Origin: Blasia pusilla
Lineage: Eukaryota
Length of the DNA stretch: 64,000 nucleotides
Assembly: GCA_050084515.1 (NCBI GenBank)
Contig: CM114271.1
Location: 43,028,001-43,092,000 of the forward strand
Direction of reading: 5' to 3'
Both the position numbers and the translations under genes were made by a program. The first letter of the stretch is position 1. Each line of letters opens with the position of its first letter. This document shows, piece by piece, positions 1 to 64,000 of the stretch. The notes beneath the pieces are model-generated. The model was not told where the DNA came from and did not search any database. It was given only the letters and a program-made list of their open reading frames with translations.

Positions 1-1437
1 CACCGTACTATGCGCTAGAGGTACATCAACCAAAAACCTGAGATGCATAAAGCGCCTAACACATCTCCGAACAAAGACCAAATGAGCTACAATGATGCAG
101 CACCTGACACGGCATAGTTAAGAACTCGGCGATTAAGCCCCTCTAGGCAGAATAGCCCAAAGATGGGTGACCAGTTATGCAAAACTCAAATCCCAAATCC
201 TGCAAAAATTGCCTCACGCCCAAGCTTGCTTGCTTGCTCCTTGCTCCTTACTCCTTACTCCGCCTCTCACGCCCACTCGCCCCGAACTACCACGAGTTGC
301 CTCGAAGCCTCAAAATGCTCGAGACATGCCCCTATCGCCCTGTTCGCCATGCTTCGCTATGGAGAGAGGTCCAACCAGGGCGCCCCCAACGGGATAGGCG
401 TCTCCAAAAATGAACGAGTCACCAACCAACCAGCCCCTCCGATCCGCTGTCCACCATAGCCAGACCTTGAGCTAGTCCGCGAAATTTCGATCAGAAATTA
501 CTTCACAAATACGTGACCAAAATCAAATCTGTTTCGATCAAAATTCAATTGACCACCATAGCTATCTCCCCACAAAAACTCAACTACAACCGAGCTCCGT
601 ACTCCGAGCTAAAAATCAGACAAACTTGCTGTCCATACACCTCTAGAACCGCAAATCCGACAGCGCTTCCGCCAAGTTTCATGCACGCAGAAATCCGCAA
701 CGCTCCACGCACTCGAGCAGATGGCTTCACATGAGATCACAATACAAGTAGCAATAGGAACCTCTCACCCAATCTGGATGAACTTCAACAGAGCTTCCGC
801 ACTCCAAGCTCTCCACATCAGAAAACTGTCGAACACGACCAGAATCTTCAATGCTTGATAACTTCCAACTCCCTTGACGAAATCCGGCGATCTACAACGC
901 GTTGGAAAGCTCTCAGCAAGGCGCTTCTTTCCCAGCCAACCGCACACCAGATTCACACCTCCAAAATAGGCCACAAGCCACGAACATCCACGGCTGAGTA
1001 CACAATCAGCCCTAACCAGATCCTACTGATCTACAATCGAAGCTACCATCGATCTACTCCAGTTCTTTGAGTGAAATCCGTGAAAGACCTACTATCATAA
1101 AACACGTTTACAATCACATACAATCGAGCCAAACCCACTCCACGATGGGAGAATCTAGGTCGAAGCTTGCGGGAAACACCATAGCCAAGAGCTCTACTCA
1201 CTACCAAGGCTAACTCCCAACGCAACAGGCTCAACTCACAAAGAATCGATTGTTCTTTGAGGGCAAGCCACCTTATATCCTCCAACCTAAGAGCGGGCCC
1301 CACTGGGAAAGTCACCCCAAGTGAGTAACCCCAACCCTATGTATGGAACCGCATCTCTACCAAGCCACTACGGTCCTACATAAGGAATGGCCTCTACCAG
1401 CACTATACTCTACGACATAATCCGTATGGTCATGACA
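1..1437 (-). mobile_element. 5' end (repeat B, PBS, 5' leader) of copy 2 of the DNMT-carrying Gypsy element; continues off the left edge of the window
   Basis: 1-1437 is a same-orientation homolog of 10747-12161. On the minus strand it starts TGTCATGACC at 1437; B ends GATTTCA at 1072 and is followed by CTCAAAGAACT. Confidence 0.9.
1072..1437 (-). repeat. LTR-like repeat B (about 366 bp, TG...CA)
   Basis: Near-identical reverse complement of 5767-6130 and homologous to 11794-12161; contains a TATA-like motif. Confidence 0.9.
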
Positions 1438-1690
1438 CATATTCTTCCTCGTGTACAAGCGTAAAATAGTTTGTAGGGATTTTATAGTTAGGAATTTTGG
1501 GGTCCGATGTTACGAAGAAGTGATCGCCTCGGCACTTCCATTTGTGATACCTGTCGTGAGAGAATGGAGAGTGTACATCATAATTTTGTATTGAAAAAGG
1601 AGAACTTATTAGAGAGTTCACCTTGCATCGGCCGCATCTACCGCAGCTAGAAGGCCCGCCCTTGTTCGAAGAAAGACTCTCGACACGACA
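1438..1690 (+). mobile_element. 3' part of inserted solo-LTR-like unit X
   Basis: Ends ...GACACGACA at 1690, the inverted counterpart of the TGTCGT start at 7166 (-). Starts with CATA, which matches the reverse complement of 6237-6240. Confidence 0.7.
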
Positions 1691-2380
1691 ACGCGAGTTG
1701 GCTTGCGTGCACATCGTCCACGCTTGTGGTGGACAAACTTGTTGCCTAGGGAGGTTCTACGTCGAGCATATGATGCAGTGCAGCGGGATCCTTGCCTTAC
1801 AGTGGATAGTATCTTGGATATTGGGCGACTTTCTCAAGTGGTGAGGGTTATTGATCGGTCATCCATGGCAGTGGTGAACCGTGTGGGCCAGCCTAGGATG
1901 GCACTACCCACATTTGTGAGTTTTCCCTCGTCACATGCCTACAGGGAAGGTGGTCTCGGGCTTGTATGGGATTCTCATGTGCGACTGTTGGTGGAGCCTC
2001 ACGCTGATGAGAGAGAGCGTGCGATGGGATTTGCTACTGGTGTGACAGCGGTTGCTTCCATTTCTGAGGCTTCACGACGTCATGTGTTGGGTCAAGCCAT
2101 GGACCTGAATTGTTTGACTTGGATTTTGAGTCTTGGTATGGCCGAGCAGCATCGACTTCGGACTATGTGTGTGGCTCTTCCACCCCTTGTGATGAGCTCG
2201 ATGGCTACCGGGACGGTAGAGGCATCGGCTGGGGGCGAAGAGAGTAGTATTTTGCATCCTTGGAGTAAATGGGATGTAATGGTTGGGCATGTGAAGTTGG
2301 TTGCTCATGCTGGTGGAGGAGTTATTTGCTCAGATGATGGTGTAGCTAAGGGTATACCATCTTGTGAGGGGGTTGCGTAG
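1691..2380 (+). pseudogene. C-terminal half of DNMT3-like C5 cytosine methyltransferase (motifs VIII-X) in Gypsy pol
   Basis: RVGLRAHRPRLWWTNL resembles DNMT3 AHRARYFWGNL; EPHADERERAMGF...RRHVLGQAMDL resembles motifs IX/X (ERIFGF...LLGRSW). Continues into RT. Confidence 0.8.
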
Positions 2381-2386
2381 CAGCCA

Positions 2387-3860
2387 ATGGCATCGTCCTC
2401 TCCCTCTAGTGTGCCAGTGGAGGAGACTTGGGAGCCATTACTTGGGCCCAAGCTTACGGGAGGTGAGAAACGACGCTTGATAAAATTCCTACGTGCTTAT
2501 AGGAGTTGTTTTGCCTTTAGCATGAAGGAGTTGGGTTCTCTGGTTGGACCCGGTATACGGATTGATTTGGCTAGTGATACGCCAATCTTCCGTCGTCCCT
2601 ACCGATATAGTGATATGGAGAGGGACCTGATTCAGAGTAGGACGTTGGACCTTTTGGAGGCTGGATTAGTGGAGTTCTCGCATGGAGAGTATGCATCGCC
2701 CCTTTGTCATGCTGCTAAAAGGATATGCATGGCAACTACACGGATAGGCGGATGTGTGGAGATTACCGTCCTATCAATCGGCAAACCAAGGCCGATAGGT
2801 ATGCCATGCCTACACTGAGGAGATCTTTGATGTGGTGGGACAGGCAAAGATTTTCAGTATTTTTGGATCTTTCGGGCAGATACCATCAATTGCCGATTCG
2901 GGAGAGTGACAAGGCCAAGACAGCATTTTGGGGTGTCAACTCTCATGGCAAGGATTGTTTGTACCAGTGGAAATTCTTACCCTTTGGGTTGAAGAATGCA
3001 CCTGCCGAGTTTCAGAGAGTGATGGACAGGATCCTAGGAGGGTTGGATTTTGTTCGGTGTTACATTGATGATATCTTGGTATTCACTAACACGGTGGAGG
3101 AGCATCAGATACATTTGCAGATTGTGTTTGAGCGGTTGAAAGCTCATGGTCTACGTTTGAATCCAAGAAAGTGTAAGTTCTTCCATGAGGATGTTGAGTA
3201 ATTGGGTCATTTGATCTATCCAAGTGCTTTGGGAGTTCAGCAAGCAAAGGTGGAGGCTATTGCACTTATTCCGCGTCCGGTAGATGTGAGTAGAGTTTGG
3301 GCATTCATGGGATTGGCAAACTACTATCGGAGGTATATGAAGGGATTTAGTGCTATGGCAAAGCCTTTGAACCAATTTCTGAAATCAGATCAAGAGTGGC
3401 ACTGGGAAGATGATCAAGAGAGAGCTTTTGTGGAGCTTAAGGCCCAGTTGGTGGCGGCGCCTATCTTGAGGAGACCTATCAGAGGGCGCCCATTTTAGTT
3501 ACACACTGATTGGAGTAGGTTGGGACTTGGAGCGGTGTTGACACAACATGATGATGAGCACATGGAGTTTGTGGTGGCCTATGCAAGTCGTTTGAATAAT
3601 GCAATGAGTCGCTATAGTTCATATGAGGGAGAGTGCTTGGCGAGAGTGTGGGTTGTGGCACACTTTAGGTGTTACTTGTTTGGCACACATTTTACCCTTG
3701 TTCTTGATCACCGGCCGCTCAAGTGGTTGATGGAGTCCGACAAGCTTACATGGAAGCTTGCACGGTGGGTTCTTATCTTACAGAGTATGACTTCCGGGTG
3801 GTACATAGACCGGAGTTGCCAACCTTGATCTTTGATGGGTTGAGTAGGAACCCATATACT
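2387..3860 (+). pseudogene. Ty3/Gypsy reverse transcriptase and RNase H (frameshifts and stops)
   Basis: PIFRRPYR, RMCGDYRPIN, YHQLPIRESDKAKTAF, LPFGLKNAPAEFQR, YIDD at 3061, HTDWSRLGLGAVL, YEGECLA, DHRPLKWL, DGLSR. Confidence 0.95.
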
Positions 3861-4249
3861 AGCCAAGAGGATGCAATCGGGGCTAGATGGCATGGCGAGG
3901 TTGATGAGGAGATGGTGCCACGTTGGCATACATCCGCCTTTTTATGTTGGTTAGGGGTGGATTCTAGTATGGAGGACCACATGACATCTTACTCTAGTCT
4001 GAGGGTAGATGGCCACCTTGGATCGTAAGGTTGGAGATGGAGGCAGATCATCGTGATATTCATGATGATGCATTGGTGTTGGAGTTCCTACGGACCAGTA
4101 GGGTGCCAGGCATAGTGAGTGCCAAGGAGCGAGACCGTGTTCTTCAACATGCTAAGAGGTATCGATTGGAGGCAACACATATTCTCTGTGTGTGGGAGGA
4201 TGGTAGAGTACGAGTAGTGCCGCATTTGGCTCAGAGAGAGCGCATTGTG

Positions 4250-5140
4250 TGACATGCCCATGAGGAGTTGGGACATTTTGGGGTAAAGCATACGTATAGC
4301 TTACTCCTTGGTCAGTATTGGTGGCATGGCATGCATACTCAGGTGCAGCAGTTGGTGTCACGTTATATGGTTTGTGACTGGGTGAGGGCATCATTCAATG
4401 CCCCTACACCACAGTTACACCCCTTGCCTATTATGGGGTTGGGTTACCGTTGGAGTGTGGACTTTGCGGGACCGTTACCGTTGACTGTACGACATCATGG
4501 ATATGTGTTGGTGATGGTGGAGCACTTCTCCAAGTGGATTGAGTTGGTGGGATTACCTGACAAGGCAAGTGAGGGAACGGCGTACGCGTTTCTTGATAGA
4601 GTGCTTAGTCATTTTGGTGCACCACCAAGTGAAGTCTCGACCGACAGGGTAGAGAGTTTCAGGGTGAGTTTGGTCTTGTGTGACAAGGCGTTGATTGATC
4701 ATCGGACCACGCCTCGAGATCATCCAGAGGCGATGGTTTGGCCGAGCGTGTGGTTGGGACGGTGAAGAGGGCATTGCGCAAGTATGGCCTCTGAAGGGGC
4801 ATCTTGGAGACAGGATATTCAATTGCCATGGTTAGCCATGGGGTATAGGTTCATCGCCAAGCATCCTTGGCTTCCTTCTCACCTTATTTTTCATTATACG
4901 GCCGAGATCCGGACTTGCCGCAGCAAGAATTGGGGAGTCTAGTGAGGTGGTGAACCTTGATGACCCGAGAGATGTGGATGAGGGTGTGTTCTCGCCGGGC
5001 GGAGCTCTTTCGAGAGTTATGCCAACGACCTTTGAGAATCTTGCCATTGCTCAACACAGGGATACGTTGCGGTATGCAACCATTCGTGGAGGTTATCGAC
5101 CATCGATTCGTAGGTTCCATGTGGGGACTATGTCTATTTG
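4250..5140 (+). pseudogene. DDE integrase (HHCC zinc finger and rve core), degraded
   Basis: HEELGHFG...CDW, WSVDFAGPLP, VEHFSKW, STDR, HPEA..GLAER. Confidence 0.9.
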
Positions 5141-5344
5141 TAGCGATTGCCCGACAACGTTGGATGTGACGGCAGCCGCACTATTTTACGAGTGCGTGAG
5201 GTGTTAGCTTCTGGAGTTCTCATGTTGGAGGGTCGTGATGGAGTTGTTTGGAAGGACCATGTGCGTAATTGTGCGCCATGTCATCTTCCAAATGTGGATG
5301 GTACTGTTGACCCAAGCTTAGCCATGATACGTGCTAGCTTGAGG

Positions 5345-5485
5345 TGCATGTTGTGTGGGTCTGCTGGTAACGTAGCCCGTATGTTGGTGTGTGATCGGTG
5401 TTCTAGGGGTTGGCACATGATGTGTTTGACTCCACGTTTGGATGTTGTTCCTATTGGAAGGTGGTTTTGTCCTCGATGTACTTAG
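5345..5485 (+). pseudogene. PHD finger (C4HC3) at the C-terminus of the integrase
   Basis: CMLCGSAGNVARMLVCDRCSRGWHMMCLTPRLDVVPIGRWFCPRCT followed by stop. Confidence 0.9.
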
Positions 5486-5647
5486 GAGAGGTAGATGACT
5501 TGATCTTTGCATGATATGGATTACAGATGTGCGACTAACGATGGGGCAACCTAGCACCCGTCCTTCTGATTCGTACACCCAAGAAGGTGTATAGCATGTA
5601 GTAGATGTATAGGGCTACCTGGGAGTTAGAGGGACCTAACCGCTTGT

Positions 5648-5660
5648 TAGGGGGGCGAGT
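5648..5660 (+). promoter_or_regulatory. Polypurine tract of the DNMT-Gypsy element
   Basis: TAGGGGGGCGAGT directly before TGTGGTAC at 5661. Confidence 0.75.
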
Positions 5661-6236
5661 TGTGGTACACTTGCGTTTATGGATACTCTCGTCTATGTTA
5701 TGTATATATGTGAGTATGGTATGTCAGCGATGTATGTTGTATGACGATGGGGATTCGCACGACAGCTGTCGTGACCATACGGATTATGTCGTAGAGTATA
5801 GTGCTGGTAGAGGCCATTCCTTATGTAGGACCGTAGTGGCTTGGTAGAGATGCGGTTCCATACATAGGGTTGGGGTTACTCACTTGGGGTGACTTTCCAA
5901 GAGGGCCCGCTCTTAGGTTGGAGGATATAAGGTGGCTTGCCCTCAAAGAACAAATGAGTTCTTTGAGTTGAGCCTGTTGCGTTGGGAGTTAGCCTTGGTA
6001 GTGAGTAGAGCTCTTGGCTATGGTGTTTCCCGCAAGCTTCGACCTATATTCTCCCATCGTGGAGTGGGTTTGGCTCGATTGTATGTGATTGTAAACGTGT
6101 TTTATGATAGTAGGTCTTTTACGGATTTCAATTGTGGTACACTTGCGTTTGTGGATACTCTCGTCTATGTTATGTATGTATGTGAGTATGGTATGTCAGC
6201 GATGTATGTTGTATGACGATGGGGATTCGCACGACA
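5661..6236 (+). repeat. 3' terminal A-B-A split repeat (A1 5661-5764, B 5767-6130, A2 6133-6236)
   Basis: A1 and A2 are 104-bp direct repeats with 2 mismatches. Junctions are CA-GC-TG and CA-AT-TG; B matches the 5' repeats. Confidence 0.92.
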
Positions 6237-7166
6237 TATGTGACAATAGGAAGAATCACGGGAGTTGGAGATTGCATGACATGGTTCATGAACGCCTCCC
6301 CAAAGTGATAAACTAAATAGCGAGTGAACCAGTGCCTATCTACAAAGAGTACCTTGACATGGTAAGGATTGAGGAAAGGAAAGTCGGGCACAGCTCGTGC
6401 TCCACCCCTATCCATGCTTGACACACATTCTCTACTCTCCTCAAGAATGGGTTTTGGCGGAGTTATTCTCCCAAGAGGGATAATCCACTCTCATTGGGGA
6501 AGTAACAAGCCAAAACATCCGCTATTTTAGTATGACTAAACTCCTATACGGTGACAAACCTCTCATCCCCACACACACACACCACACTCTAGAAATCTCT
6601 CGAAGAATAGACCATGGTCAAGTTACACTCCCAAGAGGGGTGATCCACTCTCATTGGAAGAGCAAGCAATCCCAAAGCCATACACTCAAGAGAGACACGA
6701 GAGACTCAAGATGTGGAATAGAAGGTGATGAACCCTTGAAGGTCCCTCCTCTTTATATACTCACAAGGGATCCACAAGAGTACGAAATAGAGCTTATCTT
6801 ATCTTGTGCCACATGGCTTCCTCTCAAGGCTTAGCCAATCACATTTTGACACAAGTAGATTTCCTCTTATCTCTTCCAAAATAGCCTCTTTTACCCACTT
6901 GATATTTTCCTAACTACCCCAACTAACCTAGCCACCAACCAAGACTACTTTTGCTTTTCATTAAAGCAACTACTTTACTTTTATAAAGTCATTTTTTATT
7001 TATTACCTCCTTTTCCTAAAGTTGGGCCCGCATAAAAGAGGCACCATAAAGAGGTTTAAACATAAGAATCTCCTTTTTCTAAGCCAATTTACTTAATACT
7101 AATGAAACTCTATCTAACACTTAATGACGAAGGAGTTTACACACTGGTTGATTTTACTATACGACA
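6237..7166 (-). mobile_element. 5' part of inserted solo-LTR-like unit X
   Basis: Starts TGTCGTATAG at 7166 (-), has TATATAAAG near 6755, non-coding. Joins 1438-1690 through the shared CATA. Confidence 0.7.
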
Positions 7167-7690
7167 GCGCTGCATCCAACAACACCGCTGGTCCAATCCA
7201 AGATCGCACCTCATGAACAATTGCCATCATCCGGGTCCGAGTGTGACCCAACAATGGAACATTCTCCAGAATGTAAGCTAGAGCATGTGCTTGATGAACC
7301 TGAAGATGTCGTAACACCCGTAACATCTCCCAAAACAATCGAGACCTAGGGTCGTGTAATCCCTCACCATGACCAGGATGTATATGACCCTCACATGGCC
7401 ATCCAACAATCACCAAATCCACAAGACCAACACTCTCAAGGTCCTGCGCCCCCAACAATACAATGTGTGACGGAAAAGCACGTTGGTACCCACGAATAGG
7501 TGATGGCGGCAACAACTGATGATATCTCCGCATCAACTGACCAATATGTCGAGATGAGACTCCGGGCCGTCTCATCTCACTCCATATACACGTATCTCTG
7601 CACAAGAATACCGGCCTGCAACACTACAGCCAAACCAGTGCTAATCCCACCAAAGAGATCTAACACACAAATGCCCTCCGGCGGATACTG
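7167..7690 (-). pseudogene. N-terminal half of DNMT3-like cytosine methyltransferase (motifs I, IV, VI)
   Basis: CVLDLFGGISTGLAVVLQAGILVQRYVYME (motif I/II), VDLVIVGWPCEG (catalytic PC), GLHDPRSRLFWEMLRVL, YILENV, PAVLLDAA. One stop near 7577 and a frameshift. Confidence 0.9.
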
Positions 7691-8104
7691 CCACATAATG
7701 GGTGTAGTATCTAAAGGGGATAACCCAACTGGACCAGAAGTAGAAGTCCGCCGTGGGACCTCCTCTTCCTCGTGAGGTATAACAGCCTCACACCAAGCCT
7801 CCTCCACTAGGCGATCAGCCTCCTGCCGTAAACTCCAAAGTGGCACATCCAATGATGAGGATGCCACTACTGCAAAACTAGGGACCTCCTCTACCTCCTC
7901 ATGCACAGGAGAATCCATAACAGAAACATTACCCTCCAAAAAGTCTCCTAGCCAAGTGACTACTCCACTAAAACCAGCTACAGATGCTAACACTGTTGGG
8001 GAAGACCCTCCTGGTTGAGCCCCATAAATAAATCTCACAGGAACTTGGCTCATACGTCCATCCCCGGACTGCCAACCAGGTCTATAAGACGCTCTCTCAG
8101 TCCA

Positions 8105-8533
8105 CTAATCCATCTGAAAACCCATCGGGTACAATACTGCTCCTCCAACTAGTACATCATACGACTCGGCTGATGTGACTACCGGTGATACTCCCAACCG
8201 GGAGCTATCAGTCGCATGATCTGGTCTCAACTGTACAGAAAACTTCTCCCGTGTCATGAATTCAGACCTATCATTGGCTCCTCCAAGTGATGTTTGAATC
8301 TGGAATGGGCAAGGCTCAAGCTCTGACCTCCGAATACCCAAACCAATACATGCCGCCTTTCCCAACATCAAAGGCTGGGCACCTGAGTCTAACAAGACTC
8401 TATCTGGTCTATACACCTGTCCTGTAGGACTCACCAATCGGAATATCCCACTCCGGTTGTCCAACATACATACACCACGTGTAAGCCTCTCAAGATGAAT
8501 GGCTGGCCGGGCTGCTAATGCATCCATCTTCAC
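8105..8533 (-). pseudogene. Retroviral-type aspartic protease
   Basis: RVLLDSGAQPLML active site; YDVLVGGAVL. Confidence 0.85.
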
Positions 8534-10330
8534 CGCTGCTGCTTGCCAAGTAGCACTGCTACACCTGACATAGAGGGCCGCTCCACTGCAACACCCTCAT
8601 CCACCTCAACACGTGTAGCAGTAATACCCCCACATTCACACAACGTGGCTGCTAGCTGAAATACAGGAGCTAAGTCAACTCCTAAAGCCATTAGTTCCGT
8701 GGCCGAAAACAATGGGGATCCCAACACTGAAGTTGCCATCCGCAATACTGCATTGGATGTTGCATCTATGTCTACTACACGCGATGTAGATGCCTCAATC
8801 CCCACTATCGACTCAATAGGCTGCGTAGGAACCATGGATGGAGTCCTAAGCACCTCAGACAACAAGAATGACTGGGGAAGCCTAGCCTGCCTCCCAACCT
8901 CACCCCTCTGTGGGTCCAACTCCATAGTAGCATCATGTGGCTCTGACGCTTGAGTGGCTCCTCTCGTAACAGCAACTGATGCCTCAACCTGTGCTACACT
9001 CGCCATATAGAAGAGATCATCCCCTTCATAAGAGGTGGAAGCCCCTGCTCCCGAACCTGATCTATGCTGGATACCAGCCATAGTAGCCAACTTTTGCTCC
9101 AACTGCTCAATCCTGGCAACCATAGCTGACTCTGTCGTAGTGGTAGGGGTGGCCACCGTAGGCTCCCCAACCACTAGTCCACCTCTACCACCTCTATCAC
9201 CTTGGCCTCTCGGAGCTACTCCACCACGGCCGCGGCTTGATCTCAACTCTGGATGAAGATCAAAGCAACGCTCTCGAGGATGACCTGGTCTCCTGCAATG
9301 ATCACACTGAGTTGGGGCCGATTGAGGCCCATCCTCCAAAGTCCGTCTCCCATCCTCTTGGGGACAAAACTTCCTAACATGATCACCTCCACATGTCCAA
9401 CATGACATGTGGAGGTGATCATGTGAGGATGATTCACCCACATTCTCACCCACATAAGAGTAGCATCATGTACCCTTCGGCGCAACTCTCTGTCCAAGAT
9501 CCCATACCAAAATCGATCGCTCGAGCCTCGCCACACAGGTAATGAAATCAGCGTGCCGATACGAGTGTATGCCACACGAAGACTCTCACCTGTCTTTTGC
9601 TCAAATTCTTGAAGACTCCTCAACTTCTCTGTCTTCACTCCTGATAGTTCTTCTTCAACCTCTTGAAGAACTCTGCAACCGGGCTAAACGATGGTGGGCC
9701 ACTAGTACCTTCTCTAGTACCCCCACTGGTACCTCCATGGGTACCTCCACTGGTACCCCCACTCCGGCTCGTACTCGTACCACTCAACGTCGGGTTGGCT
9801 GGCATAGTAGGAGCACTACTACCAATACCACCATGGGTGATAGACACATAGCCCAGAGACCAATATTGTCTCCACGCCTCAATCTCAACAACATGGTCCT
9901 TCCTAAACTCATGGTAATCATCCATGGGTGGTCCCTCCAAGTGCTGAAACAACCCCTTCCAAGCCAAGAAGGATGTAAACAACGTGGCGTTCCGCAACAT
10001 CTGCATATCACACCACGTATCAAACTCTTGCATGAAGTCCTCCAACTCAATGGTGCCCACTGCACCCGAGTATCATCGTGGGCCCTTCATGGCCCCATAT
10101 ATCCCGTCCATGTCCCAAATCAATGGAGCTGCAACACTCGATAACAACGTAGAAGACTCGGTGTTTGGAACACCCTCGTCCTCCTCTTCATCAACCGTCG
10201 GAAGTGGAAAAGGAAGCCAATACCTAAATCCACTCCGTGTGAAACCACCACTATCCGCACCACGGTCCCCAACCAGACCACCAGACAGCTCCGTGATGAC
10301 CAAGGCCGATGCCGCAACACCACCAAATTA
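8530..10330 (-). pseudogene. gag with two zinc knuckles (degraded)
   Basis: LEDFMQEFDTWC..., LRSLQEFEQKTGESLRVAYTRI (retrotrans_gag-like QxxGES), CWTCGGDHVRKFC, CDHCRRPGHPRERC. Confidence 0.8.
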
Positions 10331-13041
10331 CCACCACTAAGTAACCAAGTGACGTCGATGTCGTTGTACTATTCTAGCTCTACTAGCTATGGGTGTAGGC
10401 AACCTAACCTGTCATCACCACAAGAAGCCTCCCACGGTATACTGGTCATCACTCCAGCCTTACTACCGGTAGCACACAGGAATAACACTACTCAGGAAAT
10501 CAACGTCAACCGTAACAATGGGCGCGCAAGCAAGAAGCAACGATGGAGGGGATCCAAACACAAGAAGTCCAACGACAATCCTCCAATCGCAAATGGAAAT
10601 CAAGGTAACACAATCCACCAAACGTGGCGCCCCCTAATCCACAAAACCCACCACATAATTCTTACGCAATAGCTACTCCGCCGCGGGTCGATGACGTGCT
10701 AGTCGGACTCGCAGCACCTGAAAATATCACCTGGATGGAGAGGCTACACCGTACCATGCGCTAGAGGTCCATCAACCAAAAACCTGAGATGCATAAAGCG
10801 CCTAACACCTCTCCAAACAACACCAAATGAGCTACACTAGTGTGTACACTGGCATAGTTAAGAACTTAGCAGTTAAGCGTCTTCCAAGCAGAATAGCCCA
10901 AAGATGGGTGACCAATTATGCAACACTCAAATCACAAATCCTGCAAAAACTGCCTCACGCCCAAGCAAGCATGCTTGCTTGCTTGCTCCTTGCTCCTTAC
11001 TCCCCCTCTCACGCCCACTCGCCCTGAGCTACCACGAGTTGCCTCGAAGCCTCAAAACGCCGAGACATGCCACGCTTTTCCACGCTTCGCTATGGAGAGA
11101 GGCCCAACCAGGGCGCCCCCAATGGGATAGGTGTCTCCAACAATGAACGAGTCACCAACCAACCAGGCCCTTCGATCCGCTGTCCACCATAGCTAGTCCG
11201 CAAAATTTTGATCAGCAATTACTCCACAAATCCTCAACCAAAATTGAATCTTCTTCAACCAGAATTCAATTGACCACCATAGCTATCTCTCCACAAAAAA
11301 TCAGCTACAACTGAGCTCTGTACTCCGAGCTAAAAATCAGACAAACTTGCTGTCCATACACCTCAAGAATCGCAAATCCGACAGCGCTTCCGCCCAGTTT
11401 CATGCACGCAGAAATCCGCAACGCTCCACACACTCAAGCAAATAGCTTCACATGAGATCACAATACAAGTAGCAATAGGAACCTCTCACCCGATCTGGAT
11501 GAACTTCAACAGAGCTTCCGCACTCCAAGCTCTCCACATCAGAAAACCATCGAACACGAACTAGAATCTTCAATCCTTGATAACTTCCAACTCCCTTGAC
11601 AAAATCTGCCGATCTAAAGCACGTTGGAAAGCTCTCAGCAAGGCGCTTCTTTCCCAACCAACCATGCACCAGATTCACACCTCCAACATAGGCCACAAGC
11701 CACAAAAATCCACGGTTGAGTACACAATCAGCCTTAACCAAATCCTACTGATCCACAATCGAAGCTATCATCGATCTACTTCAGTTCTTTGAGTGAAATC
11801 CGTGAAAGACCTACTATCATAAAACACATATAAAATCACATACAATCGAGCCAAACCCACTCCACGATGGGAGAATCTAGGTCGAAGCTTGCGGGAAACA
11901 CCATAGCCAAGAGCTCTACTGACTACCAAGGCTAACTCCCAACGCAACAGGCTCAACTCAAAGAACTGACTATTCTTTGGGTGCACTCCACACTATATCC
12001 TCCAACCTAAGAGCGGGCCCTATTGGGAAAGTCACCCCCAACTGAGTAACCCCCAACCCTATGTATGAAACCGCATCTCTACCTAGCCACTACGATCCTA
12101 CATAAGGTTTGGCCTCTACTAGCACACTATATTCTACGACATAATCCGTATGGTCATGACAGCCTTCACCCTCCTTGAGACTCTCGCATATTTCCATAAC
12201 CACAGATTGATGGGTGGGTGCATGGGGATCTCCATACCCATGATATTTGGTTGTATTTCCCAATTGGGATTTTCAATCGCCAAGTAGTTCCTCTTTCGAC
12301 TCTCGACACACTTTAGTGTTTGTCATGATCAGTTGGTTCCATTTGATACCCACATTTGTACATAGCTGCAGAGTTAACAAAACATCATTTGATACGCTTG
12401 AATGCTTCAACCATATTAGAAGATCATCATCCATTCACGAAGTTCATTCCCACAAGATCCAAGGAAGATAACATAGTGGTTTTGTTGGATTCCCAATCCT
12501 AGACGATGGATATTCATGTTATTGAGGCTTTAGTTATTTGAGATTAATTACCACCTCAAGCAGATGTAGAGGGTCCTACATTAGAGGTTGTAACCAATTT
12601 GTCAATGGATGTGCCAAGCGAGTCCTTCACACACACTAGATTATGAGAGTGTGGAGATATTAAGTGCATTGGGACTACCACCAATTGTTCCAGTGGGAGA
12701 CCCAGCCTCCACTCAAGTTTGCAAATTTAAAGAAAGTTTAGTGGAAAATGGTGGAGGATTTGAATCATTTTTTTCACACTTCGATGAGAAAGAGGGTGTG
12801 GGATGGCAGGAAGTGTAACATCCCCTTGCATTCATATGATCCTTGGATGAGACGTGTTTGGAAGGACACAAGATCTCGCTGCATGAACATTGGAAGGGAG
12901 TGAGGAAGGAAGATTCAACTGCAAAGAAGATTCATGCAGATGTTGTTTGAACATTGGGGAATGAATGTGGAGTGGAATACATTGTTGTTGGGACCTAGAG
13001 TAGTCACTCAAGCTACCACATCAAGGGCTTTGGAAAAAAAT

Positions 13042-14960
13042 TGTCGTGCACCTACTCTCCTTGAACGTTAATCTTTGTTGTTGCGAAAGCATGCGTTCAA
13101 TAGGGCAAAATCTCAACGGTGATCTGCATCCAAACACGCACTCACGTTAGTCGAGTTTGGATCAATCAGCGATTCTAACTTGCCGAGTTCTCGACTCAGC
13201 CTCTTATCAAGCTCGACCTTCCTAGTTTCATGGTTTACAACACATGCAAGTCTTTGAAGACTTGGGACAGACTTTATGTTCGGTTCAAGAAACTCAAATG
13301 ATATTTTAAATGCCTTACGGTTCCAACTGTCCAATGGACCTCCAATGAGTCCCTAGCTGCGAGTCACAAAAATGAAACGTGGGTTGGAATTCAAGTGTGG
13401 CTTACGAAGTCCACTCCCTTGGATCAGGTTTGGGTTTCAAGTTCCAAAGCCAAACTCCCGTTCCATCTCGTGCCCTTGAGACACCGTTTGGTGCTCAAAG
13501 TGGGGTTCGTGTTCCAAGACTCCTTGGAGAGATTCCCCTTTACTTGTACTTGTGGGGATCCCTGTCCTCCCCCTAACTTTAGAGAAAGATAATCGGGCCC
13601 CTCAGATTGACCCTCAACCTGATTGCTCTCATAGTTGTTTTTGGCCAATATCTCAGCTTTTACTTATGCATTTGCTAAGATCTTTAGTGCGTTGGAAGCG
13701 TCTGAAGATACAATTTCCAATACTACCTTACTTGTCCCAAATGCATCTTGGGGCTAAACGTTATGGTCCAAAACATATTCAAAATCCCCAAACGCTAGTC
13801 GTGTTCCAAAACTGATTCTCACCTCTTTGGCAACCAACCTTCCTAGACCCAACTCATCTCAAGTCTTGGTTCACGTTTGGTCCAGGTTTCCTAGTCGCGA
13901 CCAAAAACGCATGAAATGCACAACTTTGTTCCGTATTTCATCTCTTGGACTTTTCCAAGAGACCTTTCCAAAAGCCTTTTTAGAGCGCGATCATTGTAGC
14001 GTGAGTCCACTAGAATTCTAATGTTCCTCTTGGTGCCTATTTGATGTTCATTTGGTTATGAGGGCTGCGAGACTTACCCCTCCTTAGAAGTTTGATGAGG
14101 ACATCAAACGTAATTTTTTTTTATGTTAAGTTATGGGAAGCCGACCCGGTAACACTGAATTGCGTTGTGGTAGCTAACCCGCAATTCCTCTTTTGGCTTA
14201 ATTCTTGGGCTGTCGCTTGCAGGACTTAGATTTATTAGCTTTTCCACTTGAATCAGCCTAGACCAATTCTGTAGAACTAATCTAAACTATCAAAATAAGC
14301 AAACTAAGCCTGCAACCTAAGACTTCATTTACTCACTATTTGTAAACATCCGCATGTTTACCTAACCAATTCGTACTACTTTCGGGGCACTCATATTCTA
14401 CTTAGGCGCGGCACTAAGTTCACTCATGCAACATGAATGAGATCACCATAAACCTCAAGACAGACTAATTTGCCCCGCCGACGTTAGGGCGGGTCCAAAT
14501 GTTAGCACTTCAACACTTGATCTAGATGCCTTATCTGAATTACCAGCTCTCATCTCAAATACTCATTGTTTTGCCTCTTTAACCTACATCCTAAGCATAT
14601 GAAGAACTACTAATTTTCATGCACTACCATTCTCAAAATCACAATCACTAGCATCGAATCTCCAAATCCATGCATTCTTTATTGCAACAACTAAACTTTT
14701 CTAGTTACAACGGGTTATCGGCCCAAGCTTCTTGGTCACAAGTTATGTCCTTTGCTTCACCATGTACTAACGTATATGCCTATCTTACATCCATTTGAAG
14801 TCTCGCAATGCCTCTTGCGCGTGTTCAAGATTTGCCTCCGCAATCCAAGTCGCCTCTTTCACATGGTAGCCTTTCCACTTGACCAAGTACTCGCACTTGG
14901 TGGCTCTCGTCCGGAACGTACGATGGTCTCCATCTAGAACTCTGGTTCCTCATTTTTGAT
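13042..14960 (-). mobile_element. 3' fragment (chromodomain, 3' UTR, PPT, LTR 13042-14072) of a relative of the 47691-54921 chromovirus
   Basis: Minus strand encodes YLVKWKGYHVKEATWIAEANLEHAQEALRDF. PPT AAGGAGGGGTAAG precedes the LTR; the LTR end GGAGAGTAGGTGCACGACA is homologous to 54901-54921. Confidence 0.85.
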
Positions 14961-16648
14961 GACAACAGCACAAGAAATATTAGGGGCAATAAATTCCAAG
15001 AGGTTGTAGGATGGATCCTCAACAATTAACTTTGCAAGCGTGTGACATCGATTTCAGCCCTTCAATGAGTAGCTTGTATTGCATTTGCAGGCAAAGAGTG
15101 ATAGTCCAACAAGACATTAGTGGCTATTTCCTTCAGCGTTTTGAGTTAACTGTAGGACACGGTAGAGCACATATCCTGAAAATGCTACACCATCAGATTT
15201 GGAGTCTTCAAGATTGTAAATAGCTTTCTCCTTGCCTTATTTTCCAATTCCTTGGCACCATCAGTGTCATTTCAGATCTCCCATTGGCAATCGCTCATGT
15301 CTCCTTTCACAAGTTTCTCACTCATCGATTTAGGTTTACAATCTAGCAATATGAAACTATCACTTACGGGATTTCTCCGTACCCAAAAGCATTTTGAGAA
15401 AATTCTGGCTCGGACTTTTTTTCCGCTTGGGCAAGCATTCTCGCACCAAAGCAAATGGAGACAAGCTGATATTACGGGGATTGACATTCCACGACTATCA
15501 TGGTGTGTTTCTGCAAAAGAGAAAATTAGGGCAGAAGCTTCTTCTTGACATTGATGCATGGATAGACTTAACAAGGTCTGGTGTCACCCATCAGCTCGAT
15601 GACTCAGCCAACTATGCCGAGATCTACAACTACCATTCCCCCAACTACATTTAGGTTTCAATCTTTTCACTCATTATTTTTTAGGTGGGCGTACCCATTA
15701 GACTCTCATCATTAATTAGTGCTACATGCATCTTCCGTTTGTAGCTTCTACCCTAAATTCACTTTACTACGATCGAATAAAAGCCCTACCAATAAACTTA
15801 CTTATGCGCCTACGGTAGTCAATTTTTATTTTATTCACTATATCCACCCACACTTAAATTTCTTCCTTCGGGATGTGGTATTGATTGCTTCTTATGCAGC
15901 AATCTACCAAAAATTGCAAATAAATGAGACCTTACCTTTAACCATCTCCTACCTTTTTCATCTCACTTCTCCTTTAGACTAAGCAACCAAATACATGTGT
16001 TAATTAAGATCTAACCTTCACTCCTTTTTTTCATTACTGCAATACTACATAAGTCTAGACTTTTCCCCAACCTAATCTAGACTATTCTAGGCCGCATACT
16101 TGTTATGCTAGTAGAGTGAAGTCACCACATCAAACTCAACTTTCTTTACAAGCGTTCTATAATGAAGTACTACAAGTAGTCGATGACATATCGACAATGT
16201 TCTTACAAAAAGCTTACGCCACCACATGATGCCATGCACCAAGTATTTGAAGAAGCCTGTGCTTTCCATGCGGTCGTGGATGCCCTAAGTTAGCTATGAC
16301 TATCTACAGCCTCCGGTGGACCTAACGAAACAAGAGTCTCGCACGAAGGCACCGGTAGCGCTTCTTTCTCCTGTTTGTGGGTCGTCGAGGCTGAAGGTGA
16401 GGTCCTCCGAAGGAGAGGACCGATTGCAATGGGCGTACGAATCAATTGGGAGTAGAGGCAGGTGACGGTATCAAATCGAAGGCATAGCGGGGGCTGGGTT
16501 GTAGATATTTGAGTTGGTCGGTGGTGTTTCACGAGGGAAATTTGCCGACTCGAAATTGCAGAGTAGGAGCAAGGAGTTGCGATTGCTATTTTGCTTAAAC
16601 GTTCGTTGGAGCGGAGGAACGAGAAGTGAAGTTGGAAGAGAACTAGGA

Positions 16649-26041
<9,393 letters not shown>

Positions 26042-29000
26042 TGATGGTCCAGGCAGGTCTGGTGGATACAAGGGTACTGGCTGTAACTTTCCAGATTGTG
26101 GGATCTTAAAATAGGATTGGGTTTGTGCATAAAGGGACTCAAGTACAGGTACAGGGGATGTGTATTATAGTCTGAACTCGGGAGTTTAGTGTGCAACAAG
26201 ATGACTAAATGAACACTTCTGAATTCAACATGCAATAGGGCAGTTGGATGACAGAAACGCCAACAGGATGTAGGAACACTTTGTTCGGACATTGTTTTCC
26301 TGCGACGCTATCCTATGGAGTTAGAAATCAAGAAATTAAAACTTTTATGTGTTGGCATGAGTGCTTAACGACAATGAGAAATCTGGCTCTAATCAAAGCT
26401 GGCTATGACTTGGAAGCTTCGAGTAAGTGACATAAGGGACAGAAGGGACATAATCTCTTGCATCTTTCAAGGATTATACATGCAGCGGGGCCATAGTGAT
26501 GGCAAATGTGTCTTTTTGAATCGCATGCAAAATGTAGTGGTTCAATTTAGTGGGTCTAAGTTTTGTGTCCTGACGTTCTGGAGAGATTATCTGAAAACAC
26601 TAGACCAGGAATGAAGTCGAGTAATTAATTCGTGGCCACGAAGTATCGTAAAAGTTACCAAAGAAAAGTTGGGAATTATTTGCATGAAAATGGTGCTCTT
26701 AAAGTCGAAAATGCCCGGGGGAAAGTATAATTCCGACAAAACTCACATCTGAAGCTTTGTATGAGGATAACTCACTCGCTTAAAGATGCACTAGTATATC
26801 CATGCACGGGTGAAAGGGCCTGCTCATCTGTCATGTTAAAACTACACGAGTCAGCACCAGTGAAGAAAAAAATATGAGGGGAAAGTGTCCTCAAACCCCG
26901 AACTCTTACTCATAGCTGTCACATATAGCATGTACAGAGTTTTACAAGGGGTTCAGGCCGATTATAATAAGATGATCACTATACAAGAACAAGTTTTTCA
27001 TGCCATGATTCACCATTGTCAATCTTCCACAAGCATACACCTCTAACACCGATACGAATGTACATAAGCTATTAACAAAATGAGATGTATGTAGACTTAT
27101 GGTAGAATCTGTCAATATGTCCAAATCATCAGCTGGTTTCAAACTTTGTCAAATCTAGTTTCAAAAGCTATTTTGGTAGACTTTGGTAAAATTCATTTTA
27201 ATATGAATGTTGTTTTTAGAAAGACAAAGGAAGGAGGAAGGAGCTGGAAAATACAAAATGGAATGAAAAAAAGAAAAAGCCAATACAGAAACCAACTTGA
27301 TAAGCAACATGATAAATAAGTTTTACGAAACACAAAAGTCAAGATCCTTCCTAATAGAAAGCAAAAACATCCTAAATTGGTTTAGCTCCCGAAAGTAAGA
27401 CGTTTTTAAGGGAGCATAGATTTTTAAACTTACAAACACCACGTTATTTGACACATGATAGCTAGAAACAAAAATATTTTCCTAACATGGACAACAAGAA
27501 AACATTTTTTTGGAATTTTTTGGCATCATAATTATTACTGGTGCAAAACAGGGGGTTCCCTCTAGTATTAGTCATCTGAATTGTAATATAACTGAAGAAA
27601 TTGAAGTTTAGACCCAATGTTTTTATCTGCACTGTTTACATGCGACTAAATTACGTAACACTGCGACTAAATGGTGTTTTAGGGTAAATGAAGAACCATA
27701 CTTCAATTAAAGATGGCTGGAATAATAACATTTGCCCAGCTAGCAGTTAGGTGGTGCGACAAGTGGCTTTGCTGTCTTGCAATGAGGAAACGCGAAGTAA
27801 AACAGAGGACTCAAGACTGAGTTCCCGGGTTCGGGGTCGAACGGAAGAAAAGAAATGCGGATTCACACCACTTTCGCTGACGTAGAGCTCAACGGACGCG
27901 TGTCGAGCCTCGTTTGCAGATTAGCCGTTATCCCAGGTGACGCCAATAATGAGTGAACAAACCCCTCCTAATGCAGGTCATTTCTTTATCCAAACTCTCG
28001 AATCATTGTTTCACACATCCATGAGCCTCGGACATACATGCACAAACTCCATTGCGATCTCGTAACGTAGAGTTCTATATCGACTTCAGCTCCTCAGCGC
28101 TGTGCGAACCCGCTCAGACATGCAGCATCTATGTCCTCCAACCCTCGCTGCCAGCACGTCCGCACCCTGAAAAGACCCACCATGACAACCGCTTATCGAT
28201 CCTAGATCTCAAAATCTAACGATTGGAGGCGAAGCGTGTATCTAATCCCGGAGACATAACAGGCGAGGAACATCGGGACACATGCTCATGGAACCTTCCG
28301 ACAGGACCCAAGAGCACCACGGCACTTGAGTCGAGGCGGACCGAGTACATTACTACATGTTCCGTCGGTGTGCCCTGTGCGCGCGTCCGTTCTGTGCAAG
28401 ACGGGTGGACGCGTTTTTTGTTTTTCTGATGGGTTCGTCACTTTTTCCCGCGTGCAAGACGACTGGATGTTTCGTTCTAAACATAGATTTGATGAGTTCA
28501 CTTCTCCCTCCACGCCGGCGGTTTGTGGCCGGTTACACAAATCGTTGTGCTCCTCTTCCATTGACACTACGTCGATGGGATGCAGTCAGTCGGTATGTGC
28601 ATTACATGAGTACGCCCCATCCGGTGTGTTCCATCCAAACGGTCTGGCATTCAATGCCGGGGACGCACATTTTATAACTAGTAAGCGGCCCTGAGGTCGT
28701 AATAGAATTCAGTAAGGAAATAATAAATAAATAAGAAGATAGACCTGACATCACCTAAAGTGAAAATTTGCAAATGGGAAGATATGGTATACTTGTAAAG
28801 TGGCTACTAATCCACATGAAGTCGAGTTGGAAGAAATTGGGATCCTCTAAGACTGCGAGTTTTATTTAATTATAACATTTATTGTACATGCACGGGCTCG
28901 AGAGAATGCTACTGTTGGCAACATGTTACATTTTCTTTTTGTTCAAGGCTTGGTTGAGTGTATTGAAATTTAATAGATATTTGATTGAATGACAAAGAAA

Positions 29001-29814
29001 CTTGTATGCGAAATTTATGGTAGGAAGGTGGTGTGTTGGTGAAAGAAGTTGCAGTCATTGAGAGAGGAGAGAAATACAATTCGTTGCAGATCTTAAGGCT
29101 CATAGAAGAAGAAGTGCTTTATGTAAGAAAAAAAATCAAGGAGTACCTTGCATGGGACATGAAGACATATTGTGAATGAAGAGCGATTTTTGCAGGTTTT
29201 AAAGTAATATGTATAGTTTCAATAATCTTGTACGACTGGTTGGCATAGTTTGTTATAATAATAAACTATGAGAATAAAATTATAGTATTGTAGAACAACT
29301 ATTTGATGCTAGCAAGTTGCACTTATGTTTTTGTTATGCATTTATGCATAACTGCTAGCAAGGAATTCATTTATTTTTGTGCAATTTTTGCTAGATTACT
29401 CCATGATGTCTTTTGTAGTGGAACAAAGAATTTCCATACGACACTTTGGGGGAGATTGGAGATCGAGCCCCAGAGATCGTAGATGACTTGATAATGAGTA
29501 GGGTAATGCGCAAGAGCATGTTCCCCCTTTTTTTGGGGTCATTTGGAGACTATTTGAGGTACTCCCTATTGTTAGAGAGTTGATTTTCTATTTGTAGAAA
29601 GAGACCTTGACCCACTATTACAAGTTTAAGGTCAAGGGAATGATCCATGTGCATGGGTTGTGAGGGAGAGGACTTGGGGAGAGAGAGGGTATATTTTAAG
29701 GGGAGAAAGATTGGGAGATCATGCTCTCTTTGTTGAATCTCATTTGGATAAGGCGGTGGAGCTATGGTAGTACTAGCCTCATCATGAGAGTGGGTTTGGG
29801 GAGAGGGAGGGAGG

Positions 29815-29818
<4 letters not shown>

Positions 29819-29902
<84 letters not shown>
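29819..29902. repeat. (GA)n microsatellite
   Basis: About 42 perfect GA units. Confidence 0.98.
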
Positions 29903-29906
<4 letters not shown>

Positions 29907-31271
29907 TTTGTGTGTATGAGAGATCTATTTCTATTTCACAAAATTGATACAACAAACGATGCAACTATGGTTGAGTGAGTCATCCCTCCATGGGTTTCAA
30001 TTTTCGTAGAGGAGGTACCCTCTCTTGTCTCCTCCTTGTCATCCGCAAATGGTTGTGTCCATAACACATTGTGCAGGTTATAGTAAAGCCTTATGATCTT
30101 TATTTTTGCCAAGAATTTGGTTGAAAACGTACTCATGGTAGACATCCATTAACGATCCTTCCAAATTCTTGAACATATAGCTCTATGTTGTGAACGGGTT
30201 GAATTCTCGGGAGTTCCTTGTACTCTTAGAGTTGCACCAACTTCAAAACTTTGCAATTAAGTTGTGCATCTGGATAGTCCCTAACAACCCCGCAACTCTC
30301 AAAAACCTATGAGGTCATCTACATTAGTTGTATATCTTGTATGCCAATGGATCAAAGCCACTCAATGTCATAGGTGACGAAGCCCTCCTCCAAAATCTCT
30401 CCTCCATCTAAAGATGACACATACGGAGGTCAAGACCATTGAGAAGACGACAAGAGACAGTTATGAGTGGCAATCAAACATAATATAGAGCAAAGGCCAA
30501 AAAATTGGAGTCACTGATTGTAAACAAGGTCGAAATCATTGGCAATATACTCAAGGTGAACTCGTTGGCGGTTAGCTTGTAAATTAGACATTACATGTCT
30601 GTTATAATAGCACCATGGAAAAGACGACAAGAGACGATTAGTGAAAAATAGAATATGGTTGACGGGATAGAATGATGGTCGCAATGTGACTGATGGTGAG
30701 GTTGACAAACGGTTCCCAATCGGATCAACGTGAGTGACACAAGGTCGTTCAAGCCAATAGCAAAGTAGGTGTAGGAGTGCAAGGTTAGACATGCAGTTCA
30801 TCACTCTATTTAGGGGGGATGGAGCCAAACATACTTAGTCACGGCATTAGGCTGACCGTTCACACAAGCTTAGGGTGGCGATTAAGAAAGGATGCAAACT
30901 TGAGAGTTAGCAAGGACATATGTGTATTGGACAAGAAACTCCATTAGAGTAAGGGCGGTTTGTGTAGAATGGTAAGAGATGCAACCTTGCTTTATCACAC
31001 CTCACATATATTGAGGAATATATTAGAGGTGGCAAAGGGTATTGAGCCCAACATGGTGGAGAAGAGCATCATGACCTTGAGCTATGCCAGAGAGGGGTGG
31101 AGAGAAGTCAACACACCATATGTGCAACAACCTAGGATATAGGGTGGTCATTGAGATCCCATATACGTAATTGAGACCTATACCCTTGTATATATGCAGG
31201 TCACCAATAGCTAGGATTGATTTTTTTTACATGTGGTGGGGCCTAATGTTAGAGAGATTGTGCATGCCAAG

Positions 31272-31643
31272 CAGGGTTGCACATGGACAAAGTCTGTGCC
31301 CACGGCCCGCACCCAAGCCCACATCCATTTTTTGGCCCATGGGTAGCCTGTCTATGCAGGCTTGGGTACCCACGGCCCGCACCCAAGCCCGCATCCATTT
31401 TTTGGCCTATGCGTAGCCGGCCATGCAAGCCCTGTACGGGCCCATAGGGACTTGACCCTGCCGTGCGGTCCTGCTGGGGGCTAGTGCAAGCTGCGCTCAG
31501 GCCACAAAATGGGTGCAGGCTCTGCCAGCCGTGATCTACACGACTAGCTCAAAAGCTCAAGGATGGGCTCAAATGGGTGCCGGAGGTACCCGAGCGACAT
31601 GTTCGTGGACATATCCAGACTTGTCTGTTTCCGTGCAACCTTG
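31272..31643. mobile_element. hAT-type MITE
   Basis: TIRs CAGGGTTGCAC / GTGCAACCTTG; perfect 8-bp TSD ATGCCAAG (31264-31271, 31644-31651); GC-rich subterminal repeats. Confidence 0.9.
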
Positions 31644-32659
31644 ATGCCAAGGGAATGGGTCTGCGCTTAATTCCAACCCCTGGACTAAATGGACCACATT
31701 AAAGTATTAGATTGTGATGATTTCCAATAATATGGCCATACTTGTGAGAGTTGCTTTGAATTACATCCCTACTTCCCAAGTTACCACTAGATAGAATATG
31801 TGAGAGAATATCAAAGAGAGCTAGAGGCCTAGGAACAATCATACGACATGGAGCAAAGGGACTTATAGATGGTCCAATGGAAGAATGAGGTAATGGATAT
31901 GCTTATGGAGGTGGTCATTAAGGCCCTGCTAGTGAGGATTCGATAGCTATCAAGATTGAGGAGATGCATCAATAGATTACAACAATAGCGTTGAGATTAT
32001 TGGATGCTAGATCAATGTCATCCACCCCTTATGGAGCAAGTAGGGACGTAAAGAATCACATATGGATTTGTAGGGCTACATAAATGAAGGAAGATGTCGT
32101 GGTTACAAGTGGAATAGCGGTACGTGGAGACTTAGTTCGAGGGACCTAACCACTAGCTATAGGGACAACTGGAGATATTTCGGTCACTACTCGCCTCCAT
32201 GATTGGATTTCCTAGATGAATGAGTTAGTCCATTTTTTTCTGTATTTGATTAGTGTTCTATATCGATATGTGTGCGTACAACAACTATCACATCTTTTGT
32301 AATGGATAGTAAATTTTTTATGCGACATGTCAAAGAAGACCAGAAGCTAAGCCCAATAGGTTATAGATATCATGTTGAGAAGTAGGGTAATCCACAAGAG
32401 TAGGTTTCCCCTTTATTTTGGTCATCTGGAGCTAATTTAAGGAACTTATTGTAATTTTGGATAAATTCACTGTTGTTACAAAGTAAAATTAATCTTTTTT
32501 AGAAAGTAACCCATGAACATAAGTTTAAGGTCAAGGAGATGACTTGGGGAGAGAGAGGGTATATCTCAAGGAGAGAGTTGGGAGCTCATTCCCTCTTTGT
32601 TCAATCTCATTTGCATGAGACGGCGAAGCTTTTGTGCTCCTTGCATTGTGAGTAATCCC

Positions 32660-32791
<132 letters not shown>

Positions 32792-33019
32792 TGTTATATG
32801 CGTGAGATCTTATATTTCATTGGAGATATTTTGGTAACTATTTGCCTCCGTGTTTGAAATTTTAGGATGAATGAGTTAAGGAAGGTTAGACAAGGAAGGT
32901 GATCAATCATCTTTTGTTCTTGTTTATAATGCATTCAATTTATTTCCATTATTTTTGTCCCTGTTGGAGAGATACTATATTTATGTATGATGGAATGCAT
33001 TCCTCTGTTTTTATACAAG

Positions 33020-35856
33020 TGAAGCATTCCCAAATAAGGCCCAGGAAGTCGGCCTCGTGCCCAAAAAATTGTACGGGGAGATAGTTGGAAGCGAGGGTGT
33101 CTCTATCACTTTTATGTATCTGAAATCAAGGCTCCAATGCATGTGGCTAAGATCATTTACAAACATAGATTACATGTTGACAAGGATGGGATGCCATGCC
33201 ACGGCAATAACGACCCAACAAGTTTGGACACTCCTAACATGTATGCTCCTAGGATCTCAAAGGAGTTGAGATGTTACATAAAGAAGAGGCTTCGACTCAG
33301 GATAAAGCCGCACCAGATTATATGCGAGCAAGGGATGATGCTTAAAATGAGATCTGACACCTCTCCTGACTTTGAGGGGAGTATGACAAGGGATGATTTC
33401 CTGCAAATGCATGATATTACAAATGCAAAGAAGTCCTTGAATATGGAGACTTTCCAGTTTTGTATAGATGAAAATGAATCTTTGAGTACTTATGTAAACC
33501 TCTATCCAGAGAAGGTCTTCTTTTATGAGCCTTATTTTGATGATACAAGACCTTTCATATTGGGATTCCAAAGCGCTTGGCAATTGCAATTGATGGTGAA
33601 ATACGGACACAACAATGTTCTTAGCATGGATAGTACGTTTGGCACCAATCGAAGCAAGGTTCGTTACTCTTTATTCATATGTACACTAAATAAAACTTTG
33701 CAAAGTTTAATTTCATGTCTACTTGTAACAATCCTGATATGTTGGAGTTTTGTGTGTAGTTTCCTTTGTATACCATCTTAGTGTTTGATGAGCAACACAC
33801 TGGAATACCTGTAGCATGGATTTAGACCAGTAGCTCCAAGGAGGTGCACTTGGTGAAATGGCTACATGCAGTGGTGACCAAGTGTTGAAGACAACAACCC
33901 TCTTGGGAGCCGAATGCAATCATAGTAGACGATGCCAACGCCGAGCAAAATGCATTGAGGTATATTAAGGATATGCACTGAAGTATTCTCTTACTACAGG
34001 GTCATTCCACGGCCGTGTTTTTGTTTTTCAATATGATTTGTGATTCTGTTACATAGGCATATTGGTCACATGCATTGAAGGTATTGCGGGTATTTTTTTT
34101 CAATCATGCTGTAACTCACCAATAACTTTACTTGCACGATAATATTTTCCAACTCAAGTATCATATTGTGTCTCTGGCATGAACGCCATGACTGGTTGAA
34201 GCACTTGAAACGAAAGGTTCAATGTGCAATCATGAGAGCTCACATGTCACGACATCTAGGAGAAATTATGTACGTAAATCAGTGTGGCACATACACTGGA
34301 GGTGTGATCTTGGATGATGCAAAGATCTTGCTACAAAAATTCTATTCAGACTTCAAAGAGGAAGTTGAATTCATCAACTATATAAGGACTTATTGGGAGC
34401 CGAAATTAGGTGGATGTCTTTGTTTCTCCGATATATTTGCAATAGTTACATAATCGGTGTTTATGAGTGATATTTTCTTTCGTTGGTTCTCTAGAATATT
34501 AATATTGCAGGTGTCTGGATTAACTATAAATCCATGTATTTTTGTTTGAGCACAGGTAAGTGGGTGAAAGCGGCAAGGGACTACCCTCATGCAAACCAAG
34601 ACATGAACACAGCAATTGAAGCATATCATGGAAGCATGAAAGCAGTTCTTGCTGATGACAACAAGAGTATTGCTCGAAGAAGAGGAGACTACCTAGTTTG
34701 GAAGCTTAGCAGTTTTGTAGAGGCTTGGTATTTTCACATTCACTTGCTGAAAAAAAAAGGTTTTGCACAAAACGCAATAGAAGAGCAATATGTGAATAAT
34801 GCAGTATTGAAAGGAAGAGAAATCCCAGCGGGCGATGTGCAGCTTAGTGAATCAAGGGGGCAAGTCAGGATGGCACGTGTCAGGAGCCAAACAATACCAA
34901 CAAAATGGTATGAAGTATACAACTATGACACCGAATGGGGTCATTGTGAGTGTCCTTGGTCCCTAAAGGGGAACATCTGCAAGCACATGGTAAGAAATAC
35001 ATATGTTTTCCTTTTTGGGTATCACAAATCGTCACATTGTCCATCTTCTAATGCAAGTATCATGATTTCTATGATGAGATCTCTCTCCAGATTGCAACTT
35101 TGTTACGAGAGGATTACAACAAAAAGGACCTTGTGAATATACTTGGAAGAAGATTGGGCACAAAATGGGGAGGAATTGCACAACTAAAAATGAAAATGAC
35201 GAATTCAAGATCTATTGAAAGTCATATCTCCGGCGACCTCCTCGATCTCAACAAAATACTAGGTTTCCTTTGAAATACTAATACAAAATCTTGTAGTGCA
35301 AGTAGATTGAGATGATTTGGATATTATTTATGTTATGTTTTTCAGGTTTCAGCTAGAATCTGATTATTTGAATCTGAAGTGTCTTTGAGAATGCATTCCA
35401 TACACAGAGACAAGTATAAGCCCTTCGCTTGAGACAACACCAGTAGTCGAAGAATTTAATTTATCAGGTTCAACCCAAGAAATGGAGGCTACTATAGACA
35501 AAGTGTACTCTGAGTTGCAGAATCATTGTCATGGTAGTGACTTGCTTTTAAGAATGGCGTCTAAAATTTTGAGGGAAATAAATGGTCGGATTGAAATAAC
35601 AAAAGTTGTTGTTAGAAACGGCTTGACACAGCAGACATACAATGATGGTTTCCAAAACAATAATTCTATCAAACGAGTGAAGTCGAACATTGAGCGCTGG
35701 TCAGAAAAAGCAAAGAGACAGAGTACACAACATGGATTAGGATATAATACAGTCTTGTGTCCATCCCAAGATGGAAGCTCAAGTAGGTTACCATCCTTTC
35801 CAAAGCCAAGACCAAGAAAGAAGAGATTAGGCCTGCAAGATGAGCTAGACTCATAG
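33020..35856 (+). pseudogene. Mutator/MULE transposase with SWIM zinc finger, spliced, premature stop at 33823
   Basis: FILGFQSAWQ...SMDSTFGTN, FPLYTILVFDE, IIVDD, LCLWH (CxxH), NTAIEAYH, CECPWSLKGNICKH. The 5' and 3' limits are approximate. Confidence 0.85.
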
Positions 35857-37589
35857 GCAAGATCAATGCTTTTGAATATAGATGGTGCCACATGCACGTG
35901 ATTTTGTTGTAGTTTTGAGATCGGTGTATATGGAGGATTGGGGCTTTTGGAGTTCATGGAAGGTATTCCAGATTGGCGGATCTTCACGGGATCTCCACGG
36001 GTAGCGGCACATATATTAACGGCATCGATTATAGGGTCTTCCGCCGGCCTTAGGCTTTTGGATTTTTGAGAGAGGGACATCGCGATACATAGGGGCTCAG
36101 TTTCGATGAATATTTTCAATCTTCAGCTTCATGGAAGATGAAGCAACTATGAATCAAGGGAAACAGAAACGAGTGTGAAGAAGTTCTTCTTATCTCCACG
36201 ATTCAATTTTGATCTGTCACCATGGACAAAACTCGTGCAATGAAGAGGACCAGAGGAGTGATCAAGCTCCAACAGGCTTCCAGACCTGCTCAAGGACTTA
36301 AAGAAGGGGATAGAGGCCATGAATCAGATGGGGACACTACAAAACGCGTGAAGAAAGGTGCTGGAAGTGTTTCTTGCTCTGAAATTTCTACTACCAGCTT
36401 ATCATTGTCAAATTTGAACAAAAACTTCAACGATGCGTTTGTGAAGATTTTTATGGGGCCTGCAGGAAAGAAGCCAGCCAAGTCTCACAAGGGATCACTT
36501 GTAGAACTGCAAGAGTTGTCAGCCAGGTTGAAGGTCATTTCAAATGTTTGCAATACTATGGAAACGATTGTGCATGGATTTTTATCTGTGCGCATTTCTC
36601 TACAGAAGCTCGAAAGTTCCATGTCTGAAAAGACCATCGATGGCTTACCTCAAATCATTGAGAAGTCTGTGTTGCAGGTACAAGCACTCTTGACAGATGA
36701 AAATGTCCTTCAATTGAGTGTGGCAAATAGAGAGGTGCTCCAATGTTTAGATCAGAACCGTAGTGCTTGGAAATTTCTACGTGCTCAGATTTACTTTGAT
36801 CTCTGCCCACAAAGCTTACATAGAAATTCCTCCCCCTAACTGATGAATTCTATTCTGAAGTAATACGTGAGCTCACATTGTGAGTAAATTTCTCAAAATT
36901 TATTTTCTATCTCGTTTTGATCCCAGATTGTCCTACTTGACTTTAATATGTGCATTATTTCACATTTTTGGCCTTGGACAAATGATTTCATTGTATGACC
37001 ATTAAGTATATCACGGCATATTGGAACATACTTTCGTTAAAAACATGATACTTTCAGAATCCTTTTCCCTGATTTTATCTGTAATGAATCCCTTCATGGA
37101 GTTATCAGGGTGTTCTATCGTTATATTCTTGGACACTAATACATAAAAAGTATAAGCTGAGAACATACACACTCTCATTTCACAGGTAGGCAACATGTCC
37201 TTTTAGATGATGTTTGGAATCTGTCCTCATTCTTTTTTTTACAAAAATTGAGAAGATAGGTTACAAGAGTAGAATGTTTTCCACTCAATGGGGATACATT
37301 AAATACTCTCCACTTTGTCGAAAGATAGTTGAGATACAGACTTCACTTCCAAAGATAACTCTAGCACACCGGATGAAAAAATGGTGGGGAAACACACTGT
37401 ACTACTCTAATAAAGCCGTCTATTTTGTGGTCCTCTTAATTTTATGTTGGAATTATTTCCATATTCACCACTAATCCATTCATCTTATTCTATACTTTTA
37501 CACATGCTTTCCATACGTTTAGGTAATACAAGCGATAACAAAAGGGTGTAATTCCCTAAACCGTGGCTATGGGCTTCTCTACAATCGTA

Positions 37590-38910
37590 TGGCAAAGGTG
37601 GAATGCTTTTTATTTTCCGCTAACTAACTACAACATAGAAAGAAATGGTAAAAGAAAGAGTGGAATACTTTCCTTTCGCTACGCACATCAGCTTCCCATT
37701 TCCATCTCTACAATAAATTTTCACTACCGTCATGTGTAATGTGCTTGGAAGATGGAATCCTTTGTATTCAACCCGAAACTCCCGACACTTATATGAATTT
37801 CCTCTTAATTTCTTGGTCTCCTTAATTCTAAGATGGAATACTTACCATATTATCCACTTCTCCGTTAAGTTTATTTGATAGTTTAAAACCTATTTTCTAT
37901 TTGTTTGGGTAATTGAAGGGTTTCAGGTTTTCCTTTACCGATTGCAAAATCTTCCCATTTTGCCTTCCAAATTTTTCCTTTTGGTTAAAGGTGGAATATT
38001 CTGCTCGCCATCGAATGTTTACGACACATGAACATTACTTATCCTTGTATGCCATTACATACAAAGGTAATGTCGAAAAAGTTTCCAAACGATTAAAATA
38101 TATAGATTTGGTTGTAAGAGTATAAATATTTGTGTGTATCAACTATATTTGTGTGTAAAATCTAAATAACTAAAATACACAAACAAAAAATGGCAAAGCA
38201 AAAAGTGGAATACTTTCCTTCGGCTACGCACAACAACTTCCCACTTCTTCGAGTGTAATGTGTGTGGAAGATGGAATGCTTTCTATTTACCTCGATCCTA
38301 CCGACACTCTTGTGAATTTTCCCATAATTTCTCGGCCTCCTGGATTCTAAGATGGAATGCTTACCATATTGTCCACTTATCCATTCACTTTATTTTATAG
38401 TTTTACACATGTTTTCTATTTGTTTCTATTTTCTGCTAACTAACAACAACACAGAAAAAAATTGGTAAAAGAAAGAGTGGAATACTTTCCTTCGGCTACG
38501 CACAACAACTTCCCACTTCTTCGAGTGTAATGTGTGTGGAAGATGGAATGTTTTCTATTTACCTCGATCCTACCGACACTCTTGTGAATTTTCCCATAAT
38601 TTCTCGATATCCTTAATTCTAAGCTGGAATGCTTACCATATTGTCCACTTATCCATTCACTTTATTTTATAGTTTTACACATGTTTTCTATTTGCTTCTA
38701 TTTTCCGCTAACTAACAACAACACAGAAAAAAATTGGTAAAAGAAAGAGTGGAATACTTTCCTTCAGCTACGCACAACAACTTCCCACTTCCAATCTTAT
38801 AATAAATTATGATTTTCTCCGAGTGTAATAGATGGAATGCTTTCTATTTACCTCGATCCTACCATATTGTCCACTTATCCATTCACTTTATTTTATAGTT
38901 TTACATCTTC
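37590..38910. repeat. Tandem repeat, unit about 272 bp, about 4 partly degenerate copies
   Basis: GTGGAATACTTTCCTT(C)GGCTACGCACA recurs near 37660, 38206, 38478 and 38749. Confidence 0.85.
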
Positions 38911-39599
38911 ACGAATGCAGCAAGAACCTCAATAGTGATTCTCACTTCATTCTTACGATACAGTAGAAACCCAAGGGAAAAAAGGGGCATAGGAGCCCAT
39001 CAGAAAGCCTTCTACGAGAGCCACAACCTTCAAAATCGGCCACTGGTGGCCAATCTCTGAATGACATGGTCACATGCAACACCAAAACCCATCTAATACA
39101 CCTTCACGATACATTCTGAAGTTATCAATGGAAATAAAGAGATTTCAAGAAGCAAGTAACTACAGAGACCAACTTACCCACCATAATCAAGCACCTGAGG
39201 CTGAATCACTCCGCATGACTGAGTAGCAAAAGACACCGAATACACTTATACAGGTAAAGCGACAACGAAAAAGTGACTCCCCGTCTATTTAAGAAAGAAC
39301 CGCAATCAATTGGACACTAGTGTGATCTGGCCCAATTGTAGAAAACGTAAGGCATTCCAGCAATGCAACTCTACGGATTTAAAAAAAAGCAGAGAACTCT
39401 GAGGCACATCTCCCTTGATTCTCTGCCTATGTCGTAGTATAATCCTACAGAACAAACGCGAAAATCAATAGACGATTCACCCATCCAATCAACCCTTCAT
39501 ACGCTCCGGAGATGAATGTGTTCATAAACACGTTCATCTCCAAGGTTCGGAGAGAAAACTAATACGTTACGAACCGAAAGCACTCTGGCTGCAACGATC

Positions 39600-39840
39600 A
39601 ATGCGGAGGGCAAATTTCTGCAACGGAGGGCAAATCTCTCCAACGGAGGGAAAATTTCTCCAACGGAGAGCAAATTTCTGCAACAGAGGGGAAATCTCTG
39701 CAACGGAGGGCAAAATTCTGCAACGGAGGGCAAATCTCTGCAAACGGAGGGCAAAATTCTGCAACGGACGGGAAATCTCTGTAACGGAGGGCAAATTTCT
39801 GCAACGGATGGCATGGCAAATCTCTGCAACGGAGGGCAAA
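39600..39840. repeat. 20-bp minisatellite (CTGCAACGGAGGGCAAATYT), about 12 units
   Basis: Directly visible tandem units; they account for the repetitive ORFs in the track. Confidence 0.92.
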
Positions 39841-42800
39841 CGCATCACAGAGATCAATGTGTTCATAAACACATCTCCAAGGATGTGCAGCCGATTGAAA
39901 TTCTACACGGACAAAATCAGCAGCAGTAGCTCCGTCCTCCGTAGCTGCTCCATCCTCCGCAGCAGCTCCGTCCTCAACACTAGCTCTCTCAGGATTGCCC
40001 CTCACTACGACGACTCACTTCCTGGATTTATAAGCTGGCCTTTGAGATTTGAATTTCAAAACGCAAATGTATCATCCACACCATCCACCCTACCATCCAC
40101 ATACCATCCACATTGCTCGCGGATATCCGAGAGCGTCCCGGACCATCCAAGAGGGTCACCGTTGCTAGGAAAATGTAGCCGGGTGTAGAGCATTCCGATC
40201 GCGATGGAGGGAATGGGTTTGGGGCACCCGTCACTTGAACCCGCAACACAGGGGACATGATGGGAGCAATAAGTGCTCTGACTATGGTGAGCCATGTAAC
40301 ATGGTCGGCTGGATTTGACTCCCCAGTTCTCACAACGTCGTAAGAACAGTCTCGTATGAGAACTTGAAACCTTCTTCAAAGCATGTATAGCCCTTTTTAG
40401 CCGTGCTTTCTAATGAACATACCTGTGATCGAATAAAAGTACGAACGAAGAAGCTCCACCTGCCAATTAATGTGCTCCTAAATCCAATCCATGGAAAGTT
40501 ACGGTTCATGTTATACCAGGATGAGATAAGAACATCTTTACCACAAACATCGGAACGACCTCGTCTCATGGAAAGACTGCCATCCATGGAAAGATTCGAT
40601 CTCTAACTCACTTTTTGTTGGCCGAGGTATACGGAGAAAGGGACCGTCACCTCCATCCGAGCGACACTTGTAACATAGGTTGGAAACTGTCACATTGTGT
40701 TCCAGCTGGAGTTGGTGGGGAAGAATAGTACGGTAATCTACCGACATCCACTTGAGGAAACTAAAATTAATGTTCCGCATTCTGCATGTGAGGCAATCGC
40801 TCGAGCGCGTTTCGGAATCGGAACTTTCACGCACACTTGGACACATGTAAACTGTCCACGTAAGCCCGTCAAGGCCATCGTTGACAATGTTGTCGCCTAT
40901 GCATCCTCGCTGGTTGGTTAGACTCAAATTAACTTGTGGTTAACTGAACGTATGTCGCACAACATATTTTACAAAAACGTTCCTCCTACCGGCCAACAAG
41001 GCGATACGTTCTGTTCAAATGGTCGAAAACATTTCTCCTTGGGACCACCGGATTAGGTTCTATCATGGGTGAGACGATGATCACTGAGATCCTCCTCCTC
41101 ATGCTCGACTCGACTCGACTCCCCTGGGGCTAACAATGATGTGTAGCGGAGATGCCCACTGTCTTTCAATGCCAGCTGCCCTCTGAGAGTTCTCTCTGCC
41201 TGAAAGCTTTTGAGCGACCGGCCCGAACAGACGGGATTCCGCATATCTTGAGACAATTCTCTTGTGTCGTCTCCGGGCAGTCCTCACAAGTTCTTGTACC
41301 CAACGACATCTGATCTTTCAGTTTCTTAGAGTCTCGATTGACGTGAAATTTTCTTTTCTTTCCTCTTTTTGCTACTGGCGACTGATCAGTTTCAGGAACG
41401 ATGTAACGTGCAAGTGTACGCGTAATTTAGGGAGAAAATGAATCCCTTGCACCAATTCTGCGTTAAAAAAACATATTGACGTGAATGGTAGAGCGATTAT
41501 GATCATACCATGGGCGTTCTCTTCTCAAAATTTCATGGAATGATGCATGCGCGGAAATATAACGCTTGGCTTGGTTGTTTCCAAGTTTCTCCCCTTTTTC
41601 CTCTCTTGTTGGATTATTCTTGTTCCATGATTCTCACCAAGGAATTAGGAGTTGCAACATGACCTTGACATGGCATGTTAAGGTCATGTCGTATACTCCT
41701 AGTGAAAAGTGGGGTTCCTTTGCATTTCTTCATTTCCATCTCGTCCCTACGATGTAACTTTCCTGGTGATGCTCTTGGATTAGAAACGAGCTACTTTTCA
41801 CACGCTACCACCACTAAACCTACCTTGCACCTTATGAAGGCCCTTATCCCGGGCTTTCCGCACTTAAATTACTCTTCTTTTCTTCAGTTTCTTTCTCTTT
41901 ATGCTTGCGATCCTCCCTTTCGAGCTTGTGCGTTGCATTGTGGTACCACTCGAGTGTTTCCCTAATCGTGAGGAAAATAGTAGGTTTGAAAATAAATCAA
42001 TCAAGTAGAAATTTTTAAGATTTGATTTGCTTGATATCAATGGGGGCCAAGCCTTGGGCTCCGTCAGCCCGGGTTTACGCGGCGGGTTGAGGTGTAGGCT
42101 TGGGTGCGAGCCGGGCATGTCCGGATTTATCCGTTTCTGTGCAACCTCGCTTTTGAGCCTATAGGATTCTTTGAAGTTGATTTTAAATGATGTTTGAGAA
42201 TTTTGAGAGCTAACTATCATTTTTGGAGGTAATTTAAATCCATACATGGCATGAGTTTACATTAGTGTGTCCTATGGATGCCACCTAGCTCACACTATTC
42301 ACCTAACCCTAGTTATTTTAACCAATACCACGCAATACAATAGGCCAAACATATTTGTGGCTATACAGTTCGTAGAAATTTCTTTTTCCTACGATCATGT
42401 GAGAATTTCTTTGTAAACAACATTATGTGTGAATACGAGTATTTATAGGAGGATTTAAGAAATTCCTTTTGTAAATGATTTAACATGTTATACGTGCTTA
42501 GAGGTAACAAGAGTAGGGGCGTATGTAATAATGACGTGGGTTGAAGAAATTGGGAATCTCACGAGAAACTTAATGGCGATAACTTTGTTGTCTCCAATCA
42601 AGCTTTCAAAATGGACTACTGATGGTAAGCATGTATGTGAATTATTTTCCAATCGTAGAACAAATGACAAATTTAGGATGCAAGCTCTTTAAAAATTGAA
42701 TTATTTTAGAAAGTGACTATTTTGGACCTTTGCTTTTCGTAGCAAATATGACGTGTTTCATCATATGTCATGATAGGGAATGTAAACGAATCATGTTTTG

Positions 42801-43647
42801 GCATACAAATCAATCCACTAGGGAAGATTCTCTAGGGTCATGGATGATTTCCCAATCCACGTGGAAAAAAAAAGGAAATTTCTGCTCGAAAAAAATTTGT
42901 AGAAGAAATTTGGTATTTTTTATGTTTCTAGATTATACTATGTAAGTTAAAATGCATTTGGATGAGTTGAAAGTACTATTAAGAAACCTTGTAGTTATAC
43001 ATTGATGACATCTAGTGTTTCCTAAACATGGTGCATTATTACAAATTTGAAATCCGGACCTTAATTTTATCCTTGTAGACATTGGTAGAATATTGGAAAG
43101 TTGAAAATGGGAAAATTTCCAAACTTGAATCCATGACCATAATGCAACTTATATGAAACCAAAATGGAGGTGATTCTATTCTCTCAAAAAAATTCCTGGT
43201 TATTTTTAAAGAGAAAGTAAATTGATATGTCTTGTTCTATTTTCACAAGACTTGAATTCATCTTTCCTCTGTCACATGACTCACGTCGTTTGTAGTGTTC
43301 GTCCTATCTCGATATCGAGATAGGACGAACATTGATTCTAGGAGGTTGAGGATGACATGTTGAGGACTAGGGTAACTTGAGTACTTAGGTTATCCTCTAT
43401 TTTGGACTCAGCCTTTTTTTTAGCTATATTGAGGAACTCATCATTTCATGTAAATCTCCCTTCTCTAGTAGAGTAGAATTTCCTTATCGAGAAACTTAAC
43501 TCACCCTTAACCCCCTATTATATCAAAATTTGGGTTAGAGTTGAGGAGGTGACTTGCATGCACAAATCACCATAGAGAGAGATTGGGGAGGGCAGGACAT
43601 ATCCAAGGAGAGAAAGTGTGGGCGCTCATTCTCTCTTTGATGAACCA

Positions 43648-44080
43648 TAAGGTTGCATAGAAACGAACTTGTCCCCCCCATGGTTGGACATGCCTATAGA
43701 CATACTCAATGGGTCCTCTTCCCGAGTTTTTTGGTACCCCAATCTAACACGTGGGTTTGGTAAGTTGGAATAAGTGTGAGCTAAGATTAAGAGAGGCAAG
43801 TAGGGATCAAACATATATGAGAGTTGCAAGTGGCTGTCATCTGAAGCACGCTTGGCCCGCAGACTGCCGCCATGGGGCAAGGCCTTGCAAGCCTCTACAC
43901 ACAATGTAAGGGCTAAAAACAAGATGGCGAGAATAGGCAATGGGTTGCTAGACTAGGATATGGTATGGCAAGCCCAAATCTAAGTTTCGGGCAAGGTAGG
44001 CCCAAGAACGAGCAGTGGGAGCCCGAGCCTACACGGAAATTTCTGTCCTAGGGACGAACATAAATTTGTGTGCAACATTG
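43648..44080. mobile_element. hAT-type MITE, same TIR family as 31272-31643
   Basis: TAAGGTTGCA...TGCAACATTG; flanks ATGAACCA/GTGAACCT (6/8 match). Confidence 0.65.
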
Positions 44081-45519
44081 GTGAACCTCCTTACATAAGA
44101 CAAAGATATTATGATTGTCTTTGTCTTGTGAGTAACCTTAGCCTTTCATTAAAAGAATGGGCTTGATTAAACATGAGAGAGATAATGACGATGGAGAGCT
44201 TTGATCCATGATTTTACAAAGAGAGATTGAGCTCTTAAACTCTCTCTTCTTGGATATATTCAGGATATTTTGGCAATTGATTGCTTATGTGTGTAAATGT
44301 AATGATTAGTATGGTATCTTATGTTTATGTGTATATGGATAGTGACAAGGATATATGTTGTGTAGGGATCGATTAGTATCCACATCATACCTCTAATCCA
44401 TGATCAAACCATATCAAATATTTTTTTTGGGTAGAGCGCTAGCTTTAATTATGTGCTTAGTGTTGATATATGCTCAAACTCAAGATAACTCCTAGTGTGA
44501 AGGGTCCTTTGGCAATTACAAAATTTTTGGAGAGAAGAATTTGACCCATGAAGGAAAAATCCCCTTGGAGAGATGGAAACATTAGTTTTGAGGTCAAGAC
44601 AATCTAAAAGGATTAAAATCAAAAGATTTGGTGTCTAATTGACAAAGGCTCCATCCCCAAGTGTTTTTCAAATTTTCATATTTTCTCTATCATGAAAAAA
44701 TTATAGGTTTGTGATTTTGGGCATCATAGTACACAACATCAAGTAATTACGAAGTTATTTTCTTCCTGGAAAAACTCAATTTTAACAAAATTAGTAGAAA
44801 TTTTTTGCATGTGTGTCCAAAATTCTATCTACTATCATGAAGATCCATAAAAGGCAAGCTTGCTCGCCATCTATGATCACCCTGGTGGGAGGGGTCTTGA
44901 GAGCTGGCCCCCGTGGTACGGTACACACACCGGTTTCGTGCCTATTTAGATGAAGCCATATTAGGGTTTCATTATTATTTCGCGTGCACAGATTTAGGCT
45001 TGAGAGGGAGTCTTGGAGAGCTTGCAATATAAAATGTGTGCAAATTTCAGCAAATCGACCTGAGAGTGTTTGATCGTGGATGTACCTTTTGCATGGGAAG
45101 TGAACCACGTATAGCTCGTGTGATTCATAAGAGTGATTGCACCTTTTTCTTCCGAGAAAAACTTATGTTAATTTTTCCCAACAGAAGAAAAACATAAATA
45201 ATTGAAAATTGGGCTAGAAATTGGAAAATTTGATGCCCAAAAGTTAGAGTAAAATTCCTAGTTACGATTTTCAAATCACAAGAAATTGACGTTTTTAAAT
45301 TTTTGCAATATTTTAATGAACACCAATGAAAAGAGGAGAGAAAAATAGACTAAGAGTAGAGGATTATATTTCTTATTTAACTTCCATACTCCATCAAATA
45401 GGGTAAGAATCTTATGGAGAGATTCATGCATAATGAAATTTTGGCTATTCACAATGCCAAAATTACCTGAGCCAAAAAATCTTGAAAAGGAAATTCATAA
45501 GTTTTTGATTAATCTTAAG

Positions 45520-45640
45520 CTTCTAGAAGATAAGAAGGTGATTGGATATTGATGGGTTATCAAGGTGAAGCCAAATTCAAACATTGTTTTCAATAGATAC
45601 GAAGCCAAATTAAAAGTCAGGAAATATGCATAAAATTATT
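45520..45640 (+). pseudogene. Very degenerate Ty1/Copia RT fragment
   Basis: GY*WVIKVKPNSNIVFNRYEAKLKVRKY resembles GCKWVFKxK...RYKARLVAKGY. Confidence 0.45.
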
Positions 45641-47352
45641 GTTGAATATTGAGTGATGGTTAAGCTTATAACTGTATAAAATTTTTAGAATATTTGATAC
45701 GTACCCAAAGAAGGTGAGCTAAATAAAATATAATCAGTGAACTAAGATTAGCTTAACTAGGGGTAAGCAACCATACTTAGTTTAGCTATCGATGTTGGTC
45801 TAGTTAGAGTTGGTTGTACATATCCTATATAATTAATAAATATAATAATCTCCTCTTATTCTTCTTATGAGAAAGAAAAGTCTTTATACTAGTCTTCTTT
45901 AAATATCGGGGATGGTAGATGAGGCGTAGGACGAGATAGTATTGAGGTCTTAGAAGGGTCTTGTACTTCCCTATTTTGAGAGGTCATATGTGACCTACTC
46001 TTAGGAAGTGATCTACGAGTGTATGTCACCCTTCCCTTTATGACAAGTGACAACCTTGGAGAGGTTGACTTGGACCTATAGGGTGGTGGGTTAGTTGGTA
46101 GTTGGTCTCATGAGGGGACCACATGTTAGGGAGTTAGTATATATGTACTGCACGTTGGTAGTGACCTGGTTGGAGGGAGCTGATCTATGTGTACACGTCA
46201 CCCATGGAGGTGCCTAGAGGGAGTATACCTTGGATGAAGCTCATTTGGAGCTTATCTCTTTAGGATTGCAGACTGGTATTGGGATCCGTGATTCGATGCA
46301 ACTTGCATGTATTGAGCCTGGATTCTCTCTTGAAGAGTGGGCCAGGATTGATCAATAAGGAGATCACAAACATTTTGGGAGTCCTTGTGTACACTTTCTC
46401 TTGCTGTTACAACATTGTGTATTTTGTTCACGAATATGGTTGTTTGGATGAAGTAAGGTTGATTGCAGATTTTGTTAGATTTTACAGTGCGTATTCAATT
46501 ATAAAATGGATTGTCCAGTTGTTCATGTGTAGAGATGTTATGATTCATAGCTAGATGGATCTTAGACATGTGTGTACATGACACCCAATGTATGTTGGCA
46601 ACGATGTGTATTCGCGCAACATGGTCACTTTATTGGGTTGGACCCATCACGTGCAAAAAAGTATAGGGTTTTTTTTATTCCATTTCAAAGAAGATTTTAA
46701 AAGATCTACGGAAGAAAGTAAGGGAAACTTTAATTCACGAAATGGTTTAAAAGTATGATAGGGTAGTTTAACTCGATGCACAATATAATAAAGTTACAAG
46801 AAAAAGATAGGAATTTTTATAAGAAAATATAAAAATTGCCATATGTCACCTATTCATTGGTAGAAATATCGCAAAAAAATTCTTGATTTTTAGAGGGTTA
46901 TGTCTAATATCTTGCATTTACAGTGCTTATTTTGAAGTTGGGCAGGTTTATGAAAATGGTTTTGATTTTTTCTATTGTGTAGGGTTTATGATTTTGGTGG
47001 CCATATGACCTAAACGCGCAAGCATTGCACGCGATGGTTGATGAGCTAACCATCTACCGCTCTTGTCCACTAGGTCGGGGTGAAAAGGGAGGATGGAAGG
47101 GAGCACGAATGAACGAGGGCAATTTTTTTGCTACGATTGAAAGGCCGCAACTTTGATTGAGGACCCGTTTTAGTGCGAGAGAAATTAATTTTGGGAGCGC
47201 AAACATCTTAGGCCAGAGGTTGAAAGGATGGAGTTTCAAGAAGTTCAAAGGAGTTTCTGGACGAACAGAGAGTCGGCATGTAAGAAAACTGTGAACTATT
47301 GGCAAGCCATAGGAGAGAGGGGGCGAACAAGGCACGGTCGCAAACAAGTTAG

Positions 47353-47354
<2 letters not shown>

Positions 47355-47440
<86 letters not shown>
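47355..47440. repeat. (CT)n microsatellite
   Basis: About 43 perfect units. Confidence 0.98.
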
Positions 47441-47442
<2 letters not shown>

Positions 47443-47690
47443 CTTTTTTCCTTCAAAAGTCCTCTTGTTCAAGTTTCCTTGAATTCAACAGTATCGTTTA
47501 TAAATGGTTGTTGTTGGATATGCGCAATACAAGAATAAGAAATAGCTCGAAAATTTAGGCCATGAAGTAAGACATATTCTAGCATCTGTGGTGTCAGATT
47601 TAACTAATGTAAGTAGTTCTCAAAAATTTGATCTAAACGTGCACGTGCTCATCTGCCAATCGTCGAAGCTCCTCAGTCGAGCCCCACAAC

Positions 47691-50600
47691 TGTCGCAACC
47701 CTCATGACCAAACAAGTGCCAAGCGGAACATCGGAACATTAGCGGGCTCACGCTAAGATGGTTTGCGCGTTGGAGTTGTCTCAAAGAGGAGACAAGAGAC
47801 GAGACGCGAGCGAGAAGTCGCGTTTCAGATGTGATGGTCGCAACTCAGAAACCTGGACCAAACGCGGAATGAGACTTGAAAGAAGTCGAGTCTGAAAGTG
47901 GGTTGCCAAAGGAAAGATCCGGATTTGGAACGGTGCGTTTGAGAGTTTCCGACTGTATTTATGGCCATAACTTTAGCGCCGAGATGCGTTTGGAGCAAAT
48001 AAGGGTGCGTTGGAAAGCTTATGGAGAGCCGGTTCAACGCACCAAAGATCGCTGCAAACGCATAAGCAGCGACCGAGATACGACCCGAAAACGACTGTAA
48101 GTGGAGTCGGGTTAGAGCCACAATGAAGGGCCCGAACCTCTTTTCCAAAAGGAGGGGTTATTGGAGAACCCCAGAAGTACTAGTAAGGGGAAGGTCTCAG
48201 AGTGAGAACCCAAACCCCACTTTGGGGCGCGCCAAGGCGCTCAAGGGCATGGAACGGAACGCGAGTTTGGGCGTTGGTTGGAAAACCTGCACCAAGTCCA
48301 TTGAGACGATTTTAGACATCCCTCTTGGATTTCACGCCGCGACTCAATTTCTTGGGTCTCGGTTCGAACTCACACGAGGACCGTTGAGAGTTGGGAGCTA
48401 GGCGTGTAAGTGCCGTTTGAGATCCCTTGACTAACCAGGAAGTCTGTTCCAAGTCTTGAAGGACTTGCCATGTGTTGGGAGCTAGGAACTAAGGAAGGTT
48501 GAGCTTGATGAGAGGCCGAGTTGAGGACTCGGTGGGTTGGAACGCGGTTGGCCAAACCCGACTAACGAGTGCGTGTTTGGGTGCGGTCGGCGATGAGTTC
48601 GTGACCCTCATCGAAACGGCAACACTAAAGATTGCGTCAAGGAGGGTAGGGGCGACAAGTGGTATCGTGAGCTTATCCTTGGTGAGCGAGGGGTCATGGG
48701 ATCAGCCGACGCTTGGGAAATTTCAAGGTAGCGGCTGACTCCCGAGGAGGGAAAGAAACGAGGAGGAGAGAGGAGTTGGCTTGGAGATGGCGATCGAGGA
48801 GAACAACCCAAGAGGCGAATCAGCTCGTGAACCGAGAGAGGAACCAATGCCGGACCGTGAAAAGAGACTCGAGACTCAAGAGCCGAACGCAAATCGTGAG
48901 GACGCCCCGTGCGACTCCTTTGGGGCCCAAACTCGAGGGAAAGGGCGGAGTCGAGCCAGGACGGGTGGACTTGTTGAAGGTGTTGGTGGGAGATGTCCCA
49001 AAGCAAAGCAAGCGGATTGCCGAGTTAGAGGCCACTCAAAACCCGCGGGCAAAAAGCTCTGCAAGACAAATCGACGCCATTTATTGGACTGAAAGTGAAG
49101 GATTTCCTTACGGAGGCGAGGCTGTGCCGAGCGCGAAGAGGCTGCTGGCGGGACAAGGTGACGGTAGCCGTTACTTTCTGAAGGATCATGCTCTACAATG
49201 GTGGACCGCTCAACGAGAGGAATATCTCGGGCGGTGAGTCACCTCGAGTTGGGAGGAGTTCAAGGAGTTGATTGGGGATCGGTTCACTCCGAGTACCAAG
49301 GGTTGCGTGACACGGTGGAATGCGTGCTTGGATGCGGCGAGTGGTTCCTTAAGCGCGTATGTGAGGGAGTTTAGTGAAACTGAACTTCTAGTCCGAAGAT
49401 GGATGAGCACGCCGAAGAAGGCTATCTTCATTAGTGGACTCAAGCCGAGGCCGAGAAGGCCCTTTACCGAATCGCCGGCGTTGCAGGAGACTGCGGACCT
49501 TACTGAAGCTAAGCGGAGCTGATTGGGGACGATGAGGTCCAAACCAGAAAACCCTTCGAAGTCAAAAGTTTTTTCAAGAAGTCGAAAAAATAAGGAGGCG
49601 TTCAAAAAGAGGTGGAGGGGGCCAAAGACGTAACCAGAGAGTAAATCGCGGGAGCAAAACGAGTGGAACTTCATGCGGCCGAAAGGAGGACAACACTCAA
49701 GGCGAGGAACGGCAAGGTCGTATGCTACAAGCGTGGCGAACCGGGGCACTGTCGAAAGGGTGTTCAAACCGAAGGTTAGTAATGGGAGTATGATTGCGTT
49801 TCTGCTAAGCATCTGTTGGCGGGCGATATGGGGGACGCCCTTCAAGTCACCAAGAGGACGCACAATTTGGTGTACCTAAGATCCAAGATTGCTGATCGCG
49901 ATGTGTTGTTGCTCGTGAATACAGGTGCTTTGCACTCCTTCCTAAGCCCGAGAATCGTGAAGGCGGGTCATCTACCTCTAAGGCGGACGAGCCCATTCGA
50001 GTGGGATTTGCGGGAGGCAAGTCTCATCGGACTTCTGATTTGGTCTTGGGTTTGTGAGAGGGATGCGGGGTATTCGAGTTGAAGGAGAATTTCTCAGTAT
50101 CGAAATGGACGGCATTGACGGAGTTTTGGGAATACATTCCTAGATGCGTATGAGGTGGAGTTAAGACGCGACCATTGAGGTTGAGCGTCTTGCTAAAAGG
50201 CAAACGATTACAAAAAGTGCGGTTGGTCCGTGAGGTTCAGCGAAGATGGAGTTGGTGAACTCGATCACAAGGAGGAGCATGACTGAGTTGGAGGATGGAT
50301 TTCTCTGCTTGATGAGACAAGTGGAGGAGGCTACAAGCAGATATCTGCAGAGATCAGACGATTTGTCTCAAGGGAATCAGAACCACTCCAGGAAGTGGTC
50401 CAGGAGTTTGGGGATGTCTTGACAAATGAGCTTCGACTGAATTGCCGCCGCATAGAGCCGTAGATCATAAGATAGAGATCATACCCGGTTCCCAACCGCC
50501 TTCAAAAGCACCATATAGGTTGAATCGGGAGGAACTTCTTGAGTTGAAAAAGCGATTAAGTGAGCTCTTGGAAAAGGGTTACATTAGGACTAGCAAGTCA

Positions 50601-53600
50601 CCTTATGGAGCACCTGTTCTCTTTGTAAAGAAGAAGGATGGAAAGATGAGGTGTGTGTTGATTACCGTGCACTTTGAACAAAGTGACGGTTCGAACAATT
50701 ATCCTCTTCCAAGGATAGATGATCTCTTTGATAGGTTGGCAGCGCGAGATATTTTCAAGGGGGATTGACTTGAAGTCGGGATATTACTAGATTCAATTGC
50801 GAGGCAGATGTGGAGAAGATTGCGTCTTGACGGGGGCGAGATACGGTTCCTTTGAGTTTGTAGTGATGCCTTTTGGTCTATGTAACGCGCCTCCGGCGTT
50901 CACCACATTGATGAACTCCATTTTTCACAAGGAAATGGATGAGTATGTTATCATCTATATCGATGATATACTTATCTATTCAAGTCACTAGAGGAGCACG
51001 TTCGACATGTGAGAGCGGTCTTGTCTAAGCTAAGGGCAAAAATCAGTATGCGAATGTAGAGAAGAGCGAATTTGGTTTGAGTAAGATCAAATTCTTGGGT
51101 CACGTGGGTCTGAGATGGCGTCGACCCGGACATGGAAAAGGTAAAAGCGATTTCGAGTGGGAACCCCATCCCTTTGTAAAGGGATGAGGAGGTTCATAGG
51201 TGCGGTGCAATTTTATCGTACTTATGTGAAAAACTTTTCGGGAATTGTGAGACCTCTCCAGATTGGACGGAAAAGTTTGCCAACACGACTTGGACCAGGA
51301 AGTTAATGAGGCATTCAACCGAGTGAAGCAAATTCTATCGCAGGAACCGTGTTAAAAGTTTGCCGGAGTTTGACAAAGCTGTTCAAGTGCATACCGATGC
51401 TAGTGATTTGTGCGGTTGCAGGAATGTTGGTGCAAGAAGGGAGACCGGTGGCATATGAGAGCAAGAAGCTTAGTGACATTGAAAGGAGATGGCTACTCAC
51501 GAGAAAGAGTTGTTCGCGGTGGTACATTGCTTGAGGAAGTGGCGGCATTATCTAGGGCTCCACGGGACTCGAGTATTCACCGATAATATATCACTCAAGT
51601 ATTTTGAGACCAGGATCGAGTGACACCGAAACAAGCTGCGGTGGCATGATACCTTGGCGCGATGGATGTAGAGTTGATCCACAAGCCAAGTAAAGATAAT
51701 GTGATTCAGATCGTTAAGTCGCAAGGAGGAACACATGCCATCGACGACACAGTCTTGAGAGCAATGTTCCCTAAGGAAACAGATCACGGAGAGAAGGATT
51801 AAGTGAAGGATATATGAAGGATGCTCAAGCGGGGGAATACGAGGAAGTTGAAGCGGGGGTGAGAAGGTGGCCAACATAAGTTTGAGGCACGGTTTACTAA
51901 GGTTCAAGCAGTAGGATCTATGTAGGGCAAGGCGAGAATGCGAACCAAGGTGTTAGGTTTGAATGTCACAGCGGACCCTTGGCAGGACATAAAGGAGAGA
52001 AATCTCGCTATTTGATACATCGAAGCGGTTCTTTTGGCCCAACATGAAGGAGGATGTTGCTCAATATGTGAAGACTGTGTGTGACCTTAGCGAATAGAGT
52101 CTCTTATGATAAGAAACAAGGCTTGATGCATCCCTTGCCGATCCCCGAAGGACCCTTGCAAAGTGTGAGTATGGATTTCATCACGAGTCTTCCGAATTTG
52201 GGGATACAACGCTATACTTGTGATTGTGGATCGGTTTAGCAAGTTGGCGAGATTCGTGCCGGCGGTGGATTCCTGAACGGCGTATCGACCAGCGCAACTA
52301 TTCCTCGATAGCTGGTGGCGTGCTCATGGTTTGCCGAGGAGCATTGTTTCAGATCGGGATCCAAAGTTTACGAGTGCTTTCGGAAGCACTTGTTGAAAGG
52401 TTTAAGACCAAGCTGAGTTTGATGACGGCTTTCCACCCCCACAGACGGATGGACAGGTGAAAAGGTAAACTCTATCGTGAATCAAGACTTGAGGAATTAT
52501 ATCAATCTTTGATCAACGCGATTGGGTCGGTGGTGAGCATGGCGGAATACTGCTAACTCGACCAAGCATTACGCAATAGGAGAATCTCCGTTTCTCTGGC
52601 AAATGGACGAGAGCAGAAGGGCCTCTTGATCTAGCCCTTTCGAAGGGTACTACATTGGCACGAACACGACAAGCGACGGTAGAAAGTTTGTTGGTAGAGA
52701 TGCGAGAACAAGAAGAGAGCGTGAGGCGAAGTCTTGCAAAGGCTCAAATGAGGTACGTTAAGCATGCTAACAAGAGTCGGCGCCAAGTACGATTCCAAGT
52801 TGGAGAACAAGTGTGGTTGAGTGTGAAGAATCTCACTCTTCCGAAAGAGTTGTCTGCGAAGCTATCTGCCAAGTATGTTGGACCGTATGTGATTGTGGCA
52901 AACCCGTTTGAGGATGTGTATACGTTGAGGCTGCCAGACGAGTTCAAGATTCACCCGACCTTTCATGTGTCATTTTGAAGAAATACCTTCAAGATAATGG
53001 CGTTTGAGCGGAGCAGTGGTGAGACCGCACCGGTCATCGTAAATGAGGAGCCGGAGTTCGAGGTGGAGACCATCTTACGTTCGAGGCGTTGGGCCAACAA
53101 GTATGAATACTTGATAAAATGGAAGGGCTACCATGTGAAGGAGGCGACTTGGATTGCGGAGGCGGATTTGGAACACGCGCAAGAATTGTTGCGTGACTTC
53201 AAGTGAACACAAGCGAAGCACATACGTTAGTACGAGGAGAAGCTAGAGACATGACTTGTAATCAGTGGAATCTTGGGCCGAGGGCCGTTGTAACTAGAAT
53301 AAGCTAGTGTTGCAATAAAGGAGTGTATGGATTTGGAGATTCGATATCAGTGTTGATTGCAATTTGTATGTGGTAGTGCATGGCTATGAGTCGTTCATCA
53401 TAGACTTAGAATGTACGACAAGAGGACAGACAAGGAGTATTTGAGGTGAGAGCTCGTATGTGGATAAGCACCTAGAACAGGACCTTGTGTTGGATTACAC
53501 TCGGGCTCGCCCTAGCGTCGGCGGAGGCAGATGAAGTCTGTCTTGGGGCTTGGGGTGATCTTACTTGTGGCCACATAAGTAAACTTAGTGACGCGCCTAA

Positions 53601-54921
53601 GTCGAATACGAGAGCGATCCAATAGTAGTACGATTTGTGGACCAGGTAAACAGGTGTGATGTTTACAGTAATGAGTCGAAAGAGTCTAAGGTTGCACACT
53701 TAGTTAGCTTATTTGATAGGTTAGTTCCTTGGAACTAGTCCAGGCTTATCGAAGATGAGAGGCTAATAATTCTAAGTGGGGCAAAGCGACAACTAGAGAC
53801 TAAGAGGAATTGCGGGTTAGCCACCAGAACGCAATTCAATGTCAAGGGTAGGCTGCCAGGAGACTTGACATAATAAAGGTTTGCGTTGATGAGGGCATCA
53901 ACCTCTAAAAGAGGGGTGAGTGTCGCGACCCTCATGACCAAACAAGTGCCAAGCGGAACATCGGAACATTAGCGGGCTCACGCTAAGATGGTTTGCGCGT
54001 TGGAGTTGTCTCAAAGAGGAGACAAGAGACGAGACGCGAGCGAGAAGTCGCGTTTCAGATGTGATGGTCGCAACTCAGAAACCTGGACCAAACGCGGAAT
54101 GAGACTTGAAAGAAGTCGAGTCTAGAAAGTGGGTTGCCAAAGGAAAGATCCGGATTTGGAACGCCACTTGCGTTTGAGAGTTTCCGACTGTATTTATGGC
54201 CATAACTTTTAGCGCCAAGATGCGTTTGGAGCAAATAAGGGTGCGTTGGAAAGCTTATGGAGAGCCGGTTCAAACGCACCAAAGATCGCTGCAAACGCAT
54301 AAGCAGCGACCGAGATACGACCCGAAAACGACTGTAAGTGGAGTCGGGTTAGAGCCACAATGAAGGGCCCGAACCTCTTTTCCAAAAGGGGAGGGGTTAT
54401 TGGAGAACCCCAGAAGTACTAGTAAGGGGGAAGGTCTCCGAGAGTGCTTGGAACCCAAACCCCACTTTGGGCGCCGCGGGGCGGCTCAAGGGCATGGAAC
54501 GGAACGCGAGTTTGGGCGTTGGGTTGGAAAACCTGCACCAAGTCCATTGAGACGATTTTAGACATCCCTCTTGGATTTCACGCCGCGACTCAATTTCTTG
54601 GGTCTCGGTTCGGAACTCACACGAGGACCGTTGAACAGTTGGGATCGCTAGGCGTGTAAGTGCCGTTTCAGATCCCTTGACTAACCAGGAAGTCTGTTCC
54701 AAGTCTTGAAGGACTTGCCATGTGTTGGGAGCTAGGAACTAAGGAAGGTTGAGCTTGATGAGACGCCGAGTTGAGGACTCGGTGGGTTGGAACGCCGGTT
54801 GGCCAAACCCGACTAACGAGAGTGCGTGTTTGGGTGCAGATCGGCGATGAGTTCGTGACCTACTGAACGCACGCTTCCGCAACACTAAAGATTGACGTTC
54901 AAGGAGGGTAGGGGCGCGACA
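47691..54921 (+). mobile_element. Full-length Ty3/Gypsy chromovirus LTR retrotransposon (LTRs 47691-48657 and 53921-54921)
   Basis: LTRs TGTCGC...GCGACA; 5-bp TSD ACAAC on both sides; PBS TGGTATCGTGAGC (tRNA-iMet-like) at 48660; PPT AAAAGAGGGGTGAG at 53907-53920. Confidence 0.96.
48780..53206 (+). pseudogene. gag-pol (gag, PR, RT, RNaseH, IN, chromodomain) broken by many frameshifts
   Basis: [67 protein letters not shown]...IHPTFHVS, FEVETILRSRRWANKYEYLIKWKGY. Confidence 0.93.
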
Positions 54922-56939
54922 ACAACGGCACCTCTCCTCCACGGAATGATGACATGCCATGGTAAGATTCTTTACAAATCCACTCTTGTAAGTCAATTGG
55001 TAGGCAATCCGCACTTGTCAAAGGATAGGTTTACTAGAGTGAAACAAGGTTTATACTACAACACTAGTAAGAGAAAGGAATGTGAAGAGGGCTCTCCTAT
55101 ATGTTTCGTTGATGTTGGTTCAGATTGTACAACTGCTTTTGAGACAAGAGATAATTCAGGCCCTTCAACAAGATCAACTAGGGAAAAAAGAGGTGAGAAG
55201 GGAGGGAAAGGGATAAAGAAAGGAATGGTGATAGTATCTGAGCCAATAGTACAAAAGGATTTTTGGTTGGGAAGGATTGTTATGATCAAATGAAAGTTTG
55301 GTGCATAGTGGGATAAGCATCGAGCTCCTAGTGATTTGCTAGTTAGGCATGTACTTGCTATTGATCAAATAAGTTACGTATGTCAATTTTTGTTAATTGG
55401 CATAAATCCACAATTAACAAAAAAACTCGATTCACATATGACACAACTGATTTGCAATGGATTGATATTGAGATGGTAGTATCGAATGTAATTAACTATG
55501 AAAGAGGGGCTTGAGCGCATCTATGTATTACATCCTATTGATAGGCAAGCAATGGATGATTATCTACGCACAATGACATCTATACCATTGTGGGAGAGTG
55601 CCTTCTTGATTTGCAAACACTTCTATGTGTGACACGTGGCAACTAGACAGCAAGAAAATGTTTCACATGGTATGGGCAGCAAGAAAATATTTGAATTTGT
55701 GTGCAACATCATTAATCTCTTCCCTTCATGGAATATACACTAGCTCTTCAACACTTTTTAAATTTCCCGTGTATGGCACGTATACCTTACTAGTAGTTAT
55801 TATTTTGAAATATACAAATATATACTTAGCATAATTTTGATTTTCCTTTTTTTTAGTGAGCATTTTTGTTTATTGATTGAGACGGTTAGTGGGTGTATGG
55901 GATAGTCTAGTAGGGTGATATATTGGCATAATGAGTTTACACTCATTCAGGGGTTCAATTCCCTTGCATAACTGAGTTGGTTGTAGTGGATGTAGAGGGC
56001 AGACTATTGGGATGATGGATTGATATAATGAGTTTATACTCATTCAAGGGTTGAATGACCTTGCATCAAAGAGTTGGTTGTTGTAACAAATAGTAGATAT
56101 TCTCACCTATACCCTATTCATTAATATGGTTGCCAAAAATAAGAGCTTCTCTTTACTTCCAAGGGTTTTTTTATTCTTTTGAAAACTTAATCTGAAAAAT
56201 TTTAGGGGTCCAAATTTTTGGATTTGGGACATTTTTAAGTAAGAAAGGGGTACAAAACGTTTTCCGAGGACTTTAAAGTTAGAGGGTCCAAACCCTAAAA
56301 CGTCGCAGGTGATGTATAGGTCTACATACAATAACACCCCCCAAGCTTTAAATGAATAGAGACTCATGTTTTTATTTCTTATACAATAATTTCTCATCTT
56401 TATTTCCTCAATTTTAACTATGATGCATAATCGTGTGGCCAACATAATGAAAATAGAAACATTTTATAGTCTTGTAAACTAGTCAAAGATGGAGAATGAA
56501 TTAAATAGATTTCAAGAATGTATTTCTCAAGGGAGATTTGGAGAAGCAAGTCTACATATTTGAGCCCTATAGATAGCCTAAGGAGCAAGCATCCAAATTA
56601 TTTTTCTCTTGTATGAAAACTAAGAAAGACTCTTAATAAACTTGAAAAAGCTTCAAGAGTTTTATATGGTAAAATTCTTAAGTTCCTAGATATCCTTGGA
56701 TTTCCGATCTATAGTTTGGATTTTTTATTTTATTCATTAAGAGTTTAAGGACAACTAATTATGATCATTATCTATGTTGCTTTTTGGATTGCTAGGAGTT
56801 GTTCACTCCAAGCTATCACAATTCCTAGGAGACAAAATTACAAATTGATACTTCAAATTCAATATGCAATTTTAAAGATTTATGAATTCGACATAACAAC
56901 CAACTAAAAACCAATCTCAATGTCATTAGATTATAGTAT

Positions 56940-57520
56940 AAAGTTTATAGTAGATGAAGATGAAGAGGAAGAGAAAGGGATAATTTGATAAGTAATTCCA
57001 ACATGTATCGTGATATGGTCGTGTACACGATCTAACTATTACCATAATTATGAAATCACCATGGAAACCTCATTTTGATGTAATGACATATACAAATCTT
57101 GAGATATATGAAGTTCACGATTCAATTTTTTGAATTCAATCTTCATCTTCAAAGCCTTTGGGGTTACACAAATAAGTTGATGTAGATTGGGCAAGGATTT
57201 TCCTTTAGACAACATTCACTTCTGAGTATATATTCAGGTTTTGCAATAAGTTGGACTTTGAAGAAAAAATCATTGACAATTATTCTCTTATTATCAAGAC
57301 AAGTTGAATACAAAGCAAAAACCATGGCAGCATGCAAAAAAAGAATTGGAAATCTTCTTGTTAGTCTTCTTGTAGATAAGTTAAGTCTTACAATGTTTAG
57401 ATCCAAGAGACATATATGCAAATCATGTATGTATAAATTATTTGGAAAATTATGTAGTGTTACCAACATGGAAAAGAGACCAGGATGCATTATCAATTCA
57501 TTAGGGAGAAAGTCATAGCA
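56940..57520 (+). pseudogene. Degenerate Ty1/Copia RT-RNaseH remnant
   Basis: YRDMV..., VDVDWA..., AISWTLKKKSLTIILLLSRQVEYKA..AC resemble Copia DADWA / ISWxSKKQ..VALS..EAEY. Confidence 0.55.
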
Positions 57521-60201
57521 TATAAGGTAGAGATCACTTATATGAATATATACAAAAGATGTATGATGATTTTTCATATTTTATAGATGATCTATTTATG
57601 CATAATTTTTGAAATTAAGTTGGTTGATTTTGATTACACTTGCTTTGGTATTACTTTTGAATCAACATAAAATCTAAAGCTATTAATTTTCATATTAATT
57701 GGATATTAAAAATTAAAATTTTGGATTTTTTTCATTACGAATGTTTCATTGCAAATTATGTGAAAAAAATTGTGACTCACTAAAAGGAAATGATTACTTG
57801 TTGAGTTATTAGGAAACCAATCACTTTGAAAACTCACGACAAGCAATAATAGATCGATGTATTGTTAGGCAACTTACCACTTCTCATATTTTTGTTTAGA
57901 AAATAAGAGGCTCGATTGTAGTTGGAAACCCAATCTCTAAAAATAGGGGTGAAGGGATCTTACGTCTTTAGATGTAATGACCCTCAATACTCCCAATCTT
58001 GAACCGATACTATCTTTATAATGATCTTACTAAGAGGTAGGCCTTATCTTGAGAAGACCCTTCATCTTCTTAGCATTGAATGTCATATGGTGTAGTGAAA
58101 GTTTCCTCCTCACTACAGTGGGGAGAAGTTTCACCAGCAACTTCTCATCCTTCATATTTTACAAAGCATGGCATTAATTTTTTTATCTTCAAATCCTCCA
58201 AGAGTTAATAAAGTTTTTGACATAACTTTGTTTTGGTTGCATCCTTCCAATTTTTTTGCTAGCTTGGGGATCTTCTTTGACCAAGCAACTCCAACTTGAT
58301 ATATAAGGAAAAATATTTTCTTGGATTAGAGTTTCCAAACTTCTGCATTTCAAAAAACCAACTAGAACTATTACACATGATTATGCTTTTGAATGCTCAA
58401 TTCAATACTTGGAGATTCAATATGAAAATCTATGTTCCCTCCTATATTCATCTTGCAAATAGGGAGACGACATCTTATTGTTTCAAGGAAAAGCTAATGA
58501 GATGTTATGATTCTTTTAATCATGGTCATATTCTTCTTGTATTCGTGGTTTCTGTTTTGCTCTTAGGCAAGCATCTTCATTTCAGTCTCTATAAGATGAA
58601 TATATGCATATGACTTATTTCGAGACCATTGAGCTTTTTGGAAGCTGGCAGGGAATAAATCCCCTTTCCATGTGGAGGACATCAATCTCCTTGAGGATAT
58701 GGTATAGACTCAAGGAATCATATGTAGAAAAGTTAAAATTCTTGATATTAAGAATCATCTTATCAATGAAACTCAATGCACCTTGAAAATTCTCTTCATG
58801 CAACCCTAATCTTGGTTTCCCATTACTCATTTTCTCCTTTTTGGTATTATTTTCTTGGGGGTTTATTGCTTTTGAATAATCTTCCACTAATTTTGCTAAC
58901 CATTTCTTAAAGACTCCATGTTTTTATCCATGTTCAACCTCCATAGAATTTTGGCAATTTTCTCTCTAGGTTATAAATATCCCCTTCTAACATACATAAA
59001 AACGATCCATAATATAGAACCCATCATTTGAGGAAACCAAGAAATTATTTTCCTTGTTCCAAAATCAAGAATGATTATGACGTCTCTCATCGTGCCTGGA
59101 GGAATCTATGAGGGTGGCTTGCTCGTGAATCAAGTTCTCCTTGCTCTCCAACAAGATCAACATTTCTAATTGAGTGTATTGCTTTCTTGTATTCTTGAAG
59201 GGATATGTCTATAAAATTGATTGTAAATGGAGAATGTTACTATCCTCGCATCTAAAAGTTTTCTTATTTACTAGAATGTTGTTGAATGTTTAAATTAAAT
59301 ATTCATTTATGTTATATGATAAAAAGACTTGAGCATGTTTAGATTTTGTTGGGGATTTGCGCAAGAATAGATATACAACAAGTTATTCATTCATATTGGA
59401 CAAGGTTTGGCAGAATATTTGGATTTTATGTTTCTGCATAGGTAAGAAAATAGGAGCCATGATGGGTTTTCCAACAAAAAATAAGTGTTTGAATTTTCAT
59501 AATTTTTTGAAAAAATGTACAAAATATCCGGTTTATACATGACCTTGACATTGGCAAATGGATTTATAAGTCGGAAGTCTATATTGTAGTTCACTATACC
59601 TTTGGTTTTTCCACTACAAAGGTAGATTATATGTATATGGAAACTAAGAAGGCCATTTTTTAAGAAGACTTCTTTGTTAGCTTAGATTAATTCATGACCA
59701 AATTGCATGCATTGCATTGCAATATCTAGAGTAGGATTCATGAGGAAAAAATGTACTACTCAAGAAAAACATATCTTGATGTTAAGTATTACTAAATTTG
59801 GGAGATTTTTGTTGATCATGAAGTATGTCTATAGAATATAGACACAAAAGTACATACAAAAAATATGTTGAAGAATCTTGTATGAATGGAGAACTTCAAG
59901 CTTTGCTTGGATCCCCTCAACAGTTTTGATGGTCAAGTCATCCATTGGGTGGAATGGAGAATAGTTTGATATTTTGATTTATGATTAGTACTATATACCA
60001 TGAACTCAATATGTGTAATAGTAGGCAAAGCCCATGTTCTTCAGTGCTCATTTCTCAATGTTGATCGTTTTGTACTTCAATAATTGTCTTGCCCTCACCA
60101 TGATCCTATGATATTTGTTAGAGATCAATTGTATTACGCAATTCTATGCGAAATCCTCCGACCAAAATGATTTGTTCCACTAATCTCAGATGGCCGAAAT
60201 G

Positions 60202-60651
60202 CAAGGTTGCACAAGATGGATTTGCCAAGACAAGTTTACACATGTTTGCGGACATGCCATCCCACACCCACTCTCACATCTAGGGCCCGTCCCTTCTACA
60301 ACCTTCACCCGCATCTAGCTCGTAACCCTGCATGCATATGGCTCAAGCATCCGTCCGTCATGCCTCCCATCCAAGCTAGACGCAAGCGCGGGTAACTTGT
60401 ACCCATCCCGTGTGGGCCTAATTTTTTTTAAAGGGCAAGCAAGGCACTTTTGGCCCACATCCTCTTTGTACCCCTCTTGATGCGGGCAAGATGCTGGCCA
60501 GGGTCACAGGAGGAATACAAGCCAAGAGAGTGTAGTGCATGATTGCGGTAGGCTCGGGTGCGGGATGTGGGTAGTCAGGCCCGCTCAAACATGTCTGTCC
60601 CTAGAACAAACATAAGTGCGCGGTCACGAACTTTATCTAAGTGTAACCTTG
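60202..60651. mobile_element. hAT-type MITE, same TIR family
   Basis: CAAGGTTGCAC...GTGTAACCTTG; TSD CCGAAATG/CCAAAATG (7/8 match). Confidence 0.8.
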
Positions 60652-63600
60652 CCAAAATGGCGGCATGATGTCTTATCCATGTTGCACCATAGAGTCACGA
60701 TGCGTATACATTGGTTATTGAAGCACACCCTATGAACCTTATCCCCAAATAGAAAATGTACATCTAGAACATCAAGATAGCCTATACATATACATTCGAT
60801 CATAAGTCAAATTTTATGTGTTCTTGATCAACCTATGCCTATGATAAGTGAAATTGTTGAATCATCCTTTCCAAAAGCGCCAACTAGTGCCCCCATGGAT
60901 GGAGGATCCCACACGCCAACGCATTACTAGCACTAGTCCTAATCTCCTCACTTACCATTCTATTCCTGCTACATCTTGGATCTGTTGGTTGATGTTCAAT
61001 AACATTAGATTTACTACCGCTCAAATGGTCCTAAAATACTCTCCCAAATCATCATCATCCCCAATTATCTTAAGGCAAATAGGTTGGCAGGGAGAGTAAA
61101 TTGCAAGTATGGCTTGGAGCCTAAACATCTAAGGGACTCAAGGATTAGGACCTAAAATTACCATGATTAGCTATAGAATATTGCTTTAGTTAGTACGCAT
61201 CCTTGGTAGTTTTTTCACCATACGTTTTTCTCTTTGGGATTGGAGAGAGCCAAACTTAACTACCACTATCTGACATAATATGGTTGAGACATTGAACCTT
61301 AGTGACCTTGATGGGTGAATGCAAGTATATTCTCAAAGGGAAAATATTTTTTGTAGAGTTATACCCATAGTATTTTAAGAACTTGGCTATTCCTCAAGAC
61401 AAGTTGCTCACCATATTGGTTTGTGATAGCCATTTGAAAAGGTGACATATGTCGTGTTTGAGTCCCCCTTTGAATGCGCCGCCCACAAGATAATGAAAAT
61501 ATCCTAGATGTGCATTGCTTAGTATATTACATCAAGCTGGATGTTACAGTATTACTTGGAGACTAGTTAGGAGATTTCATTTTCAATTAGGGGGAAATTG
61601 TGTGGTCTTGATGACTTTGTGTATGTATAAATGTATCTACGTGTGAGCATAAATATTTTCATGTGATCAGAACATCAATATTGCGTTTGGTGTGGATATG
61701 GCCATCGGTATGTATGAGCACAAAAGATGACATAAGACCTAAGAATATGAAAAAAAACTTAAAGAAAATGTAGACTTAGGTAAGGAATCAACATTAAAGG
61801 AAAAAATCCAAGAACATGTGACACATAAATGCAAAAAATTAGGTGTCCCCTATAGTTCGTAATGGAGGAAACACAATGCTAAGAGTTTGAAATTGAACCC
61901 AAAAAGGCAAGACAAGATAAAAAAATTTCACAATGAACGATAAGATTTATTATGTATAGCAATTGTAGCTTCAAACAAAACAAGGAATGGGAGGATTTAC
62001 TTGCTCTAGTTAGAATAAAAAAGGCATGAGAAGTATGCTTGGAATAGGGAATAGATTATGAAGAAGTGAAAGAGAGATCAAGTATGGACGATTAGAAAAG
62101 TGGATAGAGGTGTGCAATTGTATTGCTAGAGAGTCCCTTAATATGCCACGCTTCCTAAATTTGTTGACATGAATCAAGTGTATTAAACTATGTTAGAGGA
62201 ACCAAGTATGTAGCCCATCCACATGTACACTACCTACCTATTTTGCACCTTTAGTTGAGATTTTATTGTGAGATCTAAAGAATGAATTTGGAATTTTCAC
62301 CATAATTAGAAAGTCAAAAACCAAGATTATAATGAATGTACTTGGTATAGGTTTTTGGATTTTAGTCAATGACATATGTAGATAAGTCTATTTCAAAGAT
62401 TTTTTCCAAAAATCTCTTACATAGACTCATCATTATCTACCACCCAAAAGCTTTTTGATCCCTCCAAATTGCCTTGCCCACTTTATTTGCCGCCTAATAT
62501 AGATGACATTCTCAAAATTTTCTTTTTTGGGATAAAAAGAAAGTTTGTCATTGGAAGAGGGGTAGTTGGCGATTGAGCATCGATAGAAGAAGAGCTTCGA
62601 TGGAACCTGAACATGGAGATAACTCGACATACGAGAATACGCTACCGCTGCGGCTTCCGACTATTTCACTACTCAGGAAACTAGGGTTTTTTACCTATTT
62701 TTCTTTATTTCTATTAATAGAAAAATTTTGCCTCTATTACATCAGGGTGCCTCGCACCGTGATGCAATACAGGATTAGATAATCCTAGTAACGCTACTCC
62801 AGAAACCACGTACGCGATATTACTATGACTCCTTCGACGTCCAAGGCTAAACCATCTTTCTAAGCTTCTCCTCATACAAGGGGGCCAATCAAATTAATGG
62901 TGCTTAGAGAAGTGGATGTTGAGAATCCAACAGTTTTATCATTCATATTTTCTTAGAGATTTTTTTCATCAGTCATTATTTTTTTTTGTTTTGGGAATCA
63001 TATCTTTGAAATTTTTTTTAATGTTCTTATTTTCCAGTGCATTGTACGTGCTATTGAACATAATTTGTTTCTTTTTGAACTTGCATGAGTTGCATGTTTC
63101 CTGATGTAGAATGTTAAGACACATTCATATTGTCCTTTTTCATTCATCATACTAGCATTAAAAAAATCAGAATATTATTCTAATTAGGGGTTAAAAATGT
63201 AGAGCTCTTATTAACTACTTCATATCTTTTCTTAAATTTTAAAACTATTTATGTATATATTATGTATTTTTAGATATTTCCTTAAAAATATATATATTTT
63301 TTCCTTACCACTTGACAGATATTATATGTTCACCAAAATAATCAGCTTAGAAGAAAGATTAGGTAAAAAGGTTAAAGTTTTTAGAGAAGAGTGGTAAAAT
63401 GTAAAAAGATGAATTTCCAAGAAGAAAGGGCTTCATCATGAAAAAAAATCGGTGTTTGATTTTTGTTATGAGAGGGAAGAATAGATAGGGAATTTTAAGG
63501 TGGAGAAAGGAAGAGAGGATGAGAGAAATTTTCAAAAAAAAGAAATGCCAAATAAAGAATGTTGTAAAAGCGTTTAATTTTAAGAGAGACAAGAGAGATT

Positions 63601-64000
63601 GTTCGATTTGGAGGAGGTCCTTTTGAACCCTTCCCCTATCCGGATGGAGAGAAAATAATGGGCTCTCTTTGGAGATTAAAATAGGGTATGTGAGTCCCTA
63701 CCCATTTTGGAGGAGACAACAAAATACTTGTTGTCTATATCCCCATCTTTGTCCCTAGCCTTTCATGAGGACAAACATACAAAAGGATGGAAGAATCGAT
63801 TGTCTGCATTTCTATGTAGAGTACATGTATGAAAAGAATCGAGAAAAGAATAAGACTAAGAATGAGTTTGGTGGGTGGATAGTATGAGGAAATTAGAGAG
63901 TTGTTGGAAATAATCCTATGTTATGTATAGAACTAGTTATAGTCCCTCCCTCTCTCTAAGGCAGAAAAATTGATGGGATCCTCCCTATGCAAATGAGATG

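Follow-up and report, generated by a model that had tools for sequence, protein, structure and literature searches.

Published transposon-borne methyltransferases (DNMTs) come from dinoflagellates and one charophyte alga, organisms that are difficult to manipulate. The charophyte Klebsormidium nitens carries KnitGypsy-Dnmt3, a Gypsy element with a DNMT3-related domain (de Mendoza et al. 2018, PMC5890265). The text of that paper equates the A-coding-B-A-B repeat layout of the element with that of DIRS elements. It also reports that the domain produced no methylation when expressed in yeast, a result that the authors call inconclusive and the sole published test of such a Gypsy-borne domain. De novo CG methylation was shown in yeast for SymbioDIRS-Dnmt3, and the same text judges this acquisition to be independent (PMC5890265). 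Chromoviruses, mentioned in the introduction of 10.64898/2026.05.21.726589, are Gypsy elements that carry a chromodomain on the integrase. The literature searched names no land-plant case of an element with a DNMT3-related domain, and supplements may list copies. The text seen of two later papers mentions just "streptophytes" for such elements. Named descriptions of this kind are so far confined to an alga.

The stretch analysed here (the window, 64,000 nucleotides) contains a broken counterpart. The original prediction suggested a land-plant Gypsy case, and the neighbouring host gene, which matches Marchantia and Riccia best, points to a liverwort host. We consider the whole account likely, namely that the window holds a wrecked liverwort Ty3/Gypsy element with a DNMT3-like domain, disrupted by nested insertions and most likely an inversion. 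The prediction had placed the DNMT between the protease (PR) and the reverse transcriptase (RT) of a Gypsy polyprotein, with motifs I, IV and VI on the minus strand and motifs VIII, IX and X on the plus strand. Strand translations recover every motif, located by coordinate, where it was expected (Table 1). The domain order PF00078, PF17917/PF17919, PF17921 and PF00665, together with a DSG motif in the protease, is of the Ty3/Gypsy type in the window and recurs in 20 metagenome loci. The protease at 8105-8596 (-) has no Pfam match at E 0.1, and a CCHC knuckle of Gag lies at 9364-9402 (-). The copy was thought to be a pseudogene, and stops and frameshifts do appear in its translations. In the N-terminal DNMT half of the family copy Y, a stop interrupts the frame (YVYME*, within 7562-7594) and a frameshift follows directly; a further in-frame stop separates protease and DNMT. 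The window copy itself does nothing.

Table 1. Features of the element copies Y and W and of insert E in the window.
Feature	Position	Strand	Evidence or remark
Copy W, 5' leader, runs off left window edge	1-1071	-	second family copy
Repeat A1' of copy W, LTR-like, TGTCAT...TTTCA, ~365 nt	1072-1437	-	97.0%, inverted, to 5767-6130
4-bp target-site duplication of copy W, CATA (reverse complement of TATG)	1438-1441	.	partner TATG 6237-6240
Insert E, left arm, TGTCGT start on - strand	1442-1690	-	...ACGACA at 1685-1690 (+)
Target-site duplication of insert E, ACGC	1691-1694	.	partner GCGC 7167-7170
DNMT C-terminal half, motifs VIII-X, then linker; single open frame	1694-2377	+	70-77% identity to P0028, P0013, P0011
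DNMT motif VIII RVGLRAHRPRLWWTNL	1694-1741	+	strand translation
DNMT motif IX ERERAMGFATGVT	2009-2047	+	strand translation
DNMT motif X RRHVLGQAMDLNCLTW	2075-2122	+	strand translation
In-frame stop DNMT/RT, context TAG CAG CCA	2378-2386	+	stop at same place in 46/46 loci
Reverse transcriptase, one frameshift	2381-3201	+	PF00078 E 5.1e-29 on 2719-3201; YIDDILV at 3061-3081
RNase H, Ty3/Gypsy type, carries in-frame stop	3202-3828	+	PF17917 E 5.8e-28, PF17919 E 1.4e-17
Integrase, zinc-binding part and DDE core	3998-4765	+	PF17921 E 6.7e-10; PF00665 E 4.5e-9 on 4253-4765
PHD finger, C-terminal end of integrase frame	5144-5485	+	PF00628 E 7.6e-11
Repeat B1, ends ...CGCACGACA, then 2-nt spacer GC	5660-5764	+	98.1% to 6132-6236
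Repeat A2, LTR-like, 3' end	5767-6131	+	97.0% to 1072-1437 (inverted), 91.6% to 11794-12163
Repeat B2, ...ACGACA end = true 3' terminus of element	6132-6236	+	direct reading and self-alignment
4-bp target-site duplication of copy W, TATG	6237-6240	.	direct reading
Insert E, right arm, ends ...ACGACA	6241-7166	+	direct reading
Target-site duplication of insert E, GCGC	7167-7170	.	direct reading
DNMT N-terminal half of copy Y, motifs I-VI	7168-8104	-	PF00145 E 4.9e-7 on 7114-7623
LLDAA (end of DNMT N half)	7168-7182	-	strand translation
DNMT motif VI ILENVPLLG	7246-7272	-	strand translation
DNMT motif IV GWPCEG	7387-7404	-	strand translation
DNMT motif I DLFGGISTG	7634-7660	-	strand translation
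Aspartic protease, LLDSGAQ at 8375-8395	8105-8596	-	77-84% identity to matching part of P0014, P0013, P0009
Gag, ATG at 10109-10111, stop at codon 13, frameshifts	8530-10111	-	58-64% identity to Marchantia ORF1 proteins
5' leader of copy Y	10112-11795	-	last ~230 nt ~70% identical to leaders of 24 loci
Repeat A1 of copy Y, 5' terminus TGTCATGACC at 12161	11796-12161	-	self-alignment and direct reading

Both halves in the window are one cytosine-methyltransferase gene. They were predicted to rejoin in frame at LLDAA, and the rejoined LLDAA followed by RVGL agrees with the unbroken Marchantia protein P0013 (...AVLLDAARVGSRAHRARLWWTNL). Rejoining also restores the usual, unpermuted motif order I-IV-VI-VIII-IX-X. 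In RNA reads of the same species, 7170/7167 are fused directly with 1692/1695 of the opposite strand, and in the mapping three letters at the joint fit either side. The joint between 1692 and 7170 is crossed by 27 reads in X22 and 17 in X23, and that between 1695 and 7167 by nine reads in each of the two as well as by one DNA contig (X1). The species thus contains, and transcribes, an unbroken form of the DNMT. Identity to the window is no more than 95-99% for most of the RNA reads (2373 of 2618 in X22, 2383 of 2731 in X23), which hence derive from other copies.

The assignment to PF00145 holds for the 169-residue piece at 7114-7623 (-), which scores 29.9 bits, above the curated Pfam threshold of 22. 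The intact relatives P0013 and P0009 reach 35.6 and 35.1 bits (E ~1e-8), and in these as well the match covers motifs IV-VI only. Motif IV reads PCE in the window copy and PCQ in the family, and its catalytic Cys is invariant, along with the Glu of ENV, over 36 diverse family members. Likeness to DNMT3 was also part of the original prediction, and the nearest solved structures are indeed DNMT3A/3B/3C by sequence and by predicted fold, judged against solved animal and plant structures as references. Sequence searches with the Marchantia protein give E-values of 1.7e-8 for DNMT3A/B/C, 1e-3 for HaeIII and 2.6e-3 for DRM. The family profile matches DNMT3A (3.9e-11), 3C (2.8e-8) and 3B (5.5e-8), and more weakly DRM (6.9e-4), HaeIII (3.7e-3), DNMT2 (7.6e-3) and HhaI (0.011), with DNMT1 absent among the structures listed up to E 1. 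The AlphaFold model of the domain has a pLDDT of 91.2 and a pTM of 0.90, and all Foldseek matches listed for it are DNMT3A/B/C (best E 6.1e-20, TM 0.84 on the target). By sequence and modelled fold, the domain appears nearer to DNMT3 than to DNMT1, DNMT2, DRM or bacterial enzymes.

The domain was expected to occur in other copies of the element, and it is present in many, both as proteins and in metagenome loci. The piece at 7114-7623 (-) has 31 homologous proteins (E 1.8e-54 to 2.2e-21), 16 of them from Marchantia polymorpha and one from Sphagnum. Among the 79 metagenome loci taken, 25 are at least 9 kb long, and PR, DNMT and RT are collinear in 20 of these 25. An intact counterpart is provided by P0013 of M. 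polymorpha, whose gag-PR-DNMT frame of 1278 residues is unbroken and whose cluster at 90% holds 18 sequences. Elements of the family are built in the order A1, leader (1.2-1.7 kb), gag-PR-DNMT, in-frame stop, RT-RNaseH-integrase-PHD, B1, 2-nt spacer, A2 and B2. At the DNMT/RT boundary, 46 of 46 loci keep this stop, as TAG CAA CCC (29), TAA CAA CCC (14) or other forms (3). The dN/dS test proposed for the DNMT gives medians of 0.25 (39 pairs) and 0.27 (58 pairs) for the window against loci, in pairs that all include the window copy and whose members are both decayed. These values are close to those of RT (0.20) and integrase (0.22), with protease at 0.16 and the PHD finger at 0.41.

Repeats A and B are each present in 24 metagenome loci. 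The layout A-body-B-NN-A-B is found in the window and likewise in two of six loci examined (L050 and L033), where the elements are flanked by the 4-bp duplications AAGG and TCTC. TG...CA ends and 4-bp duplications are present, but the right end is B2 rather than the LTR-like A2. The termini of the family are TGTC(A/G)T...ACGACA, and insertion produces 4-bp target duplications. At the left edge of the window, positions 1-1437 match 10747-12161 in direct orientation (89.35% identity over 1446). Insert E has arms (1442-1690 and 6241-7166) that match neither A, B nor any of the 79 loci, and with no further copy of the left arm in the window or in these loci. Its right arm has the deepest DNA coverage in the stretch, and RNA reads continue past 7166 into other sequence.

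The insertions of E and of W follow from the junction sequences, which show both when read directly. The 1.18-kb repeat E inserted within the DNMT gene of copy Y, leaving the duplication GCGC, and the family copy W then landed in E in reverse orientation, leaving TATG. As a third step, we infer recombination of the inverted copies W and Y between the C-terminal DNMT half and B2, which would have inverted the intervening segment. Recombination between inverted copies is the most likely cause of the flipped 3' half. The outcome would be the C-terminal DNMT half of Y and a chimeric 3' half on the plus strand, while gag, PR and the N-terminal DNMT half stay on the minus strand. A full-length copy is predicted to the left of position 1, beyond the window. 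Repeat A2 is nearer to A1' of W than to A1 of Y. Y and W diverge by about 10% in repeat A, which counts against homologous recombination. Among the contig pieces listed (69-123 nt), none is seen to bridge 1437/1438, 1690/1691, 6236/6237 or 7166/7167, so the inversion lacks confirmation from independent DNA.

Other origins of this structure carry less weight. The genome could in reality contain plain nesting (E in Y, W in E), with an assembler that switched between the inverted copies in their common 3' half. The observed structure is precisely what an inverted-repeat switch would give, and the junctions are bridged by no independent contig among those listed. However, the difference of about 8-10% between Y and W in the comparable repeat is sufficient for modern assemblers to separate the copies, and we regard such an error as improbable. 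The four junctions are identical in both arrangements and do not discriminate between them. A split made by the integrase is considerably less probable still, whether through autointegration with inversion by the element's own cDNA ends, or through a tail-to-head pair of chromosomal ends that was cut and inserted nearby. Both DNMT breaks adjoin ...ACGACA ends with a 4-bp duplication, but these ends belong to E and not to the element, and the arms of E match neither A, B nor any of the loci. The element's own ends lie 0.25 and 0.93 kb off with the separate duplication TATG, and two ordinary insertions and one inversion explain all four junctions. The DNMT could also be a host DNMT3 fragment captured just once, or consist of two unrelated pseudogene pieces that lie side by side by chance, though nothing was found in favour of this. 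This is excluded by the 20 of 25 collinear loci and by the Marchantia and Sphagnum proteins. RNA reads join the halves exactly and the dN/dS of the DNMT resembles that of RT, leaving such an origin a vanishingly small probability.

For the family, we suggest a mode of action that builds on the conserved stop. The DNMT would be the tail of a Gag-PR-DNMT product made in Gag amounts, and RT and integrase would arise only upon read-through of the stop. The DNMT would be packed in the particle and methylate freshly made cDNA or the insertion-site DNA, and the PHD finger of the integrase would read a histone mark and so steer insertion. The original prediction likewise suggested that the enzyme could act on the cDNA or circle of the element, or on its target site. 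We propose this mode tentatively, with confidence somewhat short of an even balance. Alternatively, the family DNMT might not methylate DNA and might act on the RNA or primer of the element, or have no role other than binding DNA or chromatin. Its place in the same product as Gag, an RNA binder, and the inactivity of KnitGypsy-Dnmt3 in yeast, as reported in the text of PMC5890265, would fit such a role. The invariance of the motif IV Cys and of the ENV Glu speaks against it, as do the closest matches by fold and sequence, which are DNA enzymes (DNMT3) far ahead of the tRNA enzyme DNMT2, and we consider a role away from DNA methylation unlikely. Returning to a DNA-methylating DNMT, a doubtful but broader scenario would be that PHD-integrase Gypsy elements with a DNMT3-like writer form one ancient lineage across the green plants, from chlorophytes to liverworts and mosses. 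Its bryophyte branch would have moved the DNMT from pol into the Gag-protease frame before a programmed read-through stop, hence with DNMT at capsid level, packed and able to pre-methylate cDNA. If true, the delivery of already methylated cDNA would be a strategy of self-silencing or of disguise.

The conservation of the DNMT/RT stop in all loci, the dN/dS of the DNMT and an alternative RNase H-DNMT-integrase layout are new in this analysis. The conserved stop, which leaves the DNMT in the Gag frame, and the integrase PHD finger lead to concrete hypotheses on the timing of the enzyme and on the landing site. For the model plant Marchantia polymorpha, genome editing is available and methylomes have been published. 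Its better-preserved relatives of the element would make the purpose of transposon-borne DNMTs testable genetically.

Compared with described systems, the liverwort element would be of the KnitGypsy-Dnmt3 type by its domain set and repeat layout. Each of the two is a Gypsy-type element whose polyprotein includes a DNMT3-related domain, unrearranged and free of introns, and each has the A-coding-B-A-B layout (text and Fig. 4c legend of PMC5890265). Purifying selection is found in both, with Ka/Ks < 0.2 reported there and 0.25-0.27 here against decayed copies. The present host is a land plant, as its neighbouring gene suggests. Its element encodes the DNMT in one frame with gag and protease, ahead of the conserved stop, and has a PHD finger at the end of the integrase; the text of PMC5890265 leaves the domain order of KnitGypsy-Dnmt3 unstated. 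No Klebsormidium protein is among the homologues matched in sequence searches, which is weak evidence of absence, and the kinship thus rests on common architecture and not on alignment. Gypsy polyproteins of the order RT-RNase H-DNMT-integrase-PHD were found among metagenome proteins and in the green algae Chromochloris and Haematococcus. They share 34-44% identity with the liverwort family in the DNMT, 45-57% in RT, RNase H and integrase and ~51% in the PHD finger, but place the DNMT between RNase H and integrase rather than between PR and RT. In a FastTree phylogeny of the DNMT domain, a single branch with support 99 divides the two layouts. The catalytic domains of animal DNMT3A/3B/3C are the best sequence and fold matches, and motifs I, IV, VI, VIII and IX-X align. 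Identity to these is only 20-24%, and the element domain is without PWWP and ADD, has an interval between motifs VIII and IX that is ~30 residues longer, and carries PCQ in motif IV across the family where the animal enzymes have PCN. SymbioDIRS-Dnmt3 of Symbiodinium shares a retrotransposon-borne DNMT3-type domain and A/B split repeats, but is a dinoflagellate DIRS element with a tyrosine recombinase and without DDE integrase, according to the text of PMC5890265. Like chromoviruses, the liverwort family fuses a chromatin-reader module to the C-terminus of the integrase, with a PHD finger here in place of the chromodomain there.

The window carries a DNMT3-like methyltransferase domain whose two halves lie on opposite strands. 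Translation and coordinates confirmed its motifs where the original prediction had placed them on the (-) and (+) strands. With Pfam, piece 7114-7623 (-) alone matches PF00145 (E 4.9e-7, 29.9 bits, cut-off 22). Taken separately, the DNMT's N and C pieces had no Pfam match at E 0.1, nor did the protease and gag pieces of the window. The Pfam match in intact relatives of the DNMT is confined to motifs IV-VI. As to the kind of METHYLTRANSFERASE, the intact Marchantia protein P0013 matched DNMT3A/3B/3C among solved structures (E 1.7e-8 to 3e-7), with an alignment spanning motif I to motif VIII, followed by HaeIII (1e-3), tobacco DRM (2.6e-3) and DNMT2 (0.02-0.09). A 12-member family profile gave DNMT3A at 3.9e-11, 3C at 2.8e-8 and 3B at 5.5e-8, with weaker matches to DRM (6.9e-4), HaeIII (3.7e-3), DNMT2 (7.6e-3) and HhaI (0.011), and DNMT1 was absent from the profile's matches to solved structures up to E 1. 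The AlphaFold model of the related domain-only protein P0002 (36-sequence alignment) reached a pLDDT of 91.2 and a pTM of 0.90. All Foldseek matches of this model listed against the PDB were DNMT3A, 3B or 3C, the best among those listed being 6w89_A (E 6.1e-20, TM 0.84 on target, 23% identity). In 36 diverse family members, neither the catalytic Cys nor the Glu of ENV varies. Matches in the ESM Atlas were generic methylase clusters only, one of them mostly Streptophyta.

Features of the element, its junctions and the neighbouring host gene, in window coordinates
Feature	Position	Strand	Basis or remark
gag, ATG	10109-10111	-	translation
gag CCHC knuckle	9364-9402	-	coordinate search
aspartic protease, LLDSGAQ	8375-8395	-	coordinate search
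DNMT motif I, DLFGGISTG	7634-7660	-	translation and coordinate search
DNMT motif IV, GWPCEG	7387-7404	-	translation and coordinate search
DNMT motif VI, ILENVPLLG	7246-7272	-	translation and coordinate search
DNMT N half, LLDAA	7168-7182	-	translation and coordinate search
DNMT C half, RVGLRAHRPRLWWTNL	1694-1741	+	translation and coordinate search
DNMT C half, ERERAMGFATGVT	2009-2047	+	translation and coordinate search
DNMT C half, RRHVLGQAMDLNCLTW	2075-2122	+	translation and coordinate search
4-bp duplication at DNMT breaks	GCGC 7167-7170; ACGC 1691-1694		junctions read directly
TATG duplication	1438-1441 (reverse complement), 6237-6240		junctions read directly
B1	5660-5764	+	3' end of element; then GC spacer
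A2	5767-6131	+	3' end of element
B2	6132-6236	+	3' end of element
DDX23/PRP28 DEAD-box helicase host gene	16505-24000	+	protein matches

The surrounding element encodes a reverse transcriptase (PF00078, E 5.1e-29), a Gypsy-type RNase H (PF17917, E 5.8e-28), an integrase (PF17921 and PF00665) and a C-terminal PHD finger (PF00628, E 7.6e-11). A single copy of the DNMT element was found in the window. This copy is dead: the pseudogene reading was borne out by several in-frame stops and frameshifts. Weak similarity to the element's RT (29-43%) at 50725-51276 (+) and to its gag (33%) at 30111-30293 (-) comes from separate, unrelated LTR-type elements. The claim of a land-plant host agrees with the neighbouring DDX23/PRP28 gene, which matches liverwort proteins of Marchantia and Riccia. 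Its RS-rich first exon spans 16649-17440, and a helicase exon lies near 21750-21960. The variable N-terminal part, encoded at 16649-17440, matches six proteins, all from Marchantia or Riccia, with identities of 55% for Marchantia polymorpha, 56% for Riccia sorocarpa and 49% for Riccia fluitans. These identities point to a liverwort host distinct from all three species. Elsewhere in the window, a SWIM-type zinc finger (CECPW...CKH) in the open frames at 33038-35136 (+) suggests a MULE/FAR1-like transposase, and tandem coding-like units (GKFLQRRANFCN... repeated) are seen in three frames at 39472-40188.

The DNMT domain belongs to the family's standard make-up. The DNMT piece matches 31 proteins: 16 from Marchantia polymorpha, one from Sphagnum troendelagicum, the remaining 14 being unnamed. 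Scanned metagenome contigs yielded 79 loci, and protease, unbroken DNMT and RT are collinear in 20 of the 25 loci of at least 9 kb, which establishes the domain as a regular component of the family rather than a one-off capture. Four of the other long loci are cut or internally deleted and one is unrelated. Close copies are mostly decayed. Proteins P0011 (1248 aa) and P0013 (1278 aa) have unbroken gag-protease-DNMT frames, and one metagenome locus, L027, is nearly whole, with three frames in phase. The related proteins P0003 and P0009 also have RT and RNase H. Searched with a profile, 1.84 billion representatives yielded 4639 matches at E <= 1e-3 and 413 at E <= 1e-30. In many metagenome copies Arg has given way to Trp, Cys or Gln (e.g. 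RWPCQG, CAHRP). Dead copies were probably methylated in their hosts, since the Arg changes fit C-to-T decay at methylated CpG.

In 46 of 46 loci, one in-frame stop occupies a constant position between DNMT and RT, and six predicted proteins also terminate there. Its context is TAG CAA CCC in 29 of these loci, TAA CAA CCC in 14 and different in three; the window has TAG CAG CCA. This context resembles the tobamovirus read-through signal UAG-CAR-YYA, and a comparable role here is putative. The median dN/dS between the window and the loci was 0.25 for DNMT-C (39 pairs) and 0.27 for DNMT-M (58 pairs), and 0.20 for RT, 0.22 for integrase, 0.16 for protease and 0.41 for PHD, all ratios being biased upwards because the window copy is in every pair and decay affects both members. 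The DNMT values of 0.25-0.27 indicate purifying selection.

Unbroken DNMT is present and transcribed in the same species. We aligned RNA runs X22 and X23, which carry the same species label, and DNA runs X1 and X7 to window positions 1-12400. RNA read directions are opposite over the two DNMT halves, as expected of sense transcripts from unbroken copies. Most RNA reads are only 95-99% like the window (2373 of 2618 in X22, 2383 of 2731 in X23) and therefore derive from other copies. The two halves belong together as predicted: reads on opposite window strands join 7170 to 1692 (27 in X22, 17 in X23) and 7167 to 1695 (nine in each run, plus one X1 DNA contig). Loose ends preceding 1692 read ...GGATGCAG in 15 reads of X22 and four contigs of X7. 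Over the integrase region, a 1004-nt jump at 4015-5020 with CC..TA ends that are not intron-like occurs in nine and 10 RNA reads, and an internally deleted family derivative seems to be transcribed. RNA reads also join the B end (6236) directly to an A start (12161) on opposite window strands (22 in X22, 33 in X23); these joints may be B1-A2 junctions of other copies or tail-to-head forms, either circular or tandem.

The split of the domain reflects nested insertions and, most likely, a later recombination. Both DNMT break points adjoin ...ACGACA ends. The arms at 1442-1690 and 6241-7166 have no match in the element family and together make up E, a unit of 1.18 kb whose ends are TGTCGT...ACGACA. 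On their inner sides the arms meet an A repeat at its start (1437) and B2 at its end (6236), each time with the duplication TATG. These junctions show that E inserted into the DNMT of the (-) strand copy Y and that another copy, W, inserted into E in opposite orientation. The A2 repeat is 97.0% identical to W's A1' yet only 91.6% to Y's A1; the (+) half therefore owes its 3' end to W and its DNMT start to Y. A single recombination between the inverted copies W and Y could account for all four junctions, and predicts a full chimeric copy continuing past the left window edge. The 8-10% divergence between the copies speaks somewhat against this recombination, and no independent contig was shown to bridge the junctions. 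An assembly switch between the inverted copies, instead of a true inversion, is a less likely alternative.

Several simpler schemes were discarded. A simple inversion broken inside the 3' LTR is at odds with A being complete on both sides. Taking 1-1437 for this element's own 3' LTR failed on the missing polypurine or B context before it and on the TATG duplication, and 5767-7166 as a single 1.4-kb LTR failed on a match to A limited to the first 365 nt. Autointegration was dropped since the arms at the DNMT breaks are unlike the element family. Within the 1-12400 stretch, DNA depth peaks over unit E, which shows no visible coding capacity. It is transcribed, with 111 and 218 RNA reads continuing beyond 7166 into a single further sequence, TTCACCCCC..., and many RNA molecules starting near 6894-6917. 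E and the DNMT element have identical end letters and both make 4-bp duplications; E may be non-autonomous and depend on the element's integrase.

Repeat A is LTR-like (TGTC...TTTCA, ~365 nt) and is present again at each copy's 5' end. The order A-body-B-NN-A-B recurs in metagenome loci L050 and L033 (two of six loci examined), where 4-bp duplications, AAGG and TCTC, bound the element from A1 start to B2 end. A and B were each found in 24 loci. A primer-binding site was sought after A1 and none was recognisable. In 13 loci, the 3' untranslated stretch with B (window 5486-5766) retains 80-85% DNA identity to the window over ~285 nt. The 5' leader end is only ~70% identical over 140-240 nt, and the better conservation of the 3' stretch hints at a cis-acting role.

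The family encodes a complete and conserved DNMT3-like domain that is under purifying selection, shares a frame with Gag and protease, and is transcribed. The enzyme would be made together with Gag, packed into particles and then methylate new cDNA or the insertion site, and the PHD finger might guide integration. The 2018 authors propose cDNA methylation for DIRS elements and report the Klebsormidium Gypsy DNMT domain as inactive in yeast, a result they call inconclusive (PMC5890265).

Of the 232 proteins retrieved that match the DNMT, 53 have a protease-DNMT(-RT...) layout, 107 a (RT-)RNase H-DNMT-integrase(-PHD) layout, 71 the DNMT alone, and one is odd. Named carriers of the RNase H-DNMT-integrase layout are Haematococcus and Chromochloris, the latter presumably behind the label 'Chrzof1'. 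P0206, a 1974-aa RT-RNase H-DNMT-integrase-PHD polyprotein named at NCBI as a bacterial MAG (Minisyncoccia), is most likely from a eukaryotic contig wrongly binned. In an unrooted FastTree of the DNMT domain (141 rows, leaving out 36 rows without neighbouring domains and DNMT matches <270 aa), one branch with support 99 splits the two layouts. Klebsormidium relatives were absent from the protein search matches, which is weak evidence either way. The literature text searched, supplements aside, names no land-plant case of a Gypsy-DNMT3 element; the available text of PMC5890265 makes no mention of Marchantia, and that of PMC12344493 and the 2026 preprint gives 'streptophytes' only. In repeat layout, the window family equals KnitGypsy-Dnmt3 of Klebsormidium as far as the latter is described, a layout 'the same as that of a DIRS retrotransposon' (de Mendoza et al. 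2018, PMC5890265). The window element is a real member of the Gypsy-DNMT3 elements, ordinary in kind but newly placed; what makes it interesting is the family as such, and that a model liverwort has it.

Follow-up and report, generated by a model that had tools for sequence, protein, structure and literature searches.

The element and its rearrangement in the window

The window, i.e., the whole stretch of 64,000 nucleotides of Blasia pusilla DNA that was analysed, contains at positions 5661-6236 the 3' terminus of a Ty3/gypsy-type retrotransposon of about 9.5 kb. The order of elements within it is gag, protease, a Dnmt3-like methyltransferase (DNMT), reverse transcriptase (RT), RNase H, DDE integrase and a PHD finger. 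In the window the retrotransposon is split by an inversion, and its intact form corresponds to the reverse complement of 7170-12161 followed by 1692-6236. As a consequence of the inversion, the body at 1692-5660 continues upstream into the reverse complement of 7170-11793. The joint between positions 1692 and 7170 was seen in X2 and X18 (side 244), and a loose end in X8, the reverse complement of 7170-7186, gives the intact sequence at this point. A single open frame of 380 codons with DNMT motifs spans the joint. ORF1 of L072, the best-preserved relative among the metagenome loci described below, is collinear across it, with amino acid 1107 at 7168 on the minus strand and amino acid 1109 at 1697 on the plus strand, and homologues of the two window pieces are adjacent in related loci. 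An assignment to two unrelated elements (1438-5660 and the reverse complement of 6237-10746, which gave no match in direct comparison) was rejected, since the read joints show two halves of one element. Both the inversion and the DNMT domain had been overlooked in the first-pass annotation of this DNA.

Two copies of the element, a younger one (N) and an older one (E), are present together with a solo-LTR-like unit (T). T has a length of 1179 nt and is bounded by TGTCGTG...TACGACA, and its termini thus also belong to the TGTCG...CGACA type. Copy N is inserted into T, the first 253 nt of which lie at 1438-1690 on the minus strand and the last 930 nt, ending with TACGACA, at 6237-7166 on the plus strand. 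A loose end in X18 falls on position 7166. The target duplication of T in copy E reads ACGC at 1691-1694 and has its partner, GCGC, at 7167-7170. The 5' internal half of E (7167-11782, minus strand) covers the gag side and the protease region and includes the N-terminal part of the DNMT (7170-7623, minus strand); intact copies continue from here straight into 1692. The 3' internal half of the element follows at 1692-5648 on the plus strand with the C-terminal part of the DNMT, RT (2719-3198), RNase H (3202-3825), integrase (4253-4762) and the PHD finger (about 5345-5479), all assigned by Pfam and collinear with the L072 ORFs. All frames in this half are broken. The 5' internal region of N (leader and gag side; 1-1060, minus strand) is 89% identical to 10747-11793, follows a terminal repeat termed B and a primer binding site (PBS)-like sequence, and runs off the window. 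Upstream of E, the 5' flank at 12162-12165 reads AGGC in element orientation, and the expected partner of this target-site duplication (TSD) lies outside the window. A 311-aa ORF at 8533-9465 on the minus strand had no usable match in the protein atlas.

Pfam searches detected RT, RNase H and integrase in that order in the window, and Asp protease, DNMT, RT, RNase H, H2C2, rve and PHD in L072. The presence of Integrase_H2C2 and rve domains in the window as well as in its relatives bears out the initial assignment of the integrase to the DDE type. PFV integrase and Ty3 were the best solved-structure matches of the family integrase, with D, D and E aligned in L072; the window copy is frameshifted after DHPEA. 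No tyrosine recombinase (Phage_integrase) was found by Pfam in 26 window ORFs, 16 locus ORFs and the two long ORFs of L072, and about 2 kb of the 5' coding region received no Pfam assignment. The Pfam family DNA_methylase matched at 4.9e-07 in the window and at 1.8e-13 in L072. Among solved structures, the L072 DNMT matched DNMT3A/3B/3C best, at about 2e-07 compared with 7.5e-05 for bacterial enzymes. The DNMT pieces from the window gave weak matches (0.002 to 0.05) or none, and the assignment to Dnmt3 is therefore based on the relative L072. Since the window protein has its nearest named homologues in liverworts (Marchantia, Calypogeia) and Sphagnum (61-79% identity), the element probably belongs to a bryophyte lineage.

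Organization of the terminal repeats

A repeat search across the 64-kb window confirmed the unusual 3' end that had been proposed for 5661-6236, in which a polypurine tract (PPT) is followed by A, GC, B, AT and a second A. The PPT (AGGGGGGCGAG; 5649-5659, plus strand, like all parts of this 3' end) is kept in related loci and is followed by a T and then by A1 (5661-5764), the 5' part of U3 and start of the LTR made by reverse transcription. A1 comprises 104 nt and ends with CACGACA. The GC spacer (5765-5766) separates A1 from the 3' copy of B (5767-6130; 364 nt), which contains the remaining U3, then R and U5. The AT spacer (6131-6132) leads to A2 (6133-6236; 104 nt), which forms the 3' end of the integrated element and is 98.1% identical to A1. 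Two further copies of B, both on the minus strand, form 5' ends of integrated elements: that of N lies at 1072-1437, begins with TGTCATG and is 97.0% identical to 5767-6130, and that of E at 11794-12161 is 91.6% identical to the same segment. Beyond these, no copies of A or B exist in the 64-kb window. Both 5' ends (1437 and 12161) are thus opened by B alone, and A is absent upstream of each, just as first described. The two minus-strand B repeats begin with TGTCATGACC, and the flanks that precede them, ending in GAAGAATATG and GGTGAAGGC, are unrelated.

The reverse-transcribed LTR is A+B, with a length of about 450-470 bp, because the PPT adjoins A and the PBS-like site adjoins B. Integrated copies, however, run from the start of B to the end of A and are bounded by the 7-bp inverted repeats TGTCRTG...CACGACA. 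The reverse-transcription LTR and the integrated ends are therefore out of register, which was the central claim of the first-pass annotation. At the A/B boundary inside the LTR, both termini lie head to head around 2 nt and form the perfect 16-nt palindrome CACGACA-GC-TGTCGTG (CACGACAGCTGTCGTG; 5758-5773), which we propose as integrase site. This palindrome had been recognized in the first-pass annotation, and it proved to be the sole match in the window even when two mismatches were allowed (0.08 expected by chance). The B/A boundary is the end of U5 joined to the start of U3 and includes the GT that lies between PPT and A. Its spacer, AT in the window and GT in most relatives, corresponds to the same 2 nt that precede A1, and the resemblance to a circle junction noted earlier thus holds.

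The 4-bp duplication that had been suggested to pair the B-start at 1437 with the A2-end at 6236 is indeed present. It reads CATA on the plus strand at 1438-1441, equivalent to TATG in element orientation, and TATG at 6237-6240. Such 4-bp target duplications are a mark of DDE integrase. In a contig from run X2, which is devoid of A, positions 1443 and 6235 are linked on opposite strands, and the sequence extends for at least 233 nt to either side of the joint. The simplest reading of this contig (one contig from one run) is that it represents the uninterrupted target.

Related copies in metagenomes

We fetched 80 related metagenome loci, and all counts given here refer to distinct ends or copies among them. 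All 15 distinct 5' ends with a visible start of B had different flanks, and none had A upstream. The 37 distinct 3' ends comprised 13 with A-B-A, 20 with a single A and four that were incomplete or deleted. Eleven full-length copies had both flanks, and in eight of these a perfect 4-bp TSD was present at B-start and A-end (TCTC, AAGG, AATC, TACA, TGTT, ATTA, TACA and TGTG). Of the other three, one showed a 3/4 match, one had AATG beside a degenerate start of B, and one was without match. Recurrent B...A-B-A copies with 4-bp TSDs, as had been predicted, therefore occur in independent relatives; B-A-B...A copies, which had been named as an alternative, were not seen (0/15 metagenome 5' ends and 0/2 in the window). 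The second abundant form, B...single A with TSD, had not been foreseen. This class (20/37) could result from A-B-A loops that collapsed during short-read assembly, and its weight is uncertain for that reason.

In the relatives, the PPT is always followed directly by GT and then TG. The palindrome is kept with GC, AC, AT or GT as A/B spacer, and the B/A spacer is GT in nine distinct copies, AT in five to six and different in one. Even in a diverged subfamily (L022) the palindrome and GT are kept, although its B is unrelated and ends with TT instead of CA. Identity between A1 and A2 tracks that between 5' B and 3' B within each element, which fits the notion that all repeats were identical at insertion. 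Degeneration affects every copy in the window and most of the related ones, including all 11 full-length related ones, and none of this points to current activity. No A or B repeats were detected within the L072 and L071 contigs, both ends of which apparently fall within the long B of that lineage, so that these contigs are uninformative on ends. An exact 23-mer of B matched no metagenome contig.

A self-complementary PBS-like site

In copy N, the PBS-like 12-mer ACTCAAAGAACT is located at 1061-1072 on the minus strand and begins on the final base of B. It is kept after B in related loci. The corresponding 12-mer of copy E (11783-11794, minus strand) directly follows the B of E. The position immediately after B is that originally proposed for the PBS. 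The sequence found there, CTCAAAGAACT, is not a PBS of the tRNA type; together with the last A of B, it is the 12-nt complement of AGTTCTTTGAGT, which resides inside B. A tRNA scan found no tRNA genes in the window, a result without bearing on the PBS. At the homologous place in related loci, self-complementarity amounts to 12/12 or 11/12 in 10 of 19 rows. In a predicted fold with a modest z-score (-1.69), nt 1-12 are base-paired to the PBS-like site; the transcription start is putative.

Ty3/gypsy elements of the Tf1/sushi type are self-priming and have a PBS complementary to the first bases of their own transcript. Minus-strand priming in the Blasia element would probably be Tf1-like, with the 12 nt at and after the end of B pairing with the 12-mer inside B as 5' end of the RNA. 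The likeness consists in 12 nt at the U5/PBS boundary that are complementary to an LTR 12-mer which could be the 5' end of the transcript.

Origin of the permuted copies

In our view, the copies found in the genome are circularly permuted versions of the reverse-transcribed DNA that would arise via a circle cut at the internal palindrome, a reading to which we assign a probability of roughly 55% on the basis of the junction sequences. Full-length linear cDNA (A-B...A-B) would close end to end, yielding a 2-LTR circle and creating B-GT-A. Integrase would cleave both strands of the palindrome next to the PBS, in each case 3' of CA, and this cut, staggered by 2 bp, would leave ordinary recessed CA-3'OH ends. 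Concerted integration would then generate B-PBS...PPT-A-B-A. Copies of the type B...single A may stem from cutting at both palindromes, either in linear cDNA or in the circle, or from later deletion between A repeats. For PFV and HIV-1 integrases, cleavage of the palindromic 2-LTR junction has been described (PMC1180852, PMC1905944).

The circle-cut model was already part of the first-pass annotation, and it is the best fit to the junctions, from which the circle and its cleavage are inferred. Each 2-LTR circle contains two identical palindromes, so that random choice predicts B-A-B...A as often as B...A-B-A. Given that the former was never seen, neither among the 15 5' ends in the loci nor at the two in the window, the circle model needs an extra assumption, e.g., rapid collapse between B repeats or a directed choice of palindrome.

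This very lack is accommodated by an alternative that we regard as unlikely, namely that the permuted layout originates in reverse transcription. Read-through RNA with B-GT-A, or a template switch, would lead to linear cDNA ending with ...B-GT-A; integrase would trim the left LTR at the palindrome by deep 3' processing and insert the linear molecule. Such a route would account for the presence of B...A-B-A without B-A-B...A, in keeping with the 5' ends observed, and deep processing at both palindromes of ordinary linear cDNA would directly give B...single A (20/37). On the other hand, given a PPT that precedes A and a PBS-like site that follows B, the standard two-jump scheme gives only A-B at both ends. 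Furthermore, a conserved primer site is absent downstream of A2, where flanks differ in every copy, and the GT spacer is what blunt joining of the U5 end to the U3 start predicts.

It is very improbable that a tyrosine recombinase, which either DIRS-type elements provide in trans or the unassigned 5' ORF encodes, integrates the circle as in PAT, Ngaro and TOC1, which would make the DDE integrase irrelevant to the layout. The arrangement A1-internal-B1-A2-B2 is the textbook geometry of split-direct-repeat DIRS elements (PMC8969392), and the 2 kb of 5' coding region without Pfam assignment would offer room for such an enzyme. DIRS elements, however, are described as lacking TSDs (PMC8969392), whereas perfect 4-bp TSDs are present here in 8 of 11 copies, and the TG...CA inverted-repeat termini are of the type found on conventional LTRs in the same window. 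Moreover, Phage_integrase matches were absent from the ORFs scanned and the DDE residues are kept in L072.

A local accident (nested insertions, unequal recombination between ordinary LTR copies, or misassembly) without any special mechanism has next to nothing in its favour beyond the facts that the window is truly rearranged, with one inversion and two nested insertions, and that 1-12400 consists entirely of high-copy repeat: on unrelated metagenome contigs, 13 distinct 3' ends and four full-length copies again show B...A-B-A with the same junctions and with TSDs specific to each copy, and the order is found in a diverged subfamily, too, which refutes this explanation unless all contigs are chimeric alike. 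Equally hard to sustain is the idea that B alone, or B-AT-A, is the true LTR and integrates in the ordinary way with A merely internal or flanking, for although B is bounded by TG...CA and present at both ends, and B-AT-A has perfect 7-bp terminal inverted repeats, the TSDs lie outside A2 and not outside the 3' B, the X2 contig shows the uninterrupted target without A, what comes after the 5' B is the PBS-like site and never AT-A, and the PPT precedes A1, the end of which is not purine-rich.

Significance and comparison with known systems

Two-LTR circles are generally held to be dead-end by-products of reverse transcription. If circle cutting at the internal palindrome is true, a family with a circle junction in every copy and termini at such a palindrome would provide natural evidence that the normal substrate of a DDE integrase can be a circle or an internal site, and it would also explain split-direct-repeat geometry in general. 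As a tentative generalization, for which we see somewhat less than even odds, a Ty3/gypsy lineage that spans charophyte algae and bryophytes may have made the 2-LTR circle its obligatory integration intermediate; the att site would have moved to an internal palindrome, every copy would carry the inherited circle junction, and the geometry would be convergent with that of tyrosine-recombinase retroelements. The question is directly testable, as homologous proteins are annotated in the model plant Marchantia polymorpha. There is also a practical side: LTR finders that expect two equal, TSD-bounded LTRs will set wrong borders for such elements or miss them.

The layout itself is not new. According to the legend of Fig. 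4 in de Mendoza et al. 2018 (PMC5890265), KnitGypsy-Dnmt3 of the alga Klebsormidium nitens combines a DIRS-type repeat arrangement with Gypsy domain composition, and with this statement a permuted layout on a Gypsy element is already in print. The main text of that paper does not deal with termini, TSDs, a palindrome or a mechanism for KnitGypsy-Dnmt3. Common to the two elements are the LTR Gypsy type, a Dnmt3-related DNMT inside Pol and the DIRS-like repeat geometry, a likeness drawn from the published description. In our literature search, the name 'KnitGypsy' appeared only in PMC5890265, and nothing relevant was retrieved for a permuted or circle-cut LTR element with DDE integrase. A Gypsy element with a Dnmt3-like enzyme has been reported as an acquisition of the Klebsormidium lineage. 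The protein relatives in liverworts and mosses suggest a wider and older distribution of Gypsy-Dnmt3 elements; the literature search found no description of a bryophyte Gypsy element with a Dnmt3-like enzyme.

Split-direct-repeat elements, SymbioDIRS-Dnmt3 among them, are described as combining a complete repeat unit with a half unit at either end (PMC8969392, PMC5890265), and TOC1 is listed as a non-autonomous DIRS element (PMC9940879). The Blasia element shares the A1-internal-B1-A2-B2 geometry with PAT, Ngaro and TOC1. Unlike these tyrosine-recombinase elements, which have no TSD, it has a DDE integrase, 4-bp TSDs and TG...CA termini.

With conventional Ty3/gypsy elements, such as the one at 47691-54920 in the window, it has in common the pol order, the PPT, TSDs of 4-5 bp and termini of the TGTCG...CGACA type. 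The domain order protease-RT-RNase H-integrase, the DDE integrase and the short TSD (4-6 bp in this group) all conform to Ty3/gypsy (Metaviridae). In conventional members, however, the integrated ends are the ends of the reverse-transcription LTR and two complete, identical LTRs form the outer edges, whereas the integrated Blasia element ends at a palindrome located 106 nt within the LTR, with B only at the 5' end and A-B-A or A at the 3' end.

A parallel to the proposed cleavage comes from retroviruses, for which it is described that integrase cuts the CA...TG palindrome formed by two viral ends in head-to-head orientation and thereby makes the circle integration-competent again (PMC1180852, PMC1905944, PMC4372172). 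There, the palindrome is the LTR-LTR junction itself and its use a minor salvage route. In the Blasia element, by contrast, the palindrome is a constant internal component of the LTR, and each copy has inherited the actual LTR-LTR junction, B-GT-A, in its interior.

Split repeats at the element termini

The Gypsy-type element in the window ends, on the plus strand, with a polypurine tract (PPT, AGGGGGGCGAG, 5649-5659) and a T, followed by A1 (5661-5764), a GC spacer (5765-5766), B (5767-6130), an AT spacer and A2 (6133-6236), A and B being the two parts of its reverse-transcription LTR. PPT and spacers were read from the sequence, and the repeats were recovered by sequence reading, a repeat finder and blastn, in full agreement with the layout PPT-A-GC-B-AT-A proposed in the first-pass annotation. 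A1 and A2 are 98.1% identical, and blastn across the whole window revealed no further copy of A. B occurs twice more, both times as reverse complement, at 1437-1072 (97.0%) and 12161-11794 (91.6%). As the annotation had stated for these two 5' ends, both begin directly with B: each starts with TGTCATGACC after an unrelated flank, and A is absent. The perfect palindrome that it had placed at the A|B junction is also present; this 16-mer (CACGACAGCTGTCGTG, 5758-5773) is the sole match in the window even when two mismatches are allowed, with 0.08 expected by chance.

B is directly followed by a primer-binding-site (PBS)-like sequence, CTCAAAGAACT, which together with the last base of B forms a 12-mer complementary to AGTTCTTTGAGT within B. 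Complementarity was 12/12 in 4 of 19 rows and 11/12 in a further six, always at the homologous position. When RNA was folded from the 12-mer in B onward, nucleotides 1-12 paired with the PBS-like site (z = -1.69). Tf1 is a self-priming element, and the 12-nt complementarity along with the predicted fold suggests Tf1-like self-priming here.

The arrangement recurs in related metagenome loci

Scanning metagenome contigs with the integrase ORF yielded 80 loci (62-82% amino-acid identity), on which A and B were mapped by blastn. The 17 upstream B matches, which included two duplicate pairs, one of them without the B start, gave 14 distinct visible starts, and one more was added. All 15 start with TGTCATGACC (variants TATC and TCTC; one degenerate) after a different flank in each case, and all carry CTCAAAGAACT or a near variant after B. 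A was found upstream of B in none of the 15, i.e., no copy has A-B at its 5' end. The 3' ends, with 37 distinct flanks, comprise 13 of the A-B-A form (11 by blastn; L065 and L022 by eye), 20 with a single A and four that are incomplete or internally deleted.

Both flanks are available for 11 copies. Perfect 4-bp target site duplications (TSDs), each matching by chance once in 256, accompany the A-B-A form in L013 (TCTC), L017 (AAGG) and L034 (AATC), and AATG lies beside a degenerate B start in L048. The predicted B...A-B-A copies with 4-bp TSDs therefore exist independently of the window. Within an element, A1-A2 identity tracks that between the 5' and 3' B copies (92.9 versus 92.3% in L017, 87.7 versus 86.3% in L048, 98.1 versus 97.0% in the window), as it should if no differences existed among the repeats when the element inserted. 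The 20 distinct single-A copies (L005, L007, L016, L033, L035, L041, L063, L069 and others) read B...A and lack any terminal repeat. Both flanks are available for seven of them, and the TSD is perfect in five (L033, TACA; L035, TGTT; L041, ATTA; L063, TACA; L069, TGTG); L059 matches at 3/4 and L058 at 2/4 positions. A long tandem array adjoins the A end in L019 (2492-5137); it is unrelated to a tandem-repeat block at 37435-38905 of the window.

PPT|A reads AGGGGGGYGAG-T|TGTGGTACA throughout the examined loci, the two bases preceding A being GT. B|A2 reads ...CATTTTCA-GT-TGTGGTACA, with GT as spacer in nine distinct copies, AT in five to six (including the window) and another dinucleotide in one. 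This is the same dinucleotide as after the PPT and thus matches what results when U5 is joined bluntly to a U3 end that has not been processed. At A|B the sequence is GCACGACA-NN-TGTCATGACC, where NN is GC, AC, AT or GT; the variants are transition derivatives of GC. In the diverged subfamily L022, B is unrelated, longer and ends in ...GATT, not CA, and GT before both A copies and CACGACA-GT-TGTCATG are kept. In L072 (68% identity), the PPT and an A of about 105 nt are followed by CACGACA-GT-TGTCACG. The inverted termini that are conserved are therefore B-start and A-end, whereas those of the reverse-transcription LTR are not.

Nested copies and an inversion in the window

Positions 1-12400 were compared with contigs from four public runs (X1, X8, X2, X18) and consist of high-copy repeat throughout; two joints are informative. 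The first links 1692 and 7170 on opposite strands and is present in X2 and X18 with 244 nt on each side; a loose end preceding 1692 in X8 corresponds exactly to the reverse complement of 7170-7186. A single frame stays open for 380 codons across this joint and contains the DNA methyltransferase (DNMT) motifs GWPCEG, ENV and ERERAMGF. In related loci, homologues of the two flanking pieces are adjacent and collinear (e.g., L074, 681-1070 and 1074-1727), and ORF1 of L072 passes directly from 7168 (-) to 1697 (+). From the joint, the open frame, the collinear loci and this ORF it follows that the intact element is rc(7170-12161) plus 1692-6236, about 9.5 kb. The plus-strand body shows no similarity to rc(6237-10746).

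The second joint connects 1443 with 6235, again across opposite strands, and comes from X2, where either side spans 233 nt; rc(1443...) running into 6235... is its simplest reading. It defines a solo-LTR-like unit T of 1179 nt, rc(1438-1690) plus 6241-7166, with termini TGTCGTG...TACGACA and a 4-bp TSD (GCGC/ACGC, 7167-7170 and 1691-1694), sited in the DNMT region of an older element copy, E. Its end at 7166 is confirmed by an X18 contig that departs from the window there. T has no similarity to A or B. In X18 (organism F), unrelated sequence interrupts T at a distance of 5 to 6 nt from where the younger copy N inserted, with loose ends GTAGGGTTTAACAC... and ...CCCATGTCCTAC (window 1443 and 6235).

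In the simplest history, E would have lain on the minus strand, T would have inserted into E (TSD GCGC/ACGC), N would then have inserted into T (TSD TATG, 1438-1441 and 6237-6240), and N and E, homologous and inverted to each other, would have recombined through their bodies and flipped the intervening segment. B identities fit this order (97.0% within N; about 92% between E and both copies of N), and with TATG on both sides the proposed pairing of the B-start at 1437 with the A2-end at 6236 holds. Compared with the arrangement in other genomes, segment 1692-7169 lies in the opposite orientation. A misassembly at the same place would look identical; recombination between the two nested, oppositely oriented copies is the best explanation.

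A conventional LTR element (47691-54920) has LTRs of about 965-1000 bp (95% identity, TGTCGC...GCGACA), a tRNA-Met-like PBS (TGGTATCGTGAGC), the PPT AAAAGAGGGGTGAG and a 5-bp TSD (ACAAC); its sole Pfam match is a remnant of a Tf2-type integrase SH3 domain. This element and T share the kind of termini seen in the permuted element, but carry them at ordinary LTR edges. A fragment with 70% similarity occupies 13041-14963 on the opposite strand (-). Three plus-strand ORFs (9464-10669; 226, 130 and 175 aa) antisense to the gag-side region of E have no Pfam match and may be due to chance. Differences between copies over 1-12400 in the four runs are mostly transitions (A>G, T>C, C>T, G>A), and the palindrome spacer (GC to AC or AT) and the CpG of each terminus (CG to CA or TG) decay likewise, a pattern that fits deamination of methylated cytosines.

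Encoded enzymes

Pfam matches in the window comprise reverse transcriptase (RT, 2719-3198, +), RNase H (3202-3825, +), integrase zinc and core domains (4253-4762, +), a PHD finger (ORF 5144-5482, +) and a C5-DNMT fragment (7117-7623, -). Degeneration is evident in the window copy and in each of the 11 full-length relatives. In the best-preserved relative, L072, ORF1 (1369 aa) encodes an aspartyl protease (708-763) and a DNMT (940-1086); ORF2 (1047 aa, after one in-frame stop) encodes RT, RNase H, H2C2, rve and PHD domains. A Dnmt3-like cytosine methyltransferase is thus located between protease and RT (window 7170-7623, -, plus 1692-2150, +; L072, 3673-5082). The L072 enzyme best matches DNMT3A/3B/3C catalytic domains (about 2e-07; bacterial enzymes, 7.5e-05). 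Its integrase matches those of PFV (1.5e-21) and Ty3 (1.8e-21); the D, D and E residues align. No tyrosine recombinase domain was detected in any ORF scanned in the window, the loci or L072.

How the permuted copies may integrate

PPT and PBS-like site evidently delimit A+B as the cDNA LTR. Integrated copies begin at B-start, finish at A-end and are flanked by 4-bp TSDs. By its sequence, the element holds one U5-to-U3 end-to-end junction, and its internal palindrome consists of the two integrated ends facing each other across 2 nt. The first-pass annotation explained this by a DDE integrase opening a cDNA circle. Linear cDNA would be closed into a 2-LTR circle, and integrase would cut both strands of the palindrome beside the PBS, each after CA; the 2-nt spacer would leave recessed CA-3'OH ends and 5' overhangs of 2 nt, exactly as in normal 3' processing, and concerted integration would follow. 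PFV and HIV-1 integrases are described as cleaving a palindromic 2-LTR junction (PMC1180852, PMC1905944, PMC4372172). We favor this model, with a probability of roughly 0.55, on four grounds: the TSDs, conservation of the palindrome, the circle-junction signature GT and the lack of a recombinase.

The main caveat is the missing B-A-B...A class. With two identical palindromes in a 2-LTR circle, B-A-B...A and B...A-B-A insertions should be equally frequent, but no B-A-B...A copy occurs among the 15 metagenome and two window 5' ends. This class may be lost rapidly by recombination between its two B copies, each of 340 nt and separated by only 115 nt, or the route may not involve a symmetric circle, the permuted layout possibly arising during reverse transcription without a closed circle. 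The single-A class could result from direct integration after both palindromes are cut, such copies perhaps being dead-end insertions, from later A x A deletion or from collapse of the A-B-A loop in short-read assembly.

Relation to known elements

DIRS-like repeats on a Gypsy-Dnmt3 body are already in print: KnitGypsy-Dnmt3 of Klebsormidium nitens is a Gypsy element with Dnmt3 in Pol, and the legend of Fig. 4 describes its repeats as arranged as in DIRS and its domains as those of Gypsy (de Mendoza et al. 2018, PMC5890265). The main text of that article gives no termini, TSDs or mechanism, and literature searches found the name 'KnitGypsy' there only, no circle-cut or permuted DDE element and no account of elements like these in bryophytes. 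Among named proteins, the homologues closest to the window's DNMT-region ORF come from Marchantia polymorpha, Calypogeia fissa and Sphagnum (61-79% identity), several with DNMT, RT and RNase H domains, and they widen the reported host range beyond Klebsormidium. The element falls within a type that is known, though scarcely described, namely Gypsy-Dnmt3 with DIRS-like repeats; within that type it is probably a bryophyte member. Split direct repeats define one type of the DIRS order, whose members lack TSDs (PMC8969392), and TOC1 has been called a non-autonomous DIRS element (PMC9940879). Our element departs from DIRS in two defining features, the recombinase and the lack of a TSD, and from ordinary LTR elements in one, complete LTRs at both ends.
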